A stretch of DNA of 64,000 nucleotides, from IMG/VR virus record IMGVR_UViG_3300015262_000001, positions 164,598-228,597 of that record; one strand, written 5' to 3'. Shown one piece after another: positions 1 to 64,000 of this stretch; the stretch's first letter is position 1, and every line of letters starts with the position of its first letter. The notes under the pieces were generated by a model that was not told the origin of the DNA, did not search any database, and worked only from the letters and a program-made list of their open reading frames with translations. The translations under genes were made by a program, and so were the position numbers.

Positions 1-319
1 AAGCAATTTGATAACCGTCACCAGCCCAGCAAGAATGGTAGCCATGTTCACGACCACCAAGATCACCGTCGACTCTCGAATCGTAATCAAGGATCAGGTC
101 CACGTCATAGTTATTACTACGCAGACGTTCCAGAACGCAGTCGGTACCCAGATCCAGGCCGCTAGGTGTGCCAACCGACAACATGTGTTTACCCAGCGCG
201 TTGATAACGTGAACGGATTTATCCTCACGATAGGTTGTCCGTATCGAGGTTAAAAGACCTCGCTGGTTCCAGGTACCGGCATACAGATCAAAGAACGGGA
301 GCAGTGGTATCTTTTTCAT
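1..319 (-). CDS. hypothetical protein, 3'-truncated by window edge
   Basis: Manually translated: ATG at 319, 5 nt after the upstream stop, open to position 1 (MKKIPLLPFFDLYAGTWNQRG...). Not in the ORF track because there is no stop in the window. Confidence 0.6.
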   Translation of the reverse strand, partial: MKKIPLLPFFDLYAGTWNQRGLLTSIRTTYREDKSVHVINALGKHMLSVGTPSGLDLGTDCVLERLRSNNYDVDLILDYDSRVDGDLGGREHGYHSCWAGDGYQIA

Positions 320-324
320 GTTGT

Positions 325-1020
325 TTATTCCTTGATCTCGTGAAGGTACTGCGCAGTTTTACCAGTGTTGTACCTGTGCATGTTGTAGGTGATCACGTTC
401 GAAACGGTGTCGATGGTTATGTCACGGTAAACATCGTTGTAACTCCAGAACAGGAAATCTTCCTGGGTGAGCTGACGTGGTTCGCCATCGAAACGAATGT
501 AGATCGGATAGAAATCACCCCGGTTGATCATCAGCGCGTTGATAATGCCGCGATTAACCTTGCTGAAACACAGGATACGAAAGTCACTGAAATCCGGCTT
601 GTACTGGACGATCACATTCTGGATGAGGATGCCAAAATTAGTACAGTACGGTGTACTGCGATCGAAATAAGCAGCAGGGAGTCGATCCACCAGATTGAGG
701 ATCTTGTTGATGAAATTACCTTGACCGAATTCACTGCGGTCTCGCCCGAGGGCTTCTTCCAGATGGTAGCGAAGTGCATCCATAAAGGGCCGGTTCGCTG
801 CTGGCTCGAAATAGATGGCCACGTTCTCAGCACGATCAGCCTGAGGAAACAAAGGAGCCGTGTGGTTGGCGAACTCCATACGAGCACTTACCTCTATCAA
901 CAGCTCTTTGGCATTCTGCGACAGGTCCACCCAATCCAAGAGCTGGTTCAGTTGTTGCGACAATTCGTAATCAGAAAGCATGTCAGGTTTCTTACTGCGC
1001 TTGAAGTTTTGCATGTCCAT
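325..1020 (-). CDS. hypothetical protein (231 aa)
   Basis: SD-like AGGAGA before ATG, tight packing with neighbours, no recognised motif. Confidence 0.75.
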   Translation of the reverse strand: MDMQNFKRSKKPDMLSDYELSQQLNQLLDWVDLSQNAKELLIEVSARMEFANHTAPLFPQADRAENVAIYFEPAANRPFMDALRYHLEEALGRDRSEFGQGNFINKILNLVDRLPAAYFDRSTPYCTNFGILIQNVIVQYKPDFSDFRILCFSKVNRGIINALMINRGDFYPIYIRFDGEPRQLTQEDFLFWSYNDVYRDITIDTVSNVITYNMHRYNTGKTAQYLHEIKE

Positions 1021-1023
1021 CTC

Positions 1024-1260
1024 CTAGATAGTTAATTGCCGACGTTCTGCTTCGTCGCGTACAAGGGGTAGATCGTCTTTGCTAAAAGTTACCATTACAG
1101 CAGTGCGCGTGAAATTGAACGTATAGTCACCGGCCAATGCACGGGCCATACTTACAATCTCATGATCCTTGACGTAGCGTTGCAAGTAGCCAAGGAGAAA
1201 CAAATCACGTGTAATCCTTTCTTTTTCTTTCTTACTGATAAAAGGTAATACCTGTCCCAT
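1024..1260 (-). CDS. hypothetical protein (78 aa, MGQVLPFISKK...)
   Basis: Start moved from track position 1362 to ATG 1260, because a hairpin and an early-type promoter lie in 1270-1345. Confidence 0.65.
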   Translation of the reverse strand: MGQVLPFISKKEKERITRDLFLLGYLQRYVKDHEIVSMARALAGDYTFNFTRTAVMVTFSKDDLPLVRDEAERRQLTI

Positions 1261-1267
1261 GATACAC

Positions 1268-1293
1268 CCTAGTAATGTAGGTTTGTAAAAAAT
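1268..1293 (-). promoter_or_regulatory. phiKZ-type early promoter (AAACCTACATTACTAG)
   Basis: Matches the TATATTAC-like early core known for the phiKZ virion RNAP; the same motif recurs at 11920 and 46945. Confidence 0.6.
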
Positions 1294-1310
1294 TAAAGCA
1301 GTGTGAACAG

Positions 1311-1342
1311 TACTACTTCTCTGGCATGCCAGAGAAGTAGTA
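1311..1342. terminator. perfect 32-bp palindrome / terminator-type hairpin
   Basis: TACTACTTCTCTGGCA|TGCCAGAGAAGTAGTA, intergenic. Confidence 0.6.
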
Positions 1343-1346
1343 ACCG

Positions 1347-1496
1347 CTACCCCCAGATCCAATTAAAGATCATCTTCAGTAGACCCTGCTTAGAGTGCTG
1401 CGCATTCCCCTTAATGTAACGTTGATAGTCCGCACGCCCATTACAGGAGTACATTCTAGCAGGAAGGGGAATGGCATGACGACGTTTTCCGACCAC
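1347..1496 (-). CDS. small basic hypothetical protein (49 aa, GTG start)
   Basis: AAGGA SD 7 nt upstream of GTG; translates MVGKRRHAIPLPARMYSC...GLLKMIFNWIWG and fills the gap. Confidence 0.5.
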   Translation of the reverse strand: MVGKRRHAIPLPARMYSCNGRADYQRYIKGNAQHSKQGLLKMIFNWIWG

Positions 1497-1552
1497 GGGT
1501 AAATCCTTTTATTGCGGGCTAGGGATAAGATAACCACAGCAGTAAAACAATG

Positions 1553-1870
1553 TTAGGCTGCTGCCATGTAGCGGTTGTTCACTTTAGGCTTTGGGAGGAA
1601 GACTAACTCCTCGTCACCCAATTCACGGATGTCAGACACCTTTACCAACGCAAAGTCGCTGATGATTTCACCACGGAAGTTGGTCTTGTGGACCAGGTCT
1701 TGCGCAGTTACAATCCAGCCACCTTCATTGCCAGCGGTGAAATAAGCGTCGTAGTGGAACACGGTGTTGCCAGGTTGTACATACGCTACCAGCTCAACCA
1801 GACGGTTGGCGTTAACGCTTTCTTCGTTTGCCACAATTACTTTGTCGTGGACTTTAAAGTCAGTGCTCAT
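1553..1870 (-). CDS. hypothetical protein (105 aa, possible SH3/KOW-like fold)
   Basis: FKVHDKVIV start typical of small beta-barrel phage proteins; SD GAGG. Confidence 0.7.
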   Translation of the reverse strand: MSTDFKVHDKVIVANEESVNANRLVELVAYVQPGNTVFHYDAYFTAGNEGGWIVTAQDLVHKTNFRGEIISDFALVKVSDIRELGDEELVFLPKPKVNNRYMAAA

Positions 1871-1934
1871 TTTGTTCCCTCAAAATAGGTTAGATTAGGT
1901 TTGCGTTACAAAAGGGTTTGGTGCAAATAAGAAA

Positions 1935-1959
1935 TAAGGGGACCCGAAGATCCCCCTTA
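1935..1959 (-). terminator. intrinsic terminator (cUUCGg loop)
   Basis: Minus strand TAAGGGGGATC-TTCG-GGTCCCCTTA followed by TTTCTTATTT. Confidence 0.75.
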
Positions 1960-1973
1960 CAACTATGGCTGTG

Positions 1974-3107
1974 TTACGCCAGGCCAAACAAACCGGCCGG
2001 TACGTGATGTACAGGTGCAGGCAGTGCTTCAACTGGAGCCTGGTCAGAAGCACCCAGGGATACCAGGTTGCTGCCAGGCATCACACTGCGACCCAGAGCA
2101 GAACCGCCAGCGCCGAGTGCCAGACCAACCATGCCGCCAACAACGTAACGACCGAATTGACCATCGACGTACTGGTCAACTTGCTCACCGGCGAAGAACG
2201 CGCCGATGCCGCCGACCACAGTGCCGATTGCCGAACCAGCAGTCAGACCGCCACGAGCCATCATTTCCATGCCGCCACCGACCACGGCGCTACCGGCTGC
2301 GATCCAGCTGGTACGGATGCCTTCGTCACGTTCACCCATCAGGCTGAAGCGCGACTTGTCGGAGTAATGACCGTCATCTTTAGGCTGGTTCACTGCACAC
2401 CAGCGCATGAAACCGTGTACAGCTTGGCTGCCTTCTTCGTCACCCAGGCCTTCACTGAAGGTCACGAAGTTCTCGTCGAAGCCCTTGGACTGATCAGCGG
2501 TCAGCGAGAACGCGTCCCACTTGGCAGTCAGTTCAGGAGCAGTGGAGAGGAAAGCAACCCAGGCAGTGGCGCGCTGCTCTGGGGTGGTACGGCCGACGGC
2601 GATCATGGCGATTTCGAAACCGGCGATGGCTTTTTGCAGATCAGCAGCTTTGGTAGTTTGTGCGTTCATGGTGTTGGTGTCCTGTTCGTTTGCGTTAAAG
2701 GAGGTTTGACCGTTGTGGTCTGGGGCAGTGGTGGTCGAATTATTGACCGGTTGTTGATGAACGTGTTCGCCAGCCAAATCCTTCTCGATGAAGGTTGCTT
2801 CATTTGGCTGGCCTGCAACGGCGACCTGGGCGGTACCAGACAGTTCAGTAACCCTGACTGGAGCTGGCTCAGGATTGAATTCACCGGCCTTCTTGATATG
2901 GTTGAAGGACCAGTTAACTCCGAGCTGGTTATTCACCATTTGCAGCACAGGTTGACGATCCCGAGTAGCTACCTGGGATTGGTCCACCATCACCGTTTTA
3001 ACATAGGCCAGTTGAACGGCCTCCGGTGCACCTTCAGTACGAAGTTTGGAAACTACCGCCACCAGCATGGAAGCGATGTTTGCAACTTGGTCGTTCTTGG
3101 TGTTCAT
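1974..3107 (-). CDS. early protein with C-terminal glycine-zipper membrane segments (377 aa)
   Basis: C-terminal third holds GxxxG-rich hydrophobic helices (AVVGGG; AIGTVVGGIGAFFAG; VVGGMVGLALGAGG); SD AGGAGAG. Confidence 0.8.
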   Translation of the reverse strand: MNTKNDQVANIASMLVAVVSKLRTEGAPEAVQLAYVKTVMVDQSQVATRDRQPVLQMVNNQLGVNWSFNHIKKAGEFNPEPAPVRVTELSGTAQVAVAGQPNEATFIEKDLAGEHVHQQPVNNSTTTAPDHNGQTSFNANEQDTNTMNAQTTKAADLQKAIAGFEIAMIAVGRTTPEQRATAWVAFLSTAPELTAKWDAFSLTADQSKGFDENFVTFSEGLGDEEGSQAVHGFMRWCAVNQPKDDGHYSDKSRFSLMGERDEGIRTSWIAAGSAVVGGGMEMMARGGLTAGSAIGTVVGGIGAFFAGEQVDQYVDGQFGRYVVGGMVGLALGAGGSALGRSVMPGSNLVSLGASDQAPVEALPAPVHHVPAGLFGLA

Positions 3108-3167
3108 AGCGGTACTCTCCTACAAGTAAGGTTAGATTACTCGTCATGGCGAATAATCTTTATTGAA

Positions 3168-3211
3168 TAATCACACAAGTAATATAGACACAAAAACATC
3201 TGTATCTTAAA
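3168..3211 (-). promoter_or_regulatory. extended early promoter TTTAAGATACAG-N10-GTCTATATTACTTG
   Basis: Contains TATATTAC; 37 of 44 nt identical to 41605-41648. Confidence 0.75.
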
Positions 3212-3219
3212 TTTACTTG

Positions 3220-3360
3220 TTACTGTTTAGTGGCGCTCATAATGCCCCGAGTAATGTACTGGGCGCTAGTACCTCCATCAGAAGGTTCCATGTAAGCCAC
3301 TGTCATACAGCAGGACGCAATAACGCTAAACAGGCCCACCAGTACTAAGGTAGCTTTCAT
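3220..3360 (-). CDS. small membrane/secreted peptide (46 aa)
   Basis: AGGAGA SD; MKATLVLVGLFSVIASCCMTVAYM... has a hydrophobic N-terminus; manually translated. Confidence 0.6.
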   Translation of the reverse strand: MKATLVLVGLFSVIASCCMTVAYMEPSDGGTSAQYITRGIMSATKQ

Positions 3361-3454
3361 TTTGTTTCTCCTGAAAGAAGTATGTTGTTTATACACACGG
3401 ATGATGTAGTCTTGAAATAAGCTGTAAGTTAAAATGCAAAAAATAAAGGTACTC

Positions 3455-3487
3455 TACTCCTACTCCCCGATAAAGGGAGTAGGAGTA
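3455..3487 (-). terminator. intrinsic terminator
   Basis: 13-bp stem TACTCCTACTCCC/GGGAGTAGGAGTA with a T-rich tail on the minus strand, just after the 3496 stop. Confidence 0.75.
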
Positions 3488-3495
3488 GTACCAGG

Positions 3496-3942
3496 TTACT
3501 TCTTCGGTTTCTTAATGCCGTACTGCTCGTTGTTGAAGATCAGCGTGCGTCCAGCCCAATCTGCGAACAGGTTGTTCAGAGCAAGGATCTCATACTTGTC
3601 GAAGTCATACTTCACCGACATATGGAACAAAGGTGTACCGTAAGCGTGCTGATACCCCTCATCCTTCAAACGGCGAAACTCTTCCAACATGTCAGTGCTG
3701 GTCAGCATGAACACCAGACCGTCACCCAAAGTTTTCAGGGCAATGATATTCGCCGTGAACTCCTTGGATGCAGGCATCAGGTTACACAACGGCGTAGGAA
3801 TATCACGCTCGTCGAACACCATGGTAGCATGCAGTTCGTGTTTTGATTCTGGAGAAATACCTGCCAGCACCAACTTCGAAATGATTTCTTCCTGCATCTC
3901 TGACTTGAGTTGCACACTGACGTAACTATAGTCCAATTCCAT
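3496..3942 (-). CDS. acb1: 2H phosphodiesterase, Acb1 / T4 gp57B-like anti-CBASS nuclease
   Basis: Two HxT/S motifs (HAT, HMS) about 70 aa apart. The layout YV..L / HATMVF / LVFMLTS / GYQHAY..FHMSVKY parallels T4 gp57B as I recall it (HSTICY / LVLVLDS / GATHDF..PHITLSY). Length 148 aa. Confidence 0.7.
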   Translation of the reverse strand: MELDYSYVSVQLKSEMQEEIISKLVLAGISPESKHELHATMVFDERDIPTPLCNLMPASKEFTANIIALKTLGDGLVFMLTSTDMLEEFRRLKDEGYQHAYGTPLFHMSVKYDFDKYEILALNNLFADWAGRTLIFNNEQYGIKKPKK

Positions 3943-3947
3943 TACGG

Positions 3948-4127
3948 TTAGTCCTGGATACGTTTGACTTCCACACGCACCAGGGTGTTACCCGATTTAA
4001 TGCGTGCCCTCAAACGATGGCAGGCGGCCTCCTGAAGGTCAAAAGCCTCCATGGTAGTATAAGGGGTACCGTAACCGCAGCTGTTGCCTTCAACGTAGAA
4101 CAGGTACTTGCTTTCCATGAGAGTCAT
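3948..4127 (-). CDS. small hypothetical protein (59 aa)
   Basis: Manually translated MTLMESKYLFYVEGNSCGYG...; fills the gap exactly, 3 nt and 5 nt from its neighbours. Confidence 0.65.
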   Translation of the reverse strand: MTLMESKYLFYVEGNSCGYGTPYTTMEAFDLQEAACHRLRARIKSGNTLVRVEVKRIQD

Positions 4128-4130
4128 CTC

Positions 4131-4418
4131 TTAATTCATTAAAGGGCGGACGAAGAATTCTTCCAGCTCTTTACCTTCAGCAAAAGGAACGTCATCACTC
4201 TCGGCTACAGACGCGCGAATGATAAACCCGTTACGCACTTCAATGCGCAGTTTGGTAAGTTCTGGCTTACCGCTATCACGGCAGACATAAACCAACGGAC
4301 CACCCATGACTCCCAGGATGTTTTCCAGGGCACGAGTATCAACCTTATCCGCTACGTCCTTGCCGATCTCTTTGTAGCGCCATACGTTTGCATGGCGAAA
4401 GAATTTGACTGCCCGCAT
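4131..4418 (-). CDS. hypothetical protein (95 aa)
   Basis: ATG immediately follows the DHH stop (translational coupling). Confidence 0.7.
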   Translation of the reverse strand: MRAVKFFRHANVWRYKEIGKDVADKVDTRALENILGVMGGPLVYVCRDSGKPELTKLRIEVRNGFIIRASVAESDDVPFAEGKELEEFFVRPLMN

Positions 4419-5342
4419 TTACTTCTTCCCTAGTAATAGTTTCCACGCCATAACCGGATGCATTGCGAAAGCCATGATTTTGTCATACAGTGAATAGTCA
4501 AGCACCTCATGGCTGCGAGCGAAGCGTTTGTCGTTGTAACTGATCGTGAAACCGGCGGCATCTGAATGCCCGCCACCACCAAAGTATTCAGCGATTGCAG
4601 ATACGTCAATACGGCCCTTCTGACAACGGATGGAATACTTACGGCCTTTAGGCAAATCCATGTAGACCAGTGCGAACGGATAATCCTTGGAAAGAACATC
4701 ACCCAGGTCAGACGCAAAGAATATGTTGGCGTTGACCACAGGTACTTCGTAGCCCAAGCATTTCATCGTGCGAGCGTTCATTGACACACGCGTGGTGTCC
4801 TGCTCGTGCTTACGTAACAGAATGCGCCCCTCAGCAATCAGGTCCAGCGGATCGGTATTGATCAACGCATCAAACTGTTCAACGTTAAACGGGTAGGAAA
4901 AGGCCGCGGTTACCCAATTGTTGGTATTCGGGTATTTGAACTTCCACAGATCGCGGTCTTCAACATACAACAACCCTTCTGGCGGAGGAGAGCTATTGAA
5001 GTACTTCCAGGCCAGCATGGCACCCGAATGGCTCTCGTCTACAACAAAGAGCCCTTCGAGATTTTTCTTTGCAGTGGCGTGATGATCCAGAACAACTACG
5101 TCATGCGCACGCTTCAGCATTTCCACCATGACTTCACGTGGATAACTAAAGTCCACCACGTAAACCATCTTGCCGTCTACGTCAGGCAGCTTGTTGTTGT
5201 AAGCAGCGGCCACCAACTCGATGTCGATACCGAGTCGCTTGAAGTGGCGCCATACCACCCATGCAGCGCCAACACCATCCAGACAGTCTTTGTGATAGAT
5301 GCACAAGACTGGTTTCATTTCCATATCCGTACTTGATTCCAT
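4419..5342 (-). CDS. DHH/DHHA1 phosphoesterase (NrnA-like)
   Basis: Motifs YHKDCLDG, VVDFS, VLDHH, EDRDLW and C-terminal GGGHSDAAGF. Confidence 0.9.
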   Translation of the reverse strand: MESSTDMEMKPVLCIYHKDCLDGVGAAWVVWRHFKRLGIDIELVAAAYNNKLPDVDGKMVYVVDFSYPREVMVEMLKRAHDVVVLDHHATAKKNLEGLFVVDESHSGAMLAWKYFNSSPPPEGLLYVEDRDLWKFKYPNTNNWVTAAFSYPFNVEQFDALINTDPLDLIAEGRILLRKHEQDTTRVSMNARTMKCLGYEVPVVNANIFFASDLGDVLSKDYPFALVYMDLPKGRKYSIRCQKGRIDVSAIAEYFGGGGHSDAAGFTISYNDKRFARSHEVLDYSLYDKIMAFAMHPVMAWKLLLGKK

Positions 5343-5365
5343 TACCCCAGGCCCCCTAACGATTG

Positions 5366-5656
5366 TTATGCGCGTTTGATTTGGTATTTTTGGAAGAGCT
5401 TTTGGGCACTGCCATCGGCAATAGCCTCATCGACAGCAAGATCGAGAGCCAGATCGTAAAGTGCTTCCTGTGTCAACGGAGGAGGAGCCGGCACTCGCTT
5501 TGTCACAATGATGCGTTGAATGCAACGGGAGAAACGATGCTCGGCAACTTGCATCATGCTGTCGTGATTACCACGACCGATAGTACATGAACGGAAGTGT
5601 GTTACGATCCCGTTAAGGAAAACAACATACTTAAACGCACATTTAGAGACAGTCAT
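5366..5656 (-). CDS. hypothetical protein (96 aa)
   Basis: ATGA overlap with the upstream gene. Confidence 0.65.
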   Translation of the reverse strand: MTVSKCAFKYVVFLNGIVTHFRSCTIGRGNHDSMMQVAEHRFSRCIQRIIVTKRVPAPPPLTQEALYDLALDLAVDEAIADGSAQKLFQKYQIKRA

Positions 5657-5889
5657 TGCGTTACCCCCTCTTCTTCTTCGTGAAGTTGCGCCATGTATTC
5701 TTGATAGCTGTCTTCGGCACGGTGGTTGACGTCAGTCGTTTCCACGTTGTCCTGGTGCTCTTTAGACTGCTCGCAAGTATCACAGACCATGACGGGATAG
5801 TCACCCAGTTCTGGGATCTGGTAGGGGATAAACTCCGTCCCCGCATTATCTTCCATTACGCATTTACAAATGTAGCATTCGTTGCTCAT
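5653..5889 (-). CDS. small Cys4 zinc-ribbon protein
   Basis: CYIC...CDTC pairs and an acidic tail; start moved to MSNEC at 5889. Confidence 0.65.
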   Translation of the reverse strand: MSNECYICKCVMEDNAGTEFIPYQIPELGDYPVMVCDTCEQSKEHQDNVETTDVNHRAEDSYQEYMAQLHEEEEGVTQ

Positions 5890-5893
5890 TTGA

Positions 5894-6376
5894 TTACCCC
5901 AAGAAACCTTCATCGGTTTCAGTTGGATTGTTAGCAGCGGCTACAGCCAGCTTGTCCGCCAGTTCGTTATCAGGAACACCGGTATGACCCCGTACCCAAA
6001 AGAATTTAACCTTGTTGGCTTTAAGCAACGGCTGAATACGCTGCCAGAGGTCTTTGTTCTTAATAGGTTCCTGGGTCTTCCAGGCGATCCAGTTACTGCG
6101 GGCCCAGCCATTCAACCACTTGGTTGCAGAGTTGATCACGTACATGGAGTCGGTGGTAACTTCAAAGACCGTACCGGGCTTGCCAAACTCCTCCAGTGCA
6201 ACGATGACCGCCAGCAACTCCATGCGATTATTGGTGGTTCGGAAAAAGCCTTTCGAGAGTGTGACAACCTCGTCTCCGCATCTCGCTACAATCCCGTAAC
6301 CTCCAGGGCCTGGGTTACCCAGAGCACTGCCGTCCGTGTGCACCTTGTAGGTAATAGGGGGTTCTTTTTTGCTCAT
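5894..6376 (-). CDS. rnhA: ribonuclease HI
   Basis: TDGSALGNPGPGGYG, TTNNRMEL, TDSMYV, KNKDLW, WVRGH and NELADKLA motifs. Confidence 0.97.
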   Translation of the reverse strand: MSKKEPPITYKVHTDGSALGNPGPGGYGIVARCGDEVVTLSKGFFRTTNNRMELLAVIVALEEFGKPGTVFEVTTDSMYVINSATKWLNGWARSNWIAWKTQEPIKNKDLWQRIQPLLKANKVKFFWVRGHTGVPDNELADKLAVAAANNPTETDEGFLG

Positions 6377-6388
6377 GGCATTCTCTTT

Positions 6389-6419
6389 AAATCCACCCCA
6401 GGGTAAGTGGGGTGGATTA
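6389..6419 (-). terminator. hairpin / probable terminator
   Basis: AATCCACCCC...GGGGTGGATT inverted repeat in the intergenic gap. Confidence 0.6.
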
Positions 6420-6430
6420 CTAGCTAAGGG

Positions 6431-7876
6431 TTAGAAAGGACGCGGGTAGTACGGGTAGTCCACGTCCCCATTATCTTCCCGGTAAGCTTCACCGGTAACA
6501 ACACGAGCGGTACGGATGGCACTGTCCAGCATCTTGATCACACGCAGACGCGAACGGATCGACTGCACTACATAATGGATCAAGTTAGCAACCACTGGGT
6601 CCTTCATGTCCGGATCGAGCGGGTTGTGATAACTGGAGTCACGCAGTACTTCGCGCACCTTGGCATCAATCACATCCATAGGCGCATCGATTTCCAGATC
6701 AACCGGTACGCGGTAACCGATGGTAATACCGACCTTCGTAACAGTTTCACGGCGCATGGACAGATGATCATGCGGCAGGTCAACTTTCAGCGTGCAGAAC
6801 TTGTTGGGGATGTACAACGACTTGTCGCCCAACGATTCGTCCTTCATGGTGGTATTCACGATGAGGACAGACCCGGTCGAAGGAATGTAGGTCTTTTCCA
6901 GTTGCGCAAACTTCAGACGTGCACGATGACCCTTGATGGTAACTTCCTTCAACCGCGAGTTGGTCGCAGCGAAGCCTTCGTTGGTTTTGATATTGCTGTC
7001 GTCGATCGTGGTATCCAGCAACTGGATAGAATCACTGATCACGCTATTGAACACCGACGAACGGCTGAGCGACGAGTACTTCAGTTCGCGACGAGGTTCT
7101 TCGCGGTTATGTTGTACCAGCCAAGGCGATTTGTACCGCTCTTCTTGACGAGGCATCGAACTGACTGTCGAACTGTTGAACACGCAGCTGTTGGTCGACT
7201 GGTTTTCCAGAATCACTTCACCCAGGAAGGTATCGTGGGTACTGTCGGTGTTGATCAGGATCGCCTGGTTTACCAAATGACGGTTGATATCCATCGCCTG
7301 GTAGCCGCCACGATAGATGTCGAAGCTATTGATCTGCACAGATGACTTCTCATCGAGGAGCAACTGCACAGTAATGCCGTCCGACTCGACCACGAAATGC
7401 GAGAAGGTACGTGGTACGTCTTTCTCACGCCAGGCCATACGGGTGTTCAGCCAGAAGGTATGACCGCTGTCGGTGGTAATACGACCGGCTTCCTTGATGT
7501 CTACCTGGCGCGGTTCAATCATTACACCCTTGACCATCACCCAAGGAGTTTTCAGAGCGGCCAGCTCTTCCTTGGAGTAATACTTGAGCTCAGCCGCGCC
7601 CCATGGAGTGAACGTAGAAGACTTCTTGGGAAGGTCCATCTTGATGCGACCGATCGCTTCTTCAACGGTTTCCGAGTGCGGCTTGGCACCACGTGGTTTT
7701 GCATGATTGGACATCGGCAATAACTTTACCGATTTAGGCTGATCAACAGAAACTGCTTTATCTTGAGCGGTAACTGCTTCAAGCGCTTTAACCGCTTTGG
7801 CCACTTGTTTGGTTTCAGTTGCTGGTGCCGCTTTGTGATCGTTTGCATTTGCTTTCTTTTCAGTTACGGTGGTCAT
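6431..7876 (-). CDS. hypothetical protein (481 aa) with possible beta-helical repeat region
   Basis: Low-complexity Ala/Lys N-terminus; Ser/Thr/Asn-rich short beta repeats in the middle. Confidence 0.8.
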   Translation of the reverse strand: MTTVTEKKANANDHKAAPATETKQVAKAVKALEAVTAQDKAVSVDQPKSVKLLPMSNHAKPRGAKPHSETVEEAIGRIKMDLPKKSSTFTPWGAAELKYYSKEELAALKTPWVMVKGVMIEPRQVDIKEAGRITTDSGHTFWLNTRMAWREKDVPRTFSHFVVESDGITVQLLLDEKSSVQINSFDIYRGGYQAMDINRHLVNQAILINTDSTHDTFLGEVILENQSTNSCVFNSSTVSSMPRQEERYKSPWLVQHNREEPRRELKYSSLSRSSVFNSVISDSIQLLDTTIDDSNIKTNEGFAATNSRLKEVTIKGHRARLKFAQLEKTYIPSTGSVLIVNTTMKDESLGDKSLYIPNKFCTLKVDLPHDHLSMRRETVTKVGITIGYRVPVDLEIDAPMDVIDAKVREVLRDSSYHNPLDPDMKDPVVANLIHYVVQSIRSRLRVIKMLDSAIRTARVVTGEAYREDNGDVDYPYYPRPF

Positions 7877-7889
7877 GAGTTTGCGTCCC

Positions 7890-9836
7890 TTAGCTATGGT
7901 TATTGATCTGAGCGATCAAATCTTCAACACTGGAAACCCTGGCGATAGTTACCATAGGTATGTCCAGCGCGGTTGCTTTTAACAGTTTCTTTTCACCTGG
8001 CTTCTCCCCCACTAGGAGTAACTGGCAGTCCTTAGTAAGGTTGCTCACCAATTCGATACCCGCCAGCGCCAGGAGATCAATCAAGCCTTCACGTGGAAGA
8101 CCTACTTCACCTGTAATGCATATTTTCCTTTCAGTTGCATCCTCCTTGTAGAACGGGATAAGTTGCTTGAACAACCGATCAGCGTTAAGCTGGATCATGT
8201 CAGTCTCAAGCGCGCTGGCGATAGGATCGGCGATCTTCTCACCGAAACGATGGATCTTTACGAGGTTGTCCTTATTACCCAGCCAGTGTGTCAGCTCAGG
8301 CGGATACATTTTGATACCGGCCACGTTAACTGCTCTGGCCAGATTCTTCGCTCGGATCACATCAACACCCGGCAACCCCATGGCAAGGATGGCTTTATGC
8401 AAAGGTACGGTTTGCACCTTCATAATGTTAGCCCATACCGTCGAATTGATGTCAGCAGGACTCAGACGCAGAATATCAGCCGGATACTCAACCTTGCCTT
8501 CATCAATAAGTTTGCTCAATATAACAGGACCCAGCCCGTCAATATCCAAGCATCCACGGCTAACCAACGCCAAACAGCGGTTCAACAACTGGCTTTTGCA
8601 TCCAGTGACGTTATCACAGTAAAGAAACGCACTGTTGTCACTTGTCTTCAGCCGCAGTTTACTGCCGCAACTTGGACAGGTGTCAGGTGCCTTAACTCGC
8701 TTACCCACGCCAGAATCAATTACACGGCGCACGCGAGGAATAACATCCCCGTTGCGAGTAACAGCCAGCAAGGTGTCATCACGTAATCCCAAAGCCATGA
8801 ATTGATGATAGTTGTCGATACTGGCACGCTGACAGGTAACGCCACCCACAATAGCCGGATGGAAATACAGTGTAGGGTTCACCCGCCCAGTCTTACCCGT
8901 CGCCCAAACGGTATGTGAATAAGCGACTTCCACTTCAACGTCTGGAAACTTGTAAGCAATCGCCCACAGAGGGTGTTTATTATTCGATCCTAACTTGTCC
9001 TGATCATCGAACCAGTCAAGTTTAAACACAACACCGTCTACCGGATATTTGTCGCTCTTCTTATCAGCGCGTACATCTTCCATCGAAACCCACGGGCTAG
9101 GTTCGAAACCTTTCTCTTCCAAGGCGAGCATCATTGCCTCGTAAGTAGGTTTCTCCAACCGGTCACTGGCGCCATAAACGAAGAAGTCCAGCATACCGAA
9201 GGTATTAGGATCCTGATTACGCTCCAGGCGTCTTACCCAACCACTGACACCGTTACGCGGAGTAACCAACGGCTTCTCTGCAACAGCGTTGTAGGCTTCG
9301 AAGGTCGCAAAGCTCATAACCCCTTCACCACGCACAGAAAACGTCGCTGGGAAGGACTTGGGGAGCTTCAAGGGTATGTTGCGGAACAGGGGAATGGAGT
9401 GAGTAACATCCTCGCCCACATTACCATCACCGCGTGTCGCCATCTGGACCAGCTTACGGTCTATGTAAAGAAGTTCCAGTGCTAGGCCGTCTAGCTTGTA
9501 TTCCCTGATCCAGTACGTACCGGGAGGAAAACTGTTGAGCCACTCATCCAGATCTTTCTGATTAAGTTTCTTTTTGAGGGACAACATGGGTTCGTCAAAT
9601 TCAACGAGTCCTAACCCCTCATTGGTTACTTCTATCAGAGGTACCGCTTTCTGGTGGTGGACGAAAGCCTTGGCCACATCAGGGTAGAGTTCACACAATT
9701 CATCGAAGCGTTCTTGCTTCTTGTCGAACTCACTATTGGGGATAGGTTCTTCGTTGTGATTATGGAAACGATCGTTGAGATAAAGAATCTCATCATTCAA
9801 CGCTTTCATTTCATCGTAGATCGAGGGGTTGCTCAT
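7890..9836 (-). CDS. ligA: NAD+-dependent DNA ligase
   Basis: PMLSL, EYKLDG (KxDG), TRGDGNVGEDVT, VRGE, PRNGVSG, DGVVFK, AIAYKF, GKTGRV, NGDVIP, CPSC zinc finger and a C-terminal BRCT-like domain. Confidence 0.97.
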   Translation of the reverse strand: MSNPSIYDEMKALNDEILYLNDRFHNHNEEPIPNSEFDKKQERFDELCELYPDVAKAFVHHQKAVPLIEVTNEGLGLVEFDEPMLSLKKKLNQKDLDEWLNSFPPGTYWIREYKLDGLALELLYIDRKLVQMATRGDGNVGEDVTHSIPLFRNIPLKLPKSFPATFSVRGEGVMSFATFEAYNAVAEKPLVTPRNGVSGWVRRLERNQDPNTFGMLDFFVYGASDRLEKPTYEAMMLALEEKGFEPSPWVSMEDVRADKKSDKYPVDGVVFKLDWFDDQDKLGSNNKHPLWAIAYKFPDVEVEVAYSHTVWATGKTGRVNPTLYFHPAIVGGVTCQRASIDNYHQFMALGLRDDTLLAVTRNGDVIPRVRRVIDSGVGKRVKAPDTCPSCGSKLRLKTSDNSAFLYCDNVTGCKSQLLNRCLALVSRGCLDIDGLGPVILSKLIDEGKVEYPADILRLSPADINSTVWANIMKVQTVPLHKAILAMGLPGVDVIRAKNLARAVNVAGIKMYPPELTHWLGNKDNLVKIHRFGEKIADPIASALETDMIQLNADRLFKQLIPFYKEDATERKICITGEVGLPREGLIDLLALAGIELVSNLTKDCQLLLVGEKPGEKKLLKATALDIPMVTIARVSSVEDLIAQINNHS

Positions 9837-10123
9837 AGTTCATTCCTCTTATCCAGCAGTTCTTGAGCCTGGTGAATAACACGGCCATTGTTACAGAAGC
9901 CGCAACTCTCCCGCTGGCATTCGTTACAGATCACTCTGTCGTTCTTAACGCTGAGGTCTTCTTGCTCCAGCAATATATTTAACTGGATCTGAGTGATCTC
10001 TTTTTCACTGGGATGATCGTCAATCCCTCTTAACCGATCCCACCACTTCCATGGACCGGTCGTCATTTCGAGCAAAAACAAAAAACAGAAGACACTCAAT
10101 AACGTCGGAATAATAGCGGTCAT
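9833..10123 (-). CDS. membrane-anchored protein with C-terminal Cys4 motif (96 aa)
   Basis: N-terminal transmembrane helix; CNEC...CGFC. Confidence 0.7.
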   Translation of the reverse strand: MTAIIPTLLSVFCFLFLLEMTTGPWKWWDRLRGIDDHPSEKEITQIQLNILLEQEDLSVKNDRVICNECQRESCGFCNNGRVIHQAQELLDKRNEL

Positions 10124-10158
10124 TGTTATTACCTAAAAACCAAAACGCGCTATAGGAG

Positions 10159-10193
10159 ATTAGGCACTGGGGAGTTACCCACCAATGCCTAAT
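10159..10193 (-). terminator. terminator-type hairpin
   Basis: ATTAGGCA...TGCCTAAT stem, followed on the minus strand by GCGTTTTGGTTTTT. Confidence 0.65.
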
Positions 10194-10196
10194 CAG

Positions 10197-10661
10197 TCAG
10201 GATGCAACTTGGTTACGGGTAGCCAGGATTTCGTTCAGGGTACGGATGTCGCGGAAGTCTTTCTGCTTCTGTTCTTCAGAACGACTGGGTTCGATGTAGC
10301 TGGAGCGTTTCTGTATCAACAAGGCCAGTTCGTCGAAAACTTCGATACCGTTTTCCAGAGTGTGACTTTTGAAATAATGGTTACGGCAACGGATACGGAG
10401 ATCAGTGTCTTTGATGGCCACAACTGAATCACGCAGTGGGTGGATCAGTACCTTGTTATCTTCCGCCAAACGTTCGAAGTAAGGCGAACTGACCCACACG
10501 TTGATGTCACCCGCATCGTCGCGGAGTTCCATCATTACCATTGCCGCACTTCCACCCAAACACATGTGGTACGCTGGAACACCCAGGTCATTCAGAACAG
10601 ACAGTTGTTTTAGGATCCGATTTTTGGACGCCTGCCACAAATCAACTTCAAGTTTAAACAT
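10197..10661 (-). CDS. minimal nucleotidyltransferase-like protein (degenerate DxN motif)
   Basis: LGGSAAMVMMELRDDAGDINVWV matches the hG[G/S]-x9-13-DhD pattern with D replaced by N; paralogue of the next gene. Confidence 0.6.
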   Translation of the reverse strand: MFKLEVDLWQASKNRILKQLSVLNDLGVPAYHMCLGGSAAMVMMELRDDAGDINVWVSSPYFERLAEDNKVLIHPLRDSVVAIKDTDLRIRCRNHYFKSHTLENGIEVFDELALLIQKRSSYIEPSRSEEQKQKDFRDIRTLNEILATRNQVAS

Positions 10662-10670
10662 GATACTTTC

Positions 10671-11108
10671 CTAAACAGCTTTGGCGGTGAATTTGGTTAC
10701 ATGGCCCATGGATATCAGCAGCGCGATCTCAACTTCGTCTTGTACCCGCTTACCGATACAACGATTGGGATTATGGGACAGTTGACGTTTTTGAATGATC
10801 AACTCACGGGGGCTGTAGACCCACACACCTTCGATGCAAACCCTCCCCCGGTCTTCATCAAGTACGTGCAGGCCAATGCTTTCAGCGTAAACAACCCGAT
10901 CAGTGATCCCTTCTGCTTTAATAATGCTTTTGGTGGTCGCTGCCCATTTGAATACCCCGGGCAAAACATCAGCGTCGAGGTCGCTCGTTTCATCACGGAT
11001 GCCCATCATAACAGCAGCGGCACCTGCACTCAGTACTACGTTGTGTGGGTCCTCTCCAAGCTCACGAACCAACGCCTTGTACTGCACAATCACGTCGTCC
11101 TTTTTCAT
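10671..11108 (-). CDS. minimal nucleotidyltransferase-like protein (Pol-beta superfamily)
   Basis: LSAGAAAVMMGIRDETSDLDADV has an intact DxD. Confidence 0.65.
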   Translation of the reverse strand: MKKDDVIVQYKALVRELGEDPHNVVLSAGAAAVMMGIRDETSDLDADVLPGVFKWAATTKSIIKAEGITDRVVYAESIGLHVLDEDRGRVCIEGVWVYSPRELIIQKRQLSHNPNRCIGKRVQDEVEIALLISMGHVTKFTAKAV

Positions 11109-11532
11109 GACCTATACCCGATTGAAAGTTGATTAAGTCGGAACTGATGTTCCTTAAGTTGGCAAACAACTGCGTGATATCCAATGGACTCACGTTCTTT
11201 CTTATAAAGCCAGAGAATGGCGAATGCAAAACAAAGTATTCAAATGCATGGCGAAGGAATTCACTGCCATGCACGTCACCTTCACACCAGAGTTTAGGAC
11301 TAGCCTTAAACGTCCGTTGGGACACGAGCGACAGGCGCACTCGGTCTAGAATTAGTAGCGGTCCATCGCTAGCGAATCGCTTTCCTATCGAGAAGTAAAG
11401 CTTATCGTTATCCTTAACAAGACCCAACTCTACCAGAACCTTTTGCCCAGCCAACGCAAACTGCGTTATTACTGGTTCAAAAGGCCCGGTAAACTGATCA
11501 GGGTCCGCACTGAAGAACCTTAATACATTCAT
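11062..11532 (-). CDS. hypothetical protein
   Basis: Start moved to MNVLRFF at 11532; 3' end overlaps the next gene by 47 nt. Confidence 0.6.
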   Translation of the reverse strand: MNVLRFFSADPDQFTGPFEPVITQFALAGQKVLVELGLVKDNDKLYFSIGKRFASDGPLLILDRVRLSLVSQRTFKASPKLWCEGDVHGSEFLRHAFEYFVLHSPFSGFIRKNVSPLDITQLFANLRNISSDLINFQSGIGHEKGRRDCAVQGVGS

Positions 11533-11539
11533 GAGGGTC

Positions 11540-11917
11540 TCAGTGCAGGGTGGCGGTTGCAGATGCCAGGTAACGGGAGATGTTTTCAACCGTTGCCATG
11601 TCAGAAGCCGACGCCGCCAGGTTCAGCATGTGGTACGACACCACCATACGACCGGTCTCATCGAAGGTAATAACCGCTTGGTTAATGCCCGCGAAGTTGA
11701 TGATCGCTGTTTTACCAGAGATGTCGTAGTTGTAGGTCACAGTCGCCATGCCCATGCCTTGCATGTGCGGCGAGTAAGACCCGTCGAGGTTTTCCATAAT
11801 TGGGATCTGTGCGCTTTGCATGATCGTTATCTCTTCCAGAAGTAGTAGGCTGTCATAAACAGGACCTCGCAGTACGAATACAACTAAAAGAGATAACGCG
11901 ATTATTATCTCTACCAC
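11540..11917 (-). CDS. hypothetical protein (start ambiguous: GTG 11917 or ATG 11821)
   Basis: The longer form has an N-terminal hydrophobic helix; the shorter form has a GGAAGAG SD. Confidence 0.65.
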   Translation of the reverse strand: MVEIIIALSLLVVFVLRGPVYDSLLLLEEITIMQSAQIPIMENLDGSYSPHMQGMGMATVTYNYDISGKTAIINFAGINQAVITFDETGRMVVSYHMLNLAASASDMATVENISRYLASATATLH

Positions 11918-11938
11918 TTAGTAATATAGGTTTAAATT
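11918..11938 (-). promoter_or_regulatory. early promoter (TTTAAACCTATATTACTAAG)
   Basis: Exact TATATTAC core, overlapping the SbcC stop codon. Confidence 0.7.
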
Positions 11939-14397
11939 ACTATTGAGTGCTGATTGACCTCACCTGGTAAGGTAAGACCTTCGTACCGCAAGGCGATGAT
12001 GTTAGGATCTCTAAAGACCCCGAGTTGATTAAAATAATGGGACACCAGGAACAGTTGGCGGGCGTCGTTACTCTGTGTGTATTCCTCCACAAAGTTAAAG
12101 AACCTGCCGCGTTTGATTTCATCCAGGAATGGACCCACCTCGTCCATGATCAACGGGAGTGGAAACCCGAGGTACCCCAGTAACACAAAGCGAAAAGCCC
12201 AATCTAAAATATCAGTTTCGCCGCCACTGCAATCTGACACGTCCGGTGTAGGGTCTTTCTCACCCTTGACCACAGGAAAGCGGTACGTCAGATCACCGTT
12301 CTCTTTGCTGCACGGTTTGATGTACAGTGGGGTATTCCAGATTTTGTTAACCACAGCATTCATGTTGCCACAGATAGCGGTAATGAAGTCACTCATTAAC
12401 TTACCGATCAAACCCTTGTTAGGGCAAAGACCGTCCATGTGCACTTCAACAATGGTTAGCCGACGTTTCAAGCGAGCGATGTCAGCCGAGATGGATTGCA
12501 CCACTGCTGTCAGGGACTTGCTCTTGATGATCGAGGTCATGTAGTGTTCTTTGTCAGAGGTCAGTTCACTGATGCGATGATCCACCGCAGAGCGCAGACT
12601 TACCTTCCCCTCACTCTCCAAACCTTGCAGGATCTCGAACCGCAATTGCTCTAATCGCTTTAAATCTTCCCCATAGGTTTGCATGCCCCGCAATGTGTTA
12701 CTAAGGGCGTCAATTTTGGCTCGGTAGAAAAGGATTTTGTTGTTGACATCCACGAGCTCTTTTTCAGTGGTGCTAACGTAGATGGCCGCGTCCAACACCT
12801 TGTTGCGATCCAGGAGCGCTATACGTGCATCCAGGAGCTTTTCTTCTTCTGCCAGCGTGTCACGGTAACCCAGCAGCTCGGCTTTGCGGCTAACAAGCTC
12901 CAGAGCGTTCTGAAGACGGTGTGTAGCCCAGCGTCCTACTTCAAACTGCTTGATCAGTTCCGGCAGGATCCTGACATGACTGTTCTCACGGATAAAGGTA
13001 AACAACTGGTTCATGGAGATAAACCATTCACTGTCGTTGTCCAACTTATCCTGGAGTTCGTCTCGTTCCTTTTCCAACTTCTCAATCTTCTTGATCGAGT
13101 AATCAATGTTGGACTTAAGGTTAGCCAGTTTCTGAGGAGTCATCCCCAACTTGAACTCATGTGTACAGTCCGGACACTCAACCGTCTCAGCCTGTTCATA
13201 ATGTGCCAACTGATGTTGCATGTTGGCGAGGTCGTTGGTGAAACTCTTCAGTTCAGTTCCAACCACTTCCATGCGGTTCTGGAAAGCTTTGTACTGGTTA
13301 CCTGTAAGCTCCTTAGAGCTCGCTGGAGTCACGCGGTTAAGAAACTGCATCAGTGCAGGGGTAACCTGCGCCAAACCATCTAACGGGTTCTCTGGGTCAT
13401 TAAAGACAGGGTATTGCTTCAATCCCTGTTCAATGACTTCAAGCTTGATCAACGTCTCAGCGATATCGCCTTTAACGTGCTTGGTCTGTGCTTTAAAGGC
13501 ATCAGGATCCTTAAGGAATTCCTCCAGCCCCTCCAACATACCAGCATGTTCGCTGATCACCCCTTGCAACACGTTCGCCTGATCGCGATAACCGTCCAGC
13601 ATACGACGGCTCTGGATAATGGTGTCAGTGTATTCTCGCTTGCTCCACCAAACACCGCTGAGCTTATTAGCCAGCAATTGATCAGTAAGCAGATCGAGTT
13701 CCTGTTTCTTAAGCTGAACAGCTGGATCCAGTTTAACCGACTCCAAACTCCCCCGCAGTAGAAGTGACTGTTTCAGTTCTTCTTCCACATCCCGTACGCG
13801 ACGTTCCAACTCTTCCACGCCACACTCGTTGATGTAGGAGAGCTTGCGGTTCTCTTCAGTGTAACGACCCACCTGATTCTTAATGGCGGCTTTCAACTCA
13901 TTACGTGCAGTCTTCAAGCGGCCATACACACCCAACGCATAGTCAGTGTTGTTCGGGTAGATCTGCATCAATACATCTTTACGACGAGACGCAGACATGG
14001 CCGACAGTCGATCGGCAATACGAATACCGCTAATCACTTTAACCAGACCAGTGTCCAAACCGAAGTGGATCTCACACAACTCTTTCTGCACACTGAACGT
14101 GCCGTTGCTGTTGAGTTCTTCCCCGTCATCGATCTTGAAACTGTGACCATTACCAATGCCGGTGTAAGAATCCATCGTGTAAACTTTACTACCAACCTTC
14201 CACTTAACAAACTTACGGCCGTTCTTGTAGTTGCCGTTCTCCGGAGGAAGGGGATTCATTTCCTTGAGGATCGAACTCTTACCTACACCGTTCAGGGAGA
14301 TAAAGAGGTTGATCATATGTTCGGTATCAAGTTCCACTTTATGAATATTGCTACTCAAGAGCGGAACATAGTTCTCTAGAATCAATTTAAGTAGCAT
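11932..14397 (-). CDS. sbcC: SbcC/Rad50-like SMC ATPase
   Basis: Walker A NGVGKS, long coiled coils with a central CPDC zinc hook, signature SGGE, Walker B LIMDE, H-loop LVSH. Confidence 0.93.
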   Translation of the reverse strand: MLLKLILENYVPLLSSNIHKVELDTEHMINLFISLNGVGKSSILKEMNPLPPENGNYKNGRKFVKWKVGSKVYTMDSYTGIGNGHSFKIDDGEELNSNGTFSVQKELCEIHFGLDTGLVKVISGIRIADRLSAMSASRRKDVLMQIYPNNTDYALGVYGRLKTARNELKAAIKNQVGRYTEENRKLSYINECGVEELERRVRDVEEELKQSLLLRGSLESVKLDPAVQLKKQELDLLTDQLLANKLSGVWWSKREYTDTIIQSRRMLDGYRDQANVLQGVISEHAGMLEGLEEFLKDPDAFKAQTKHVKGDIAETLIKLEVIEQGLKQYPVFNDPENPLDGLAQVTPALMQFLNRVTPASSKELTGNQYKAFQNRMEVVGTELKSFTNDLANMQHQLAHYEQAETVECPDCTHEFKLGMTPQKLANLKSNIDYSIKKIEKLEKERDELQDKLDNDSEWFISMNQLFTFIRENSHVRILPELIKQFEVGRWATHRLQNALELVSRKAELLGYRDTLAEEEKLLDARIALLDRNKVLDAAIYVSTTEKELVDVNNKILFYRAKIDALSNTLRGMQTYGEDLKRLEQLRFEILQGLESEGKVSLRSAVDHRISELTSDKEHYMTSIIKSKSLTAVVQSISADIARLKRRLTIVEVHMDGLCPNKGLIGKLMSDFITAICGNMNAVVNKIWNTPLYIKPCSKENGDLTYRFPVVKGEKDPTPDVSDCSGGETDILDWAFRFVLLGYLGFPLPLIMDEVGPFLDEIKRGRFFNFVEEYTQSNDARQLFLVSHYFNQLGVFRDPNIIALRYEGLTLPGEVNQHSIVI

Positions 14398-14451
14398 AAC
14401 AGAATTCTTTTTTAAGAAAATTAGAAGGGTCTACAGAATAGGGCGCCAAGT

Positions 14452-15450
14452 ATGAACATAATGCACTGCATTGGTATCGGTGTGGTGGCAGCCACCAAAG
14501 ATACTAACACCGACCAGATCCTGGTTTATATTCCCAATCTGTTCCCCAACGCCGACGGTCGTATCAGTGCCAACCCTAAACAGGTCGAGCGCACCAGCGT
14601 CAATGCCCAAGGGGAACAGGTAAAGAGTAATCTGCTACACAGTAACGTGTTGCCAGCTTACTGGAAGAACATGACCGACAGTAACCGTACCAGCTCGCCT
14701 GACGTACGGGAAGGCTCCAAGGTGGCTGTCTACCAGGTTCCTGGTCAGAACAAGCTGTACTGGACCCTGGACGGTCTTAACACTGAAACTATGCGCCTGG
14801 AGACAGTGTTCTACAATTGGAGTGCTTCTCCTGAGGTTAGCGAGAACACACCTGGTGATATTAACAACACCTACCAGATGAAGATCTCAACTCGTGATGG
14901 GTTGATGGCACTGCGCACCTCTCAGGCCAACGGTGAGAAGGTGGCCTTCGACATCCAGATCAATGCCATGGATGGGGTGATGCATTTTGGTGGGAGTGAG
15001 AATGGGTTTATCGTTTGGGATGAACTGAACCACTCGTTTACCTATAGCAACGCTGATGGGGCTATCTTCAAGATTGACAAGAAGAGCCTAACCGCTGTTA
15101 TGCCTGAGTTGATCAATCTCTTTGCCACAAAAGGGATTAACATCAAGACCGAACTGTTACAGCTACAAGCTGACCAGATCGATGCCGATGTTAAGTTGAC
15201 TCGTTGGAAAGGAGACTGGGAGTACACCGGTAATAAGAAACAAGTTGGCGATTACGAACAGACCGGTGACTTCACCCAAACGGGTAATTATGAGCAAACG
15301 GGTGATACCATGCGAACAGGTAACTCTACCAGCACGGGTATCGTTCAAGGTCTCACCGATGTACAGACTGCAACTGTCAGCCTTAATCTCCATGAACACG
15401 GCGCAGTTCAGAACGGTGAAGGTGTTACCAGCCCTCCAATTCCAGCTTAA
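14452..15450 (+). CDS. baseplate central spike (gpV/gp5-like, phiKZ gp164-like)
   Basis: N-terminal OB-type region, 6-residue beta-helix repeats (GDYEQT GDFTQT GNYEQT) and a C-terminal HxH (LHEHG); late-promoter-like TATG at the start. Confidence 0.85.
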   Translation: MNIMHCIGIGVVAATKDTNTDQILVYIPNLFPNADGRISANPKQVERTSVNAQGEQVKSNLLHSNVLPAYWKNMTDSNRTSSPDVREGSKVAVYQVPGQNKLYWTLDGLNTETMRLETVFYNWSASPEVSENTPGDINNTYQMKISTRDGLMALRTSQANGEKVAFDIQINAMDGVMHFGGSENGFIVWDELNHSFTYSNADGAIFKIDKKSLTAVMPELINLFATKGINIKTELLQLQADQIDADVKLTRWKGDWEYTGNKKQVGDYEQTGDFTQTGNYEQTGDTMRTGNSTSTGIVQGLTDVQTATVSLNLHEHGAVQNGEGVTSPPIPA

Positions 15451-15451
15451 C

Positions 15452-15501
15452 AACCTTACTACCCCAACTGCCCAGCAAGGCAGTTGGGGTAGGGGTTATT
15501 T
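15452..15501. terminator. bidirectional terminator between convergent genes
   Basis: 14-bp stem CTACCCCAACTGCC/GGCAGTTGGGGTAG followed by TTATTTT. Confidence 0.8.
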
Positions 15502-18390
15502 TTACGTCTTCACATCTCGATGAGTAAAGAACTGGTTGACGCCCTGCCCGCCATTATCAGCGAAGTAAGGAATTGCAGAACCATGTCGTGTTGCACTGAT
15601 GGATTTACCGTCCATCACGATGTAATTCTTTTGCAACACCAGGATGCCATTGGTGCAGATACCAAACAAGATCTCGTTGTTAGCCGGTTGACGAATGACC
15701 GTAGAAGCCACCGCAATTAGCGTAGTACCGAGACGTTGCAGGTAGCAGTAGTAAGTACCGGTAGCACCTACTTTAACTGCGTAGTCGCGATCCAGGATCG
15801 TGGTACGACCGTTCAACACCACACGAGCACCAGCGGGTAAACGCACCCAACCGGTTTCGTTAACATTGAAAGGATCGATCTTGCCAGAACCACCACCCAC
15901 TTCAGTCATCAGTGTAGCGAAACGAGTGTTGCCCGGCAGATGCTGGTAGACTCCTTTGCCAGCCAGGAGCAGCGGTGGATAGATTTCCTCGACAGTGTCG
16001 AAGGCATCAGTCCGTTGGTACAGCCGTGCTTTGTTGACAGAACCTTTAACAAACGAAGGAGTTGCCGTGGTAAAGCCGTTGACTGTAAAACTCAAGTCAC
16101 CGTACACATTACCAAAAGCCCGGGTTACCGCTACCTGGAAGGTGTTGGTGTTAACCTGTACCGCCAAGAGGTCAGAGTAGGTCAGCCAGACATCATCGCC
16201 CGACGCAGAAGCACGGTTGCCCGTCATTGCCGGTTGATTGCCGTCGGTAACCTGATACATCTTCAAACCACCCGTAGTGGTATAGTTCAGGCTAGCCGTG
16301 GAGCCAGACACCGTCAAACCCACCACAGCCGCTTCTGCATAGCAGAGACCATCACTGATCACCAACAGTGCGCGACCGGGTGTCAAACTAAACACCTGGA
16401 TCTGAGGTACCCGGTAAGACGGATCCTGCAATGGGTTAGCGATAGCGGCACGAGCCATTACACTACCACTCGCAGCCTTGATCGCCATGACACTACCAAT
16501 AGCCATTGCTACCGGTTCGCCTACAGTCAGGATGTGGTTAGCGAACTGGAAGGAACTCTTACCGACGAAGTGGTTGTTCTCGTTGAACACCAGAGCTGAT
16601 GTAGCTACCCCGACCCCAGACTGGTTTACATACGCTGACATACTGGCTGGCATATCTGCCATGTTTTCGTTGTCGTCAATCGAGTCAGGCAAACGAATCC
16701 CGAAGGTTCCATCTCCACTCTGTGTACTGACGATGCTGTCGGATACCCACCCGAACTCCTGCCAACCGAAGCGACCCGTTTTAGAGTTTACTCCGTATAC
16801 CAGGAACGATGATTGCCCACCACCGTTGGTGAAAGGCAGGATACGTTCAGGCAGCAAACCAAAGGCTGCATGGCGGCTAGGAACGTAGATCTCCGGTACG
16901 GCCAGCTTAGGATCAACCGTAGGACGATTCGCCATCAAGAATTCCTTGATGCCTTTGTAGGTTGTAGCGAAACGTTTCACCCGCATACCGTTCTTGGTAG
17001 AACAGCTTTTAACCATCTCACCAGAGGTCAGCATGGCACCTGGGTATTGCACCAGGTTAAGCAGATCATAACGGTTGCCGTCTTTAAACCAGTTGGACTG
17101 GCCTACTGGCAACAGATCAGTACCCAGGGTATCCTTGGTACGAGTCCCCAGTTGACGGAAGGTGGCAGTACCACCAGCCCCGAGACTGCCAGGAATCACA
17201 GACTCGATAAAGCTGAACACCAGGTTACGAGAAACCGCACCCAACGTTACCTGCACCGACACTGCCACATGCATGTAGATCTCGGCGTTAGGCACGTTCC
17301 AGAACAGAGTGGTGACCACGCCATGACTACCACCCGCGATGGTCATGACTGCATCCGCAGGAAGATTTACGTATTGCGCCAGGTCGATGGACTGACTACC
17401 GTTAGCCGGAGCGCTATAAGCAGGGGTATCCATGCGGTCAAACAACGCCAGATAGTTCGCTGGCACCAGCGACACCAGAGTTGGGTCCGTTGTGGAGTTG
17501 GCCACGTAGAAGAACTTGTGGTTCAACGTAAGCACTGTGCCTGCGTACGAACTCGATACTGCCAGGCCTTTATAGGTCGTAGCCGCAAAGAGGTTGAATA
17601 CCAGGTAGTTGAAGTTACCGCCAGCCATAGCCAGCGAATTCTTGTACTGGTAGATCTGTCTGTCAGCCAAAGGCTTAAAGAAGACCGCGGAACCGTCCGA
17701 CGCATTGCACCCTACTGTGTTCCAGGAAGCAGTCAGGTAGTTGGAACTGAGCCCGGTAACCTCACCCAGCTTGGCGCCTTTAGAACCACCCAACGGCATA
17801 CTGTTAAAGATCGACTGGTTCTGATACTGAGCAGGATCAGAGTACGGCGAGAAGATCAGTCGGTCAGTGTTCAGCAGCATCCCTGTTTTCTTGCTGGCGC
17901 CAAAGTAGCGCACCGGCTCTACCCGCGTAGGCGTAGGAATAGGGTACTGGTCAGGATAGAAGAACGACGCAAACTGATACAAGTCGTTCAACTGGTAGTC
18001 TGTCAACACAAACGACGCATTGTTAGCCACCAGAGAAGCCTTGGCACCTTCAGGAGTTACAAAAGCCTGTACAGGTGCCAAGGCAATCTGCTCAGCCTTG
18101 GTAGCCGTCCGGAAGTTATCCTTCTTGCTTAGACCAATCGACGCCTTGGTCTCTCCGTGTTGCGCACCCCGAGAAGCCAAGTGTGCATCAATTGGAGCGG
18201 CCACAGTGTTAACGAAGATTTCTACGTTCTCACCGATGGTTTCCAGTTTCTCTGCGTTGTTACGGTTGAATTCTTCCGTGGCCAGCTGAATGGCGTAGGT
18301 GAGTTTGTTGAACTTCTTGATCACCTCACCAAACCGAGGCGCTGGGTTTTCGATGAATGGCGGTTCCCCACCCAAAATAATCATAGCCAC
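15502..18390 (-). CDS. tail fibre/tail tip protein, phiKZ gp131-like family, paralogue 1 (962 aa)
   Basis: HGETKASIGL..KDNFRTAT motif; C-terminal domain (GWV...NGR...YYCY...ISATRHGSAIP) homologous to the next two genes. Confidence 0.8.
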   Translation of the reverse strand: MAMIILGGEPPFIENPAPRFGEVIKKFNKLTYAIQLATEEFNRNNAEKLETIGENVEIFVNTVAAPIDAHLASRGAQHGETKASIGLSKKDNFRTATKAEQIALAPVQAFVTPEGAKASLVANNASFVLTDYQLNDLYQFASFFYPDQYPIPTPTRVEPVRYFGASKKTGMLLNTDRLIFSPYSDPAQYQNQSIFNSMPLGGSKGAKLGEVTGLSSNYLTASWNTVGCNASDGSAVFFKPLADRQIYQYKNSLAMAGGNFNYLVFNLFAATTYKGLAVSSSYAGTVLTLNHKFFYVANSTTDPTLVSLVPANYLALFDRMDTPAYSAPANGSQSIDLAQYVNLPADAVMTIAGGSHGVVTTLFWNVPNAEIYMHVAVSVQVTLGAVSRNLVFSFIESVIPGSLGAGGTATFRQLGTRTKDTLGTDLLPVGQSNWFKDGNRYDLLNLVQYPGAMLTSGEMVKSCSTKNGMRVKRFATTYKGIKEFLMANRPTVDPKLAVPEIYVPSRHAAFGLLPERILPFTNGGGQSSFLVYGVNSKTGRFGWQEFGWVSDSIVSTQSGDGTFGIRLPDSIDDNENMADMPASMSAYVNQSGVGVATSALVFNENNHFVGKSSFQFANHILTVGEPVAMAIGSVMAIKAASGSVMARAAIANPLQDPSYRVPQIQVFSLTPGRALLVISDGLCYAEAAVVGLTVSGSTASLNYTTTGGLKMYQVTDGNQPAMTGNRASASGDDVWLTYSDLLAVQVNTNTFQVAVTRAFGNVYGDLSFTVNGFTTATPSFVKGSVNKARLYQRTDAFDTVEEIYPPLLLAGKGVYQHLPGNTRFATLMTEVGGGSGKIDPFNVNETGWVRLPAGARVVLNGRTTILDRDYAVKVGATGTYYCYLQRLGTTLIAVASTVIRQPANNEILFGICTNGILVLQKNYIVMDGKSISATRHGSAIPYFADNGGQGVNQFFTHRDVKT

Positions 18391-18404
18391 TCTCCGTTGA
18401 AGTA

Positions 18405-18425
18405 GGGGGCACCGAAGTACCCCCC
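18405..18425 (-). terminator. hairpin with cUUCGg loop
   Basis: Minus strand GGGGGTAC-TTCG-GTGCCCCC in the intergenic gap. Confidence 0.55.
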
Positions 18426-18432
18426 GGATGTG

Positions 18433-21400
18433 TTAAGGCAACAGCTCGCCATTATGAAGGAATACAAACAAGCCTTCATCTTGAGGGTAGCCCGCGGACA
18501 TAGGAATGGTCCCACCTTCACGGGTATAGCTCAGCAGCAAATCGCCCACCATAAACGGTTGTTCGCGAGTGATGGTCAAGATCTGTCTGTCGTTGGTAAC
18601 GATGGTCGCTACCCGCAGCATGGAGCCGCTCTTACGAAGAGCCACTGACGACAACAGATACTTAGGTGTTTCATCCTCGATTGTTGCGTACATGTAAAAC
18701 GTTTTGTTCTGCGGAGCAGGGTCAATGTCACGGAGGTCGATCGTCCCACCCTGGATCGAGTAAGCCGTTCCGTTTATCATCATCCTGATATTGTCCTGGA
18801 TAAACAACAGCCAGCCAACTTCAGGATACACCGACGTAGGAACAATGTAACCCACCCCAGACTTCGCATGAATTGCAGCACCACCACCTGTGTACTGATA
18901 CGGGAACAGTGTTTGGGTGATAGAGGTGTTAGCAGGGTCATTCGCCACAATGGTAACGTCTGTCATCCCTACACCCGGCCACATTACTGCCACATCGCCG
19001 TACTGTCGCGGAATCGATCCTACCGCCAAGTTCTCGATCTGATTATTACCGAAGTTCAAATCGAAGATCGTGGCAATGCTGTTACGACTCGAGTAAGGTA
19101 CATGGGTGTGTCCTGCCACCATCAACACCTTTAGGTAGTTGCCATCCCGGTAGGCGGTGAATATCGGTTTAGCGATAAAGACATCGATCATGGCGTCAAA
19201 CTGAATGTAATCCCTCAACACAGGTTGACGAACAGTTGATACATCAGCCGGCGCACTTAGCCAGTTAAAGCTGGTAATGAGGTACACACCAGGATGATCA
19301 GCGTTAGGCGCTTCCAGGTTTGGTTGACCAATCAGTACTCTGGAGCGGAACTGCTGAGTTGCGTCAATGATCCAGTTAACCATTACCACGCTGTGGTTAA
19401 GACCGTGGAACATCCCGCCGTTCTCAGCCCCCAGATGGTTAATCGTAAACGCCCAACGAGTGGCTCCTCCGGTAAGCGCCTTGAGTTGATCGAGCACACC
19501 CTGCCGCAGACCAAAGAAGCTAGTACCCGAATAGGTGGCTACCTTGTTAATCGTGTCTAACGACTTGGTGTAAGTCCTTGGGAAGGACATCAAAACGTTT
19601 CCGTTGGCAGGTGCACGCAGAGAGGCAACCGCTGGCAGGTGCTGGCTTGTCGGATAAACCGTTGACCATGCACAGAAGCTCATCGAACCGCTACCCTGAT
19701 CTACACCCGCAGCAGCCAGCTCAGGACCAGACCCTGTGATACCCAACATGCCATCGCCACGCGACAAATTAGTGGAGTAGATCTCAGTAGTCAGTGGACG
19801 AGAGTTGATGTTTATACCCAGTGTCAGGTTGTTCACGCCTTCCCGAACAGCGTAACCACCACTTACCTTTCTGAAATACACTTTACGCTGCAAGTCCGGA
19901 GTGGTCATGTCAGCGGCTGAAAACGATTCACCATCAGCTTCAAACGTCATGCATGAGGGATACACCCCGTTCTTTGTGGCTGGTTGAACTGACGGGGTAT
20001 GTATCACATTACGTTTAACCGAAACGGTATCGCTATCCATCAATCTGGATAGTAGTGCTTCAGCGCTGTTGATATTGTCCATTTGCAGAACGTTCAACCG
20101 ACATGGGAACTCAGAGGCACCTTCAAACACACAAGTGGACACCATCTCACCAGTAGACAAAAGAACTGTTGCAGGTTGTTGGTAGGCCACGAGCAGGTTA
20201 TAAAAATGCATATATTGCCGGAGTCCCACACCTGCGTCTCCATTTTGGCTGTGGTCCAGCGTAACAGGCGGGGACTTACCTTGCCGGGACATTACACCGT
20301 TCGCCGGGTTGAAGATGTAATACATCTCGGTAACGCCAGCCAGCGTACGAGTGTAGATTGGGTTAGACGGATTATCCAGGTACGACATGTGGAAAAACTG
20401 GATTGTGTGGAAATAGTAGTTCCCATTTCCGCCGGTTTGTGGCCAGGACAAGTTCAAGTCACGACGCAGAATTGAAATCCAGGTGACGGGTAGGGTCATG
20501 GTGTAACGACCGAATCGAGTAATCTGGTTGTTGCCGTCTTTGAAAACCTGTTGAGCCTGGAAATCCAACACCCCGTTGTACTGAGTGCCGTCCCAATCTT
20601 GGTAGGTCAAAGGAACGGCTTCCCAGGTTACACCCAAGCCGTTAACAACATCCACAGTCCTAACACGGTAGAAACGGCTCTTAGGAACACCCTCTACTAC
20701 GTAGGCCTGAACCAACACCAAGTAAGCACCCATGTGGTGAATAGTCGCCTGGTCGTTGTGGCCAAACGTAGTGGCGTTACCGTAAGGGGAGCCAAAGAAC
20801 GCAGTGATGGCACTCATGTTGCAGCGAACGTAAGCGTGAGCACCTGGATCGAAGGAACCATTGGTCAGACAGATAAACCAGTCATTGGTCCCTGCCACGC
20901 CCGTCATGATCACCTTGTTACCACTGCCCGCAATGATGCGGTCAACGTCGATTCCCAACGCTGTCAAAGCCGGTGGACGGTACTTGTAGTTGCTGTAAGT
21001 AACCCGGATGTTGTCCTTGTTGTAGTTCTCAACCACGGAGAAATACAAGCCTTTGGTACGGCCGTCATAGTGGTTAGACAACAGCATCATCAGACCACTT
21101 GGCTCCAGACAGATACCTGAACATTCAGTCTGCTGGCCCATCCCTTCAAACGAACCACTGATGTTTGGTGGCAAGAAGGATTCACCGCTGTACGAACTGA
21201 TCGGGAAGATACCCGCCAGCATCGCCTTATCGGTGTCTGGGACGTAACTCTTCGCCAGAGCTACCACGCCATGGGGTGTACTGAGAACGTCGCTTCTAAC
21301 GCCTGCCAGGTCCTCTGGAAGGGTGGCGGTACGGTAGTTGTCATGGTTACCCATGTCAATGTCGAACGCATCAGCTTCATGCGGGTTGTTGTAGTTCTTG

Positions 21401-22044
21401 TCGTGTGCTTGCAGGATAACCAGTTGTTGATCACGTGCGGCATACAACTTCTGGTAGGCGTCTTCTACGGCTGCGGTCAGCTTGTCATCGAAGTCAGGAT
21501 CCCGGGTACTGCGGATACCTTCCAGCTGAGCGAAGAAGTAAGTGAAATCATACCAGTCCATGATTTCAGTTTTGATGTTGTGCGTGTGGTATTCAGGCGG
21601 TAGGGTAGGTGGTACGAAGAACACCTTGCTCCAAGGGATTGGTGTCTTGCCCTTGTGCATTTCGTCGAGCCATTCTTGCAGGTTGTTACGGGGCACAAAC
21701 CAAGCCCCGATACTCTGATAGTCAACGGTAACAAACTCGTTAGCTGCCAGGATTGCGTCAGAGACACGGATAAAGGTACAAATAGAACGACCAGTGATTT
21801 CACAGAAGGGAACAAACTCACCTTCTACGTAGTAATCACGGTCACGGGTAAGAATACCACCCGCTTGGTTACGAACCACGAGCAGACCAGGTTCGTTAAA
21901 GAAAGGAGACCCGTTAGGAATCAGCCAGTTCAAGGTTTTATCCTTGAGTGGGATCTTCTCACCAGGAATGGTGTTGACAGGATTGACGCCACGGATGTCA
22001 AACACTAAGAGCGGAATGGAATCCATCACTTTAACCTTATTCAA
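18433..22044 (-). CDS. tail fibre/tail tip protein, paralogue 2 (1203 aa)
   Basis: N-terminal anchor (P..PFF...DYY), NISGSFEG and C-terminal IDLRDIDPAPQNKTFY shared with paralogue 3. Confidence 0.85.
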   Translation of the reverse strand: MNKVKVMDSIPLLVFDIRGVNPVNTIPGEKIPLKDKTLNWLIPNGSPFFNEPGLLVVRNQAGGILTRDRDYYVEGEFVPFCEITGRSICTFIRVSDAILAANEFVTVDYQSIGAWFVPRNNLQEWLDEMHKGKTPIPWSKVFFVPPTLPPEYHTHNIKTEIMDWYDFTYFFAQLEGIRSTRDPDFDDKLTAAVEDAYQKLYAARDQQLVILQAHDKNYNNPHEADAFDIDMGNHDNYRTATLPEDLAGVRSDVLSTPHGVVALAKSYVPDTDKAMLAGIFPISSYSGESFLPPNISGSFEGMGQQTECSGICLEPSGLMMLLSNHYDGRTKGLYFSVVENYNKDNIRVTYSNYKYRPPALTALGIDVDRIIAGSGNKVIMTGVAGTNDWFICLTNGSFDPGAHAYVRCNMSAITAFFGSPYGNATTFGHNDQATIHHMGAYLVLVQAYVVEGVPKSRFYRVRTVDVVNGLGVTWEAVPLTYQDWDGTQYNGVLDFQAQQVFKDGNNQITRFGRYTMTLPVTWISILRRDLNLSWPQTGGNGNYYFHTIQFFHMSYLDNPSNPIYTRTLAGVTEMYYIFNPANGVMSRQGKSPPVTLDHSQNGDAGVGLRQYMHFYNLLVAYQQPATVLLSTGEMVSTCVFEGASEFPCRLNVLQMDNINSAEALLSRLMDSDTVSVKRNVIHTPSVQPATKNGVYPSCMTFEADGESFSAADMTTPDLQRKVYFRKVSGGYAVREGVNNLTLGININSRPLTTEIYSTNLSRGDGMLGITGSGPELAAAGVDQGSGSMSFCAWSTVYPTSQHLPAVASLRAPANGNVLMSFPRTYTKSLDTINKVATYSGTSFFGLRQGVLDQLKALTGGATRWAFTINHLGAENGGMFHGLNHSVVMVNWIIDATQQFRSRVLIGQPNLEAPNADHPGVYLITSFNWLSAPADVSTVRQPVLRDYIQFDAMIDVFIAKPIFTAYRDGNYLKVLMVAGHTHVPYSSRNSIATIFDLNFGNNQIENLAVGSIPRQYGDVAVMWPGVGMTDVTIVANDPANTSITQTLFPYQYTGGGAAIHAKSGVGYIVPTSVYPEVGWLLFIQDNIRMMINGTAYSIQGGTIDLRDIDPAPQNKTFYMYATIEDETPKYLLSSVALRKSGSMLRVATIVTNDRQILTITREQPFMVGDLLLSYTREGGTIPMSAGYPQDEGLFVFLHNGELLP
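18692..18732. repeat. 41-bp exact direct repeat, copy 1
   Basis: ATGTAAAACGTTTTGTTCTGCGGAGCAGGGTCAATGTCACG, identical to 22353-22393. Confidence 0.95.
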
Positions 22045-22093
22045 AAGAAAGGACGCCAGGGAGGAATACTCCCCGGCTATCCGGACCTAAGTG

Positions 22094-25000
22094 TTAAGGA
22101 AGGATTTCGCTCTGGTAGAACCAAGGGATTTGTCCTTCCTCATTGACCAGACCAGACGAAGCTGGAATGGAGTTACCGCGTTTGAGCTCACTGATGCGGT
22201 GGCCGTTCATGGCGATCACGTTGTACCGATCAATAGTAAGAATCTGACTGGCATTCGTAACAACCTTACCGACCCACAGCTGGTACTGGCTTTCCAGCCG
22301 CTTGAGAGTAGTGACCTCATACTGCGCCACACCGTCTCTCAAGAACGCATAAATGTAAAACGTTTTGTTCTGCGGAGCAGGGTCAATGTCACGCAAGTCA
22401 ATGGAACCTGCCTGGAGCACAAATGGCCGGCCATTGAAGATCACGTTGATGTCAGTTTTGAAGAAAATCACCCAACCCGTTTGTGGATAGACCGAACCAA
22501 TCAAAGCATTGTTAACAGGACCCTGTTGAACGGTGGCGGCGCCACCAGTTATAGGACCCCACGCCCAGGCCCGACTGATACCGTTATCAGGAGTTACACA
22601 AACCGTAGGAGTACCTGTGGTGGTATCTTGTCTGGCTTGAGAACTCCAACGTCGGGTATTGCGGTCGTTGTAAACAAATGACCAATCAAGAGAGTACGCG
22701 TCACTAGGTACGTACGACATGATCCCAGATCCCATGTACACCGATAGCTGATTACCGTTAAGGTAGTACCTCACACGCATCGGGCCATGGTTAGACGAAG
22801 CCGTCTCATAATCTCCGGTTGACCCGTAGATACGTGCCGTAGGGCTAAGAGGAACAGCTTGGCTGAAACCCACCCCGTGCACAATATCCAGTACGGTGAA
22901 ACCAGTTACCTGATAACGCCCGTTGATTGCGGCGTAGGTAGGCTGGATGGTCATGAACGTTGAGTACAACGTGTTGACATCGGATCCCGACGGAGCAGCG
23001 TATTGAATGCACACACAAACCGGTAACCACCCTGCTCGCGCAGACATCGGTGAATAGGTTGGGTCGCAGATCGTAATGATCTTAAACCGGGTGGCCATCC
23101 CAGGGAACTGGATTTGGCCAAACAACGCATTGACAATGTTCTCTGGATAGAGGATCTCCAGAGTAGGGACAATGGTGACCGACCCATCCACTTCGATGCG
23201 GTTGTTGTGGTTGGCAATCAACAGCACGTCGTTGGGGTTAGCCGTGTAAGCCGGCCAGGCGTTACCCTGCTTAGTCCGATCGAAGTTCTTGGTCTGTGTA
23301 CCCATGCAAAACGCACCATCTCCTACGTCCACGCCATAGGCCGTCAGGGAGTTAGTGTTGAACACTACCGTGGCCATACCCATGCCCGTCAATGCATTAA
23401 CCGGCCGAATATCACCAGTTAGCGGGCGCGCTACCACCGTTCCCAATGGGATGTTGGTAATCTCAGGACGCACCGCAAAACGCCCCGAAACCGTCTTAAA
23501 GAACAGCTTGGAATAAATCTGCTGTCTCTGTCCGGCGGCCACGTAGAACTCACCCGTTGGGGTATAGGCGAGATGCCGAGGGTTAATTGACGACGCCAAT
23601 GGGCTAATAAGCGTTTCGTTCCACAGCTTGTAGGTAAAGTCCTTAGCTAGCCCCCACAACCTGGAAATAGTGGTGTGTCGGTCATGAGAACCGGGCGGTG
23701 TAACCACTGCCGCCATGCGCGGGAAACCTTCGAATCCAGGAGATCCAGAAATGGCATACCTGCCATCCGCCAACACGTTACCGCCCTGGTGTTGGTACGA
23801 AAACAAGGATATCCACATAGCCTGGTTTTGTCTATAGGCCTCAGATGGCAACGCAGAGGGATTGTTGAAGTCAACTGTGAAGACGTTAGTCTTCGAAATC
23901 AACGACATAACCCCTGTGTTTGGATCGAAGTTGTAATTAAGCTCCGGTATATACGTAATCGAGTTGTTGAGTACCTGTCCAGAAATAGCCGCATAGAAGG
24001 CGCCCAGAAACTTCATCGCATACTGACCGGGAACCTTTGGGTTCTCTGCCAACAAAATAGGCGACGACCGGTAGAATCCCAGTGCATTGTTAGACGCCTG
24101 AGCGAAAGGGAATAGACATTTGGTTGTATAACCATTACCGTCTTTGATGTGGTCACACCAGCGGAAATACGGCGAGTTATTCCACTGCACCCCCTCTGCA
24201 TCCATGAACGTCACGTTCTGACGAACTGGAGTTACAGGGATCTGAGCCTTAACGTCGGACAACAACACACGGTAGAAAAACTTATACCGCATATCGAAAT
24301 CCATGATTGGGCTTGCGACCGGGACGCCGGTAGAAGCCGTGTGGAAGATGTAGATCCACTGGCCGACCAAAGCGATACTGACCCATGGGAACACTTCACT
24401 GACGCCGTGAGAACCAGGGCTGCTGAAAATAGCATCTACCAATGCTCTCAGGTTGATCGGAGAGTAAACGTGTTTCGCTGGATCCAGGGAGCCGTTGGTT
24501 ACCCCGATGTAATACAGCTCACGGGTCTTATCACCCACGAGGATAACGTCTTCACCACTGCCCTGAGCAATCGTGTTGACAACAGCCCCATCGATGTTGA
24601 TCCGTGCGTGGCTGTACTTGTAGCCGGTGTAAAGCAACTGGCCGTTAGCCGCATCTTCCGAATCGGTCAGGACCGAATAGTACAAGCCTGTGGTGCGACC
24701 ATCGAAACGGTTCCACAGATAAGCCATCGATCCATCAGACTCCAGGGTAATGGCGGCAGTTTCCAGGAACCCACCGAAACCTTCGAACGAGCCGTCGATG
24801 TTGGCAGGGATGAAGTTGGTGTTACCGAATCGCGAGATAGGCAACAGACCGGTCTTCAGGTATTGCGAGCTGTCGAAGCCAAAGGTCTCGATAATGGTTT
24901 CTAACCCTTGAGGGGTCAGGTGCATATCGCTACGCGCCTGCAACACGTTACCGCTGTTAGCAGTTTCAAAGTTGTCGACCTTTTCCAGTCCCACCTGCGA

Positions 25001-25654
25001 CGCTGTCAAACCGTGTTCGTTGTTGGCCTGCATATGGCGGGTCAAGAACTCGGACAACATGTCACTGTAGATAGAGATGTAGTGCACCAACAGGTCGTAG
25101 AAGTGATCGATGCGGATCTGGGTCGGTTCACGACCGTTAGCTGCTTTCATAGCTAGGTAAAGATCCATGACTTCGATCGTATCCTGCCAGCACACAACTG
25201 TACGGATCAAGCTATGACTATGCAGGTGTGGTGGGAAGACCACGGGTTTGTTCCTCAGGTTCTCCCAGAACACTGGACGATCGTCATCGACAGCCGAGAA
25301 GATCATTTGCAACATGCGGTTGTCAATTAACGAGTATTCCCCAACGACGTGATAATCAAGCAGCACGTCGGTGAGGTCCGGATCCAACAGCTCGATGAAG
25401 CAGGCTACCGGTTGACCGGCCAGATCAGTAAGGCGAGGCATGATGCTAAAGATCTGGTAATGCACACCCAGGTCAAGTGGCTGACCATTAGGTGCTTTAA
25501 CCGTCAGCGACTTGGTGAAGAACGGCGCATGGTCTGGAACAATGATCCGCGACCAAATACCAGCTGGTGTGGACTTGGGCTCATCCTGGATTTCGTTTTC
25601 CGGATTACGTCCTTCAAGGTCCTCTTGATATTCACGGACAATAGGGAAATGCAT
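22094..25654 (-). CDS. tail fibre/tail tip protein, paralogue 3
   Basis: Start moved to MHFPIVRE at 25654 (AGGAG SD); motifs HGLTASQVGLEKVDNF, NIDGSFEG and IDLRDIDPAPQNKTFY. Confidence 0.85.
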   Translation of the reverse strand: MHFPIVREYQEDLEGRNPENEIQDEPKSTPAGIWSRIIVPDHAPFFTKSLTVKAPNGQPLDLGVHYQIFSIMPRLTDLAGQPVACFIELLDPDLTDVLLDYHVVGEYSLIDNRMLQMIFSAVDDDRPVFWENLRNKPVVFPPHLHSHSLIRTVVCWQDTIEVMDLYLAMKAANGREPTQIRIDHFYDLLVHYISIYSDMLSEFLTRHMQANNEHGLTASQVGLEKVDNFETANSGNVLQARSDMHLTPQGLETIIETFGFDSSQYLKTGLLPISRFGNTNFIPANIDGSFEGFGGFLETAAITLESDGSMAYLWNRFDGRTTGLYYSVLTDSEDAANGQLLYTGYKYSHARINIDGAVVNTIAQGSGEDVILVGDKTRELYYIGVTNGSLDPAKHVYSPINLRALVDAIFSSPGSHGVSEVFPWVSIALVGQWIYIFHTASTGVPVASPIMDFDMRYKFFYRVLLSDVKAQIPVTPVRQNVTFMDAEGVQWNNSPYFRWCDHIKDGNGYTTKCLFPFAQASNNALGFYRSSPILLAENPKVPGQYAMKFLGAFYAAISGQVLNNSITYIPELNYNFDPNTGVMSLISKTNVFTVDFNNPSALPSEAYRQNQAMWISLFSYQHQGGNVLADGRYAISGSPGFEGFPRMAAVVTPPGSHDRHTTISRLWGLAKDFTYKLWNETLISPLASSINPRHLAYTPTGEFYVAAGQRQQIYSKLFFKTVSGRFAVRPEITNIPLGTVVARPLTGDIRPVNALTGMGMATVVFNTNSLTAYGVDVGDGAFCMGTQTKNFDRTKQGNAWPAYTANPNDVLLIANHNNRIEVDGSVTIVPTLEILYPENIVNALFGQIQFPGMATRFKIITICDPTYSPMSARAGWLPVCVCIQYAAPSGSDVNTLYSTFMTIQPTYAAINGRYQVTGFTVLDIVHGVGFSQAVPLSPTARIYGSTGDYETASSNHGPMRVRYYLNGNQLSVYMGSGIMSYVPSDAYSLDWSFVYNDRNTRRWSSQARQDTTTGTPTVCVTPDNGISRAWAWGPITGGAATVQQGPVNNALIGSVYPQTGWVIFFKTDINVIFNGRPFVLQAGSIDLRDIDPAPQNKTFYIYAFLRDGVAQYEVTTLKRLESQYQLWVGKVVTNASQILTIDRYNVIAMNGHRISELKRGNSIPASSGLVNEEGQIPWFYQSEILP
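22353..22393. repeat. 41-bp exact direct repeat, copy 2
   Basis: Identical to 18692-18732. Confidence 0.95.
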
Positions 25655-25742
25655 ATCCCGCTCCTTGATTAGGGGTATAGTGTAATTGGCTAAGGTTAAC
25701 GTAACTGATCTATGCAGACGCATAGATCAGTTACGGTCCTGA

Positions 25743-26276
25743 CTAAGGGGAGATTGGCCAATCAATAGAAGTCGGGTAACCGGGTTGTTGTTCGATTTTG
25801 CTCAACGCCACCTTGTAAGCCGCGAACGCTTTAAACGTCTTGGCGTCTTCAGTGCTCAGCAAACCGGCAATATATGCATCCGACATACCGGCAGTGGCTT
25901 GGTTAGCTGCGTCCATCAGCTGGTTACGTTGCGCTTGAACAGACGCTGCAACATCTAAAGCCCACTCAGCACCGTTCCAGACAAAGTATGGACCAGGAAA
26001 AGGTAGCGGTGTGTATTCGGCTGGTAATTCGCCCAGCTTAACCCACTCTTCCGCCATGCCATTAGTCACATCGTAGACCACACCACGGTTGTCGACAACT
26101 TGCACTGGGACTTCATCAACCAGAGCCCAGACTTTGCCTTCGTCTGCCAAAGGCAGTGGTTCCTCTGTTTCGATACCATTGCTCGGCATCAAGGTACCCA
26201 TTCCAGGAACATCCGGCAGTGTAACTGGGCCAAACAATACACCAAGATCATCAAACAAATAAACGTGCATAAACAC
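25743..26276 (-). CDS. tail fibre assembly chaperone (Tfa-like)
   Basis: DNRGVVYD...LGELP..YT..P.PGP...WNGAEW and the C-terminal AYKVALSKIEQQPGYP..IDWP, typical of Pseudomonas prophage/tailocin Tfa proteins. Confidence 0.88.
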   Translation of the reverse strand: MFMHVYLFDDLGVLFGPVTLPDVPGMGTLMPSNGIETEEPLPLADEGKVWALVDEVPVQVVDNRGVVYDVTNGMAEEWVKLGELPAEYTPLPFPGPYFVWNGAEWALDVAASVQAQRNQLMDAANQATAGMSDAYIAGLLSTEDAKTFKAFAAYKVALSKIEQQPGYPTSIDWPISP

Positions 26277-26277
26277 C

Positions 26278-28206
26278 TCAAATCATTTTAATTCGGCCAG
26301 GATAGGCGACGTTCGTTGGACGGGTTTCGTCACCACCGAAACCAGAAGTAACCCCAGGCACCCAAAGGGAGTAGTTGTTGTACCCACCGCCCATCATTTG
26401 CGTACCGAAACCACCAGCACCTGGAATGTTGTGGGTGTGATATTCGACTTGCCCGCCCTGCGTACTACCACCAGCACGACCGCTGTCAATCGGAGACCCT
26501 TCGCTCAGGAATCGTGGGAAACGACCACGAACTTCTGGACCACGGAACGTAGTGGCACCGTTACCTTGAGTCCAGCCGCCTTCTTTACCATTACGACCCG
26601 CTTCAGTGGTAAACATCCCCGACTGTTGAGCGTGATCCCACAGCCATGGAAGAGCAACCCGTGTCAGCACAGGACCGTTCATCGGACCCCAACCACCCGG
26701 GTTGAACGAGATGGTACTTTCCATTACTGGATGGCCCAACGGTGCGTTGTCATAACGACTCACCGGAATCCAGCCGCCATTCTCATCGCTTCTCAAATGC
26801 CAGTAGTCACCAGCACCCATGAGAATCAGGAATCCATAACCTTCAGCCCGCAGGTGAGTGTGGAACTTGATTTTGTCAGTTCCGGATGCAGCGACGGTGA
26901 GTGTGTTACTGGTATTGTCTTTACGACGAACGATGAAGTCGGTAATACCCAACGCTGGGTTAGAAAGAGGGAGCGTGACGGAGCGGTTACCTGCTCCTGC
27001 ATCAATGATGACAACACCCGCTTGCTCAGCGGTCAGGTCGGTGTTGACGTCGATATACGTAATAGTACCAACGCCACCGCCGGTTCCGGTACCCGGGTTG
27101 GAACCACCAGCATCCTTAACCAGGGTTACCGAGGTATTGATAGGTGCACTAACAGCGCCAATAGAATCGACCGCAGTAGCCGAAATAGTAACCAGTGTAT
27201 TATTCTGTACAGTTGGAGCTGCAAAGGTTACTTGTTCGTTTTCTGCGATGCCTGCGCTCTTGCTGAAAACAACAGTAGCGCCACCCGATTGAGTCAGTGT
27301 GTAGGTAACAGCCGAACCATCAGCGGCCACACCGCCTCTAATAGTAATAGTGTAAACAGTTGAACTACCCTGAACCGAGGAAGAAATGTTTAGTTCGGTT
27401 GGTGGAAGAGGAGCGTCACCGCCCGCACCCAAGTTCAAGGAACCGTCCGCCAGTTGACGAAGCGCTGTTTTCAACAGGTTAATAGTAACCAGAAGGTTGC
27501 CGCTATTACCCGCCAGATCGCTCGTAATACCCACGTCCATGTTGGGGGTCAGCGGGAGACCGATATCTGATTTAGAGGCAGAGTGCGCCTCGATCAATGG
27601 CAGCGAGATGTGCTCCTCCAACAACGACTTCAGCGTAACGCTTTGGCTGTTGTCGGTGACCGCCAGGATGAGACTCCTCAGTTGAGTCATCATCTCTTCG
27701 TAGTCATAGGTCTGATCAACGGGGTGATCATGCGGATCAGGTGGAAAATCCACTGGGATGGTGACCGGATCGAGGTCGGCCCAGTCAGCCACACGCGGCG
27801 AGTTGACGATGTTCGCTACCAGTTCAGCAAATGCCACTTCATTCAGCGTGAATGGCCCGCCAATGGTGTCGTACTTCGGAAGCAGTACATCACCGGCCTG
27901 TGGGCGCAGCATGATGATGGAACCGAAGCAGTTGCGGTTGTAGCCCGGGATAGCGGTACCGTTCTCTTGAACATAGCCGCCGATGAACCTGTCAAAGGAG
28001 TGACCGAAGCAGTAGTCGTAGCCCAGGATCAGGGGATCAACACTGCCCTGACGAAAGAGTTGGAAGTTACGACTGAAGAAAGGCGCCGCACGAGGAACAA
28101 ATTCTACCCGACCGGTTGCAAAGTCCGCGGTCTTGATGGTCTCGGATGTGATGCGGTTATTGACGTTTTGTTGGAAGGGGTTCCATTGGTAAACAATGTT
28201 GGCCAT
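26278..28206 (-). CDS. tail fibre with Ig-like domain and phage tail collar domain (642 aa)
   Basis: N-terminal anchor shared with the paralogues (PRAAPFF...LGYDY); collar motifs GW..NG...R...LW, TFRGPEVRGRF, HTH and ETRPTNVA. Confidence 0.88.
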   Translation of the reverse strand: MANIVYQWNPFQQNVNNRITSETIKTADFATGRVEFVPRAAPFFSRNFQLFRQGSVDPLILGYDYCFGHSFDRFIGGYVQENGTAIPGYNRNCFGSIIMLRPQAGDVLLPKYDTIGGPFTLNEVAFAELVANIVNSPRVADWADLDPVTIPVDFPPDPHDHPVDQTYDYEEMMTQLRSLILAVTDNSQSVTLKSLLEEHISLPLIEAHSASKSDIGLPLTPNMDVGITSDLAGNSGNLLVTINLLKTALRQLADGSLNLGAGGDAPLPPTELNISSSVQGSSTVYTITIRGGVAADGSAVTYTLTQSGGATVVFSKSAGIAENEQVTFAAPTVQNNTLVTISATAVDSIGAVSAPINTSVTLVKDAGGSNPGTGTGGGVGTITYIDVNTDLTAEQAGVVIIDAGAGNRSVTLPLSNPALGITDFIVRRKDNTSNTLTVAASGTDKIKFHTHLRAEGYGFLILMGAGDYWHLRSDENGGWIPVSRYDNAPLGHPVMESTISFNPGGWGPMNGPVLTRVALPWLWDHAQQSGMFTTEAGRNGKEGGWTQGNGATTFRGPEVRGRFPRFLSEGSPIDSGRAGGSTQGGQVEYHTHNIPGAGGFGTQMMGGGYNNYSLWVPGVTSGFGGDETRPTNVAYPGRIKMI

Positions 28207-28264
28207 TTCAAAGCTCCAAGGTGCAGTAAAAAGGGCATCTTATGACCTGCCCCCACATAGTGAT

Positions 28265-28296
28265 ACTAGTCTCTACAGTAGCCTGTAGAGACTAGT
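28265..28296. terminator. 14-bp stem hairpin between divergent genes
   Basis: ACTAGTCTCTACAG-TAGC-CTGTAGAGACTAGT followed by TTTTT. Confidence 0.6.
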
Positions 28297-28327
28297 TTTT
28301 TCATAGAATCGTAAGGAGTCTAGCCCA

Positions 28328-29566
28328 ATGTATACGTATAAAAGGGCGGTCGGGATTAACCGACTGATCCCCAGAGGAGAAGAACTTTTAGACATCAGTG
28401 CTATTCAAACAAAGGACCTTTTCACCAAGTTTGATAATCTGATCATTGTGATTACTGATGAACTGGCCTTTCAGGATGTTGCTCTGGACACGTCGTACTA
28501 TCAGAATCAGCTCACTTCCTTTACCGGGGTGATTCAGGATTGGTTGACCGCTAACGCCAGTGTCCCACTGATCACCTCGAATACGCTGCCGGGTTCCGAA
28601 TACCGTTTCGTTACCTGCCATGACATTCAGTACAAATGGTTCTCTCTATTACCAGGTGATGCTAGCCGCGGTGATGAGCATCAGGACTTGTTGAACACCA
28701 GCAATGCTCCGGACATTCGGGTTACCAAAACCGACGGTACTGCTGTTGAATACGACAAGCTGGTCAATCGTTCTCTGTGGACGGTTAACAACCACCTGGT
28801 ACGGGCTGTTGAAGGCAGCGACTGTATCTACCTGCTGAATGCCGGTAAACACTTCAACGTGAACGATAACATTCACGTGACCAGTCTGAACTTCAACACA
28901 GTGTCTGAACTGAAGACTTACCCGATCACACCGGAGATGATCCAGTTCGAAGACCATGATACGTATCGTTTCCTGCATATCACCTCACCAGTCTCCCTTA
29001 AAGGCAAGACAGTGTGGGCATCGATTGGGGGTCGCCTCTACCTCAACGATATCTTGCAGGTACGGGGTGAGAACTCCATGGCGGTGAATACCGAGATGGT
29101 CGATTGGTTCTCCCGGGTCTTTGACTCTAAAGACTGGATCAGCATGGACGGCATCATCAAGCCAGAGCGCCAGGTCGTACCCGAGGACTTCTTCAACACT
29201 GAGGACTTCTTCACCAAGCTCCTGACCGACCCTTCAAGCTTCTTGATTGTGTTGGACAACCCTCATCTCTACACAGAGGTTAAGCCACTGGTTGTTTACC
29301 AGTATCCCTTTACGTACCACACAGAAGAAACTCGCCCACTTCCTTTTATCACAGGTGGCGGTCTCCTTCCTAAGTACTTCACGCGCAAGATCATCAACAG
29401 GAGACTTCTCGACTTAGACATCGGGACTCAACGGAAATACCTCAACGAAACAACCGGTACCTATAACGAAGGCCATGTCTTCCACGGGTACACCAACCGA
29501 TATAAACCAAGTGCTCTTCACACAGGGTATTTTCTTTACATACGTGGTCTGATTCAAGAGGACTAA
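28328..29566 (+). CDS. conserved virion structural protein (412 aa)
   Basis: AAGGAG SD; resembles the phiKZ-like structural proteins that neighbour tail-fibre genes. Confidence 0.75.
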   Translation: MYTYKRAVGINRLIPRGEELLDISAIQTKDLFTKFDNLIIVITDELAFQDVALDTSYYQNQLTSFTGVIQDWLTANASVPLITSNTLPGSEYRFVTCHDIQYKWFSLLPGDASRGDEHQDLLNTSNAPDIRVTKTDGTAVEYDKLVNRSLWTVNNHLVRAVEGSDCIYLLNAGKHFNVNDNIHVTSLNFNTVSELKTYPITPEMIQFEDHDTYRFLHITSPVSLKGKTVWASIGGRLYLNDILQVRGENSMAVNTEMVDWFSRVFDSKDWISMDGIIKPERQVVPEDFFNTEDFFTKLLTDPSSFLIVLDNPHLYTEVKPLVVYQYPFTYHTEETRPLPFITGGGLLPKYFTRKIINRRLLDLDIGTQRKYLNETTGTYNEGHVFHGYTNRYKPSALHTGYFLYIRGLIQED

Positions 29567-29571
29567 ACCAC

Positions 29572-30120
29572 ATGGGTGCGGAGATCAAAGATATGTTCTT
29601 CACGGATAAGTTACGCGGCATCGTCAGCACGTTGTTCATGCTGATCATTCTTGTACTGATTGCAGGTAGCTGGGCATTCCCTCGCCAGACCTCCAGCAAC
29701 CTCGACGAGAAGTCGCTTACCACTCTCCAGGAAGTTAGCAAGCAGCTTAAGAGTGCGGCTGACAATTTCGAACGGCAAGCTAACGAGTCGGCTCAGCTCA
29801 GGGATACCCTGAACCGAACGCTTGATTTGCAAAAAGGTGAACGTGATGATGTTTATGTCAAAATGCTTCAACGGTACGGGTTGGACCCTGACCAAATTGA
29901 TCCCGCGGGTGGTGGTAGGGCTGATCGGGCTCCTGCTTCCACTATTATTAATGTCGGGGTGCTCTCACCAGACGACGGTAAACGAAGCATCGACATATCT
30001 TCAGGCTCAAGCAATACAGGTGGAAATCGACAGCTACAGGTCCCAGCTGGAAAGAACAAGGACAGAGCTAACGAAAGTCCTACCTCAGTTCCAGAAGGCC
30101 GACCCGAACCCACCCATTAG
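29572..30120 (+). CDS. i-spanin (Rz-like)
   Basis: Single N-terminal TM (IVSTLFMLIILVLIAGSWAF) followed by a coiled coil; overlapped by a lipoprotein ORF. Confidence 0.75.
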   Translation: MGAEIKDMFFTDKLRGIVSTLFMLIILVLIAGSWAFPRQTSSNLDEKSLTTLQEVSKQLKSAADNFERQANESAQLRDTLNRTLDLQKGERDDVYVKMLQRYGLDPDQIDPAGGGRADRAPASTIINVGVLSPDDGKRSIDISSGSSNTGGNRQLQVPAGKNKDRANESPTSVPEGRPEPTH

Positions 30121-30436
30121 CCTGACGGCTCCCCTGACAGCCTTCCTTGAAGACAACGACTGCCTTAAGGCAAGCGACAAGGATTATTGTTACAAGGTAA
30201 CTGTGACTCAGCTGATCTTGACGACACAAAAGCTGGATCAACAGAACCTTGATAGCTGGGCTGCCAAACAAACGATTGCACAGTTGGTATCGAATATCAA
30301 CTTTATCATCTCCGGGCTGGAGAAAAAGAGTGACTCCCTGACACCCGCTGGGGTAAAGGCAGCTATTCAGAAAGCGATTGTGCCGTCAACTCCACCTCCT
30401 ATCCAGGGGCCTCCTCCGGATAAACCACCGCAGTAA
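29846..30436 (+). CDS. o-spanin lipoprotein (Rz1-like)
   Basis: AAGGTG SD, hydrophobic signal ending LLLMSG|C, Pro-rich C-terminus; in the +1 frame within the i-spanin 3' half. Confidence 0.75.
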   Translation: MMFMSKCFNGTGWTLTKLIPRVVVGLIGLLLPLLLMSGCSHQTTVNEASTYLQAQAIQVEIDSYRSQLERTRTELTKVLPQFQKADPNPPISLTAPLTAFLEDNDCLKASDKDYCYKVTVTQLILTTQKLDQQNLDSWAAKQTIAQLVSNINFIISGLEKKSDSLTPAGVKAAIQKAIVPSTPPPIQGPPPDKPPQ

Positions 30437-30444
30437 CGCAGCAA

Positions 30445-30486
30445 CAATGGAAGTAATGGGTAGTAATGGGATGTAATGCGTAATAG
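30445..30486. repeat. short GTAATG repeats at 10-bp period
   Basis: GTAATG at 30453, 30463 and 30473, plus GTAAT at 30480. Confidence 0.7.
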
Positions 30487-30520
30487 CCTAACCAGGAGCC
30501 TTTAGGGGCTCCTGGTTAGG
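30487..30520. terminator. bidirectional terminator between convergent genes
   Basis: 14-bp stem CCTAACCAGGAGCC/GGCTCCTGGTTAGG. Confidence 0.75.
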
Positions 30521-30535
30521 TATATGTTTGCTACA

Positions 30536-31264
30536 TCAGTATTGCGGTGCTACAGGTGCAGGCGGTGGAGCAGGTGGAGGTGTCTCTGGTCTCTCGTTAT
30601 CTGAAGAGCGACGATTCCTGTCTTGATCCGGATTAGAGATAAAACCAGACATGGCGTTCTTCAGACGATCTTGCACACCATGTACTTGCATGATGGTAGA
30701 GATAGTCTTGCTGGAGTTCATGAACGTCCATGCCACCACAATAGGACCGACGTTGGCAATGAACATGGTGGTCTCGGAAGGCCAGCCGTGTCCACTGTTT
30801 ACCGACATGTAAGTGGTGTAAGCGTTTACGATAGCGATGATGCAAGTGGTTACCGCAGCCAGAATACCGCCAGCATTACGCAGCATTACTGACCACATAC
30901 CAAAGACTTCACGCTCAATCCCTACAGGCGTGACCGTACGGGTTACCTTCTTGACCATCTGAGCCTCTCCAGCCCCCGTAGGAGCTGTTTGCTCATCCAA
31001 CACTGATGCCAGGGCACCTTGGTCATTCATGGTGCCTGTAGGCTCTTCCAGAGTGACCGGTACTTCTTCGGTTACTGTCTTGGTTACAGAAGACCGAGCC
31101 CGACCGCTGACCATATCGATGCGATCAAGGAGTTCATTCACCAACCCACTAACACGCTCATCCATGTGGCTGATGCGTTGTTCTATTCTTTCCTCGAAAG
31201 AGGTGGATGTAGACGGCTGTGTGTTCTCCTCCTTCCTTACAGGTTCTTCAGTGCTCATTTCCAT
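30536..31264 (-). CDS. two-TM membrane protein, holin candidate (242 aa)
   Basis: Acidic N-terminal half, two hydrophobic helices and a Pro-rich tail; adjacent to the spanins. Confidence 0.5.
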   Translation of the reverse strand: MEMSTEEPVRKEENTQPSTSTSFEERIEQRISHMDERVSGLVNELLDRIDMVSGRARSSVTKTVTEEVPVTLEEPTGTMNDQGALASVLDEQTAPTGAGEAQMVKKVTRTVTPVGIEREVFGMWSVMLRNAGGILAAVTTCIIAIVNAYTTYMSVNSGHGWPSETTMFIANVGPIVVAWTFMNSSKTISTIMQVHGVQDRLKNAMSGFISNPDQDRNRRSSDNERPETPPPAPPPAPVAPQY

Positions 31265-31842
31265 ACTCCAAAGTTCTTGGCAATCTGGATCGCACGATAG
31301 AGGGTAACCGCCCCAGCATCGATGGTGTGTTCATCCGCTAAAGTGAGGTCAATGCCGTTCCAATCCAACAGGGGGAATTCCAACAACCCTTTACGGACAT
31401 CTTCCTTTTGAGTGCCTCTGAAGTTAGCACCCACTACTGCTTTGGCCAAGTTGGGGAGCACCATACTCACATGGATGCCTCGTTCAATATAGCCACCGGT
31501 CAGCAACCCCACAAACTGAATCAACTGCTTGAAGGTTAATGCGGACATCCCCAGGAAGTTATCTTCGCAGATACCGGTATCTGGGTTAAAGATATCAATC
31601 AGGGTATTGTTAGCACGTGCCAATCCATAGCTGCGTGCCATGACACTCGTGCCAGCAGTGTCGTCGTATTGCGCTGGAATATCGTAGATACACTTGTCGC
31701 CGTAAATCGTGTTCGCATACACCAGTTTAAAAGGGGCAGGCTCAGCGATGTTAACATCTACGATAAACGCCCCCATATTTGTAGTGGACGGGTCGTTTCC
31801 TTGGACCCGTACCGCTTTGGGGGACTTTACGTCCTCATGCAT
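31255..31842 (-). CDS. RuvC-like Holliday junction resolvase
   Basis: RNase H-fold acidic set: GNDPSTTNMG, ICED, KEDV and EHTIDA. Confidence 0.8.
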   Translation of the reverse strand: MHEDVKSPKAVRVQGNDPSTTNMGAFIVDVNIAEPAPFKLVYANTIYGDKCIYDIPAQYDDTAGTSVMARSYGLARANNTLIDIFNPDTGICEDNFLGMSALTFKQLIQFVGLLTGGYIERGIHVSMVLPNLAKAVVGANFRGTQKEDVRKGLLEFPLLDWNGIDLTLADEHTIDAGAVTLYRAIQIAKNFGVWK

Positions 31843-32444
31843 ATAAATCCTTTTTGTTGGCCGTGCAAGATCTCGATAACAGCCACCATTGGTGACGGAT
31901 CCATCGGGAACTCTGCTGGCGCATCTTCACTTGGGCCTTTGTAGACCAATCGGAAGCCACCCACCGCGTTCTCGCCCAGAGTGCCGGAAACCCAGCCACC
32001 GAGAAATTGATACGCATTGAGCAGGGTCTTCAGATCAAAGGCCGCGTTGTTGTCGGTTCCAGTAGTGGGGTAAGTACTACCCGACCCCACCATATCCAGG
32101 AACTCCAGTTCTACCGCAGAGCCCAGTACAATGACAGGGCCCATCAACTCTGCTACTTCAACTTCACCAACCAGAGGATTGCTCAGTGTGAGCGATGGTT
32201 CCACCTGAGTAGGAACGACCTGGGAGGCTTTGTTGACGAAGGAAGCAACCACTTCTCGCGAATAGGGTTCGATCAAATCGATCTGGAGAGTCAACTCATT
32301 GTTCCAGAAGGCTTGTGACTTCTTGAAGAGTTTAGGATCCAGTGTCGTCTGATAGAATCCGTTCGCCAGTGTAATTGCCTCGTCACTTGTCATGCTGGGT
32401 GTCAATGGAACATGAGCACCCTTAAGGATTTCGGGAAACTCCAT
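31827..32444 (-). CDS. hypothetical protein (205 aa)
   Basis: AAGGAGG SD; operonic position. Confidence 0.75.
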   Translation of the reverse strand: MEFPEILKGAHVPLTPSMTSDEAITLANGFYQTTLDPKLFKKSQAFWNNELTLQIDLIEPYSREVVASFVNKASQVVPTQVEPSLTLSNPLVGEVEVAELMGPVIVLGSAVELEFLDMVGSGSTYPTTGTDNNAAFDLKTLLNAYQFLGGWVSGTLGENAVGGFRLVYKGPSEDAPAEFPMDPSPMVAVIEILHGQQKGFICMRT

Positions 32445-32453
32445 GAAGCCTCC

Positions 32454-33389
32454 TTAAACCCCAGTAGTGGCGTTGGTGTGCATCAGCATTGGTTCGCTAG
32501 CACCGTGGTCGAATGCGTATTGGATACGCACGTTGTTCAGTGCAGCACGTGCATCGCGCTCGGTGATGTAGTGAGCATAAACAGCACTCAGTACTTCATC
32601 GTAACGAATGGTTGCACCTTGACCAATAGAACCGTCGGTCTTGGTGTCGATGCCGTAGGCAACACCCACTTCGTTTGGAGCGGCCAGGCTGGCGTCGCCG
32701 TACTTGACGCGGCAGGCGTTTTCCATTTCACGCAGGTCGGTTTGATCCAACGAGCAGTCCAGGATAGCCGAGTTGTTCATGTACTGGTTGCTGATCGGAA
32801 CCGAACCAGTACTGGTGAAGTCCACAGGCTGAGGATTGAACAAGTCATCCTTAACCGGGATATACGGCACAGGTGTTTCGTTGTTGTCTTCGTCACGGGT
32901 GATCACAACCACTTGTGGGTTGTAGCTGGCGAAGTTGATAACCTTCAACCAGTAGAACGCGTAAGCCACGCCGTTGATGTCTTCAACAACACGCATGCGA
33001 TACTTCGCACGGTTAATGTTGTTGAGGTCAGCATCCACCGGACGGCAGATAAACGGAATCGGCACGAACAGGTTGCCGTCTTTTGGCTGGTGCTGGTTGA
33101 CTTTCAGCAAGGTAGTGCCCAGACCGGTTTTACCGATGGCGTCAGAGCCACGGATACCGAGACCGAAATACTTCAGGCTGAAGTCTTCACCATTCTTAAC
33201 GCCGATGGATTCTTCTGCCAGTATGTCATGGAACTCGTTGAGGGTGGTCCACTGTGGGAGGGTGAAGTTTTGTTTGGTGTTAGAGCACTTTGCAATCAGC
33301 CCGCCCCAGGCTGTGTTCGTCACCGACTGGGTAGGAACCTCAGAGCGGTTCTGGTCTTGAAGTTCGGTTGCAGAGAGAGCCATAATCAA
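32454..33389 (-). CDS. conserved virion structural protein (311 aa, phiKZ gp127-like by position)
   Basis: Conserved LKYFGLGIRG and HQPKDGNLFVPIPF..RP motifs; syntenic with the portal block. Confidence 0.7.
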   Translation of the reverse strand: MIMALSATELQDQNRSEVPTQSVTNTAWGGLIAKCSNTKQNFTLPQWTTLNEFHDILAEESIGVKNGEDFSLKYFGLGIRGSDAIGKTGLGTTLLKVNQHQPKDGNLFVPIPFICRPVDADLNNINRAKYRMRVVEDINGVAYAFYWLKVINFASYNPQVVVITRDEDNNETPVPYIPVKDDLFNPQPVDFTSTGSVPISNQYMNNSAILDCSLDQTDLREMENACRVKYGDASLAAPNEVGVAYGIDTKTDGSIGQGATIRYDEVLSAVYAHYITERDARAALNNVRIQYAFDHGASEPMLMHTNATTGV

Positions 33390-33396
33390 AAATCCC

Positions 33397-33798
33397 TTAT
33401 AGTCGGGTTATGCGGAAACTGTTTTTAAAGCGCATAGAATCTGGGGCTAATGTCACCACCACTGCGCTTTTTTCCAGAGTTAAATAACGAATGTCGTCGG
33501 CCAGAAGACGATGGCCTGTAAAGCGATACACCCAATCTGCAATGAAACCTTTATTGGGGTTACTCTCGAGCTGTAGCCGGTACTCTGAGGGGATGTCCAA
33601 CGCACGGTGAGCAGTTAGACCACTCATATCCGTGCGCTGGTAGACATACACCTGACCAGCACTGCCGTCTTCAACATAGAACACGGGATCACCGTTAGGT
33701 TGTACCTGTGAAAAAGACAGGTTAACCTTACTGCTATCCTTGATTCTGTTGTCTTCACAGTAACGTTGTTTAACCAACGCCAAGACTTTTCTGTTCAA
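33397..33798 (-). CDS. small putative virion protein (133 aa)
   Basis: YQRTDM...G..L...DI...VVVTL..DS..F..SF pattern, similar to 58982-59467. Confidence 0.65.
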   Translation of the reverse strand: MNRKVLALVKQRYCEDNRIKDSSKVNLSFSQVQPNGDPVFYVEDGSAGQVYVYQRTDMSGLTAHRALDIPSEYRLQLESNPNKGFIADWVYRFTGHRLLADDIRYLTLEKSAVVVTLAPDSMRFKNSFRITRL

Positions 33799-33808
33799 GG
33801 TACTGTCC

Positions 33809-36082
33809 TCAGAGATCGCCGTTAGGTTTCAGATCACCGTAGTAGGTGCGAGGGATTACCTTAGGCGGGATCACCGGATCAGCTTCAGGCTCAAGAGCAC
33901 CGTAGTACGTTCCAGGGATCACGTATTCCTCAGGGAAGAGGTCTCCGTAATAGGTTCCAGGAATAACCAAAGGATCCAGCGCACCATCTGGCAACATACG
34001 GAAATAGCTGTTGTCATACAGCTTAAGCGCATACGTTGACAGACTGTTGTTCAGGTTAGTTGGCTTGATAAAGTCATGCGTGATGATATCAATCTTCATC
34101 TCGCTATCAGCCACCAGCACCGGATCCGGATTACTGATGATCGGGATGTTGGCTTCCAGGGCATGGATGGAGTCCATGTTGGAATGCTGGGTAATCATGA
34201 CGTTTTTAAAGTCGCCGTAACTACCGTTACCGACACCCACCCAACGAGAGTCACCTATAAAGGTTTCGTTGATCAGTTCAGTTTGGTCCGTACCGTCATT
34301 GATGTCTTTCACGATATGGATCGTGTAGGACGACAACTCAGACATGATGTCAATCAGATCGCTCTGCTTAACCCGTGTCGACGGTGTCTGGTTGGTATCC
34401 CAGCCGGTAACCCGTTTGAAGATGTCCCAGGAGAAGTTACGCGCCTCTTCGGCAGTGTAATCGGTGAAGTCCAACTCGTAAGCTTTAAGCAGCGAATCGT
34501 AGTCACCATAGCCGGTCAGGTTGATGATACCCGAATCGTACATCAGTTTGCAGCTGTTCTTCACCCGGGCTCTTTTGTTCAGATCGTAGAACTGACTGTA
34601 GAGCTTCTTATGTTTCCACATGGTGCTGTAAACTTCTGTGGCGTACTGGATCAGATAATCCGGGGCCAGGAAGGGGGCTACAGGAAACCAGAGCTTTTGG
34701 ATGTCAGCAGCAACATACGGACGAATGAAATCGGGGCCGCCGATCTCAATGATCTCTTCGATAGTCGGGGCTTTAAGCTTCAGAACGTTATGGTAGTAAG
34801 CCGGTTCGATAACCAAAGGATTTTGCCCCTTGGCGTATTCTACCAGGTACTTCCAAATGTAATAGGCGTCTCCCACGGGCAATCGGTACTGCTTGCCGCT
34901 CTTGGGGTCGACCGTAATCACCTTGCCGTTGAAGACCTTTTTACCTGCCAGATAAATCCACTCGTTGTACACCACCTTCATCAATGTATCGACGTGACGG
35001 TTAGTGTAGTCCATCATGGACGATTCAAGCGCTTTGGTAGGCAACTCAGAGTGAAGGCTGTACCGCCCCTTAACGATGGCATCATCCAGATAGAAATCCG
35101 TCTGATCGTAGTTGTCCTTGGCCATGATCTGTTGCTTCATGATCATAGCCTGGGTGTCAATGAACGAAGCAGTGCGTCCGTAGACCTCTACCAGGTTCAT
35201 TTGCATACGACGGTACAGTGGCGTAGGGGTCAGGTCTTCCAACTGCGTTTCAGTCGACGAAACCATGTCAAACCGAGCAAGAGGAATACTTGCCTTGGTC
35301 AACAGGTTCTTCATCAACTTGTCAAATGTGTACTGCTGACCTGGGTTATTACGTATCCAAGCAATATTACGAAACAACCACATCGTTTGTTCATTGCTGA
35401 GGCTGTTCTTGTATTGCGAGAAATTGCCGAATGAATCGATATGGCTCCAGATGAAGAAATCATGGGTATGACGCGTGTAACAGTCTTCCAGTCGAATGGC
35501 TTCGATGGTACCAATGAGGAAAGCGTAAAGCTTTTCAATCATCCATGGCAGGAACAGGTCATCAGTAACGACATAGTCATTATTGATCGATTGCCTTAGA
35601 TCGCTATTGACAGCCAGCTGTAATTTCGGGAGCAGCTGCTCTTCGTTCCAAAGCACCAGGTTCTTGTTATAGCGCAGAATCTTATAGTCTTTGGCCGCAA
35701 TGGTTTCAGAGTACGGGATCGGTGCAAGTATGCCGTTAATCAAGGCAGTCTGCCCTGGGTATACGTCGGCTAGACGGTTAAACCAATACCCGCCTTTGCT
35801 GTACTCTCGATTTGTTGCGAGGTGCAACTTCAGATTATCTTTGTTGAAAACAATCCGTTCACCAGTATCAATGGAGTTGATCCACATTACTTCATCAGTA
35901 GGGTGGTAATCCCCATTGAGGTTCATGTAATAACGCCATGTCGTTTTGTCCGAAGATACGGAATACCCAGCGTTAGTCAACACCAGGTTATCTCGTTCGG
36001 CCAAGGCCTCGATTTTGATAACCATGGTTCGAACTAGGCTGAAAGTGTCCGAGTGATACTTATCCAGATCGACACTATTCAT
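33809..36082 (-). CDS. conserved virion structural protein (757 aa, phiKZ gp128-like by position)
   Basis: TWRYYMNLNGDYH and LTNEQ-type motif region; divergent from the portal as in phiKZ-like phages. Confidence 0.75.
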   Translation of the reverse strand: MNSVDLDKYHSDTFSLVRTMVIKIEALAERDNLVLTNAGYSVSSDKTTWRYYMNLNGDYHPTDEVMWINSIDTGERIVFNKDNLKLHLATNREYSKGGYWFNRLADVYPGQTALINGILAPIPYSETIAAKDYKILRYNKNLVLWNEEQLLPKLQLAVNSDLRQSINNDYVVTDDLFLPWMIEKLYAFLIGTIEAIRLEDCYTRHTHDFFIWSHIDSFGNFSQYKNSLSNEQTMWLFRNIAWIRNNPGQQYTFDKLMKNLLTKASIPLARFDMVSSTETQLEDLTPTPLYRRMQMNLVEVYGRTASFIDTQAMIMKQQIMAKDNYDQTDFYLDDAIVKGRYSLHSELPTKALESSMMDYTNRHVDTLMKVVYNEWIYLAGKKVFNGKVITVDPKSGKQYRLPVGDAYYIWKYLVEYAKGQNPLVIEPAYYHNVLKLKAPTIEEIIEIGGPDFIRPYVAADIQKLWFPVAPFLAPDYLIQYATEVYSTMWKHKKLYSQFYDLNKRARVKNSCKLMYDSGIINLTGYGDYDSLLKAYELDFTDYTAEEARNFSWDIFKRVTGWDTNQTPSTRVKQSDLIDIMSELSSYTIHIVKDINDGTDQTELINETFIGDSRWVGVGNGSYGDFKNVMITQHSNMDSIHALEANIPIISNPDPVLVADSEMKIDIITHDFIKPTNLNNSLSTYALKLYDNSYFRMLPDGALDPLVIPGTYYGDLFPEEYVIPGTYYGALEPEADPVIPPKVIPRTYYGDLKPNGDL

Positions 36083-36103
36083 AGTTTAACTCGTGAGGTT
36101 TAT

Positions 36104-39100
36104 ATGGGGTTCGAAACGCGCGCAGCGACTAGAGGGAACAAGTCGGTCGACTACACCAGGATTCGTGAGAACATCAAGAGTGTGTCGCCAGCCATTGCAG
36201 CTACCTTGCGCAACGCGACGCCTAAAAATGGGGTCGCTCCTGATCGTGAGGAAGTTGGTGGTACGAAGACCATCAACGAATATAAGCTCAGTCGACTGAG
36301 CAACATTATCAGTAATAACATCAACTCGGCATATGACCTGCGGGCCATTACACCGATGATTGATAAGGCCAACTTGATCTGGAACACGATCATTCTGTAC
36401 CCTAACGGGAAACAGGACAAGATGTTGACCTACGATACCCAGAGCACGAAAATTAAAAACGCGGCTCTGCACACCAGCCTGCTGGCCATCTGGGACGATT
36501 ATTACACCAATGACTATAAGATCGAGTCGCTTTTAAAGAAGATGCTCGACGATATCATGTGGAATACCGGGTCCTACGCGATCTTTAACCTGAGCCGTCC
36601 AGGCTTGGATTACTTGATCAACGGCTCCGAAGTTGACCCTTCCAAACGGACGGGTAACGAGGATTACCTTAGGGCCAAAGGTGAACTGGAGCGTGAGTTC
36701 ATTCAGGTCGATGGCAAGACCAAGATCAAGAACAAGGGTCGCTTTGTCCGTAACCCTTATGCGGCTAAAACAGCTGCTGCTGGATCTGTCAGTGGTTTGG
36801 AAGCTTTGTTTACCACGGGTGCCGATTTTGCTGAAGAAGAGTTCCCGATCTTCGATCCGGAAGAGGACAAAGAAAACAACTGGGGCATCACCATCACCGA
36901 TAACCCGGCGGTGCTGTACCTCCAGAAGTTCCAGGAGGCCAAGCGTGACCGTGACATCAAATCGGTAATGGGTGCAGAGAGTTTTGATAACATCATCTCT
37001 TCTGCAATGAAGTCACAGAAAACCCGTGACGACGAAGCGGCTAAGGCTCAAGAGGACGAGGACAAGAAGGGCGGTAAGGATAAGAAGCCTGCAAAGGCGA
37101 CTAAAGATAAGCCCGACAGTGCCACTACTCAGAACCTGACTGAAGACCAGTTGAACAACCTGAACGCTTCTGTGTTCAAGTCGCGCAACATTCGTACTCA
37201 GTCGTTGCAGTTCATCAAGTCTAATGACTCGTTGAGCGTTGCGCCTTACGGTCGTGGTCTGAGCTGGCACATTCCTTCTGAAGCAATCTTCCCGATCCAC
37301 TTCAACGGCAGTAACGGCAAGATCGATGACTACATCATCCTGCTGGATCCAGAGACCGGTGCGTTCCTCAAGAACACTGACGACCCAGAGTTCTACCAGT
37401 CGCTGGCGAAGAATAAGGACAGCATCACCAACAAGAACAAGATGGGTAGTGAGAACTCGCTCATCTCCAGTTTGCGTACGGTGCAGTCCGGTAAGCCTTG
37501 TGACTTCGACATGTCTGAGTTTGCGGATATGGCTGAGAAGAGCATTGTCCGTCAGTTCATCTCTTCTGTTTATAGCGATAAGGGTAATAGTATCAGCATT
37601 ACCCTGGATGAGGAGGTCAACAAGATCTTCCTGTCGCGTATCTTCAAGAAGCAGGGTGTGCGCTGTCTGTATGTGCCCGGCGAGGCTGTCTCGTACGGCG
37701 CCATCAAGTACAACCGTCTGGGTGTGGGTCAATCCCTTACTCAAGCGGCGAAGATGCACATCGCTCGTCTGGCGGCCTATGACGTCGCTGATGCACTGGC
37801 CAACCTGGAAGCGGCTCAACCTCATACCGAGATGGTAATCAACATCGAGAAAGAGGATGCCGATCCGGAGCAAACCATTGCGGTTGCACGGGCTACCTTC
37901 TTTGACACTAACCCTAAGCTACACTCCATCCTGTCTACGGCCCAGCTGTCGGTTCCTCAGGTAGTGGATGCATTGCGGGAAGCGTCTCTGTCGGTTAAGG
38001 TGAATGCGGGTGACAACGTTCACTTGCCTACGCCGGATATCAGCACCCAGGGTAAACAGAAGGATAACTTCAAACCTGTTGACCAGGAAAGCCGTGACGC
38101 AGTAATGAACTCCATCTCCAACTACTTCAACCTGCCCCGTGCATGGCTGGACGTAGCGGATGATCAGAACAACTTCAAGATTGAAGCGGTTACTGAGTAC
38201 GAGATGGTGTTTAACCAGGCGATCAACTGGCAGGAAATGATCTGCGACTTCTTGATTGACTTCATGCGCAAGCATACCCGAGTCAACGGTCCTCTGATGC
38301 AAGACCTTGTTCAGTGTATTCTGGACAACAAGAAGCTGTGGAAGCCTGACAGTAAAGATGTATTGGAAGGCAGCGATGAGGAAAAGGTCAAGGTTATCTT
38401 GGCAGACTTCTTTACCTCGATTTACGTGTACCTACCAGTACCTACCAGTACCGAGTCGACTAACAAGCTGAAGGATAGCCTGGAAGCCGTAACAGCGCTG
38501 GTAGCGTCTTGGGAAGAGGCTGCGGGTAACAACGGTGTCCTGCCTCAGATCTTGAAGGCGCTGAACATCAATGATGAAGACTTCACTGCTGAAGAGATCA
38601 AGTCCATGGTCAAATCAGCGTTGACGTCGGAAGCATTCCGACGGTTTAACCTGCCGATGCCGTTTGATGACATTGTTAACGAAGGTAAAGGTGGTGGTAT
38701 TGCATCGTTTGTACAGCAGATGATCCACCAGCGTGTCAACACTGCAACCTTTGTGGCTGATCTCATCGAGGGGATTACCGACTCCAACAAGAAACTCCAG
38801 AAACAATACGTGGATAAGTTGGCGAAGAAACTTGCGCCTCCTGAACCAGAAGTTGTTGAAGGCGAGGAAGGTGGTGGTGATGGGCTTAATACTGATGATA
38901 GCCTTACTGGCGGATCTTCTGAGGATGATCTGGGCGCGGGTACGGGTGCGGACGATCAAGACATTGATGCTCCTATCAGTGATACTGATGCTCCTGTCGA
39001 TGCTGATCTGGACACAGATACACAGCCTGTGGAAGATGACACCCTTCCGCCGGATGGCGATAAACCAACTGGGGATAAAGATCCAGGCGGTAAAGCGTTC

Positions 39101-39130
39101 AATCCGTTCAGTGCTAATAAAGACGAATAA
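36104..39130 (+). CDS. portal protein (phiKZ gp129-like)
   Basis: About 1000 aa; LDPETG, RCLYVP and NYFNLP-type motifs; G-x-E processing sites in the N-terminal part; synteny. Start moved to ATG 36104 (GAGG SD). Confidence 0.75.
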   Translation: MGFETRAATRGNKSVDYTRIRENIKSVSPAIAATLRNATPKNGVAPDREEVGGTKTINEYKLSRLSNIISNNINSAYDLRAITPMIDKANLIWNTIILYPNGKQDKMLTYDTQSTKIKNAALHTSLLAIWDDYYTNDYKIESLLKKMLDDIMWNTGSYAIFNLSRPGLDYLINGSEVDPSKRTGNEDYLRAKGELEREFIQVDGKTKIKNKGRFVRNPYAAKTAAAGSVSGLEALFTTGADFAEEEFPIFDPEEDKENNWGITITDNPAVLYLQKFQEAKRDRDIKSVMGAESFDNIISSAMKSQKTRDDEAAKAQEDEDKKGGKDKKPAKATKDKPDSATTQNLTEDQLNNLNASVFKSRNIRTQSLQFIKSNDSLSVAPYGRGLSWHIPSEAIFPIHFNGSNGKIDDYIILLDPETGAFLKNTDDPEFYQSLAKNKDSITNKNKMGSENSLISSLRTVQSGKPCDFDMSEFADMAEKSIVRQFISSVYSDKGNSISITLDEEVNKIFLSRIFKKQGVRCLYVPGEAVSYGAIKYNRLGVGQSLTQAAKMHIARLAAYDVADALANLEAAQPHTEMVINIEKEDADPEQTIAVARATFFDTNPKLHSILSTAQLSVPQVVDALREASLSVKVNAGDNVHLPTPDISTQGKQKDNFKPVDQESRDAVMNSISNYFNLPRAWLDVADDQNNFKIEAVTEYEMVFNQAINWQEMICDFLIDFMRKHTRVNGPLMQDLVQCILDNKKLWKPDSKDVLEGSDEEKVKVILADFFTSIYVYLPVPTSTESTNKLKDSLEAVTALVASWEEAAGNNGVLPQILKALNINDEDFTAEEIKSMVKSALTSEAFRRFNLPMPFDDIVNEGKGGGIASFVQQMIHQRVNTATFVADLIEGITDSNKKLQKQYVDKLAKKLAPPEPEVVEGEEGGGDGLNTDDSLTGGSSEDDLGAGTGADDQDIDAPISDTDAPVDADLDTDTQPVEDDTLPPDGDKPTGDKDPGGKAFNPFSANKDE

Positions 39131-39154
39131 ATAGCAAAAAAAGAAAGAACCATA

Positions 39155-39192
39155 GCTAACCCTCCTAGCCCGCAAAGGCTAGGAGGGTTAGC
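39155..39192. terminator. bidirectional terminator
   Basis: 16-bp stem GCTAACCCTCCTAGCC/GGCTAGGAGGGTTAGC between convergent genes. Confidence 0.8.
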
Positions 39193-39203
39193 CTTATGGC
39201 TGC

Positions 39204-39827
39204 TTACTGCTGTTCAGCATCTGGAGTAGGTTCTGCTACTTCCCCAGCAGGTTGCTGGGCAGCAATGATGGACGCACGAATGCGATCAGTCATGCCGACG
39301 AGCGCGAGCAGAACTTCTTCGCCGTGTTGTGCGCTCAGTTCAGCTTCGAGCGATTCGAGGCTGTTGATGGAGTTGTAACGCTCCACGAGTTCAGCATCGG
39401 TAGGCCCGGCGACAGGAACTTCGACCTTGATCGGTTCGATGGTTGCTGTTACAGCCGCGGTGATGCGCTGCTGCATGCTGAGGAGGGCTTCTGCCAACTC
39501 GTCAGTCACACCGGATTCGTCAGTACCGATAGCAGCTACTGCGTAGCCTTCAACCAGTTCGGGCAGGGAGCCAATGGAAGCAAGAGCAACCAGGCCTTCG
39601 TGGGTACTGAGTACCTTGCGAACTTCAATCGCTTGAGGAACAGGTGGTTGGACAACTTCACCAACAACAGCAATCAGACGATCCTTGGCCAGCGAGATCA
39701 AGCCATCGCCAGTTGGGAACGGGTCGTTGGCATAACGCTGTTGGCACGCGTGTACTTGCACGAGGCGATGGTTAGCCAGCAGGTTGGCGACGTCACCATT
39801 GGTAAGATGTGCGTAAGTAGTAGACAT
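39204..39827 (-). CDS. acidic hypothetical protein (207 aa)
   Basis: GAGAGAG SD; codon usage looks like that of the highly expressed genes. Confidence 0.75.
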   Translation of the reverse strand: MSTTYAHLTNGDVANLLANHRLVQVHACQQRYANDPFPTGDGLISLAKDRLIAVVGEVVQPPVPQAIEVRKVLSTHEGLVALASIGSLPELVEGYAVAAIGTDESGVTDELAEALLSMQQRITAAVTATIEPIKVEVPVAGPTDAELVERYNSINSLESLEAELSAQHGEEVLLALVGMTDRIRASIIAAQQPAGEVAEPTPDAEQQ

Positions 39828-39896
39828 CGGGTCTCTCTCTTTGGTTACGGATGGGTTTCTACAAAGGATGTTAATGCAAAAAATAAAGAAGGTTTA

Positions 39897-39918
39897 CTGT
39901 GCCGGGTTACCGGCACAG
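39897..39918 (-). terminator. intrinsic terminator
   Basis: CTGTGCCGG/CCGGCACAG stem with TTTATTTTTTGC downstream on the minus strand. Confidence 0.65.
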
Positions 39919-39923
39919 GTATA

Positions 39924-40499
39924 TCAGTACATGACTTCTTGTAGGTTAAACGAATAACCAACAAAGCAGAACGTTGGCGGGATACCGGATTCAGCTTTGG
40001 CCCGATTGATTTCTTGAAGAACTTTGTTATCTTCCTTAGGCAGGATAAGAACAAGTTCATCAGTGGCCTGGTTAAGCGCCGACCATTTCTCTCGTCGTTC
40101 CCTTAAGAAAGCCTTGAAGTGTTCGGTTACTTCGGTTCTTGGTGGCCACCAGAGTGGATAAGTCTTATGGAACACCAAAGCTGAAGCGATCATGTCGAAC
40201 TGCTTAACCAGGCGATCCTCATCAGTAAGCACTCCTGCAAAAGAGAAAGACTGTGGTAAGTCGTACCGTTCCTCTTCTACAGGTGCACGACGGTCAACTG
40301 CCAGATCCCAGCTGAGGTTAGGACCCGACTTTTTCAACCGACGTTGTATCTCGTAGACCAGTTCCAGCCCGGTAGGTACGTCTACTTCTTTAAATTCCTT
40401 GGGAGCATCTTTGAACTTAATGACACGATATCCTCCTAGCAAAATACCCAGGTCTTCATCGGTCAAATGTTTGTAGCTCTTTTCTGGTAGTTCGGTCAT
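39924..40499 (-). CDS. hypothetical protein (191 aa)
   Basis: AGGAGA SD. Confidence 0.75.
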   Translation of the reverse strand: MTELPEKSYKHLTDEDLGILLGGYRVIKFKDAPKEFKEVDVPTGLELVYEIQRRLKKSGPNLSWDLAVDRRAPVEEERYDLPQSFSFAGVLTDEDRLVKQFDMIASALVFHKTYPLWWPPRTEVTEHFKAFLRERREKWSALNQATDELVLILPKEDNKVLQEINRAKAESGIPPTFCFVGYSFNLQEVMY

Positions 40500-40508
40500 G
40501 CGGTTCTC

Positions 40509-40874
40509 CTAATGAAGTGTAGGTGGTGACGACGGGGTATTGTTAGCCGAGAAAATATACACCGGGTCAGCTAGATGGTTATCCTTAGGTTTGAGGAGGA
40601 TTACCCAGTCCTTAAAGGGTTGGTGTCTATAGAAGCTTGCAAAGGTCCTGGGGAGTGTCTCAGGAGTTCCTACATATAGAAAAGCGTGGTAGTGTTCCAA
40701 CGTACTAAGAAAGTCGTCGCCACTTACTACAATGCGTAGCTCAGTGACAATATCCTTGGACTGGCGGATAGCTTTTGGCCAACCGTCTACTACAATCATC
40801 CCGGTTATGAAATCCAGGATCTGATCAATCACCGATGTGCCCATTACTGCTGGTGGATGAAGTTTAAGAAGCAT
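40509..40874 (-). CDS. hypothetical protein (121 aa)
   Basis: GAGGA SD. Confidence 0.7.
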   Translation of the reverse strand: MLLKLHPPAVMGTSVIDQILDFITGMIVVDGWPKAIRQSKDIVTELRIVVSGDDFLSTLEHYHAFLYVGTPETLPRTFASFYRHQPFKDWVILLKPKDNHLADPVYIFSANNTPSSPPTLH

Positions 40875-40902
40875 GGCTGTTTCCTCATAAGGGACAAAAA
40901 AT

Positions 40903-40925
40903 AAAGGGGAGCTAACTCCCCCTTA
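40903..40925 (-). terminator. intrinsic terminator
   Basis: AAGGGGAG/CTCCCC stem with TTTATTTTTT on the minus strand. Confidence 0.65.
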
Positions 40926-40933
40926 CTTACCGC

Positions 40934-41197
40934 TTAGGCCGCCCTGGCCATAAACAGGTTCAGCAGACTACCATTGAACACCATGTGATCTTGCAGTGTC
41001 TTTGGGAATTGCTGAACTTCCATTTGAACCAGTGGGTTATAGAGGCGGGTCTCCAGGAGTGCCCGGTCGCCGCCTTCAACTTCACTGCTGCAACGCAGAA
41101 CTTCCAGCATAGAGCGGAACCGAATTAACTCGACTTCGCACTTAGGGAAATCGCTGGTGGAGAAACCCATCAGCTTGTCGAAGATCTTAGCAACCAT
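40934..41197 (-). CDS. hypothetical protein (87 aa)
   Basis: AAGGAG SD. Confidence 0.7.
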   Translation of the reverse strand: MVAKIFDKLMGFSTSDFPKCEVELIRFRSMLEVLRCSSEVEGGDRALLETRLYNPLVQMEVQQFPKTLQDHMVFNGSLLNLFMARAA

Positions 41198-41228
41198 GAT
41201 TAAACTCCTTTTAGATGGCCTAGTGAAA

Positions 41229-41561
41229 TTACTGAGGCTCGTTTACGAAACAGTCAACGATCGAACAAACTGAACTTGCTACAGCTACACCGAACAGACC
41301 AGACATGGTGCCGCTGATGATCTTGCCTGTGCTGTTAAGCTCTGCAACACCCCACAGAGTACCTACTGCATAACCGGCAACTGCGCCAGCTACACCACCT
41401 GCGATACCGCTGCCCAGGGAACTGCCCTGAGATACACATGCCGCTGCACCAACTACTGCACCAACTACGCCACAGACTTGGCCAACGCTTACACCGTCAT
41501 TACGATCGCCGTAGAAAGATTTCATAGCGGCAGCACGTTCTGCTTGATTAAAATTAGTCAT
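41229..41561 (-). CDS. small glycine-zipper membrane protein (110 aa)
   Basis: GVVGAVVGAA, GSGIAGGVAGAVAGYAVG and SGTMSGLFGVA segments; GGGAG SD. Confidence 0.75.
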   Translation of the reverse strand: MTNFNQAERAAAMKSFYGDRNDGVSVGQVCGVVGAVVGAAACVSQGSSLGSGIAGGVAGAVAGYAVGTLWGVAELNSTGKIISGTMSGLFGVAVASSVCSIVDCFVNEPQ

Positions 41562-41604
41562 GTTGTAACTCCCATTGGGTTTAGTATGAAAGACTTAATT
41601 GTCT

Positions 41605-41648
41605 TAATCACCCAAGTAATATAGACGTGAAACTAACTGTATCTTAAA
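41605..41648 (-). promoter_or_regulatory. extended early promoter, second copy
   Basis: TTTAAGATACAG-N10-GTCTATATTACTTG, same spacing as 3168-3211. Confidence 0.75.
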
Positions 41649-41671
41649 AAAAAACAAAATGCGTAATAGAC

Positions 41672-41703
41672 AGTAACCTACCGGGGCTACCCGGTAGGTT
41701 ACT
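41672..41703 (-). terminator. terminator hairpin
   Basis: 14-bp stem AGTAACCTACCGGG/CCCGGTAGGTTACT. Confidence 0.75.
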
Positions 41704-41727
41704 TATCTTAAACGTCCGTGTGACTAC

Positions 41728-44055
41728 TTAGCTCAATGCCAACAGGCACAGTGGCTTTTCACGTGATACGAAACGCAGTGTAGCAACGTTACGATCAATC
41801 GTGGAATAGCTGAACAGCCACATGCCGCCGCTTTCGGTAAACCGCAGCAGTTTGTCAGTAACCATGACGTCATCATCTTCCGTCATGGTTTCATCAAAGC
41901 CGTCTTCAATCATCTTGAAGTATTCCGGCCATTTACTACGTTTGATACGAACGGGCACGTTGGCTTCGGTATACGCTGGACCGGTACGCTTGTTGATCAC
42001 ATTGATATACATGTGACGACCAACAACCAGTTCCAACTCACCTTTCACCAGATCAACAACCGACGGTTCTTTACCTTCACCCACTACATACGGGTTAATG
42101 TAGTCGAACATTCGGATAGATTCGTTGAGATAGTTTGCTTTCTCAACTTCCACCAGATGTAGCATTGTTTCTGGATCATGTTGCTTCAACCAATCGATCA
42201 GCGCACGGTAGTCAGTCAGGATGTTGTTAACCGACAAATGCCCTACGCCGTTCTTGTTCGAGTTGTAACCCGCACAGTTGATCAGCCAGTTGTTGAGAAC
42301 CTGCGTCAGATGCGTGCCAATGAATTTGATCAGGTCAGAACTGACCTTGCCTTGGACATCATAACGACCGACGGCCGCTACTGCATTGACGAAGCTTGCA
42401 CGATCAATGTTGTCCTTGAACAAGAACGCTAGATCTTCGTGCAGTAAATCTTTTTCTTCCTTGCTCTTGCAGGTGTAGGTGTCCCAGTTAACAGCATGGA
42501 AACCCACGGCATTGATCTTGGTGAAGTTCCTGGTCAGGCGGTCATTCAGTGTATCGATGGTGCTTTCCAGCTGTTTGCTGGAGTTGCTAACAACAGGATC
42601 GGTAATTGCAATAACCGGTACTGCCTGTTCCATCTTCTCTACCGTTTCGATTGGAATGTCCATGGTTTTCTCAACCACAACATCAGCCAACGGGAACGGC
42701 TTAACTACCCAGGAGTCATCCAACTCGTCTGGGTTTTCCAACAGTGGTAACAACTTAGCTGGGTCCGTGAGGACAGTTTGCATTTCGAGGCCCTCTTTGC
42801 GGACGATAGTACTGAACCACCCACTGTCGGTATCGAGGTCGATGATGACAATACGGAAGCAGTCCTTGAGAACCGTTTCCTCTGCCTTCTGTTCCTCGTG
42901 ACGACGGTAAGCGTGTTGAATTTTCTTCCAGTCACTTTCCGGGATGAAATAGTGATTGGGTTTGCCGATGTTGTAAAAGAACCGGTTGAGTCTGAACTCA
43001 CCACGATTGCCCGGGTTCAGGTTGTTGAAGTCTTGACGTACCTCATCCCAACTTTTCATAACCTCACCTCCAATAACAAGTGATCTGTCTTGAGGGGCTT
43101 GTTTATACTGTCCCCGGTTCATGGCATTGTTTTGTACCATGCGATAAATGTCTTGCATGGCTTCATCCTGATAACCCACTGATGCTGCAACAGGTGGTGG
43201 ATCAAACGAACGTTGCACGTAGTCTGACGCCGGACCGTAAAGAATGTTGTAGTCGGTACGGGTCGATTCAGGACGTTTGAACTCCAGGTTGTTGTACGGC
43301 GACGTCTGGTTAAAGATGTCGTATACAGCAGCAGCAGCTTCCTTAAAGTTCTCCAGGTTGCTAATGCGAGCCTGGATAGCTTTGGTCAACCGGTTGGTGT
43401 AACGACGACCGTTAGGGGACTTCATCAACCAGTTGATCATTTCAAAGAACAAAATGTTGCGACAGGCAATGAACGCCGTGTTCAGATACTCAGCTTGCTG
43501 CAACTGATCACGATTACCATTGCGCAGCATCTCAATCAGGCCTTTACCAAAGAACGGCATGGCATTGATTGCAATAACGCGAGTGAACTCATGCTGCTTG
43601 TTAACGTCTTCAATAAACGCGTTACGGATCTCGTCGACCTGCTGCATCTCGTTCAGACGAAAGTCTTCACGAGCTTTACGGTACTCTTCAAAGAAAGGAC
43701 CAGCACGGTGATAGATCTGTTGCAGGAACATCTGCATTGCACCAGCCACCCGGTCAATCAAGTAGGCGTTACTGGTTGGATCGTTTTCTTGACTGGTGCG
43801 TAGTGAGCGGAGTGCTTCATCTTCATAAAGACTGCCGCTCACGCCACCCCAGTTAAAACCACCACCACTTTGAGCGTTGGTGTTGTTCAGGTTTTGCGAC
43901 ATGATGTTGCGGATTACATCACCCGGTGACATGTTAGCGTTAGCTTGCATCGGGTTGTTCTGATAACCTGTGCGATTCATCGGGTTCAATGGGTTATTAG
44001 CCCCCATGTTCCCGTCTGGAATCTGCACAGCAGCTGGGTTTGTTGGTTTAATCAT
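41728..44055 (-). CDS. large conserved hypothetical protein (775 aa) with N/Q/M/G-rich N-terminus
   Basis: AGGAG SD; directly downstream of the RNAP subunit gene. Confidence 0.8.
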   Translation of the reverse strand: MIKPTNPAAVQIPDGNMGANNPLNPMNRTGYQNNPMQANANMSPGDVIRNIMSQNLNNTNAQSGGGFNWGGVSGSLYEDEALRSLRTSQENDPTSNAYLIDRVAGAMQMFLQQIYHRAGPFFEEYRKAREDFRLNEMQQVDEIRNAFIEDVNKQHEFTRVIAINAMPFFGKGLIEMLRNGNRDQLQQAEYLNTAFIACRNILFFEMINWLMKSPNGRRYTNRLTKAIQARISNLENFKEAAAAVYDIFNQTSPYNNLEFKRPESTRTDYNILYGPASDYVQRSFDPPPVAASVGYQDEAMQDIYRMVQNNAMNRGQYKQAPQDRSLVIGGEVMKSWDEVRQDFNNLNPGNRGEFRLNRFFYNIGKPNHYFIPESDWKKIQHAYRRHEEQKAEETVLKDCFRIVIIDLDTDSGWFSTIVRKEGLEMQTVLTDPAKLLPLLENPDELDDSWVVKPFPLADVVVEKTMDIPIETVEKMEQAVPVIAITDPVVSNSSKQLESTIDTLNDRLTRNFTKINAVGFHAVNWDTYTCKSKEEKDLLHEDLAFLFKDNIDRASFVNAVAAVGRYDVQGKVSSDLIKFIGTHLTQVLNNWLINCAGYNSNKNGVGHLSVNNILTDYRALIDWLKQHDPETMLHLVEVEKANYLNESIRMFDYINPYVVGEGKEPSVVDLVKGELELVVGRHMYINVINKRTGPAYTEANVPVRIKRSKWPEYFKMIEDGFDETMTEDDDVMVTDKLLRFTESGGMWLFSYSTIDRNVATLRFVSREKPLCLLALS

Positions 44056-44079
44056 TACACACTCCTAACACCCCCTGGA

Positions 44080-45741
44080 TTAAGCAAAGGGTTCGCGGTA
44101 GCGTAGGCGTTTATCCGTCTTCTCAAACAGCCACTTCAGCGATGGGTCCAACGCTGTTGTTTTGCCTTGAATCAGATATACACATGGATTGAGATAGCCT
44201 CGACCATCCGGGTAGGGTCCAGTTACCCGAAGGAAGCTGTTTACAAATGCAATGCTCGCATGCGCGCTGCCTGCACTGTCGGTGGGATCAAACTCACCGC
44301 GCTTCTTCGCTTTGGTCGAATTCGTATACACACGATGCTGAGGCATACAACCCAACACATAGTCCACATACGGGCAATCGGTTGGCGTCGCTTCCTGAAT
44401 GAGATTGGTTGTACGTGAATTGTCAATCTCCTTAATGTGAAAGTTGTTGGTCAGGAAACGAGCAACCTTTTTCTGGTTAAGCTCGGAGTTGTTTTTGATC
44501 TCGTGCTTGAACTTGTTGGCGGCTGTGATCAGCTTGTCCAACGTAAACTCCAAACTCGCCAGTTCCTTGTGGAACATGTCTGCGCGATCCGTGGTCTGCA
44601 CAATCTCACTGCGGTTGGCAATGATGTAGTTAAACAACTCAAACATGTTGCTCACTACGATCGACTGACTGGCAAACTTCTTGATCGAGTCTTCGTCGAG
44701 GTACTCGTTAATGGAATCAAAGTGCTCATTCATCAAGCGCATGATGTAATCATTACTGTCACCGGCTTTTACCGAGCAACGACCAATGATCAACTTCCAA
44801 TAATCCGGGTTATCGATATGGTCGATATCGAAGTACGACGAGAGGCAGTCGATTACGAACAGCAGAGCACTGGCATACTGCAAGCCCATTGCACTGAGTT
44901 CCTTACGCTTGCTCGATTTGTTGCGAATTGCAATGCCGTAGTCATGAGGAACAAACTCCCCCAGGTACTTGGCGTTACCAGAACGACTGGCGCGGGTAAA
45001 GATCTCCCAACGGTCCTCTGGCTTACATTCCGATATCAATACTTCAATAGGTGCAATTTCATAATCACACTCACCAAAGATATCAATCGCTTTACTGAAC
45101 CCCATGTCAGCAAAGGTATACCAAGCCAACAGCGGCATAGGTGTTTTGGTATCGTTGATCTTGCGGGACTCAGTCGGGCTGTAGAAGCGGTTAGCCGCCA
45201 GGTTCAGCTCGGTGGTCTTGTACGTCAAGTTACCCGTGTCGGTGAAAACCTGGGAGAACTTGAAGTGCTCAGTGCCGATCTTGAACTTAAAGCCCAACAC
45301 CTTAACAAACAAGGCATTCTCTTTAGTGACCGGTAGACCACGTTCAGCCAACACAATCTGCAAGCTGTACTGAGTGCCGCGCAACCACAGATCACCATAC
45401 ACATCGGTATACGGCAACATGGTGTATTGCTGCATCTCGATGATTTCACCCGCCCGGTTAACGTATTCGAACTTCAACTTCACCGGGTACAACGTTTCCT
45501 TGTGGATATCAAACAGCTTGGTACTACTCTGGATCAAGTGGCTGATGTATTCATCAGGATCCACTTCTTCAACACACTTGAAAAACACGCCGCGCTTTTC
45601 GATGCTCTTAAAGATCATCTTTAGGCAGTTCTCGTAATAGTGAACAGCACCCTCAAACTCGTTCTGATGGAATCCCTCGGTTATCGTTGAGTTAAACCGT
45701 GGCATTGAGTTATCAATGGCTCTGGCTAGTTTAAGTGACAT
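44080..45741 (-). CDS. non-virion RNA polymerase beta-like subunit, N-terminal part (phiKZ gp123-like)
   Basis: 553 aa; MPRFN, LPYTD..G.LWLRGTQY..QIVLAERG and EATPTDCP motifs; located two genes from the major capsid gene. Confidence 0.75.
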   Translation of the reverse strand: MSLKLARAIDNSMPRFNSTITEGFHQNEFEGAVHYYENCLKMIFKSIEKRGVFFKCVEEVDPDEYISHLIQSSTKLFDIHKETLYPVKLKFEYVNRAGEIIEMQQYTMLPYTDVYGDLWLRGTQYSLQIVLAERGLPVTKENALFVKVLGFKFKIGTEHFKFSQVFTDTGNLTYKTTELNLAANRFYSPTESRKINDTKTPMPLLAWYTFADMGFSKAIDIFGECDYEIAPIEVLISECKPEDRWEIFTRASRSGNAKYLGEFVPHDYGIAIRNKSSKRKELSAMGLQYASALLFVIDCLSSYFDIDHIDNPDYWKLIIGRCSVKAGDSNDYIMRLMNEHFDSINEYLDEDSIKKFASQSIVVSNMFELFNYIIANRSEIVQTTDRADMFHKELASLEFTLDKLITAANKFKHEIKNNSELNQKKVARFLTNNFHIKEIDNSRTTNLIQEATPTDCPYVDYVLGCMPQHRVYTNSTKAKKRGEFDPTDSAGSAHASIAFVNSFLRVTGPYPDGRGYLNPCVYLIQGKTTALDPSLKWLFEKTDKRLRYREPFA

Positions 45742-45751
45742 GGATGCTCCG

Positions 45752-46888
45752 TTATGCTGTTAACAGCTTATACCCCGTGATTGCCACACCTGCCAAGGTG
45801 CCTACGGCCTTCGCAAAGTCCCCCCAGGAATTCTGCGCGCCCTTTTGTTTTACAAGCTCAGTGTTCGCCTTGTTCACTGTATCCTTGATACGGGTCTCGA
45901 ACTTAAACAAGTCTGAGGCCATTTTGCCGCTATGCTTCAAGGTGTTAGCTTCCATACGGTGCTCCATCTTGATAGCATTGACTTCGAGCTTGTGTTCATC
46001 TTTAGTTTTTATCAGCTCAGTGTTAAGGCGAAAAACATTGGATTCAGACTTAGCCAATGTCTCTGTTAGGTTTTGGATCTGGGTACGCATGCTGTTGGCG
46101 TCTTTATTAAGGTCTCGATTCTTGCTCTCTGCCGTCAAGAATCGTTCTGTGTTGCCTCCTAAATCACACTCGGCTTTTGTCTTGAATAGCCCCAGCTGTG
46201 TTAATTTCTGGTCATTCAATTCACCGAAGGCGTAATATTGGGTCCCCCGTGGTTCAATACCGCGGGAAATACCAACATACAATCCGGGTTGTTTGTTAAC
46301 ATCATAGTCAACCGGTACCTCAGTCGATTCACCCATGATGTTCGTATAGAGTGGTTTGTTGATCCGTTGTGGATCGTTTACGTACACAAAGTAGTGCAAA
46401 GCAGCTTTGCCTTGCATCGATTCATCACCAGGATTCTCGAAGAGTTCCTGCATGGTAAAGGCTGGGGTATTGAGACACGGTTGATTCAGGTTCTCACTAC
46501 CCACGTACATGGTGATACCCATCAGCTCGCTATGGATCGCATTGTTGCGTTCCACCAGGCCCTTGTGCAGATCCAGCTGAATCTGTAAAGTAACCGGCAT
46601 GCGGATGTGGTATTCGTTATTGCTTTTCTTCAGACGCTCATGTTCCTTACTTAACTCTACCAATACGGCTTTGTCCAGTTTAGTCAGAGCAGCGTTCACG
46701 TCAATCACGAGATTGTCCAAAAAGACATTCTCAATGACTACGTGGATTTGTTGTTCATTGATGTAGGTGGCTTCACTACCACGCTGCACAATATAACTCA
46801 GTCCACCTTTAATCTTCACAATGATCTCTTTACTGGAGATATTGGTAATCCGGTATTTGAGTTGGAAGCAATTCAATTCAGTAGCCAT
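45752..46888 (-). CDS. conserved hypothetical protein (378 aa) with C-terminal coiled coil and hydrophobic tail
   Basis: GAGG SD; position between the MCP and the RNAP subunit (phiKZ gp122-like). Confidence 0.8.
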   Translation of the reverse strand: MATELNCFQLKYRITNISSKEIIVKIKGGLSYIVQRGSEATYINEQQIHVVIENVFLDNLVIDVNAALTKLDKAVLVELSKEHERLKKSNNEYHIRMPVTLQIQLDLHKGLVERNNAIHSELMGITMYVGSENLNQPCLNTPAFTMQELFENPGDESMQGKAALHYFVYVNDPQRINKPLYTNIMGESTEVPVDYDVNKQPGLYVGISRGIEPRGTQYYAFGELNDQKLTQLGLFKTKAECDLGGNTERFLTAESKNRDLNKDANSMRTQIQNLTETLAKSESNVFRLNTELIKTKDEHKLEVNAIKMEHRMEANTLKHSGKMASDLFKFETRIKDTVNKANTELVKQKGAQNSWGDFAKAVGTLAGVAITGYKLLTA

Positions 46889-46942
46889 GATGTGAACCTC
46901 TGCCGACTTCCTTAAAAGCCAATTTGTAATGTCTAGTCTACC

Positions 46943-46968
46943 CTAATAATGTAGGTTTAAAAAATTAC
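46943..46968 (-). promoter_or_regulatory. early-type promoter (TTTTTTAAACCTACATTATTAG)
   Basis: Same AAACCTAYATTAY motif as at 1272 and 11920. Confidence 0.6.
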
Positions 46969-46992
46969 AACAAGAAATCAAAATGCAACATA

Positions 46993-47028
46993 GGCCCCCT
47001 CCCCCAGCCGAAGCCAGAGGAGGGGGTT
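46993..47028 (-). terminator. terminator after the major capsid gene
   Basis: CCCCCTCC/GGAGGGGG stem; GCATTTTGATTT downstream. Confidence 0.65.
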
Positions 47029-47123
47029 ATGCTTGGATCCCTGTGAAGGGGTTACCGCAGCACTACTACACCACGGAGCCTACTCAGGGTCTAGCACCCC
47101 GTAGTAAGCTGCCGCAACCCTTA

Positions 47124-49304
47124 TTACGGGTTTACTGGTGCGTTACCTTCAGTAGCGGTAATCAGGGCGTCCATACCTTCAACCTGAACGATCTGTTTAG
47201 CCAGCTTGGTCAGCAGACCGTCATCACCCAGGAACTCGTGAGCATCTTCGATGATCAGCGAGCCGATGATAACGTTCAGTGGCCAGTGACGGTAGGTAGG
47301 CATGGTCATGACCACACCGAAGTCCTGTTGGTCACGAGTCACGTTACCCTGCACGACGATGTTCTCTTTCGAGATGTTCACGCCGATGCCGCCCAGTGGG
47401 TTGATGAAGTCGTTGGTGGACGTGTTCTTCGGAACGATCAGCAGTTGGCCGATTTGGCTGTCGAAGTTGGTCTCAACGATTTGCATCGTGGTCACTGGAC
47501 CCAGGGAACGAGCGTCGCCCGAACGCATCAGGAAGCGCGCCAAGTTCTGGTGAACCACAACGGTCCATTCGATCTTGTCAGTGCCGCCGTATTCAGCGAT
47601 CGCAGCCAGACCCGACTTGGTGTTCAGGGCAGCGGTGATGTCGCTCAGTTCGTTCAGGAACACAGCAGCAACGTTGTCGAACACGTCTGCCGAGTCCAGG
47701 GACGATACACGGTCCTTGATCTTGAACGAACGGTTGATGGCCGCAGCCGAAACGTAGTGCTGACCAGGCAGGACGTTGGAGCCCTGTTGGTTGCCAACAA
47801 CTGGAGAGCCGTCGATCGAGGTGATGTACTTCAGGTGTTCCTGAGCCACATCGAACGCTTTCTTCGAGCACTGGTTGTTGATCGCGATCGACATCTGCTG
47901 AATCGCGAAGTCCAGGGAACCCTGGTTAACGTCGTCAGCCGATACTGGGTACTTGACCGAGACCGGGCTGTTGCGACGAACGGACAGACGCTTGTCGGCA
48001 TCGAACACTTCAATGCGGTAGCCGAAGTTGCCGCGGGAGGTGTTGGAGACGTTGCCGCCCAGGTCGATACCGGTAACAGCACCGGCAGTCAGGGACTTGA
48101 TCAGGCCCTTCTGGGTTGCGTCAGCTTTGTGCATGGTGATAACGTTGCCGTTAGTCAGGTCACGCAGGCCGTGCACGGTCACTTGACCGGAGTTCAGACG
48201 CAGCTCGTTGCTCTGGCGCTGGTAGTTGCCGTTCAAGCTGATGTTCAGCAGAGGCTCGTAACCGGCGGTCTTGAACGAAGCGAACATGGTTTCGCCAACG
48301 GTAGCACCGTCTTTGTCCAGAACGCTGAAGCCTGGGAAAGCGCGCAGGTGCAGGTTGACTTCACGGTCGTCGGACGACTGGCCTTGGCTGGTAGGGCCGA
48401 AGGTGTTGTTCGAGATCGAGTTGGTGTTGATGAAGAAGTTGATCGCGGTAGCGCCCAACTTAGCCGAAGCCAGAACTTCTTTAACGACCAGCGAGTTGGA
48501 CTCGAGTTCGTCAGTGCTGGTCCATGGACGCTGGCCAGGAACCTGGGTCAGAGCCAGATAGTTCGGAATGGTGTTCGGAACTTTCAGGAACTGAGTAGCG
48601 TGGGAGCTACGGTTGTAGGCGTCTGCTTCCGGGTAGGTGGCAGTGCCGGCAGCGATGATCGCGGTATCAACGAAGAAATCGCGGTTGTCATCGTTGGCGT
48701 CTTCTGGGTAAACCGGATGCACGGCCAGGACTTCGTCCTTGAACATGTCGCCAGTACGCAGCAGGCCGAAGATCGGACGCAGTTCGGAAGCCGACTGCCA
48801 TGCCGAGTTACCGTAGGCGTACGAACCGATACCCGCAGCGCGGACTACCAGGTTTGCGCCTTCGTCTTCGTAACGAACGGTGATGGTGGAGAACAGCGCT
48901 TCAGCGCCAGGAGTTTGCAGGTGCGACTGAGCGTTCAGCGTCAGGTTCGCGGCCTTGATGTCCATCTCGCTGCCTTTGAAGTTCTGGAGCGAGAAACCCT
49001 CGATACCAGTTACTTCAGCCAGAGCCTTGGCCGCTTCGTTCATGATCGCCATTTCGCCGCCAGGAACAGAGGCGCGATTCAGCGAACCGGAGAAAGCGTC
49101 AAACTGCTTTGGAGTGACAGATTGGAACAGCGTGGTCAGTTGATGGCTTTCAACGCCGGCGATATTTTTAACGCCTTCGCTGAAGAGGTCGAAGCTCTCA
49201 GCACCGATCACGGAGCTGAGTTGGTTGTTGCCCAGGGCGGTACGAACGGCGCTGAAGAGGTTTCCGGTATTCTTCAGAGACGCGGTGACTTGTTTAAAGG
49301 CCAT
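47124..49304 (-). CDS. major capsid protein (phiKZ gp120-like)
   Basis: 726 aa; GIE|GFSLQNF processing site, LTLNAQSH.QTP.AEALF.TI motif, strongly biased codon usage and the DnaB-ORF-MCP synteny. Confidence 0.9.
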   Translation of the reverse strand: MAFKQVTASLKNTGNLFSAVRTALGNNQLSSVIGAESFDLFSEGVKNIAGVESHQLTTLFQSVTPKQFDAFSGSLNRASVPGGEMAIMNEAAKALAEVTGIEGFSLQNFKGSEMDIKAANLTLNAQSHLQTPGAEALFSTITVRYEDEGANLVVRAAGIGSYAYGNSAWQSASELRPIFGLLRTGDMFKDEVLAVHPVYPEDANDDNRDFFVDTAIIAAGTATYPEADAYNRSSHATQFLKVPNTIPNYLALTQVPGQRPWTSTDELESNSLVVKEVLASAKLGATAINFFINTNSISNNTFGPTSQGQSSDDREVNLHLRAFPGFSVLDKDGATVGETMFASFKTAGYEPLLNISLNGNYQRQSNELRLNSGQVTVHGLRDLTNGNVITMHKADATQKGLIKSLTAGAVTGIDLGGNVSNTSRGNFGYRIEVFDADKRLSVRRNSPVSVKYPVSADDVNQGSLDFAIQQMSIAINNQCSKKAFDVAQEHLKYITSIDGSPVVGNQQGSNVLPGQHYVSAAAINRSFKIKDRVSSLDSADVFDNVAAVFLNELSDITAALNTKSGLAAIAEYGGTDKIEWTVVVHQNLARFLMRSGDARSLGPVTTMQIVETNFDSQIGQLLIVPKNTSTNDFINPLGGIGVNISKENIVVQGNVTRDQQDFGVVMTMPTYRHWPLNVIIGSLIIEDAHEFLGDDGLLTKLAKQIVQVEGMDALITATEGNAPVNP

Positions 49305-49380
49305 GACTCGAATCCTTTACTGAGGATGTGAACAAATATATTTGTCTGTGTATTAGCGCTACACATAAAATACAGTGAAG

Positions 49381-49929
49381 TTACGGGTTTTGGATACTAA
49401 CCAGTTTGTAAACCTCTGCCAAGGTAAATTCACCCTGGTTAGGTTTTGGGATTTTGCCGTTGTGGGATTCCATGTATCCCACCTTAGCAAAAATTGTTTC
49501 CAGCAAAGCGCCAGAGAAAGTGACACACTCTAGCGTGTCGAAGCCAGGAGCCTTTGGAGCGTTCTCCCCATTAAATAGAAAGATGATGGTGTTCATGCCT
49601 GCATCGATACAACTGAACGACTTGGTATCCTTGGCAATCGCGGATAAGCTTTCACCGTCCAGGCTATTAAATGCAGCCTCGACCATGCCGGCGTTGTACC
49701 CTTCACCAAACAGGTGTTTAGGGTCAATTAACAATACACCGAGCTGTTGAGCCACGATATATTGAAACTTCAGGATGCCGGCGATTTCGCCAAAGGTCAA
49801 CTTCTGATGATATGTTGACAGCTTAGCAACATCGCTGAACGGAATTGCTTGACTGGCCAGCAAACGTTGCATCTCGCTGGTCAGATAAAAAATACGGACT
49901 GACTTCCCTTGAGGGGTCTTAAGAATCAT
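49381..49929 (-). CDS. putative capsid-associated protein (phiKZ gp119-like by position)
   Basis: Located between DnaB and the MCP. Confidence 0.65.
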   Translation of the reverse strand: MILKTPQGKSVRIFYLTSEMQRLLASQAIPFSDVAKLSTYHQKLTFGEIAGILKFQYIVAQQLGVLLIDPKHLFGEGYNAGMVEAAFNSLDGESLSAIAKDTKSFSCIDAGMNTIIFLFNGENAPKAPGFDTLECVTFSGALLETIFAKVGYMESHNGKIPKPNQGEFTLAEVYKLVSIQNP

Positions 49930-49952
49930 TTTCAGCTCCTAGGGGTTTCCTA

Positions 49953-51497
49953 ATGAACGATTTATTGGTACTGGTTAAGTTGTTGTCCGCGTTGTATCAG
50001 GCTAAGAAGCTGAAAGACACCAACCTGATCACGGAACTGGTAGATACGTTAAACGAACTACCTGTACCTAACGCCGATGTATTTACACAGGACAAAGGCA
50101 TTCGTGACAGCATTCGCGCAACTATCCACTGGCTGCTGAAACAGCCTGAAGATGAACCGGTCATAAAATCAGCATTGATGCAACGTGTTAACATGTTCAT
50201 CAAGAACGATGACAGCCTGAAAGAAGCAATCGCACAAGGTCTGGAAGACCAACCCAATGATGAGATGACCCGTAAAGTTGTCTATCAACACATTTCTGAG
50301 ATTCGTCTGAACTCGGAAGGTGAGGAGTTCTCCAAGAAGTTCAAGAAGGCTATTAAGGACTTCTACTTCAAAGATTTGAGCGACATGGGTAAAGACGATT
50401 GGGCTAACCTGATCGACTTGGTACAAGCTGGGGTTAACTCAGGGTTTGAAGAACGACAGTCTGAGATTGTAGCCCAGGTTACTTCTGAGACGCCTGACTC
50501 GTTTAATGCCATCATCGATATGGCCAAACGCGAGAACAGTCTCGAAGGCATCATGAAGTCCGGTATCCAAGGTTTGAACATCGCCTTGAGTCCTGATGGT
50601 GGTTTCCGTCGTGGCAAGATGTACATGATTGAAGCATTGACTAACCGGGGTAAGTCTCTCGCTACCAGTCACATGGTTGCCAGTATCGGTCTCTATAACA
50701 AGCCCATGCTGCGCGACAAGGCCAAGATCCCTACGATCCTCCTGGAGTCTGCTGAAGACACCATGGACCTGATCATCATGCGGATGTACAAGCTGGCGCT
50801 CTCTGCACGTCACGGTATTGTCTCTGACTTCCAGACTGCCGAGAACGTTGACATCGTTGAGGCTATCGTCAGTTGCTTTAAAGAAAATGGTTGGTATCTC
50901 ATCATCAACCAAATTGATTCCAGTAAAGACTCGGCTAACACCATGTTTGCCCGTTGCCGTCAACTGGAACTCAAAGGTCACGAGATTATCTTCTGGGCCT
51001 ACGACTACTGCGGTCTGCAAAACATCGACAAGATCCCTGGCGAAACAAAATCCGATAAGCTGCAAATGCACTTCCGGAAGATCAGGGGTTTCATTATTGC
51101 TCGCGGTATCTGCTTCCTGACTCCTCATCAATTGTCTCCAGCAGCCAAGATGAAGCTACAGGAATCGGACGAAGAGTCTGAGGTGTACTTTGCTCGAGAA
51201 GTATCCGGTAAGTCGCTTACTGAGACCTCGACCAAAATCACCAACGAAGTGGATGTGGTTATTACCATCCATGTGGCCAAGACAACCTTCAAGGTTTACT
51301 TCACCTTCTGTGTGGGTAAACAACGTGGTGAGGGATGTGCACCAGAAGAACGATTCGGGATCTATGATTTGCATCCTGATAAAGGCTTGGAACACGACAT
51401 TGGCAAGAAAGCAAAATTCCGTCGCAGCTTAACACAACGTCTTAATGATAATGGCGATCTTGAAAACGACTTCGATCACTTCGGTGTAGCAGCATAA
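49953..51497 (+). CDS. dnaB: DnaB-like replicative helicase
   Basis: GFRRG...IEALTNRGKS (Walker A), ESAED, YDYC, FLTPHQLS and GKQRG; divergent from the MCP as in phiKZ. Confidence 0.9.
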   Translation: MNDLLVLVKLLSALYQAKKLKDTNLITELVDTLNELPVPNADVFTQDKGIRDSIRATIHWLLKQPEDEPVIKSALMQRVNMFIKNDDSLKEAIAQGLEDQPNDEMTRKVVYQHISEIRLNSEGEEFSKKFKKAIKDFYFKDLSDMGKDDWANLIDLVQAGVNSGFEERQSEIVAQVTSETPDSFNAIIDMAKRENSLEGIMKSGIQGLNIALSPDGGFRRGKMYMIEALTNRGKSLATSHMVASIGLYNKPMLRDKAKIPTILLESAEDTMDLIIMRMYKLALSARHGIVSDFQTAENVDIVEAIVSCFKENGWYLIINQIDSSKDSANTMFARCRQLELKGHEIIFWAYDYCGLQNIDKIPGETKSDKLQMHFRKIRGFIIARGICFLTPHQLSPAAKMKLQESDEESEVYFAREVSGKSLTETSTKITNEVDVVITIHVAKTTFKVYFTFCVGKQRGEGCAPEERFGIYDLHPDKGLEHDIGKKAKFRRSLTQRLNDNGDLENDFDHFGVAA

Positions 51498-51513
51498 AGA
51501 ATTAGAATGGAGC

Positions 51514-51553
51514 TTAATACCCTAACCGCTCGTAGGAGCGGTTAGGGTATTAA
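51514..51553. terminator. bidirectional terminator
   Basis: 18-bp stem TTAATACCCTAACCGCTC/GAGCGGTTAGGGTATTAA. Confidence 0.8.
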
Positions 51554-51571
51554 TATAGCCGCTATAACCGT

Positions 51572-51715
51572 CTACAACACGCGTAGAGCGCTTTCAATCA
51601 GTTTGTCGTGTTCTGGCTTGGCGAGCTTAGCGCGCGCCTCTTCCTGCTCTTTGGAGGGCTTCTTGAAGAGCAAATCCGAAAACTTGATCTTTTTCTTGGT
51701 AAGGTCATTTAACAT
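51572..51715 (-). CDS. small Lys-rich protein (47 aa)
   Basis: Manually translated MLNDLTKKKIKFSDLLFKKPSKEQEEARAK...; AGGGGAG SD. Confidence 0.6.
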   Translation of the reverse strand: MLNDLTKKKIKFSDLLFKKPSKEQEEARAKLAKPEHDKLIESALRVL

Positions 51716-51864
51716 TATTGCTAACTCCCCTGTACAGCAGAATAAGGAAACCCTTACCTACGGTAAGGGGCTTAGTATATATCGTGAATTTCCCCACAGC
51801 CCTCCCCCCTGGTCTCCCAAGAGTTCACTCTTTCGAGCATAGACATAGGGAGTTGACTAAATGT

Positions 51865-53223
51865 TTATTCCGCAGGAACTTCATCATCAGCAATGAACAA
51901 CCCTAAGAGAGCTTTCTCTCGGAAAGTAGGTTGCCCAACACTCTGGGTATCCATTTGCCATTCTGATTTGATAAAGTGCACTGTGCCTTCCTTGTAGACC
52001 AGATTATTACTCCCACTCATGTAGAAGTAACGAACAGCCATACCTGGTTCGATCAAGGATGCATCTGAGTTATGCCAGGCGACCTGTACCAGGTTACCGT
52101 CGTTCCTTGCGTTCTCAGACAGATGCTTGCAAAGGTTGTTGGTAGGCTCTGCATGATAGCCCATCATCTCTTCACCACTGGCACGCTTAGACGTCTGGTA
52201 CTCGGACAAGGAGTCAGCACGCGTGGTCATGGCTTGACCTTTGTTGTAATACACACCAGTCTCCGCCATGGCCGCATCAGCGGTGATGATACGCTTACCA
52301 GTACCCACGTTCTGCTTCTTGATGTCAGAGCCGTCCTTCGTAGCCCCTCCACCTGTTGACAGTACGGTCAATACCTTCCCTTCCACGTAATACGACCTCT
52401 TCAGAGACGGTATTACATCTTCAGGCACCCGGTACACGTTCAGTACCCTAGGAGCCCGCTCATAACGCCCTGTGCGGTACAGTGGAAAGATCCACCACAT
52501 TCCCTTCCGGTAATAGCAACCCAACCCCGTGCTGTAGAAACCAAACTCATCATGCTCCTGCAACCACATCGCCAACTTAACCAGCGGCACAGCAGCAGGA
52601 ATGGCCACATGACTGAAGATACGAGCATTGTCCACCGGCTCTTCGATGTTAACACCCCTAAAGGCATCAGCACCGGTAAGAGACAGCTGCTGCCCATACT
52701 GGGTCAGTATCCCGTGCAGCAGGTCATACAGAGATGTCATCAACAAGGTATCGGCGACCAGCTCGTTCCTGAGCAAGGCGTAACCCGTCTCAAACAACTG
52801 GAAGGTCACCGTGATCATGTTGGTTTCATCTTTGGTAGTCAAGTCAGCCAAGGCCGAGTTACCACCCTGCATCTCTGGGTCAGCGTCTCCCAGAGGCACC
52901 GCACGCCACCGGCGCATGATCTGCGTGATACCTACCCGCTCAGTTACCTCGATAAAGAGGTTGTCCTTATTGGGTAACACCCTGCGCATGTAAACACCCG
53001 GTTGAATCTGAGCTTTAATGCGTGCGTTATCACTGTGGGAGATCCCACCGCCATGGGCGGGACCAAACAGCGACAAACAAGCAAACCCGTTAGGAATCAA
53101 CAGGGGGATCTGCTCAGTAGGTGTTACGATCATTGCATCAACAGTAAAGACCCGTTCGACACCCACAACATCAATTGCATTAGCGTGTGCAATGATGTTG
53201 GCTATTGGCTTTGGCATCTCCAT
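51865..53223 (-). CDS. conserved virion/baseplate protein (452 aa, phiKZ gp101-like by position)
   Basis: GFYSTGLGCYY.KG.WWIFPLY motif; late structural operon. Confidence 0.7.
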   Translation of the reverse strand: MEMPKPIANIIAHANAIDVVGVERVFTVDAMIVTPTEQIPLLIPNGFACLSLFGPAHGGGISHSDNARIKAQIQPGVYMRRVLPNKDNLFIEVTERVGITQIMRRWRAVPLGDADPEMQGGNSALADLTTKDETNMITVTFQLFETGYALLRNELVADTLLMTSLYDLLHGILTQYGQQLSLTGADAFRGVNIEEPVDNARIFSHVAIPAAVPLVKLAMWLQEHDEFGFYSTGLGCYYRKGMWWIFPLYRTGRYERAPRVLNVYRVPEDVIPSLKRSYYVEGKVLTVLSTGGGATKDGSDIKKQNVGTGKRIITADAAMAETGVYYNKGQAMTTRADSLSEYQTSKRASGEEMMGYHAEPTNNLCKHLSENARNDGNLVQVAWHNSDASLIEPGMAVRYFYMSGSNNLVYKEGTVHFIKSEWQMDTQSVGQPTFREKALLGLFIADDEVPAE

Positions 53224-53226
53224 GGT

Positions 53227-53967
53227 TTAATTTTCCCCTCTGAAAATCCAGTCATTAGTGTCCTGTGTAACCTCCACACGACTCAGACTGTCATTAGAGA
53301 TACGTGTAGGGAAGAAGTTACCCGCAGCAGGTGGTTGGTGGTCAACCATATACTGATGGTTCTCATGACCGTCCAGTTCGTCTAAGTGACTGACAAAGCT
53401 GATCTCCTGACCTACACCTTTATTGAGCATCGGAGTCATGGTGAACAACATGCCCAGCGACGCCAGACCCATACCCTCATGTTCCCGTCTGTCCTTGCCC
53501 GCATCACGGATGGCTTGGTTGGTCACAAAAGGTTTGATCTTCATGTACGACGGAAACAGCATGTAAGCCAGGTTCTCCAACTGCCGCAATTCTTCACGGG
53601 GAGGAGACTTGAACTCAGGTACCGTACGAATCATCTCGCACCACAACCGCAGGTACTCCTGGATCGATTCGTAAATAGCCGGAACCGTTTCGTTGGCCTT
53701 CTGGAAACCCAGTTCTTCAGGTCCCAGCAAGTTGCCCAGAAACCCCAACATCTGAGGGACCTTCATTTGTCGCAACTGCGGCTCATCGTAGTAGTTGTGA
53801 TCGTTGGCAAACCCTGCCTGGTTGTTGTGATAACGTCCACGCAGGTCATCGATCGTCATCAAGCTCTTAGGGGCTACCCACACCCCATAGACACGGTGAT
53901 TCAAAATACCGTACAGCTCAATCAACCGAGTCCGTACGGCACCGTAACGAGGATAGAGCATTTTCAT
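53227..53967 (-). CDS. conserved hypothetical protein (246 aa)
   Basis: ATGA overlap with the upstream gene. Confidence 0.75.
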   Translation of the reverse strand: MKMLYPRYGAVRTRLIELYGILNHRVYGVWVAPKSLMTIDDLRGRYHNNQAGFANDHNYYDEPQLRQMKVPQMLGFLGNLLGPEELGFQKANETVPAIYESIQEYLRLWCEMIRTVPEFKSPPREELRQLENLAYMLFPSYMKIKPFVTNQAIRDAGKDRREHEGMGLASLGMLFTMTPMLNKGVGQEISFVSHLDELDGHENHQYMVDHQPPAAGNFFPTRISNDSLSRVEVTQDTNDWIFRGEN

Positions 53968-55253
53968 AGCGGAGGTCCGAACTTACGGCTCACCTGAATC
54001 AACAGCAACAGGATAGCGCCGTGGTAGAGTTGTTTCCACTTGTCCAGAGCAAAGTAACCTTTGCAATAGGCCAGGAGTTTCTCCCGGTCTACCATCTGGT
54101 TCTTCAAGGCATCCACCACCAGGTGTTCGAAATCATTCTGGGGCAGGCCGTTGTAGAACTCAGGGGTGAACAAGTAGGTCGTTGTGTATTGTGGGCTGGA
54201 GGCTAACAGCGGGAAGCCATCCATGTTGAAATACATCCGCTGGATCTCGTAACGCTCTGGATCGACTACCACTACCCAATCAAACTTGCTGGAACGCAGG
54301 TTACCGTATTGACGAGTATTGATCAGGCGGTTAGTCGAGACGATTGTTACCGTGGAGTCCTTGACCACTGGGAGGAGGTTAAAGTCCCCTCGCATCAGAA
54401 TCTCCCAGATAGTGATGTCGCCAAAGCCACCGTATTCCCGTCCACCGTATTGCGTGGAGAATAGGTTAATAGGTGGGTAGGACGATCTGAGATCCGCTGG
54501 CATTTGCCCAGCCAGGAACTTCACCAGGTATTGGTCGTAGATCTTCCGGCCGTTACTGTCTTCCCAGCAGATGGTTCGCTCAGGGTTCCAGTAGAACGTG
54601 TTCATGATGTAGTTGGCGATAGTTAAACGCCAGTTGAACAGTTCCTTGGCCGTAGTGAACTCCGTATCGGTGATGATGGAGATCCCACCATGCAACGCCG
54701 AGTCCTTGGAGTAGACCCATTCCTTAACAACCCGGATATCTAGCTGAGCAAAGAGATCTTCGGTAAGAATGCCGAGTTTCTCAAAGGTGCACAGGTAGAC
54801 CTTGTTTGAGGTGTCGTTACGGATCTCTGGCTGCTGGGTGATATGGAACAACCCCGCACGGCCTTCGCCGATGTCCATGATGGCCACGTCATACTGCAAC
54901 GGAACCAGGTCGAACGCCAGCCACATCTCGAACGTACCAGTGGACTGACCGGTGGTTGGATCGAAAGCATAAGCGCCTGCTCCGTCCTGTTTACCCACCA
55001 GGTTCTTGATCCGTGCATAGCTCTGGTAAACCGCAGAGTTATCTGGCTGGAAGGTACTGACTTCTTCATCAGGCCCCAGTTCCCGGCGGTAGTACTCCAT
55101 CAATCGCGGAGTACCGTCCACCATCGTCAGCAGCGAAGTCTCAGGCGTGTAGGCCGAGTCTACGATGGTGTGCTTGTACGTATTGCTGTAAATCTTGGGG
55201 CGTTCCGGCTCTGGCGGAAGTTCCTGCCCCAGAGGAGTTGTCTTTAAGGCCAT
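53964..55253 (-). CDS. conserved virion structural protein (429 aa, phiKZ gp99-like by position)
   Basis: Stop/start overlap; SLLTMVDG and IMDIGEGRAGLF motifs. Confidence 0.7.
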   Translation of the reverse strand: MALKTTPLGQELPPEPERPKIYSNTYKHTIVDSAYTPETSLLTMVDGTPRLMEYYRRELGPDEEVSTFQPDNSAVYQSYARIKNLVGKQDGAGAYAFDPTTGQSTGTFEMWLAFDLVPLQYDVAIMDIGEGRAGLFHITQQPEIRNDTSNKVYLCTFEKLGILTEDLFAQLDIRVVKEWVYSKDSALHGGISIITDTEFTTAKELFNWRLTIANYIMNTFYWNPERTICWEDSNGRKIYDQYLVKFLAGQMPADLRSSYPPINLFSTQYGGREYGGFGDITIWEILMRGDFNLLPVVKDSTVTIVSTNRLINTRQYGNLRSSKFDWVVVVDPERYEIQRMYFNMDGFPLLASSPQYTTTYLFTPEFYNGLPQNDFEHLVVDALKNQMVDREKLLAYCKGYFALDKWKQLYHGAILLLLIQVSRKFGPPL

Positions 55254-56773
55254 TAGCGTTTGTCCTCTACCAATACATAAGCGTTGAGCCCGAGGTTCAT
55301 CATGTACCGGGTTGGGTTATAACCGGGCAGGCCTAAGCCTTTATCGATGTCCTTGCGGATCTGGTGGATGTAGTTCAACCATGGCTTGGGTAACAGGTCC
55401 CAGCGATACCACGGGAAGATGGCCGGCAACAGGCTGAGGTCCTGAGGGTTCTTTTGCAAGTCGTCCCAGAAGTCGTCTGTATAGTCACGGATCGAATAAT
55501 CAAGGGTTACCACGATGTGATGCACGTTCTTCATCGTAGGCAGCCTGGAGAGCCTTACAGAGCCTGTCTCGTCCATACTCAGTTGAGTAGGAAGAATGCG
55601 CAGGTCGTTGCTGTACACCCAGATCAGGAACGGCGTGGAGAACTGAGTAAAGGCTACACTGTGTCTCCGGAGCATATAAGCCTTCACCTGTTCATTCCAT
55701 TTAAAGCCCGGAATGTCGAAGATGTTGACCAGCTCCTGGTTCTCGATGTTCTCCACCGCCAGACGTGCCTGGATGATCGGCTGTACAAACGGAATCCGTT
55801 TCATAACCCAAGGGTCATGCTTCGGTAGCTTCATGAAGTAAGGGGCCTCGTTGTTACGAGTAGTCTGGTTAGACAGACCCCACGCCACTTCAGGTGCTAC
55901 GCGTACGTTGAACGGACGGTTAAACTGTTCATTAGGAATAGGAATCCATTTAGCTGGGATCTCATCCTGATAAACGTCCAACGGGTAATAGAACTCCCAG
56001 TTGGTAAACTCGTTGAAGTAGAAGAAGTACTTAAGTTCAACTTCATACTTGCCTACGGTTGAACCTTTGCGAGCACGCTGAATCTCTGCGCCTTCCCACT
56101 GGATGCCGATGTAGTCCAAACGCTGAGGAACTACCAGACGTTTATTCTTACCCGCTGTGTTCATGATGGTAGTAAAGGGTACTTTGCAGTACTTATTGAA
56201 CCAAGTCCCAAACTCAGGAGTGGTGGGTTCGTTCTTTACCAATAGACCGTGGATATCCTGCATGCAGGCCAGGATACCGTTGTTTAAGCCCAAGTGAACC
56301 GTGGCGCTGAACGCCATGTCCGCCATTTGGTTATCACGCAGACGGTTAATGCGACGCACGTAGTGGTCAGCCAGCTTGCTGCTGTTAAACGAAGCCACAA
56401 CGGATACATTAACCTTAACGCCAGAGAAGGCTGGGTACAGACCCATAGGCTCTTCGTCATCGGTTAACCATACCGGGCGTTCGGTCGGTTCACGACGCTG
56501 GTTGGAATAACCGGTGTTGAATGGGGTATCTTCTTTCTCTACAACTACAAACAGTTTGTTACGGAAGATGCCATCAGTGAACATATCACCGCGCAGGCCA
56601 TCATCACTGTTACTGCCGATCAGCTTGGCAACATCATTCTCGCCGTTGTAAATGATTTGCGAGGCGTTGTCCAAGCCGTAGTACTTTAGAACTTGTCTGA
56701 GAGAATCCAACACCGCAGGGCGAAAGAACGATGCATAGTCATCTTCAGACATTACCATTGATTTCAGCATCAT
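55253..56773 (-). CDS. conserved virion structural protein (506 aa, phiKZ gp98-like by position)
   Basis: Operonic; YASFFRPAVLDSLRQVL and YPLDVYQ motifs. Confidence 0.7.
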   Translation of the reverse strand: MMLKSMVMSEDDYASFFRPAVLDSLRQVLKYYGLDNASQIIYNGENDVAKLIGSNSDDGLRGDMFTDGIFRNKLFVVVEKEDTPFNTGYSNQRREPTERPVWLTDDEEPMGLYPAFSGVKVNVSVVASFNSSKLADHYVRRINRLRDNQMADMAFSATVHLGLNNGILACMQDIHGLLVKNEPTTPEFGTWFNKYCKVPFTTIMNTAGKNKRLVVPQRLDYIGIQWEGAEIQRARKGSTVGKYEVELKYFFYFNEFTNWEFYYPLDVYQDEIPAKWIPIPNEQFNRPFNVRVAPEVAWGLSNQTTRNNEAPYFMKLPKHDPWVMKRIPFVQPIIQARLAVENIENQELVNIFDIPGFKWNEQVKAYMLRRHSVAFTQFSTPFLIWVYSNDLRILPTQLSMDETGSVRLSRLPTMKNVHHIVVTLDYSIRDYTDDFWDDLQKNPQDLSLLPAIFPWYRWDLLPKPWLNYIHQIRKDIDKGLGLPGYNPTRYMMNLGLNAYVLVEDKR

Positions 56774-56807
56774 GGGTGTATGCTCAATAATGAAAATAAA
56801 AAGATAA

Positions 56808-56834
56808 GTAGTGGAAGGGGCTACCCTCCACTAC
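56808..56834 (-). terminator. intrinsic terminator
   Basis: GTAGTGGA/TCCACTAC stem with TTATCTTTTT on the minus strand. Confidence 0.7.
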
Positions 56835-56848
56835 GAACCGTAAGGGTG

Positions 56849-57547
56849 TTAATTCCAGCGAACAGGCACAACCAGACCACTCGAAAACTGAAGAATAGCC
56901 AGATTAGAAATACCGTCATTCAACTGACTGACAACGATCGCTTCCTGGAAGTCTTCTGCTGCAAGTACCAGCTTGAACCCAAGGGAGTTAACGAAGTCCG
57001 ACAGCATCTCGGCGTACTCTTGTGAGACACCGTCTTTAACCGGATCATCCACCAGGAACACTTTACCCGCCAAGGCAATGCGAACACGCTGCTCTTCCAG
57101 GTCAACAGCAATACATTCCTGGGAGCGCACAGTCGCGTCTTTGTTCTTGACGGTAAAGATCAATACACCGCTCAGACTGATGCTGGTATCCAGCATTGGT
57201 ACCGAGACTTGGTACTGGTCCTTACCAGCAAACGTAACCAGAGTGTCTTCAACGTCGTAATCCACCTTATCCAACAGGTGGAGCTTGTACGTGTCAGACA
57301 GTTCCTGAATGACCAGGCCCAGAGGATCGCCTTCACGAGCCGAAACTTCAGGCGCCCTATTAACCATGACACGCAGGAGATTCCCCTTGCTCATCTTGGC
57401 CTTTTGGGTAATCCCGTTCTTTTCAACGGTAAAGGCGGCAACGGATTCGGATTCGGATTCTGCACTCAGAACCGTGTAGCCTTCTGGAAGCTGGTGCTTG
57501 ACACGCTCCAGAACTTCCGGGTGAACGTTTTCCAAGGCCATTACCAT
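56849..57547 (-). CDS. putative virion protein (232 aa)
   Basis: AAGGAG SD; TAATG overlap. Confidence 0.7.
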   Translation of the reverse strand: MVMALENVHPEVLERVKHQLPEGYTVLSAESESESVAAFTVEKNGITQKAKMSKGNLLRVMVNRAPEVSAREGDPLGLVIQELSDTYKLHLLDKVDYDVEDTLVTFAGKDQYQVSVPMLDTSISLSGVLIFTVKNKDATVRSQECIAVDLEEQRVRIALAGKVFLVDDPVKDGVSQEYAEMLSDFVNSLGFKLVLAAEDFQEAIVVSQLNDGISNLAILQFSSGLVVPVRWN

Positions 57548-58971
57548 TACTCCTTCTTAGCGGTTTTGTCTTCTTTCGGTTCCACAGCAGGGAAGATTTT
57601 GGTGTTGATTCCGCTAACCGCTTTGCGAATGCCAGACACCAGTTTCTTGTGGGCGGCTACTTTCTCTTTAACCTGTTTAACCGCTTCCTTTGCAGCAGTG
57701 ATACTGTCCTGTGTAGACTTCTTGGCAGTACCGACAACTTCCTTGTTCTTCTCGTCTTTGCCCGACACGGCACCAGCTGCTGTTTTAAGAGCGGCCAGTT
57801 TCTCCTGAGTCAGTTTCATGAGTTCGTCCAAACCAGCGGCAGGACCCTGTTGCTTTTGCAGCAAACCCAGGAGTTTGTCAAGGCAAGACGATGCATCAGA
57901 CTTGCTGTTAAGATTACCCACGATAGTACTGAACGCACCAGAAGGATCCGCTTCAGCTGCCAGCTTCACCAGTCCCGCTTTAGCAGCTGGGTTGATCTGA
58001 TCACCACTGCCTTCTTTAGAGGATGCCAGGTCTTTCTTGTTCGCTTCTGCCGATTCTTTTACGGCTTTGCCATCCGCTTCAGAGTCGTTGGAAGTGAACC
58101 ATTCCTTGATGGCGCCAAAAGACTCTGTGATCATACTCCAGGCCTTCATTGCCATATCCTTGATTCCGTCAAGGATCGCGCCTTCCGTGCCTTCTACAGC
58201 ACTCATACGCACGTTACGGGCATTAGCCACACCGATGAGGTAGTTAGCCTCAAAACTGTTTACACCACCCAGGTAGTCTTCCATGCCCTGAATCAGTTGT
58301 AGGGTGTGATCTGCCACACAGCCACAATCGCAGTCAGGACCCTTGCGACATTCTTCTGGCTCGTCAAAATCAACAGCTACCGCTTCAGGCAGGTCTTCGA
58401 GTTGTGCAGGAGAGAATTCTTCCACACCCATGAACATACCCAGTCGGCTGGTAACGAATACGTCGATGATGTTCAACACCTTCTCAGCGTATTCAATAGC
58501 CCGGATATGTACCTGAGTACCGACGAGGTTTGGTTCTTCATGACCCTCGTAGACTTCGATGAAGTACCGGAGCTTTTTGTGTGCGAATTCGATCCAGTTG
58601 GTGACCGAACTACCTGACATGTCCTCCGACGACTTATTACCCAATGCACAGACCTGCATGGCCACAATGCGCTCTTGGGTAAAGTTACCGTTATGAGCAT
58701 CATCCAGCAATGCGTTCAGGTACTGGTTAACCGGCCAGTTAACTTCCAGTTCACTGCCGTCGTAGTAAGCCAGTCGGTCTTCGAGTGCAGCCACGATGCT
58801 GAACAAACGTTCCTTTACAGAACCTTCTTCGTTGCTGTCGTGATCTACCACGTAGTCCAGACCCATGGAGCGGAGGAGTTCAACCATTACCGGATTCTTT
58901 TCAGCATCCAGTTGTCCAGCCTTACCGGTCATCATCAAACAGACCAGTCCCAGCTCAAAATACAAATTCAT
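57547..58971 (-). CDS. inner-head (ejection) protein with long propeptide (474 aa)
   Basis: MGVE, QGME and EGTE|GAILDGIKDM processing motifs, then an Ala/Lys-rich helical mature part. Confidence 0.7.
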   Translation of the reverse strand: MNLYFELGLVCLMMTGKAGQLDAEKNPVMVELLRSMGLDYVVDHDSNEEGSVKERLFSIVAALEDRLAYYDGSELEVNWPVNQYLNALLDDAHNGNFTQERIVAMQVCALGNKSSEDMSGSSVTNWIEFAHKKLRYFIEVYEGHEEPNLVGTQVHIRAIEYAEKVLNIIDVFVTSRLGMFMGVEEFSPAQLEDLPEAVAVDFDEPEECRKGPDCDCGCVADHTLQLIQGMEDYLGGVNSFEANYLIGVANARNVRMSAVEGTEGAILDGIKDMAMKAWSMITESFGAIKEWFTSNDSEADGKAVKESAEANKKDLASSKEGSGDQINPAAKAGLVKLAAEADPSGAFSTIVGNLNSKSDASSCLDKLLGLLQKQQGPAAGLDELMKLTQEKLAALKTAAGAVSGKDEKNKEVVGTAKKSTQDSITAAKEAVKQVKEKVAAHKKLVSGIRKAVSGINTKIFPAVEPKEDKTAKKE

Positions 58972-58981
58972 TGCCTACTCC

Positions 58982-59467
58982 TCACAGATACTTGATGATC
59001 ACGGTGCCACGGTAGTACGTGGCCCGACGAGCCGTTACGTGAAGATAACCTTCACTCGTACCCAGCTCTACTTCAAATCGGGTCAGGTCGCTCAAGCCAA
59101 CTAACCGCAACCAGTTAAAGAACAGGATGCTTAGTTCATCAGCTACGCCAGTTTGATCAATGGCCGACAGAGTAATGATACTTTCCTCCACACGACTGTC
59201 TACCAGCTCGTCCAGGGACTGCAAGTTGACCGACTCAGGCAGACCAAAGGTCAAACCACTGATGTCCTGAGGGATACCTTTAAACAGTTCCCCCAGGTCA
59301 ACCTTCTCAATCATTAAACCAGCACCAACGACACCTGGCTCAACATAGCTGAACACGTTATCGCTAACTGACCGTCCTGTACCAAAACGTGGATTCAATC
59401 CATCAATACCCTGTTGCTCCATAGCTGCGGCAACCAACAAAGTTTTGTTAAAGCAATTCAAGCGCAT
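58982..59467 (-). CDS. small putative virion protein (161 aa)
   Basis: IEKVDLGELF...YYRGTV.I pattern. Confidence 0.65.
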   Translation of the reverse strand: MRLNCFNKTLLVAAAMEQQGIDGLNPRFGTGRSVSDNVFSYVEPGVVGAGLMIEKVDLGELFKGIPQDISGLTFGLPESVNLQSLDELVDSRVEESIITLSAIDQTGVADELSILFFNWLRLVGLSDLTRFEVELGTSEGYLHVTARRATYYRGTVIIKYL

Positions 59468-59473
59468 AATGGA

Positions 59474-60532
59474 TTACCCTTTGGTTTCTACGCTGCTTTC
59501 AACAATGGCAGTATGCGAGTTGTAGACTTTAAACAGCAGGGTCTCCAGCGCTTTAATGCCGGCCATGCTGTTACGCACAATCTCTTGCAGACTGCCGGTG
59601 AGTTGTTTGGCAACTGCCTCGTTGTTTACTTCAACCGTATTGGCGAATTCCAAGCTGTTGTTGAGGCCCTTAATGATCACACTCTCCAGATCAGTCGATT
59701 TCTCGATTGTACCCTGGAAGACAGTGTTCATATTAGTCAACTCTTTAGCCAGCGCACGGGTAGTGGTTTCGCTGCTGATAAAGCCGGCGTTCTTATCGGA
59801 TTCCAGCAGATCAGGATCGGCCTTCAGCGACAGCTTACCGTGAGCAGTGATAGACACGTAGGTGCCACCCACAAACAACGCTGGGTCCTTACCGAAGATG
59901 GTCACGAGTGAAGCATGGTGAGTCTTGAAGAGCTTCTCCAGATCTTCCTTGCCCTTGCTCAGTTGACCTTTGCTGATGTAGACCGATTCAGCTGCCTTGA
60001 GTGTCTTCTTGATCTCTTCGATGTACTTAACAGCCTTTGCATTAGCCGCTTTCCAATCGTCCCCAGCCTTGTTCATCCAGTCCAGGTTGGCAGGAATCTT
60101 GGCCTTGCTGGCCCACACACTGGTATAACCAGCAGGGTAATGCGTGAAGTGTTTCTTGACCCCGTTTTTGTCTAACTTCTCGAGGAGGTTTTTGTTCTTG
60201 CGAGCGGCAACTTCTTTCTTGCCAGTAAAGAAGCTGAACACCCACTTGAAAAAGTTCTTCACAGCGGTAATCAAAGAACCTATCATGTCCTTAATCCAAC
60301 TCATGAACCCTTCAGTGCCTTGAACACTGTTGAGATCCTGTTGGCGTGGGATATGCGAGAAGATGTATTGATAGTAGAGGGATTCGGTACCCGATACCTT
60401 GTCGTATTCGTCCGACAGGTCATTGACGGTGTCGTCTGTGGCATCCACAACGCTCTCAGGATTCTCGGCGTTGTAGAGTGCTTCAACAGTAGGCGTATTG
60501 ATAAAACGTCGAGCAAGCACTGGCTGCGTCAT
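59474..60532 (-). CDS. inner-head protein paralogue
   Basis: Start moved to MTQPV at 60532; QGTE|GFMSWIKDMIGSLITAVKNFFKWVF is typical of the family. Confidence 0.7.
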   Translation of the reverse strand: MTQPVLARRFINTPTVEALYNAENPESVVDATDDTVNDLSDEYDKVSGTESLYYQYIFSHIPRQQDLNSVQGTEGFMSWIKDMIGSLITAVKNFFKWVFSFFTGKKEVAARKNKNLLEKLDKNGVKKHFTHYPAGYTSVWASKAKIPANLDWMNKAGDDWKAANAKAVKYIEEIKKTLKAAESVYISKGQLSKGKEDLEKLFKTHHASLVTIFGKDPALFVGGTYVSITAHGKLSLKADPDLLESDKNAGFISSETTTRALAKELTNMNTVFQGTIEKSTDLESVIIKGLNNSLEFANTVEVNNEAVAKQLTGSLQEIVRNSMAGIKALETLLFKVYNSHTAIVESSVETKG

Positions 60533-60608
60533 GGTGAAAGTACCTGTTAAAAAGGATATGTAACAAAACCTATAGCATCCCTTGAAAAAACAAAATGCGG
60601 CCATAAGA

Positions 60609-60638
60609 CTACTAAGGGCGATTGCTCGCCCTTAGTAG
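60609..60638 (-). terminator. terminator hairpin
   Basis: 12-bp stem CTACTAAGGGCG/CGCCCTTAGTAG. Confidence 0.75.
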
Positions 60639-60669
60639 CTACCTTACGGTGTTACAGCAACATCACGCC

Positions 60670-61938
60670 TTACAGAGCGATGTGAGCAGCAACGCAGTCC
60701 AGAGCGGCAGCAGCGCCGTTCATCATGAACTTGGTCATGCTGGTAGTCACGCTGGAAGTCGAGCTGTAAACAGCTTTAACCAGGTTAACCTGGCCATTGA
60801 CTTCCGACGCTTTGTCGCTTTCGCCAGCTTTGATGGCGTTCAGGGAACCAACAACGCGGTCACGCTCAGCAGCGCTGAAAGCCTTGGCCACTTTGGCGCT
60901 ACGCAGGTTTGCACCCATGCCACGCACGTCAGAGATCTCTTTCAGGAGAGCCGATTTGTCGTGCTTGGCTTTGACGTCGGAACCGCCGGTCAGCTTCTTG
61001 GCTTCAGGGTCTTTCATGACCACGAACTTCAGGGAGCGGGCAGCGTTGGCGGCGTCAGCCATGGTTTTGATGTCGCTGTCGACGTAGGACGCCTGGATGC
61101 GAACACCGTTGATCACGCCGATCAGGACGTCGTGGGTACCGGCTTTCTTCTCGTTGTACTTGCCGGCTGCCTTGGCATCCGACTTGATAGCCGAGATCAC
61201 GCCAGCGTAAGCCGACTTGAAGTCTTCCAGGGTGATACCGGAAACGTTCTTGCCCAGCTCGGTCAGCTTGGCGATCGCGTTCATCGAGCTTTCGAAGCCT
61301 TTAGCCTTGAAGCCGGCCAGGCCGCCTTTGGCGTAGTCGATGTACACGTTCCAGGAGCCGAGCTTGATCAGCTCTTTGACCTTGGCGCCTTCTTCCAGGC
61401 GTTTCTTCAGCTGGTCGCAACGCTTCTCGATGGCCGCGGCCTTGTCGAAGATCGACACGAAGAAGTTGATCACGCCGTTGAAGATGTGCTTGATGAACTC
61501 GATGGCCTTACGACCGTATTCCTTGATCGAGTCCATGATGCTTTCCATGCCCTGACGAGCATACATCTGAGCGGTCGAAGCGTCGGTGATGGATTCAGCA
61601 CCAACGCGGTCGCCCTGGATGTTCGCGCCCAGCTTGTTACCGAGCTTCACGCCGCGGTTGTACAGGTTGGCGAAAGCCAGGGAGTTGAAGTTGCCGGAGT
61701 TGATCAGGGATTCCATGCCTTCAACGACTTCGGTCGCTTCTTCGACAGCTTCTTCCAGGTCGTCGACCTTGGCAACCAGTTGTTCAACCTGGTTGGATTG
61801 CTCTTCGATCGCTACGGTCACTTCGGCGATTTCGGTTTTGATGACGTCTTCGACAGCGTCAACCACTGCGCCGCTACCTTCGCCGCCCAGTTCCAGATCT
61901 TCGGCGCCGGCGTACATGTCAAGAATGTTGATGGTCAT
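60670..61938 (-). CDS. abundant inner-head protein (phiKZ gp93/gp162-like family, 422 aa)
   Basis: Acidic propeptide with repeated G-x-E sites; QGME|SIMDSIKEYGRKAIEFIKHIF..VINFF amphipathic motif; strong codon bias. Confidence 0.8.
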   Translation of the reverse strand: MTINILDMYAGAEDLELGGEGSGAVVDAVEDVIKTEIAEVTVAIEEQSNQVEQLVAKVDDLEEAVEEATEVVEGMESLINSGNFNSLAFANLYNRGVKLGNKLGANIQGDRVGAESITDASTAQMYARQGMESIMDSIKEYGRKAIEFIKHIFNGVINFFVSIFDKAAAIEKRCDQLKKRLEEGAKVKELIKLGSWNVYIDYAKGGLAGFKAKGFESSMNAIAKLTELGKNVSGITLEDFKSAYAGVISAIKSDAKAAGKYNEKKAGTHDVLIGVINGVRIQASYVDSDIKTMADAANAARSLKFVVMKDPEAKKLTGGSDVKAKHDKSALLKEISDVRGMGANLRSAKVAKAFSAAERDRVVGSLNAIKAGESDKASEVNGQVNLVKAVYSSTSSVTTSMTKFMMNGAAAALDCVAAHIAL

Positions 61939-61991
61939 TGCGTGTATCCTTTTTCGTTAACGAAGGAAAATTGTGTGTTTAATTAAACGGT

Positions 61992-63005
61992 TCAAGCGAA
62001 AACACCAAGCACACCATGAATGTACCTGTCGGTGTAGCTGACCACCCGAGGAGTGAATCCGCTATAGAATGCCAACGCATTGGCCTCCCCAGAGAGGATC
62101 TTCTCAGCCTCCGACATAGCGCTCGAACTAACCTTATCCAGCTTGCTCAGGTTAGAGTCGACAGACTTAACCATCTCCGACCAGCTCTTGAGAAAGCTCA
62201 AGTAACTGTCGTAAGACGACTTCAAGCGCTTATGCATAGAGTTGATCTTGTCCAGCTTATTCAACAGAGCGTTGACTTCAGACTTGGACAAAGTCACGGT
62301 TGAGCCCGCTTCGGCAGGCGCGTCACCGCCTATAACATATTTCGGAGACTTGCCGTCGCCGTAAACACATTCCCAGACCTTGCCACCTGGCAGCGCATCC
62401 GAGTACGTCGTAGTACCCTTTGAATGCGGTAACTTAAACGATGGATACTCCACAGCCTCAAACTCCTCCACAATAGCGAAGATGTTTTCAGACGATGAAG
62501 CACCCTTGAGTTTGCGGACGACGATCAGCTGTTTGTCCAGGTAACTCAGAATCTCTTTGCTGTGCTTATCCAGTGCATCCAACGAGCTCAGCAGAGTGTC
62601 CATATCATGACTGATATGGCCAATGTCGCCATTGGCAGTGATCAGAGCAATCGTGGTTTTGCTGAGGTTCAACTCATGATCCTCGATCTTGCTGAAGTTT
62701 TGCGTCAGCTTACGGATCAAGGTATCGTTGTCGCTGAAGGCACGGTACAAGCCAGCACCTGCTGCGCCAAGGGCCTTACCAAACAGGTCGATAGTTTTAC
62801 CACCAACCCACTTGCTAACTTCAAACATCCCGGAGCCAAGCTCCTTGACGCTCTCCATAAAGTCCTCGTTACCTTCAACGCGGATCTTTAGCCGATGTGG
62901 GTCATTGGCCAGTTGACGACCCAGAGCCCACAACTCATTCTCGACGCACAGCCCCTCGATACGGTTCTCCAGGCAATTGCGATACAGCTGCTTTGTACTG
63001 CTCAT
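61992..63005 (-). CDS. inner-head protein paralogue (337 aa)
   Basis: EGNE|DFMES site; LPGGK motif; AAGGAGG SD. Confidence 0.7.
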   Translation of the reverse strand: MSSTKQLYRNCLENRIEGLCVENELWALGRQLANDPHRLKIRVEGNEDFMESVKELGSGMFEVSKWVGGKTIDLFGKALGAAGAGLYRAFSDNDTLIRKLTQNFSKIEDHELNLSKTTIALITANGDIGHISHDMDTLLSSLDALDKHSKEILSYLDKQLIVVRKLKGASSSENIFAIVEEFEAVEYPSFKLPHSKGTTTYSDALPGGKVWECVYGDGKSPKYVIGGDAPAEAGSTVTLSKSEVNALLNKLDKINSMHKRLKSSYDSYLSFLKSWSEMVKSVDSNLSKLDKVSSSAMSEAEKILSGEANALAFYSGFTPRVVSYTDRYIHGVLGVFA

Positions 63006-63016
63006 GACCAGCCTCC

Positions 63017-64000
63017 TTACGGCGTGTTGGCCTTAACCGAGAGGTTCGACAGCTCGATCAAGCCATGGATAACCAAGGTCAGGTAACTGGTCAGAGCGGC
63101 CCGCAGAGTCAGCAGCTCGATCTGGTTACGACGAACGATCGACGAGAAGGCACTGAGCACCTTGTCTTTCAGTTCATCGTCCATCTGCGACTCGTAGATG
63201 CCTTTGGCAACATCGTTGTAATCGCTGTCCGCCAGCTTGTACTTATCGCCCGCTTCGAAGACCTTGCTCCATTCCTTCAACAGTTCTTTCAGGTGTTTTG
63301 CAATCACCTTGATCTGCTGAGTCGACAGGCTCTTCACTTCATTACCCAGTTTCGGGTAAATCACTTCAGAACTGTTTTCGAAACCAGTCAGCTCTTCGTT
63401 GAGGTAGATGTAGAGGAACTGCTCGACATCCTCGGGGGTGTGCATGCGGTAGTTCGGATGACTCTGACGGATGTCAATGAAGTACGCCCCGCCCATCAAC
63501 TCAACCGACTGTTTCGCAGTAACACGCCCAGTAGTGAAGTCTTTGTTTGGTTTGTTGCATTCCTTGAACGGAGTCGATGGCAACTGCGACGGCAGCATGA
63601 GAAAGCGGTCCAACCCCAGTGCCTGATCCAATCCTGCAAACCCACCGAAGTAACTCAGGGCAGCATTCATGTTGTTTTTGCTGTTCAGGTAGTAGTTGGA
63701 GCTTACAGCCGAGATAGTGCGACTCAGCTTACTGACATCACCCGTCCAGTCACCGCTGATCTGGCCGTTAACCTTAAACAGGTTAAACAGACGAGCACCC
63801 AGCAACAGGTTCTCGCGACCTTCATCAAACTTTGGAGTGGCGTCGATACCACGTTCCAGCGCATCCACGGCATCAACCAGACTGTCGTGGTTCTGAGTGA
63901 AGACGATGTACGCTTCCTTGAAACCATCGTTGATGCGGACTACCACTTCCTTGGACTTACGGAAGAAGTCACCCAGGAAGCTCTCACAGCCCATCAGACG
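63017..64000 (-). CDS. inner-head protein paralogue, 5'-truncated
   Basis: Frame stays open to the window edge (...RLMGCE|SFLGDFF); LMGG motif as in the neighbours. Confidence 0.7.
   Translation of the reverse strand, partial: RLMGCESFLGDFFRKSKEVVVRINDGFKEAYIVFTQNHDSLVDAVDALERGIDATPKFDEGRENLLLGARLFNLFKVNGQISGDWTGDVSKLSRTISAVSSNYYLNSKNNMNAALSYFGGFAGLDQALGLDRFLMLPSQLPSTPFKECNKPNKDFTTGRVTAKQSVELMGGAYFIDIRQSHPNYRMHTPEDVEQFLYIYLNEELTGFENSSEVIYPKLGNEVKSLSTQQIKVIAKHLKELLKEWSKVFEAGDKYKLADSDYNDVAKGIYESQMDDELKDKVLSAFSSIVRRNQIELLTLRAALTSYLTLVIHGLIELSNLSVKANTP

What the first reader, a model, noticed from the sequence alone, without database searches (positions are those of the whole stretch)
1974..3211. 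Glycine-zipper membrane protein behind an extended early promoter duplicated 38 kb away, again in front of a glycine-zipper gene
Seen: 3168-3211 and 41605-41648 match at 37 of 44 nt with an identical 10-nt spacer. In both places the first downstream gene (1974-3107 and 41229-41561) has three GxxxG-rich hydrophobic segments in the same order (AVVGGG / AIGTVVGGIGAFFAG / VVGGMVGLALGA vs AVVGAA / IAGGVAGAVAGYAVG / ISGTMSGLFGVA). Established: TATATTAC marks phiKZ early promoters read by the injected virion RNAP; glycine zippers drive membrane oligomerisation or pores; Chimalliviridae begin infection in a lipid-bound early phage infection vesicle. Inference: this is an immediate-early membrane-protein family, possibly for vesicle remodelling, superinfection exclusion or membrane depolarisation.
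Basis: partly seen in the sequence, partly recalled or inferred. Interest (0 to 1): 0.62.

Follow-up and report, generated by a model that had tools for sequence, protein, structure and literature searches.

The report
Paired glycine-zipper genes behind special early promoters
A giant "nucleus-forming" phage carries two anciently related genes for small glycine-rich, probably membrane-inserting proteins. Each sits behind the same unusually long early promoter, and the arrangement is kept in cultured relatives such as Pseudomonas phage EL, so its unknown function can now be tested at the bench.

Summary
The two 44-nt stretches match at 37 of 44 positions, and both downstream proteins end in three glycine-zipper helices.

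It is not a simple two-copy duplication. The genome is a 228.6-kb relative of Pseudomonas phage EL (Chimalliviridae). It has about 19 EL-type promoters (TTTCAAACCTAYATTAY), all on one strand. About 8 of them carry an extra upstream box, TTTAAGWTACAG. The other extended copies precede unrelated genes that are not glycine-rich.

The two proteins are distant paralogs. They share a domain of about 95 aa: a G-[DE]-R-[DN]-[DE]-G collar followed by helices of about 19, 23 and 26-30 aa. Profile-profile E-values are 5.5e-6, and 2e-14 with a broader short-family profile. Column shuffles never reached the real score.

All seven relatives searched whole with a family profile (five IMG/VR genomes, EL, RisingSun) have a short and a long copy. 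These are EL gp82/gp127 and RisingSun gp87 plus a 363-aa ORF. Both copies nearly always keep the extended promoter. The short copy always follows the gene at the position of JADA, a protein found at the early infection vesicle.

No Pfam, PHROG, NCBIfam or PDB match exists. Hydrophobicity is marginal, and no RNA data were available. Early timing, membrane insertion and function therefore remain inferences.

The parts
3168..3211 (-). Extended early-type promoter of the long paralog. Upstream box TTTAAGATACAG at 3200-3211, 10-nt spacer at 3190-3199, core GTCTATATTAC at 3179-3189, leader start GTGATTA at 3168-3174.
   Evidence: Conserved upstream of orthologs at 37-84% protein identity and, more loosely, in EL gp127. 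RisingSun has a matching site (125115-125145) about 0.7 kb upstream of the C-terminal domain match in its long ORF, whose start I did not map.
3134..3159 (-). 10-bp stem-loop in the 5' leader of the long paralog (AGATTATTCG / CGAGTAATCT).
   Evidence: RNAalifold on 7 orthologous leaders. 5 of 10 pairs show a compensatory change in at least one sequence. The sample is small.
1974..3107 (-). Long paralog P0001 (377 aa). Helical N-domain 6-72, disordered linker about 80-143, helical domain 144-239, C-terminal glycine-zipper domain.
   Evidence: Ortholog of EL gp127 (profile E 1.1e-23), in conserved synteny RNase H - DHH - 2H phosphoesterase - gp127.
2067..2372 (-). Shared domain of P0001 (residues 246-347): collar G-E-R-D-E-G-I-R followed by three glycine-zipper helices.
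   Evidence: 81% mean column identity across 16 homologs whose N-termini drop to about 35%. hhalign against the short family gives E 5.5e-6, and 2e-14 with the broader profile.
1936..1957 (-). Intrinsic-terminator-like hairpin plus T-rich tail just after the P0001 stop codon.
41605..41648 (-). Extended early-type promoter of the short paralog. Box at 41637-41648, core CTATATTAC at 41616-41624.
   Evidence: Conserved upstream of orthologs in 5 close and 3 of 5 distant relatives, and in EL gp82 and RisingSun gp87.
41586..41611 (-). Leader stem-loop GUGA..AAGAC-loop-GUCUU..UCA. Its sequence is identical before two unrelated genes elsewhere in the genome.
   Evidence: The sequence is invariant, so there is no covariation evidence.
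41229..41561 (-). Short paralog P0002 (110 aa): collar G-D-R-N-D-G at residues 18-23, helices 26-44, 49-71 and 77-106.
   Evidence: Ortholog of EL gp82 (36% identity over 96 aa, E 5.6e-13; Foldseek E 2.2e-4, TM 0.75).
41675..41700 (-). Terminator hairpin that ends the upstream operon and is followed by a T-run, immediately 5' of the short paralog's promoter.
   Evidence: Read from the sequence. Equivalent hairpins occur in the relatives, EL and RisingSun.
40934..41197 (-). 87-aa ORF, probably co-transcribed with P0002. A terminator-like site follows at 40907-40922.
   Evidence: No family match.
3220..3360 (-). 46-aa lipoprotein-like ORF (signal peptide, lipobox IAS|C) directly upstream of the P0001 promoter.
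   Evidence: The coding sequence is also present in close relatives.
3402..3432 (-). Another extended promoter (TTAACTTACAG-N10-GACTACATCA), serving the lipoprotein ORF.

Best explanation
The two sites belong to a subclass of this phage's EL-type early promoter, presumed to be read by the virion RNA polymerase. The general form is TTTCAAACCTAYATTAY. The subclass adds the box TTTAAGWTACAG 10 nt upstream of the core and starts a leader (GTGAWTA...) that folds into a 5' stem-loop.

The two genes behind them are ancient paralogs of a previously undescribed domain of about 95 aa. It consists of a charged collar, [FL]-x-G-[DE]-R-[DN]-[DE]-G-[IV]-[RS], followed by three glycine-zipper helices. One copy stands alone (110 aa). 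The other is fused to a soluble helical N-terminal region of about 250 aa.

Shown here: the homology; a short and a long copy in every relative searched whole with a family profile; conservation of the promoter at both genes from this phage to EL and RisingSun; and constant linkage of the short copy to the gene at JADA's position.

Inferred: both are made early and abundantly. They insert N-in/C-out into the inner membrane and/or the inner-membrane-derived early infection vesicle. They pack through their GxxxG faces into homo- or hetero-oligomers that change envelope permeability or organisation. The cytoplasmic arm of the long copy would act as a docking site. Among specific roles I rank envelope takeover (superinfection exclusion or depolarisation) slightly above a vesicle role, because the family is absent from phiKZ.
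For: Promoter class:
- Searches give about 19 sites, all on the minus strand, of which about 8 are extended.
- The motif matches the EL consensus published in PMC7058600.
- The same core precedes the gp79-like / nvRNAP-subunit / JADA-position operon (window 46954).

Conservation of the extended form at both genes.

Homology:
- hhalign scores 36.1, E 5.5e-6, over 73 columns.
- Column shuffles gave a mean of 12.4 and a maximum of 25.7. Local block shuffles gave a maximum of 28.0. None of 100 reached the real score in either test.
- The A3 profile also finds stand-alone proteins of 113-145 aa in 1.8 billion sequences.
- A3 against the broad short-family profile gives probability 98.3%, E 2e-14.
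- Foldseek with the P0001 model retrieves EL gp82, Miami gp042 and RisingSun gp87.
- The two models have matching helix lengths.

One short plus one long copy: exactly two matches in each of five distant genomes, and also in EL and RisingSun.

Linkage to the gene at JADA's position.
Against: - With the collar motif removed, the profile score falls to the shuffle level (15.8). The homology call therefore rests on the motif, its register and the shared architecture.
- BLASTP between the two proteins is not significant.
- The A6 profile contains sequences that were first found with A3, so the 2e-14 value is partly circular.
- The helices are only marginally hydrophobic: Kyte-Doolittle 1.1-1.9, and summed insertion free energies of +3 to +6 kcal/mol on a Hessa scale I recalled from memory.
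- No transcript data exist for this phage.
- The complex prediction for the two domains gave no verdict.
- phiKZ lacks the family.
- Two of five distant genomes lack the promoter directly upstream of the short copy.
Confidence: 0.6

Rival explanations
1. Holin/antiholin pair. The 110-aa three-helix protein would be the unidentified holin of this phage group. The long paralog, with the same membrane domain plus a cytoplasmic arm, would be its regulator.
For: Apart from its own orthologs, the best BFVD matches of the P0002 model are class I and LydA-type holins (probability 0.8-0.96, TM 0.44-0.53). Size and three-helix layout fit. To my knowledge no holin is assigned in this clade. The two endolysin Pfam families I searched (SLT, Phage_lysozyme) found nothing in the genome, so the lysis cassette was not located.
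Against: The Foldseek E-values are 0.3-2, which is not significant. The genes sit behind the early-type promoter. There is no charged cytoplasmic C-terminal tail; the charge is N-terminal. Hydrophobicity is marginal. In EL the genes (gp82, gp127) are far from the endolysin gp188; that gene number is from my own knowledge and was not checked here.
Confidence: 0.12
2. No special relationship. The two proteins are unrelated low-complexity Gly/Ala-rich peptides that converged, and the DNA match is only the shared promoter consensus.
For: BLASTP is not significant. With the collar removed the profile score equals the null. Other extended promoters precede unrelated genes. Feature search gives only compositional look-alikes, class II bacteriocins at 0.85.
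Against: Shuffle controls that keep composition, and even local layout, never reach the real score. The collar motif sits the same 2-3 residues before helix 1 in both families. Exactly two matches to the A6 profile per genome in five distant genomes. Reciprocal structural retrieval.
Confidence: 0.12
3. The domain is not membrane-embedded. It would be a soluble or peripherally bound Gly/Ala-packed three-helix bundle, for example a scaffold or condensate component.
For: Marginal hydrophobicity and positive summed insertion energies. Invariant Glu and Arg lie inside or at the ends of the long family's helices. No signal sequence.
Against: Three uncharged stretches of 19-26 residues separated by 4-5-residue turns, with i/i+4 small-residue faces. 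The weak structural neighbours are membrane transporters and holins.
Confidence: 0.1
4. The extension turns these sites into host sigma-70 promoters (TTAAGA-18-TATATT), so the genes would be read by host RNA polymerase.
For: The sigma-70 scan scores both sites 9 of 12.
Against: Conservation does not follow the sigma-70 consensus. EL gp82 has TTAACT-18-TAAATA and RisingSun has TTAAGT-18-TATATA. The conserved TACAG lies outside a -35 hexamer. phiKZ-like phages are described as rifampicin-insensitive and as keeping their DNA enclosed (PMC13282480).
Confidence: 0.05

Closest known systems
Predicted early promoters of phage EL (WTTTYAAACCTACATTATY) and phiKZ (TATATTAC), as tabulated in PMC7058600. 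The phiKZ set is described as driven by the virion RNAP in PMC13282480.
   Same: Same core and upstream T-tract. Intergenic, co-oriented with the genes, often just after a terminator. One copy heads the operon with the nvRNAP subunit.
   Different: The subclass here has an additional conserved box, TTTAAGWTACAG, 10 nt upstream, and a conserved leader start GTGAWTA with a stem-loop. I did not find this extension described in the papers searched. Neither the EL gp82 site nor the EL gp127 site is annotated as a promoter in the EL record.
PeSL cassettes of T4-type phages (promoter-early plus stem-loop repeats flanking small accessory genes). This comparison is from my own knowledge and was not checked in a paper here.
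   Same: Repeated terminator / early-promoter / stem-loop units with near-identical sequence in front of unrelated small genes (genome 71155, 116243, 206221).
   Different: Different promoter type and polymerase. No evidence here that the repeats mediate recombination. The units are at conserved orthologous positions rather than in hyperplastic regions.
Glycine-zipper membrane motifs (GxxxGxxxG) as found in channel and pore-forming proteins, Pfam Gly-zipper families and class II bacteriocins.
   Same: i/i+4 Gly/Ala/Ser faces on helices of 19-26 residues. The feature-based search lists Blp-type bacteriocins as look-alikes (score 0.85, a lead only).
   Different: No Pfam, NCBIfam or PHROG family is matched. 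The collar motif and the fixed three-helix layout are specific to this family.
Class I (three-TMD) holins.
   Same: About 100 aa and three helices. Weak Foldseek neighbours.
   Different: Early-type promoter, no basic C-terminal tail, low hydrophobicity, not next to lysis genes.
Early phage envelope proteins used for superinfection exclusion (T4 Imm/Sp, T5 Llp lipoprotein). This comparison is from my own knowledge.
   Same: Small proteins predicted to be made early and aimed at the envelope. Here a 46-aa lipoprotein with the same promoter class lies next to the long paralog.
   Different: No sequence or structural similarity. The function was not tested.

Membership tests
EL/phiKZ-type early (virion-RNAP) promoter | Match to the published core consensus with an upstream T-tract | tested here: met
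   GTTTTTGTGTCTATATTAC and GTTTCACGTCTATATTAC compared with WTTTYAAACCTACATTATY (EL) and TATATTAC (phiKZ). The two sites have GT rather than CC before CTA.
EL/phiKZ-type early (virion-RNAP) promoter | Intergenic, co-oriented with the downstream gene, also present before genes known to be early in phiKZ | tested here: met
   All of the roughly 19 sites are on the coding strand. One heads the gp79-like / nvRNAP subunit / JADA-position operon.
EL/phiKZ-type early (virion-RNAP) promoter | Early, rifampicin-insensitive transcription start at the motif | not testable with these tools
   No RNA run holds this phage. No EL transcriptome was found.
Glycine-zipper transmembrane proteins | GxxxGxxxG-type small-residue faces on helices | tested here: met
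   G55/G59/G63/G67 and S83/S87/G91/A95 in P0002; G295/G299, G324/G328/G332 and G335/G339 in P0001. Helices are modelled at pLDDT of about 80-90.
Glycine-zipper transmembrane proteins | Hydrophobic enough to span a bilayer | tested here: inconclusive
   Kyte-Doolittle 19-residue windows score 1.1-1.9. Hessa-scale sums are +3 to +6 kcal/mol, using scale values recalled from memory.
Pfam Gly-zipper / Rick_17kDa_Anti / Bacteriocin_IIc families | Match to the family HMM | tested here: not met
   hmmscan against Pfam at E up to 1 listed none of them. NCBIfam found nothing.
Class I holin | Three TMDs in about 95-110 aa | tested here: met
   Three helices in 110 aa, assuming they are membrane-spanning.
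Class I holin | Highly charged, basic cytoplasmic C-terminal tail | tested here: not met
   The C-terminus is DCFVNEPQ. The charged region is N-terminal.
Class I holin | Late expression, next to endolysin or spanin genes | tested here: inconclusive
   The promoter is of the early type. SLT and Phage_lysozyme searches found no endolysin in the genome, so distance to a lysis cassette could not be measured.
New 'collar + three glycine-zipper helices' family (EL gp82 / gp127) | Collar G-[DE]-R-[DN]-[DE]-G 2-3 residues before helix 1, then helices of about 19, 23 and 26-30 residues with 4-5-residue turns | tested here: met
   Both proteins. Profile E-values 5.5e-6 and 2e-14.

The most novel reading that the evidence does not exclude
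The short and long paralogs would be the first phage-encoded membrane components of the chimallivirus early infection vesicle. Made from the strongest early promoters, they would insert into the inner-membrane-derived vesicle. The short copy, always encoded just downstream of the gene at JADA's position, or the cytoplasmic arm of the long copy, would tether soluble early factors such as JADA to the vesicle, or open it for hand-over of the genome to the nascent nucleus.
Probability: 0.12. Interest if true: 0.85.

Novelty: new variant of a known kind. Interest (0 to 1): 0.5.

Why it matters
The reviews I searched by keyword (PMC12908238, PMC13282480) contain no mention of 'membrane protein' or 'transmembrane', so I found no phage-encoded membrane protein described for nucleus-forming jumbo phages. 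How soluble early factors reach the lipid early-infection vesicle is, as far as I could find, unresolved.

This work defines a conserved two-gene family with a dedicated promoter subclass. Members exist in cultured phages: EL gp82 and gp127 in Pseudomonas aeruginosa, and RisingSun gp87 in Erwinia. A vague 'hypothetical protein' thus becomes a concrete pair of candidates for knock-down, localisation and topology experiments.

The upstream promoter box is also a handle for dissecting promoter recognition by the virion RNA polymerase in the EL branch.

If the proteins prove to be ordinary superinfection-exclusion or lysis-timing factors, the finding is modest but still fills an annotation gap.

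Tried and rejected
- Direct BLASTP of the two proteins: not significant.
- Pfam, PHROGs and NCBIfam scans of both proteins and of the EL orthologs: nothing usable.
- PDB sequence search with the domain profile: only chance-level rows.
- tblastn of both proteins against cultured phages: empty, probably because of low-complexity masking. The EL orthologs find only Elvirus records.
- Foldseek against PDB and VIA-align wide search with the P0001 model: only generic helical or membrane-helix neighbours, Z at most 7.2.
- Atlas shape search with the P0002 model and atlas feature search with the P0001 N-terminal region: uninformative.
- Complex prediction of the P0001 C-terminal domain with P0002: no verdict (score 0.00, partner poorly folded). 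This is neither support nor evidence against binding.
- The look-up of sequencing runs: only DNA metagenomes (rhizosphere, plant, food, biofilm) and no RNA.
- P0003 as a sequence homolog of JADA: only a marginal 31-residue BLASTP match to phiKZ gp124 (E 0.012) and no PDB hit. The assignment is therefore positional only.
- The conserved Cys pair (CSIVDC) of P0002 as a general feature: rejected, because it is confined to the close clade.
Full report
**1. Where the window lies**

The window is the last 64 kb of a 228,597-bp IMG/VR virus record with direct terminal repeats and 50% G+C. A 775-aa protein of the window (41728-44055, minus strand; P0003) finds Pseudomonas phage EL at 38% identity, Erwinia phages RisingSun and Joad at 30%, and Klebsiella phage Miami at 25%. 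Elvirus and Risingsunvirus are genera of Chimalliviridae. DNA runs that hold the stretch come from rhizosphere and plant metagenomes; small-share runs from food and biofilm metagenomes were also listed.

**2. The DNA observation**

The two 44-nt stretches are as described. Both read TTTAAGATACAG-N10-GTCTATATTACTTGNGTGATTA, and 37 of 44 positions are identical. A pattern built from them has two matches in the window and none in 100 shuffles.

The pair is not unique, however.
- Genome-wide, CTATATTAC occurs 7 times and CTAYATTAY 17 times, always on the minus strand.
- A curated list of about 19 sites gives the consensus TTTcAaaCCTAyATTAyTa..gTG.
- This is the promoter predicted for EL (WTTTYAAACCTACATTATY). 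It is related to the phiKZ TATATTAC and to the OBP, 201phi2-1 and N1M2 motifs, including the downstream GTG (PMC7058600, Table 2).
- In phiKZ, early promoters are served by the injected virion RNAP (PMC13282480).
- One site (window 46954) heads the operon gp79-like / non-virion RNAP subunit (44080-45741; phrog_2943, E 3e-156) / P0003. PMC13282480 states that nvRNAP subunits are expressed from the phiKZ early promoters. This is the best indirect argument that the motif marks early transcription here.

**3. A promoter subclass**

Eight of the 19 sites carry an extra box, consensus tTTTAAGaTACAG, 10 nt upstream of NNCTAYATTAY. Four are near-identical: genome 71155, 116243, 167784 (window 3187) and 206221 (window 41624).

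Three of those four also share an identical leader, GTGATTAAGACAATTAAGTCTTTCA, which folds into a stem-loop. The leader of the long paralog is different. It forms a 10-bp stem with compensatory changes at 5 of 10 pairs among 7 orthologs.

The other extended promoters precede a 120-aa protein, a 64-aa coiled-coil protein, a 255-aa protein, a 496-aa protein and a 46-aa lipoprotein-like ORF just upstream of the long paralog. None of these is glycine-rich. A sixth site (genome 142489) has a downstream gene I did not identify. The promoter is therefore not private to the glycine-zipper genes.

A sigma-70 scan reads the two sites as TTAAGA-18-TATATT, 9 of 12. Conservation across genera does not follow the sigma-70 consensus, so I give that reading little weight.

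**4. Conservation of promoter plus gene**

The extended promoter stands in front of the following orthologs.
- The long gene in close relatives (63-84% protein identity) and distant ones (37-38%).
- The short gene in five close relatives and three of five distant ones.
- EL gp82, with TTTAACTTACAGTTATTTTCAGATCTAAATAATCAGGGTGAATA.
- EL gp127, where TTAAGTTAAGG sits at the same distance from CCTACATTAC.
- RisingSun gp87, with TTTAAGTTATAGTTCATTTCAAGTCTATATAACTTGGGTGAATA.
- The RisingSun long ORF, where a matching site lies about 0.7 kb upstream of the domain match. I did not map that ORF's start.

Neighbouring proteins have diverged to about 30% identity, so DNA-level conservation of this kind implies selection on the whole 44-nt element. 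In RisingSun, two of the three pattern matches in the genome lie at or upstream of these two genes.

**5. Are the proteins related?**

- BLASTP between them is not significant.
- Each has a family among metagenomic jumbo phages.
- In the long family the last roughly 100 residues before the tail are far better conserved than the rest: 81% mean column identity against 48% overall.
- hhalign of that domain (A3) against the short family (A1) gives probability 86%, E 5.5e-6, over 73 columns that cover all three helices with two one-residue gaps.
- One hundred column shuffles of A1 gave a mean score of 12.4 (sd 3.2, maximum 25.7). One hundred local shuffles in blocks of 8 gave a mean of 14.5 (maximum 28.0). 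The real score is 36.1.
- With the N-terminal collar removed the score falls to 15.8. The signal therefore lies in the collar (SLMGERDEGIR in the long copy, SFYGDRNDGVS in the short) and in its register with the helices, not in the glycine-rich helices themselves.

Independent support:
- The A3 profile, run against 1.84 billion representatives, found 64 clusters. Nearly all are proteins of 300-600 aa with the domain near the C-terminus. Six are stand-alone proteins of 113-145 aa with the same collar and layout.
- Those six resemble the P0002 family (probability 73%, E 3e-5 over 85 columns).
- A combined short-family profile (A6) matches A3 at probability 98.3%, E 2e-14 over 91 columns. This is partly circular, because A6 contains sequences first found with A3.
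- With A6, each of five distant genomes gives exactly two matches: one ORF listed at 117-131 aa (107-123 aa from the first Met) and one of 417-542 aa.
- Foldseek with the P0001 model lists the Miami 131-aa, EL 118-aa (gp82) and RisingSun 123-aa (gp87) proteins among its top rows, at non-significant E-values.
- The P0002 model finds EL gp82 at E 2.2e-4, TM 0.75.
- The two AlphaFold2 models have helices of 19/24/26 and 19/23/30 residues with 4-5-residue turns. In both, the collar ends 2-3 residues before helix 1.

I conclude, at roughly 80% confidence, that these are ancient paralogs.

**6. What the proteins look like**

P0001 has four parts:
- a confidently modelled helical domain (6-72, pLDDT above 95);
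- a disordered Q/N/T-rich linker (about 80-143);
- a second helical domain (144-239, pLDDT above 90);
- the collar and three helices, followed by a Pro-rich tail ending in GLFGLA.

P0002 is essentially the domain alone.

The helices are only marginally hydrophobic. The long family has invariant Glu281 and Arg285 in or after helix 1, and Glu308, Arg320 and Arg340 at helix ends. There is no signal peptide. With a large N-terminal soluble part, the natural topology is N-in/C-out, but this is inference.

No Pfam, PHROG, NCBIfam or PDB match exists. All EL-group records call both genes hypothetical.

**7. Genomic context**

The long paralog keeps the EL order RNase H - DHH phosphoesterase - 2H phosphoesterase - gp127. 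The 2H enzyme reaches Pfam's threshold for Acb1, the anti-CBASS nuclease (28.2 bits, cut-off 27).

The short paralog lies 170-610 nt downstream of the P0003 homolog on the same strand in all ten IMG/VR relatives. It is the next gene in EL and RisingSun, and is three genes downstream in Miami.

P0003 occupies the position that defines JADA, directly after an nvRNAP subunit. JADA is an essential, early, abundant protein that localises to early-infection vesicles and is sensed by Avs5 (PMC12931631). Sequence similarity of P0003 to phiKZ gp124 is marginal, so the equation is positional.

phiKZ has an unrelated soluble protein, gp125, at the short paralog's position and no detectable family member.

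**8. Mechanism**

Shown: a conserved promoter subclass, paralogy, pairing of a short and a long copy, and synteny.

Inferred: early and strong expression, insertion into the inner membrane and/or the vesicle derived from it, and oligomerisation through glycine-zipper faces.

The complex prediction between the two domains gave no verdict, so it says nothing either way.

I favour a role at the envelope early in infection. The family is absent from phiKZ, which argues for an accessory role such as exclusion of secondary infection, or control of membrane energetics, rather than a core step of vesicle biology. The neighbourhood also fits: an early lipoprotein, Acb1 and a DHH enzyme.

The constant linkage to the gene at JADA's position keeps the vesicle hypothesis alive, at about 12%. 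A holin/antiholin reading is possible but fits the promoter type and the tail poorly.

**9. Verdict**

This is a new, uncharacterised two-paralog family with a dedicated variant of a known promoter type. It can be tested in cultured phages.

Noticed in passing
window 3496-3942 (-), 4419-5342 (-), 5894-6376 (-): A 148-aa 2H phosphoesterase just passes Pfam's threshold for Acb1, the anti-CBASS nuclease (28.2 bits against 27). PHROG calls it 'RNA ligase'. Next to it are a DHH/DHHA1 phosphoesterase and an RNase H, in the same order as EL gp126-gp125-gp124. This may be a nucleotide-signal-degrading counter-defence cluster.
   Followed up: partly
window 3220-3360 (-) and 3402-3432 (-): A 46-aa lipoprotein-like ORF (MKATLVLVGLFSVIAS|C...) has its own extended early promoter. 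No terminator separates it from the long paralog's promoter. It is present in close relatives. EL has only a 162-nt gap with no annotated gene at this position.
   Followed up: partly
window 41728-44055 (-) and 44080-45741 (-): The 775-aa P0003 lies directly after the nvRNAP subunit. This is the defining position of JADA/phiKZ gp124, the early-vesicle protein sensed by Avs5 (PMC12931631). Sequence similarity to phiKZ gp124 is only marginal (E 0.012). The short glycine-zipper gene follows it in every relative examined.
   Followed up: partly
genome G000:C1 71100-71179, 116189-116267, and window 41562-41648: Three unrelated genes share a near-identical cassette of terminator hairpin, extended promoter and leader GTGATTAAGACAATTAAGTCTTTCA. 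The arrangement recalls the promoter-early/stem-loop (PeSL) repeats of T4-type phages.
   Followed up: partly
window 41704-41712 (-): A third TTTAAGATA lies just 5' of the terminator hairpin after P0003. Relatives have TTTAAGGTAAGTAACCTACC at the same place. Its role is unknown.
   Followed up: no
whole genome (G000): All of the roughly 19 promoter-like sites lie on the minus strand; no convincing site lies on the plus strand.
   Followed up: no
P0001 residues 343-377 and homologs: The long family, and some stand-alone members, end in a Pro-rich tail closing with G-[LM] (GLFGM, VPGL, VKGL). This may be a conserved C-terminal signal of unknown meaning.
   Followed up: no
big-search hit P0073: A 4,932-aa protein matched the domain profile in 27 short stretches. 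This is most likely a compositional match to a glycine-rich repeat protein, not a relative.
   Followed up: no

What the first reader, a model, noticed from the sequence alone, without database searches (positions are those of the whole stretch)
3220..5342. Acb1-like 2H phosphodiesterase clustered with a DHH phosphoesterase: candidate nucleotide-signal counter-defence module
Seen: a 148-aa protein with HAT and HMS motifs sits in one tightly packed minus-strand operon with a DHH/DHHA1 enzyme and two small unknown ORFs, ending at a terminator at 3455-3487. Established: T4 Acb1 (gp57B) is a 2H enzyme that cleaves CBASS cyclic di- and trinucleotides. DHH/DHHA1 (NrnA/Pde2-type) enzymes hydrolyse pAp, linear dinucleotides and some cyclic dinucleotides. 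The phage nucleus shields DNA from nucleases but not from signalling or RNA-targeting immunity. Inference: the two enzymes may act in sequence (ring opening, then degradation) or on different signals, and the 59-aa and 95-aa ORFs between them are candidate anti-defence proteins.
Basis: partly seen in the sequence, partly recalled or inferred. Interest (0 to 1): 0.68.

Follow-up and report, generated by a model that had tools for sequence, protein, structure and literature searches.

The report
Phage Acb1-like enzyme beside DHH phosphoesterase
A soil jumbo phage related to Pseudomonas phage EL carries a divergent, untested relative of the anti-CBASS enzyme Acb1 close to a DHH phosphoesterase, but the two genes lie together because one phage lineage inherited them that way, not because they are shown to work as a pair.

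Summary
On the minus strand, a 148-aa 2H protein (3496-3942, motifs H38-A-T40 and H107-M-S109), 59-aa and 95-aa ORFs, and a 307-aa DHH/DHHA1 enzyme (4419-5342) are tightly packed and end at a strong terminator hairpin (3448-3492). The unit probably starts further upstream, at RNase H (5894-6376). The genome is a 228.6-kb rhizosphere virus that encodes chimallin; its nearest cultured relative is phage EL.

The 2H protein belongs to the Acb1 family (Pfam PF23474, just above its cut-off; phrog_755, which also holds T4 Acb1; best fold matches are phage Acb1-type enzymes). It lacks the Trp lid and one stacking Trp, and no member of its subfamily has been assayed.

The "module" reading is weak. DHH and 2H co-occur only in the EL-like lineage. 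The 2H-linked DHHs form a single clade. Three related loci keep the 2H gene without a DHH nearby. Seventy other viral DHH loci have no 2H gene nearby. In several other lineages this DHH family sits next to thymidine kinase, dCMP deaminase and thymidylate synthase, which points to nucleotide salvage. Counter-nucleotide roles for jumbo-phage 2H and DHH enzymes were already predicted in 2021. Verdict: a new member of a known kind, of moderate interest.

The parts
3496..3942 (-). 148-aa 2H phosphodiesterase, a divergent member of the Acb1 family (PF23474 / phrog_755). Catalytic motifs are H38-A-T40 and H107-M-S109. The C-terminus is Lys-rich (KKPKK) where Acb1 has its Trp lid.
3948..4127 (-). 59-aa ORF of unknown function. 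It is a real gene: the C-terminal half is conserved in relatives, and its position within the RNase H-to-2H interval varies.
   Evidence: no Pfam or PHROG hit
4131..4418 (-). 95-aa ORF of unknown function. It is 81-89% identical to its homologues in the four closest relatives and 31% to a more distant one. In other relatives it lies upstream of DHH, or is present where no DHH was found nearby.
   Evidence: AF2 pLDDT 69 with no PDB match; atlas search uninformative
4419..5342 (-). 307-aa stand-alone DHH/DHHA1 phosphoesterase of the NrnA/TmPDE type (phrog_4771). Invariant residues: D64, D86-H87-H88, D129, D131, R239, GGGGH 255-259.
5366..5656 (-). 96-aa ORF of unknown function, in the same packed gene run
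5653..5913 (-). 86-aa ORF with CxxC...CxxC spacing (zinc-ribbon-like), phrog_8344
5894..6376 (-). RNase H (PF00075, E 1e-40). It is probably the first gene of the unit and is the conserved upstream anchor of the interval in related chimalliviruses.
6390..6418 (-). 11-bp hairpin between the 481-aa ORF and RNase H (dG -18.9, z -3.1). A similar hairpin lies at the same place in phage EL.
3438..3492 (-). Intrinsic terminator: roughly 19-bp stem (3448-3492) followed by a T-run (3438-3447)

Best explanation
The locus is the end of a replication-linked gene run (NAD-dependent DNA ligase, a 481-aa ORF, a hairpin, RNase H, small ORFs, DHH, small ORFs, 2H, terminator) in a rhizosphere nucleus-forming phage related to Pseudomonas phage EL. 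The stretch between RNase H and the 2H gene is a variable island in this group of phages. The 2H protein is a divergent, lid-less member of the Acb1 family. It most likely acts as a metal-independent phosphodiesterase: the two His-x-Thr/Ser motifs drive attack of a ribose 2'-OH on the adjacent 3'-5' phosphodiester through a 2',3'-cyclic phosphate. Its most probable target is a cyclic or short-oligonucleotide immune signal in the host cytoplasm. That target is inferred, not shown. The DHH/DHHA1 protein is an NrnA-type two-metal phosphoesterase acquired once by the EL-like lineage. It most likely breaks down short oligonucleotides or pAp into mononucleotides for nucleotide recycling, and it acts independently of the 2H enzyme. 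The DHH-2H neighbourhood is inherited gene order, not a demonstrated two-step pathway. The roles of o59 and o95 remain open.

For: Accessory status. phiKZ and 201phi2-1 lack this 2H family. A 26%-identical homologue, CBB_118, was detected in phage CBB virions (PMC5259590). In CBB and EJP2 the gene lies between NAD+-salvage genes and Sir2/Nudix genes. No RNA ligase or RtcB gene was found in the genome.

DHH. The catalytic residues are invariant, and the best PDB relatives are of the NrnA, TmPDE, GdpP and Rv2837c types.

The pairing has a single origin. Only 10 of 80 IMG/VR DHH loci have a 2H gene within up to 10 kb, and all ten share the ligase-RNase H...2H gene order. The twelve 2H-linked DHHs form one clade with SH-aLRT 100. 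Eleven of 14 chimallivirus-type 2H loci have a DHH, while L109, L114 and RisingSun do not.

DHH in salvage contexts. dCMP deaminase lies just downstream of DHH in 16 loci from 3 DHH clades, thymidine kinase lies just upstream in 13 loci, and thymidylate synthase is nearby in 8. Phage Noxifer has dCTP deaminase and thymidylate synthase nearby, RTH11 has dTMP kinase, and phiCbK has a dNMP phosphatase and RNase H.
Against: The Pfam score is marginal, and sequence matches to solved Acb1 structures are weak (E 0.05-0.7). Acb1 W74 is Leu here, and the C-terminal Trp lid is absent. Doherty et al. 2025 found that two of the viral 2H structural groups they assayed cleave none of 18 messengers, and relatives of this protein in their list (pTD1 gp030, EJP2_129) were not assayed. 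So the enzyme may not cleave immune signals at all. The gene keeps a fixed position next to replication genes, which is unusual for counter-defence genes. For DHH, the salvage context comes from other lineages, not this one. The DHH gene abuts o95 and has stayed near the 2H gene in most EL-like genomes, so a functional link is not excluded. DHH enzymes that degrade immune or second messengers do exist (MAD on cA4; NrN in type III CRISPR loci).
Confidence: 0.5

Rival explanations
1. DHH and 2H form a counter-defence module. The 2H enzyme opens cyclic oligonucleotide signals, leaving linear products with a 3'-phosphate, and the DHH enzyme (a nanoRNase / pAp-phosphatase type) degrades those products, or the two enzymes take different signals. 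o59 and o95 are further anti-defence factors.
For: The genes are tightly packed in one unit. The pair is retained across EL-like genomes whose proteins have diverged to about 40-50% identity. Acb1 products are 3'-phosphorylated linear dinucleotides, and NrnA-type enzymes act on pAp and short oligonucleotides (molecule names). Both enzyme classes were predicted to be counter-nucleotide enzymes in jumbo phages (PMC7824862).
Against: The linkage arose once. Three related loci have the 2H gene with no DHH in the fetched flanks, and RisingSun, Vibrio 2 TSL-2019, Miami, EJP2 and CBB have no DHH in the whole genome. PCH45, Noxifer and VaK have a DHH but no 2H gene. Seventy of 80 viral DHH loci have no 2H gene nearby. 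In other lineages the DHH family sits next to dNTP-salvage genes. Opening the ring already inactivates the signal (inference), so a second step has no obvious selective need. o59 and o95 also occur where no DHH was found nearby, and they change position.
Confidence: 0.15
2. The 2H protein is not an immune-signal nuclease. It is a 2',3'-cyclic phosphodiesterase acting on RNA ends, 2',3'-cNMPs or ADP-ribose 1'',2''-cyclic phosphate, serving RNA end-healing or NAD-linked metabolism.
Against: The best sequence-family and fold matches are the compact phage Acb1-type enzymes, not LigT or CPDase. No RNA ligase (PF09414, PF09511) or RtcB was found in the genome, although the PF09511 search had no positive control. 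The NAD-salvage context is absent in this genome's locus.
Confidence: 0.22
3. The DHH enzyme is itself a signal-degrading enzyme, such as a ring nuclease or a cyclic-dinucleotide or SAM-AMP phosphodiesterase, and acts independently of the 2H enzyme.
For: Precedents exist. GdpP and Rv2837c appear among the PDB relatives. [quoted passage not shown] The DHH nuclease NrN is encoded in CorA type III CRISPR loci (PMC10600005).
Against: The family's recurrent neighbours are thymidine kinase, dCMP deaminase and thymidylate synthase, plus dTMP kinase, dCTP deaminase and a dNMP phosphatase. I found no phage DHH with a demonstrated anti-defence role in the searched literature.
Confidence: 0.13

Closest known systems
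Acb1 (T4 gene 57B; Erwinia phage FBB1 Acb1, PDB 7T26/7T27), Hobbs et al. 2022
   Same: Compact 2H fold of about 150 aa. The two His-x-Thr/Ser motifs align. The Y12 and F107 equivalents are aromatic. Same Pfam family (PF23474) and same PHROG (755).
   Different: Only about 18% identity to T4 Acb1. W74 is replaced by Leu. The C-terminal lid with W147 is missing and a KKPKK tail takes its place. The Pfam score is barely above the cut-off. No activity data exist.
2H PDE-9 of Burkholderia phage BCSR5 (PDB 9Q2G/9Q2Y), structural group 3 of Doherty et al. 2025
   Different: PDE-9 has an N-terminal lid of about 15 residues that this protein lacks. Identity is 17-18%. The listed relatives were not purified, so the structural group and substrates of this clade are unknown.
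NrnA / TmPDE (TM1595) / Rv2837c / GdpP catalytic domain (stand-alone DHH-DHHA1 phosphodiesterases)
   Same: Two-domain DHH plus DHHA1 architecture of about 310 aa, with the DHH triad, motif II and IV aspartates, the GGGH motif and the conserved Arg of DHHA1.
   Different: Motif I is a variant (H17..C20.D22 rather than the usual H-x4-D-x-D; my reading of the alignment). Similarity to PDB entries is confined mainly to DHHA1. The phage family phrog_4771 has no characterised member that I could find.
Counter-nucleotide phosphodiesterases predicted in jumbo phages (Iyer, Anantharaman, Krishnan, Burroughs, Aravind 2021, PMC7824862)
   Same: That paper predicted both DHH and 2H enzymes of jumbo phages as tools against nucleotide signals or cyclic phosphates.
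   Different: It treated them as separate families in different phage groups and did not describe the EL-lineage adjacency. The predictions were not tested.
LigT / plant and yeast CPDase 2H enzymes
   Same: 2H fold and catalytic tetrad.

Membership tests
Acb1 (PF23474 / phrog_755) | Profile match above the curated cut-off | tested here: met
   Pfam 28.2 bits against a cut-off of 27 (marginal; 27.5 in the six-frame search). phrog_755 gives E 7.5e-16, and T4 57B scores 228 bits in the same PHROG.
Acb1 (PF23474 / phrog_755) | Compact 2H phosphoesterase fold | tested here: met
Acb1 (PF23474 / phrog_755) | HxT/HxT catalytic tetrad (H44, T46, H113, T115) | tested here: met
   H38-A-T40 and H107-M-S109 (Ser in place of the second Thr). 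The two His and S109 are invariant and T40 is present in 15 of 16 close homologues; both motifs align with the T4 and BCSR5 motifs.
Acb1 (PF23474 / phrog_755) | Base-stacking residues Y12, W74 and F107 | tested here: inconclusive
   Y7 and Y101 align with Y12 and F107, but W74 aligns with L72. This rests on a sequence alignment at about 18% identity.
Acb1 (PF23474 / phrog_755) | C-terminal lid (residues 145-152) with W147, and E141 contacting adenine | tested here: not met
   The protein ends at the position aligned with W147, with a KKPKK tail. The EL homologue is shorter still. Lids do vary in this family; PDE-9 has an N-terminal one.
Acb1 (PF23474 / phrog_755) | Cleavage of 3'3'-cGAMP, cUA or cAAA, and rescue of the phage from CBASS | not testable with these tools
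   No biochemical or genetic data exist for this clade. Its relatives in Doherty et al. 2025 Table S1 were not purified.
DHH/DHHA1 phosphoesterase, NrnA type (PF01368 + PF02272, phrog_4771) | Both domains above the Pfam cut-offs | tested here: met
   DHH 30.6 against 28.1. DHHA1 27.2 against 25.9. phrog_4771 E 1.2e-86.
DHH/DHHA1 phosphoesterase, NrnA type (PF01368 + PF02272, phrog_4771) | Metal-binding and catalytic motifs (DHH triad, motif II and IV Asp, GGGH) | tested here: met
   D64, D86-H87-H88, D129, D131 and G255-H259 are invariant in 12 sequences. Motif I is a variant.
DHH/DHHA1 phosphoesterase, NrnA type (PF01368 + PF02272, phrog_4771) | Substrate (pAp, nanoRNA, or cyclic dinucleotide) | not testable with these tools
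   There is only indirect context: neighbours are dNTP-salvage genes in other lineages.
Two-gene functional module (DHH + 2H) | Repeated, independent co-occurrence across lineages | tested here: not met
   The 2H-linked DHHs form one clade. A 2H gene is near the DHH in 10 of 80 DHH loci, all sharing the same gene order. A DHH is near the 2H gene in 11 of 14 chimallivirus-type loci and in 0 of 8 distant loci. No DHH occurs in 5 other 2H-bearing phage genomes, and no 2H in 3 other DHH-bearing phage genomes.
RNA repair system (2H CPDase with an RNA ligase) | A partner RNA ligase or RtcB encoded by the phage | tested here: not met
   PF09414, PF09511 and PF01139 were not found in the 228.6-kb genome. 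The PF09511 search had no positive control.

The most novel reading that the evidence does not exclude
EL-like nucleus-forming phages carry a two-step system that erases nucleotide signals. A lid-less Acb1-type enzyme, possibly delivered in the virion as in phage CBB, opens cyclic oligonucleotide alarm signals in the cytoplasm. The co-transcribed DHH nanoRNase / 3'-phosphatase then removes the 3'-phosphorylated linear products. o95 and o59, which usually occur together in the same island, act as further counter-defence factors.
Probability: 0.12. Interest if true: 0.65.

Novelty: new member of a known kind. Interest (0 to 1): 0.35.

Why it matters
A 2026 review states that Tad1 is so far the only anti-defence protein described in jumbo phages (PMC13282480). 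The phage nucleus does not protect against signalling-based immunity. A working Acb1-type enzyme in EL-like chimalliviruses would therefore be a useful second example, and it can be tested directly with the cultured phage EL (gp126, and gp125 for DHH) in Pseudomonas aeruginosa. This lid-less subfamily could also add to what is known about how the 2H core sets substrate choice. The analysis also corrects two likely misreadings. First, the 'RNA ligase' label on these genes is a legacy PHROG name that T4 Acb1 carries too. Second, the DHH neighbour is better explained by nucleotide salvage than by defence. Neither enzyme family nor the counter-nucleotide idea is new.

Tried and rejected
- Megablast of 3000-6500 against cultured phages found nothing, so relatives had to be found at the protein level.
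- phmmer and profile searches of the 2H protein against PDB sequences gave only weak Acb1 hits (E 0.05-0.7).
- hhalign against the single T4 sequence gave a negligible probability (0.9%) but did align both His motifs. I treat it as uninformative.
- The word search found only 16 close homologues.
- o95: no Pfam, PHROG or NCBIfam family. The atlas hits are at chance level. The AF2 model has pLDDT 69 and no PDB match at E <= 0.001. I did not fold o59.
- I tested whether DHH generally partners RNase H and rejected the idea. RNase H is near DHH only in the ten EL-type loci among the 80 IMG/VR DHH loci, plus the cultured phage phiCbK.
- A protein search with phiKZ chimallin missed the genome's own chimallin; the PHROG profile found it.
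- The search for related loci with the broad 2H alignment failed because it has no conserved stretch; a narrower alignment worked.
- The contexts of the eight distant 2H loci were uninformative.
- RisingSun's 'structural protein' label for its homologue is not backed by that phage's mass-spectrometry table, which does not mention gp120.
- No run on record as RNA holds this sequence, so expression could not be checked.
Full report
**Observation.** The gaps between them are 5, 3 and 0 nt. Just after the stop codon of the 148-aa gene lies a stem of about 19 bp (3448-3492) followed by a T-run (3438-3447). It folds at -31.7 kcal/mol with z -6.3, and none of 200 shuffles folds as well. The consensus scanner missed it. 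The packed gene run does not start at DHH. It continues upstream through a 96-aa ORF, an 86-aa CxxC...CxxC ORF and RNase H (5894-6376; PF00075, E 1e-40) to an 11-bp hairpin at 6390-6418. Beyond that lie a 481-aa ORF and an NAD-dependent DNA ligase. The small ORF at 3220-3360 lies after the terminator and is a separate unit.

**The genome.** The window is the last 64 kb of a 228,597-bp IMG/VR virus record with direct terminal repeats. The same DNA occurs in rhizosphere metagenomes, and no listed run is on record as RNA. The genome encodes chimallin (phrog_4795, E 3.7e-117), so it is a nucleus-forming-type phage. It has no near-identical cultured relative. At the protein level the closest cultured phages are the Pseudomonas phage EL group, at 47% identity for 2H and 41% for DHH.

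**The 2H protein.**
- It passes the Pfam Acb1 model only just (28.2 against 27 bits) and matches phrog_755 at E 7.5e-16.
- T4 gene 57B, the founding Acb1, scores 228 bits in the same PHROG. PHROG labels this family 'RNA ligase', which explains that label on many homologues.
- In sixteen homologues (50-100% identity) H38, H107, S109 and H99 are invariant, T40 is present in 15 of 16, and all but the most divergent keep a Lys-rich C-terminal tail.
- Alignment with T4 Acb1 through intermediate jumbo-phage homologues places H38xT40 on H44xT46, H107xS109 on H113xT115, Y7 on Y12 and Y101 on F107. W74 corresponds to Leu72, and the protein stops where the lid residue W147 would be (the residue roles come from Hobbs et al. 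2022).

So the protein is a member of the Acb1 family, but a lid-less and divergent one.

**What the literature adds.**
- Doherty et al. 2025 (bioRxiv 10.1101/2025.08.21.671373) found 75 phage 2H PDEs by structure search and sorted viral 2H PDEs into structural groups. Substrate range followed the core structure. Groups 1 and 6 cleaved none of 18 messengers.
- Their Table S1 lists two relatives of this protein, Vibrio phage pTD1 gp030 and Escherichia phage EJP2_129. These are my hits H33 and H16, at 28-29% identity. Neither was purified. Activity in this clade is therefore untested.
- Iyer et al. 2021 (PMC7824862) had already predicted that DHH and 2H phosphoesterases of jumbo phages counter nucleotide signals or cyclic phosphates.
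- A 2026 review states that Tad1 is so far the only anti-defence protein described in jumbo phages.

**The DHH protein.** Both Pfam domains pass their cut-offs, and phrog_4771 matches at E 1e-86. In twelve sequences D64, D86-H87-H88, D129, D131, R239 and GGGGH 255-259 are invariant. Motif I is a variant, H17..C20.D22. A profile search of PDB sequences finds stand-alone DHH-DHHA1 enzymes: 9r7o, SH1221, TmPDE, NrnA, GdpP and Rv2837c. The enzyme looks active and is of the NrnA type.

**Is the pair a module?** Within the EL-like lineage the gene order is stable: ligase, the 481-aa ORF, RNase H, small ORFs, DHH, small ORFs, 2H, a 377-aa membrane protein. Outside that lineage the link disappears.
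- RisingSun, Vibrio phage 2 TSL-2019 and Miami keep RNase H and the 2H gene but have no DHH anywhere in their genomes. EJP2 and CBB also have the 2H gene without a DHH. EL served as the positive control.
- PCH45, Noxifer and VaK have a DHH but no phrog_755 gene.
- phiKZ and 201phi2-1 lack the 2H family, so it is an accessory gene among chimalliviruses.
- IMG/VR holds 203 DHH relatives. Of the best 80 loci, only ten have a 2H gene within up to 10 kb, and all ten show the EL-type gene order.
- In a quick maximum-likelihood tree (the careful search did not finish), the twelve 2H-linked DHHs form one clade with SH-aLRT 100. Their nearest neighbours come from small viral contigs and include the 53-kb Vibrio phage VaK. 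This fits a single acquisition.
- Among 22 IMG/VR 2H loci, 14 have RNase H upstream, and 11 of those 14 have a DHH in between. L109, L114 and RisingSun do not, even though L109's 2H protein is closer to the window's (53% identity) than EL's is.

The co-occurrence is therefore explained by descent and gives no independent evidence that the two enzymes work together.

**What DHH associates with elsewhere.** I clustered the neighbours of the 80 DHH loci. The most frequent neighbour is dCMP deaminase, just downstream of DHH in 16 loci from three DHH clades. Thymidine kinase lies just upstream in 13 loci, and thymidylate synthase is nearby in 8. In cultured phages, Noxifer has dCTP deaminase and thymidylate synthase nearby, RTH11 has dTMP kinase, and phiCbK has a dNMP phosphatase and RNase H. 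Other contexts are uninformative. This favours a role in turning oligonucleotides or pAp into mononucleotides. RNase H as a general partner of DHH was not confirmed.

**What the 2H gene associates with elsewhere.** In CBB and EJP2 it lies between NMNAT/NAMPT genes and Sir2/Nudix genes. CBB_118, the CBB homologue, was detected in virions with 7 peptides and 60% coverage (PMC5259590). These observations fit either counter-defence or NAD-linked cyclic-phosphate chemistry. No RNA ligase or RtcB gene was found in the genome, which weakens an RNA-repair role.

**The small ORFs.** o95 and o59 are real, conserved genes, but they have no family, fold or atlas match. They usually occur together. Their order and position within the RNase H-to-2H interval vary. 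They are absent from EL, from RisingSun and from two further EL-type contigs (fetched as L007/L033 and L116/L035). L109 has both and L114 has o95, although no DHH was found near either. The interval behaves as a variable island.

**Conclusion.** The Acb1-like and DHH assignments hold at the family level. The two-enzyme module is not supported. The most likely picture has three parts.
- The 2H enzyme is an untested, lid-less Acb1-family phosphodiesterase, probably aimed at an oligonucleotide signal. A role as a 2',3'-cyclic phosphodiesterase is the main rival.
- The DHH enzyme is an independently acting nanoRNase of the NrnA type, acquired once by the EL-like lineage.
- The two small ORFs are accessory genes of unknown function.

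This is a new member of known kinds. It can be tested in the cultured phage EL.

Noticed in passing
window 3220-3360 (-): The small ORF after the terminator probably starts at the ATG at 3360, downstream of an AGGAG. That gives 46 aa with an N-terminal hydrophobic stretch ending in I-A-S-C, which resembles a lipobox, so it may be a small lipoprotein. It is conserved in four close relatives.
   Followed up: partly
window 1974-3107 (-): A 377-aa protein with a Gly-rich, membrane-like C-terminal region. It is conserved downstream of the 2H gene throughout the EL-like lineage (EL gp127). No family was assigned.
   Followed up: partly
L014 4989-5435 (Pectobacterium phage CBB gp118): This distant homologue of the 2H protein (26% identity) was found in purified CBB virions by mass spectrometry (7 peptides, 60% coverage; PMC5259590). 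A 2H phosphodiesterase may therefore be delivered with the virion.
   Followed up: partly
L014 and L015 (phages CBB and EJP2): In these jumbo phages the 2H homologue lies between NAD+-salvage genes (NMNAT, NAMPT) and Sir2 and Nudix genes. This hints at a link to NAD- or ADP-ribose-derived cyclic phosphates, or to a counter-defence island.
   Followed up: no
L067-L097 (IMG/VR DHH loci), e.g. L071 9354-9947 and L081 10857-11348: In other viral lineages the same DHH family is flanked directly by thymidine kinase and dCMP deaminase, with thymidylate synthase nearby. This gene group does not appear in the annotations or papers I consulted.
   Followed up: partly
L012 3953-4411 (T4 57B) and many RefSeq phage records: T4 Acb1 and its homologues are annotated as 'RNA ligase' in RefSeq records, following the phrog_755 label. 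Some EL-like records call the DHH gene 'methyltransferase'. Both labels look wrong.
   Followed up: partly
window 6390-6418 (-); L001 about 1920-1950: A stable hairpin sits between the 481-aa ORF and RNase H, both here and in phage EL. It has only a short U-tract, so it may be a weak terminator or a processing site that marks the start of the RNase H-to-2H unit.
   Followed up: partly
L109 7184-7728, L009 4761-5308, L110 5082-6170, L112 2743-5066: Homologues of o95 and o59 usually occur together but in either order, upstream or downstream of DHH. L109 has both although no DHH was found nearby. They may work as a pair independently of DHH.
   Followed up: partly
L001 2491-3744 (EL gp125): As annotated, the EL DHH protein has about 110-120 extra N-terminal residues that are absent from the window's protein. 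This is either a fused extra domain or a start codon placed too far upstream.
   Followed up: no
window 5653-5913 (-): This 86-aa ORF has two CxxC pairs (zinc-ribbon-like) and matches phrog_8344 (E 3e-6). It is present in only some close relatives.
   Followed up: no

What the first reader, a model, noticed from the sequence alone, without database searches (positions are those of the whole stretch)
18692..22393. 41-bp perfectly identical block in two otherwise diverged tail-fibre paralogues (gene conversion or recombination site)
Seen: positions 18692-18732 and 22353-22393 are identical. They encode RDIDPAPQNKTFY with all 13 codons, including every synonymous position, the same. The flanking residues I-D-L and Y-A are also conserved in protein but use different codons (ATC GAC CTC vs ATT GAC TTG; TAC GCA vs TAT GCG). 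The other shared peptide, NI(S/D)GSFEG, is synonymously diverged. The block contains a 10-bp palindrome, AAAACGTTTT. The copies are direct repeats 3,661 bp apart, in frame, and lie at the start of the conserved C-terminal domain. Inference: either recent gene conversion or a DNA-level element. A crossover would yield an in-frame hybrid fibre (body of paralogue 3 with the tip of paralogue 2) and delete or duplicate one fibre, giving a receptor-range 'accordion'. A RuvC-like resolvase and an SbcC protein lie in the same window.
Basis: partly seen in the sequence, partly recalled or inferred. Interest (0 to 1): 0.72.

Follow-up and report, generated by a model that had tools for sequence, protein, structure and literature searches.

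The report
Short gene-conversion patch between phage paralogues
Two old, highly diverged neighbouring structural genes of an uncultured jumbo phage share one 41-base identical stretch, best explained as the footprint of a tiny copy-and-paste recombination event at a conserved protein motif; this is an ordinary by-product of phage recombination, not a switch.

Summary
Window 18692-18732 and 22353-22393 are identical over 41 nt. They lie in frame in two minus-strand genes, A (22094-25654) and B (18433-22026). A and B are otherwise 28% identical in protein and 42% in DNA, and the next longest shared run is 11 nt.

The genome is a 228.6-kb phage related to Pseudomonas phage EL and Erwinia phage RisingSun. 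The A-B-C gene trio is conserved in about 25 lineages, so the duplication is ancient.

The peptide (IDLRDIDPxPxNKTFY) is conserved across the whole family, but the DNA identity is not. EL, RisingSun and most close relatives have normally diverged codons there.

In this phage and its 99.5%-identical sister strain, B carries A-type codons (CGT GAC) where all other B orthologues carry CGG GAT. B's flanks on both sides remain B-type. That fits a short non-crossover gene conversion from A into B. The tract is at least 4-11 nt and at most 41 nt, seeded on about 28 nt that were already identical.

I found no hybrid, deletion or duplication variant, no site-specific recombinase and no reverse transcriptase. 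The palindrome is not conserved. The 86 residues beyond the block are a conserved domain, not a variable tip. The "accordion" idea is therefore unsupported. Interest is low.

The parts
22353..22393 (-). Block copy in gene A, the probable donor. It encodes RDIDPAPQNKTFY plus 2 nt (A residues 1088-1100).
   Evidence: Within the block, A differs from its nearest orthologue (L010_A) at only 2 of 41 nt, which matches the flank divergence rate.
18692..18732 (-). Block copy in gene B, the probable recipient (B residues 1099-1111). Diagnostic A-type bases are at window 18730 (CGT) and 18727 (GAC). Relative to the sister lineage, 18726, 18724, 18721 and 18720 are also diagnostic.
   Evidence: All 8 other B orthologues have CGG. 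This B has CGT, as do 7 of the 8 relatives' A genes. In the A-by-B difference matrix this B is closer to every A than the other B genes are.
22094..25654 (-). Gene A, 1186 aa. It is the orthologue of EL gp114 and RisingSun gp99, a virion/tail-associated protein (the ORF is open up to 25723).
18433..22026 (-). Gene B, 1197 aa. It is the orthologue of EL gp115 and RisingSun gp100 and an ancient paralogue of A (28% aa identity).
15502..18384 (-). Gene C, 960 aa (EL gp116-like). It is the third member of the conserved trio and lacks the motif and the block.
26278..28206 (-). 642-aa protein. Its N-terminal domain belongs to the same PHROG family as that of A and B, and its C-terminal half matches tail-fibre families. 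It forms a variable cassette with the next gene.
   Evidence: phrog_2163, 23008, 1858; replaced by a 260-aa protein in several relatives.
25743..26276 (-). Tail-fibre assembly chaperone (Caudo_TAP) immediately upstream of A.
   Evidence: PF02413, 38 bits against a cut-off of 22.1.
31255..31842 (-). RuvC-like Holliday-junction resolvase, part of the phage's own recombination kit.
   Evidence: phrog_159, E 2e-21.
11932..14397 (-). SbcC/Rad50-like ATPase, part of the phage's own recombination kit.
   Evidence: phrog_77, E 4e-67.

Best explanation
The block is the footprint of one short, non-crossover ectopic gene conversion between two ancient tandem paralogues, A and B, of a jumbo phage related to EL.

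Both proteins carry a motif conserved across the family (IDLRDIDPxPxNKTFY) inside a conserved C-terminal beta-sandwich domain. In this clade the 3' 28 nt of the motif's coding sequence were already identical, or nearly so, between A and B.

Inferred mechanism: during recombination-dependent replication, strand invasion or annealing between misaligned A and B used this island of identity. A heteroduplex or repair-synthesis patch then copied the adjacent A-type bases into B. The product was resolved without crossover, so B kept its own sequence on both sides.

The phage encodes plausible machinery: a UvsX-like recombinase, an SbcC/Rad50-like protein and a RuvC-like resolvase.

The event happened after the split from the nearest 80%-identical relative and before the split of the two 99.5%-identical strains. 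The block is a by-product of recombination, not a functional element.

What is shown and what is inferred:
- Shown: the identity, its restriction to this lineage, the A-type bases in B, and the intact B-type flanks.
- Inferred: the direction, the tract length, the seeding on pre-existing identity, and the enzymes involved.
For: 1. The block is a statistical outlier. It is 41 nt against a next-longest run of 11 nt. Its pS is 0.11 against 0.75 for the whole gene. The chance probability is 1.7e-5 to 3.6e-6.

2. It is restricted to this lineage. In EL and RisingSun the longest A/B run lies elsewhere and is 12-13 nt. Across about 24 other lineages the longest A/B run is 9-17 nt, except 28 nt at this site in two relatives and 21 nt at another motif in one lineage.

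3. Codon table. All other B genes read CGG GA(T/C) (GTG/ATT/ATC) GA(T/C) (C/G)Cx. This phage's B reads CGT GAC ATT GAC CCT, which is this phage's A sequence. CGT is found in 7 of the 8 relatives' A genes (including sister strain L005) and in none of the 8 other B genes.

4. In the A_i by B_j difference matrix, own A versus own B scores 0. Other genomes score 5-9 within the genome, no lower than between genomes. The own-B column is the most A-like, with a mean of 4.6.

5. B's sequence immediately 5' and 3' of the block matches the B orthologues. In a tree of the C-terminal 420 nt without the block, own B groups with L010_B. This is a patch, not a crossover.

6. The sister strain (99.3-99.6% identical) shares the block.

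7. Recombination genes: a UvsX-like gene (69% identical to RisingSun gp218, which matches phrog_97) at G000:C1:102143-103606; a RuvC-like gene; an SbcC-like gene.
Against: - There are few informative sites. Against the most similar B allele found (L023_B), only 2 bases of own B need to have changed. Against the sister L010_B, 6 bases need to have changed.
- One shared base (ATT rather than ATC) is B-like, not A-like. A prior synonymous change in A, or a second event, is therefore needed.
- The 3' 17 nt are kept similar in most lineages by an unexplained site-specific codon conservation. Part of the 41 nt therefore does not need conversion at all.
- The C-terminal domain diverges slowly among orthologues (pS 0.2-0.4), so the event need not be very recent.
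- There is no direct observation of the recombination.
Confidence: 0.78

Rival explanations
1. Chance plus constraint. The two copies were already almost identical here because of the conserved peptide and site-specific codon conservation. The last 2-4 synonymous differences then disappeared through independent point mutations.
For: - L023_B differs from the block at only 2 nt, and L010_A also at only 2 nt.
- Cross-genome A/B pairs reach as few as 2 differences.
- ACG, AAA, AAC and TAC at NKTFY are conserved across deep lineages.
- The 28-nt identity exists in two other lineages.
Against: - It needs 3-6 specific synonymous substitutions, every one towards the state of the other paralogue, with no new difference arising at about 10 other synonymous sites. 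My rough estimate from the pS values is 1e-3 to 1e-4.
- 0 differences is the minimum of 64 A-by-B comparisons.
Confidence: 0.12
2. A maintained DNA- or RNA-level element. This could be a recombination site for programmed fibre deletion, duplication or hybrid formation, a protein-binding palindrome, or an internal regulatory signal.
For: - The repeats are direct and in frame.
- A 10-nt palindrome is present.
- There is unexplained conservation of non-preferred codons (AAA ACG) at the motif across lineages.
- The phage has recombination genes.
Against: - The 41-nt sequence and the palindrome are not conserved in relatives.
- There are only two copies in 228.6 kb.
- No resolvase, invertase, integrase or reverse transcriptase is encoded.
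- No hybrid or copy-number variant appears in about 25 related loci.
- Depth between the repeats equals flank depth.
- The swapped part would be a conserved 86-residue domain.
Confidence: 0.05
3. Assembly artefact. A de Bruijn assembler created or misplaced a shared k-mer in a metagenome assembly.
For: The genome is metagenome-derived. Logan k=31 contigs break exactly at the repeat.
Against: - Four assemblies from two samples and two pipelines (JGI; MEGAHIT k141) agree.
- The 41-mer unitig has 2x depth in both runs.
- The body and tail of each gene match the same orthologue, so there was no swap.
Confidence: 0.01

Closest known systems
Ectopic (non-allelic) gene conversion between duplicated genes, for example concerted evolution of tufA/tufB in Salmonella (recalled from memory, not checked here)
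   Same: A patch of one paralogue is copied into the other without crossover. This produces an identity tract that contrasts with diverged flanks and gives phylogenetic discordance limited to the tract.
   Different: Here the paralogues are far more diverged (42% nt identity). The tract is very short (at most 41 nt) and confined to the only island with enough identity. There is no gene-wide homogenisation, and relatives show no ongoing concerted evolution.
Recombination between conserved motifs in T-even distal tail-fibre/adhesin genes (glycine-rich motifs and His boxes). The sources are Tetart et al. 1998 J Mol Biol 282:543 and Tetart et al. 1996 J Mol Biol 258:726, as listed in PMC3157838; the link of His boxes to the 1996 duplications is recalled from memory, not read here.
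   Same: Short protein motifs conserved for structural reasons give islands of nucleotide similarity in otherwise diverged fibre genes, and these islands serve as recombination substrates.
   Different: In T-even phages the exchanges are crossovers that swap or duplicate receptor-binding segments and change host range. Here only a silent patch was transferred. No hybrid or duplication was found, and the region distal to the motif is conserved rather than hypervariable.
Invertible tail-fibre segments of Mu (Gin/gix) and P1 (Cin/cix), and shufflons (recalled from memory; Sandmeier et al. 1992 is cited in the reference list of PMC6034870)
   Same: Short identical repeats lie inside fibre genes at the border between constant and variable parts.
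   Different: Those repeats are inverted, are conserved as sites, and need a serine or tyrosine recombinase. Here the repeats are direct and not conserved, and no such recombinase is encoded.

Membership tests
Ectopic gene-conversion tract between paralogues | Identity tract significantly longer than the divergence of the rest of the alignment allows | tested here: met
   41 nt against a next-longest 11 nt. 0 of 5,000 shuffles reach it. pS is 0.11 against a median of 0.76.
Ectopic gene-conversion tract between paralogues | Recipient carries donor-type bases inside the tract but keeps its own orthologue-type sequence on both sides (non-crossover patch) | tested here: met
   Own B has CGT GAC (A-type), whereas all other B genes have CGG and most have GAT. 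Its flanks are B-type, and in the tree without the block own B groups with L010_B.
Ectopic gene-conversion tract between paralogues | Lineage-restricted: sister lineages lack the tract | tested here: met
   L010, L009, L014, L016, L018, L020, L023, EL and RisingSun show 5-9 or more A/B differences in the same 41 nt.
Ectopic gene-conversion tract between paralogues | Direction and tract ends resolved by enough informative sites | tested here: inconclusive
   There are only 2-6 informative sites. One shared base (ATT) is B-like. The minimum tract is 4-11 nt and the maximum 41 nt.
Site-specific recombination switch in fibre genes (Gin/Cin-type inversion, shufflon) | Serine or tyrosine recombinase encoded by the element or genome | tested here: not met
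   PF00239 and PF00589 are absent from the complete 228.6-kb genome; controls were positive.
Site-specific recombination switch in fibre genes (Gin/Cin-type inversion, shufflon) | Recombination site conserved in relatives and in inverted orientation | tested here: not met
   The repeats are direct. The sequence is not conserved in relatives.
Diversity-generating retroelement (TR/VR pair) | Reverse transcriptase and a template/variable repeat pair with adenine-specific mismatches | tested here: not met
   There is no RVT_1 match in the genome. The repeat is an exact 41 nt with unrelated flanks.
Motif-mediated modular exchange of fibre domains (T-even type) | Conserved peptide motif giving a nucleotide-similarity island between diverged fibre genes | tested here: met
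   The motif IDLRDIDPxPxNKTFY is conserved across the family. The A/B longest or second-longest run often falls there.
Motif-mediated modular exchange of fibre domains (T-even type) | Hybrid, duplicated or deleted genes with junctions at the motif among relatives or in the population | tested here: not met
   Every complete locus (21 IMG/VR loci plus the 7 close-clade lineages, EL and RisingSun) has one A, one B and one C of normal size. Depth is flat. Rare molecules are not testable without raw reads.
Tail fibre proteins (for genes A and B) | Fibre-type anchor domain, tail/baseplate gene context, presence in the virion | tested here: inconclusive
   The N-terminal 270 aa share PHROG families with the neighbouring fibre-plus-chaperone gene and with families annotated as tail or minor tail protein. 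The genes sit next to a baseplate assembly gene. There is a weak PDB profile match to a tail collar fibre (E 1.4e-4). There is no Pfam match. Virion presence was not tested.

The most novel reading that the evidence does not exclude
The nucleotide-identity islands at the two most conserved motifs may be more than by-products. One motif is GSFEG, at about residue 290. The other is NKTFY, at about residue 1098, inside the block. Both keep non-preferred codons across deep lineages. They might be maintained "recombination linkers" that bracket the variable central 740 residues and promote cassette exchange between co-infecting jumbo phages and, occasionally, between the paralogues. The 41-nt block would then be one visible product of that system.
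Probability: 0.07. Interest if true: 0.5.

Novelty: new member of a known kind. Interest (0 to 1): 0.17.

Why it matters
The main value is for calibration. A perfect 41-nt repeat inside two fibre-like genes looks like a switch, but comparison with relatives shows it is a silent micro-conversion.

It does illustrate one point. In a phage with its own UvsX/SbcC/RuvC-type machinery, ectopic exchange can occur between paralogues that are only 42% identical overall, provided a structurally constrained motif offers 25-30 nt of identity.

It also redirects attention for host-range questions. The variable parts of this locus are the central 740 residues of A and B and the upstream fibre-plus-chaperone cassette, not the C-terminal 86 residues.

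Tried and rejected
- **Near-identical DNA elsewhere.** A megablast of the A-B region against the phage collection found no match. An exact 41-mer scan of IMG/VR found none beyond the phage's own record.
- **Single-protein locus search.** It found no relatives. An alignment-based search was needed.
- **PDB sequence searches for A.** phmmer found nothing. The profile search found only a weak N-terminal match.
- **Reads.** Only Logan k=31 contigs were available. They cannot reveal recombinant junctions across a 41-nt repeat, because every 31-mer of a recombinant junction is also parental. They showed only 2x depth of the 41-mer and flat depth between the copies, with no joints.
- **Ongoing concerted evolution in relatives.** Rejected. 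Within-genome A/B differences in the block average 7.3, no smaller than the between-genome average of 6.7.
- **The shared A-P-Q residues as a derived signature of conversion.** Rejected. RDIDPAPQ occurs in distant lineages and is close to the family consensus.
- **Palindrome function.** Rejected. Most lineages have TTC, which breaks it.
- **RecA/Rad51 Pfam searches of the genome.** Negative. A UvsX-like gene was found only through the RisingSun gp218 homologue.
- **Swapped tails from misassembly.** Rejected. Each gene's tail matches the same orthologue as its body.
Full report
**Observation.**

The two stretches window:18692-18732 and window:22353-22393 are identical over 41 nt and cannot be extended by one base on either side. 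Both lie on the minus strand.
- One is in gene A (22094-25654, 1186 aa).
- The other is in gene B (18433-22026, 1197 aa).

Both copies are in the same codon phase. They encode RDIDPAPQNKTFY plus two bases of the next codon.

A and B are 28% identical in protein and 42% in DNA over 1,143 aligned codons.
- The next longest identical run is 11 nt.
- No column shuffle out of 5,000 exceeds 18 nt.
- Given identical residues, 13 identical codons have a probability of 3.6e-6 (from the genes' own synonymous matching) or 1.7e-5 (from genome codon usage).
- A sliding 15-codon pS is 0.11 at the block, against a median of 0.76 and a next lowest value of 0.29.

In the whole 228,597-nt genome this is the longest internal exact direct repeat, and no third copy exists with up to 3 mismatches.

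Four assemblies from two samples carry it. In two sequencing runs the 41-mer unitig has twice the depth of its neighbours. It is a real feature.

**What the genes are.**

The window is the last 64 kb of a complete IMG/VR jumbo-phage record. Its nearest cultured relatives are Pseudomonas phage EL (44% identity for A) and Erwinia phages RisingSun and Joad (35%).

The order A-B-C-baseplate assembly protein-SbcC-like is the same as in two cultured phages:
- EL gp114-gp118
- RisingSun gp99-gp103

. A groups with gp114 and gp99; B groups with gp115 and gp100. The duplication therefore predates these genera.

A and B have no Pfam match. They match PHROG 3573 (unknown function) over their full length. 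Their N-terminal 270 residues match families annotated as virion structural, tail or minor tail protein.

The same N-terminal family is found in the 642-aa protein upstream (26278-28206). Its C-terminal half matches tail-fibre families, and it is followed by a Caudo_TAP chaperone. "Tail-fibre paralogues" is thus plausible but unproven.

An AlphaFold2 model of A's last 200 residues has a mean pLDDT of 76. Residues 73-180 of the model form a beta-sandwich. Its best structural matches are all docking or intermediate domains of phage receptor-binding proteins and their relatives:
- the cyanophage A-1(L) fibre
- the lactococcal p2 RBP shoulder
- Bordetella Mtd
- the phage 1358 RBP
- SPP1 gp22
- the T6SS TssK N-domain

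The Z-scores are 5-7.7. These are modest values, so I treat the fold assignment as tentative. The domain recurs in many jumbo-phage virion proteins.

**Comparison with relatives.**

The peptide IDLRDIDPxPxNKTFY(I/V/L/M)Y is conserved across the whole family in both paralogues. The exact RDIDPAPQ version occurs in distant lineages. Amino-acid identity therefore needs no special explanation.

The DNA identity does need one. In EL and RisingSun the two paralogues have ordinarily diverged codons at the motif.

I collected seven further lineages at 75-85% protein identity and about 20 more distant ones. The longest A/B identical run per genome is:
- 9-17 nt in most lineages
- 28 nt at this same site in two relatives (L010, L023)
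- 21 nt at a different motif in one lineage
- 41 nt only in this phage and its 99.3-99.6%-identical sister strain

.

The codon table decides the question.
- Every other B orthologue reads CGG GA(T/C) (GTG/ATT/ATC) GA(T/C) (C/G)Cx.
- A orthologues read CGT GA(T/C) ATC GA(C/T) (C/T)Cx.
- This phage reads CGT GAC ATT GAC CCT in both genes.

In the matrix of A_i against B_j differences over the 41 nt, own A versus own B is 0. All other within-genome pairs are 5-9, which is no lower than between-genome pairs. The own-B column is the most A-like of all B columns.

Immediately outside the block, own B is B-type on both sides. Without the block, its C-terminal 420 nt group with L010_B.

This is the signature of a short non-crossover conversion from A into B.
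- The informative span is 4 nt (against the most similar B allele, L023_B) to 11 nt (against the sister L010_B).
- The maximum span is 41 nt.
- One shared base (ATT where other A genes have ATC) is B-like. It needs a prior synonymous change in A, or a second small event.

**Why there.**

Several A and several B genes of this clade share the 3' 28 nt of the block. The ancestral A and B were therefore probably already identical there.

Part of this reflects an unexplained site-specific codon conservation across deep lineages.
- The Thr of NKTFY is ACG in 39 of 46 genes, against 24% gene-wide usage.
- The Lys is AAA in 35 of 51, against 38%.
- Similar conservation occurs at GSFEG (TCG TTT GAA).

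An island of 25-30 identical bases lies in the range usually quoted as the minimum for efficient homologous pairing. This figure is general knowledge and was not tested here.

The phage encodes three recombination proteins:
- a UvsX-like recombinase (outside the window)
- an SbcC/Rad50-like protein
- a RuvC-like resolvase

My inferred mechanism is ectopic pairing of misaligned A and B during recombination-dependent replication. Pairing was seeded on the island and extended a few bases into the mismatched region. The product was resolved or repaired without crossover.

**Timing.**

Orthologue pS in the C-terminal domain is 0.2-0.4. The event is younger than the split from L010, whose B retains B-type bases. 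It is older than the split of the two strains. It need not be very recent in absolute terms.

**The "accordion" and "DNA element" readings.**

A crossover at the block would fuse A residues 1-1100 to B's last 86 residues and delete B's body.

No such hybrid and no duplication appears in any complete locus: 21 from IMG/VR, the seven close-clade lineages, EL and RisingSun. All have one A, one B and one C of normal size.

In the two runs that hold the phage, depth between the repeats equals flank depth (50.8 against 51.2 and 52.1; 21.4 against 18.8 and 19.6), and no joints are reported. Only k=31 contigs were available, however, and these cannot show recombinant junctions across a 41-nt repeat.

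The 86 residues that would be swapped are, together with the N-terminal 300 residues, the conserved parts among orthologues (90-99% nt identity). The central 740 residues are the variable part (55-77% nt identity, saturated pS). A swap would therefore not exchange a receptor-specific tip.

The genome encodes no serine or tyrosine recombinase and no reverse transcriptase. The palindrome AAAACGTTTT is broken in most lineages.

**Verdict.**

The functional-site and accordion half is not.

The closest known phenomena are ordinary ectopic gene conversion between duplicated genes and the motif-mediated recombination described for T-even distal fibre and adhesin genes (references listed in PMC3157838). 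This case differs from the T-even case in that only a silent patch was transferred and no domain was exchanged. It is a new instance of a known kind and of low interest.

**Residual uncertainty.**
- Few informative sites support the direction and tract length.
- The cross-lineage codon conservation is unexplained.
- No raw reads were available.

Noticed in passing
window 25743-28206 (-): A 642-aa fibre-like protein plus a Caudo_TAP chaperone lie just upstream of gene A. The pair is present in this phage and in the L010 lineage (561 aa + 174 aa there). In L009, L014, L016, L018, L020 and EL it is replaced by a single protein of about 260 aa. This looks like the real exchangeable host-range cassette of the locus.
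   Followed up: partly
window 18433-25654 (genes A and B) compared with L009-L020: Divergence among orthologues is mosaic. The N-terminal 300 and C-terminal 140 codons have pS 0.2-0.45, while the central 740 codons have pS 0.63-0.73 and five-fold higher pN. This suggests the central domains have been exchanged between phage lineages, or have a much deeper coalescence.
   Followed up: partly
window 22361-22366 / 18700-18705 (AAA ACG) and the GSFEG codons of A and B (about residue 289-291): Non-preferred codons are conserved at specific sites across about 26 lineages and both paralogues. Thr1098 is ACG in 39 of 46 genes (24% gene-wide), Phe290 is TTT in 44 of 50 (34%), Ser289 is TCG in 36 of 50, and Tyr1056 is TAT in 41 of 52. 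The cause is unknown.
   Followed up: partly
window 21601-21814 (N-terminal part of gene B): Between the two 99.3%-identical strains, 14 of B's 24 SNPs cluster in 214 nt. This looks like a recombination patch from a more divergent source.
   Followed up: no
L033/L044, gene A residue about 385: A different lineage has a 21-nt A/B identical run at another conserved motif (T-N-G-T-M-N-P). This may be an independent micro-conversion.
   Followed up: no
window 41583-41611 and genome G000:C1:71114-71142: A 29-nt exact direct repeat sits inside a similar element of about 70 nt. It occurs in two intergenic regions next to gene starts and contains a small hairpin (AAGAC-TTAATT-GTCTT). It is probably a shared promoter or terminator element.
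   Followed up: no
window 1311-1342: A perfect 32-nt palindrome lies in an intergenic gap (between the ORFs ending at 1035 and starting at 1965).
   Followed up: no
G000:C1:102143-103606 (-), outside the window: A UvsX-like recombinase gene, 69% identical to RisingSun gp218, which matches phrog_97. The Pfam RecA and Rad51 models did not detect it.
   Followed up: yes
window 22094-22693 (last 200 residues of A): The predicted C-terminal beta-sandwich resembles the shoulder or docking domains of phage receptor-binding proteins and of T6SS TssK (Z 5-7.7). Here it sits at the C-terminus of proteins of about 1,200 aa, and it also occurs as stand-alone proteins of 150-195 aa in other jumbo phages.
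   Followed up: partly
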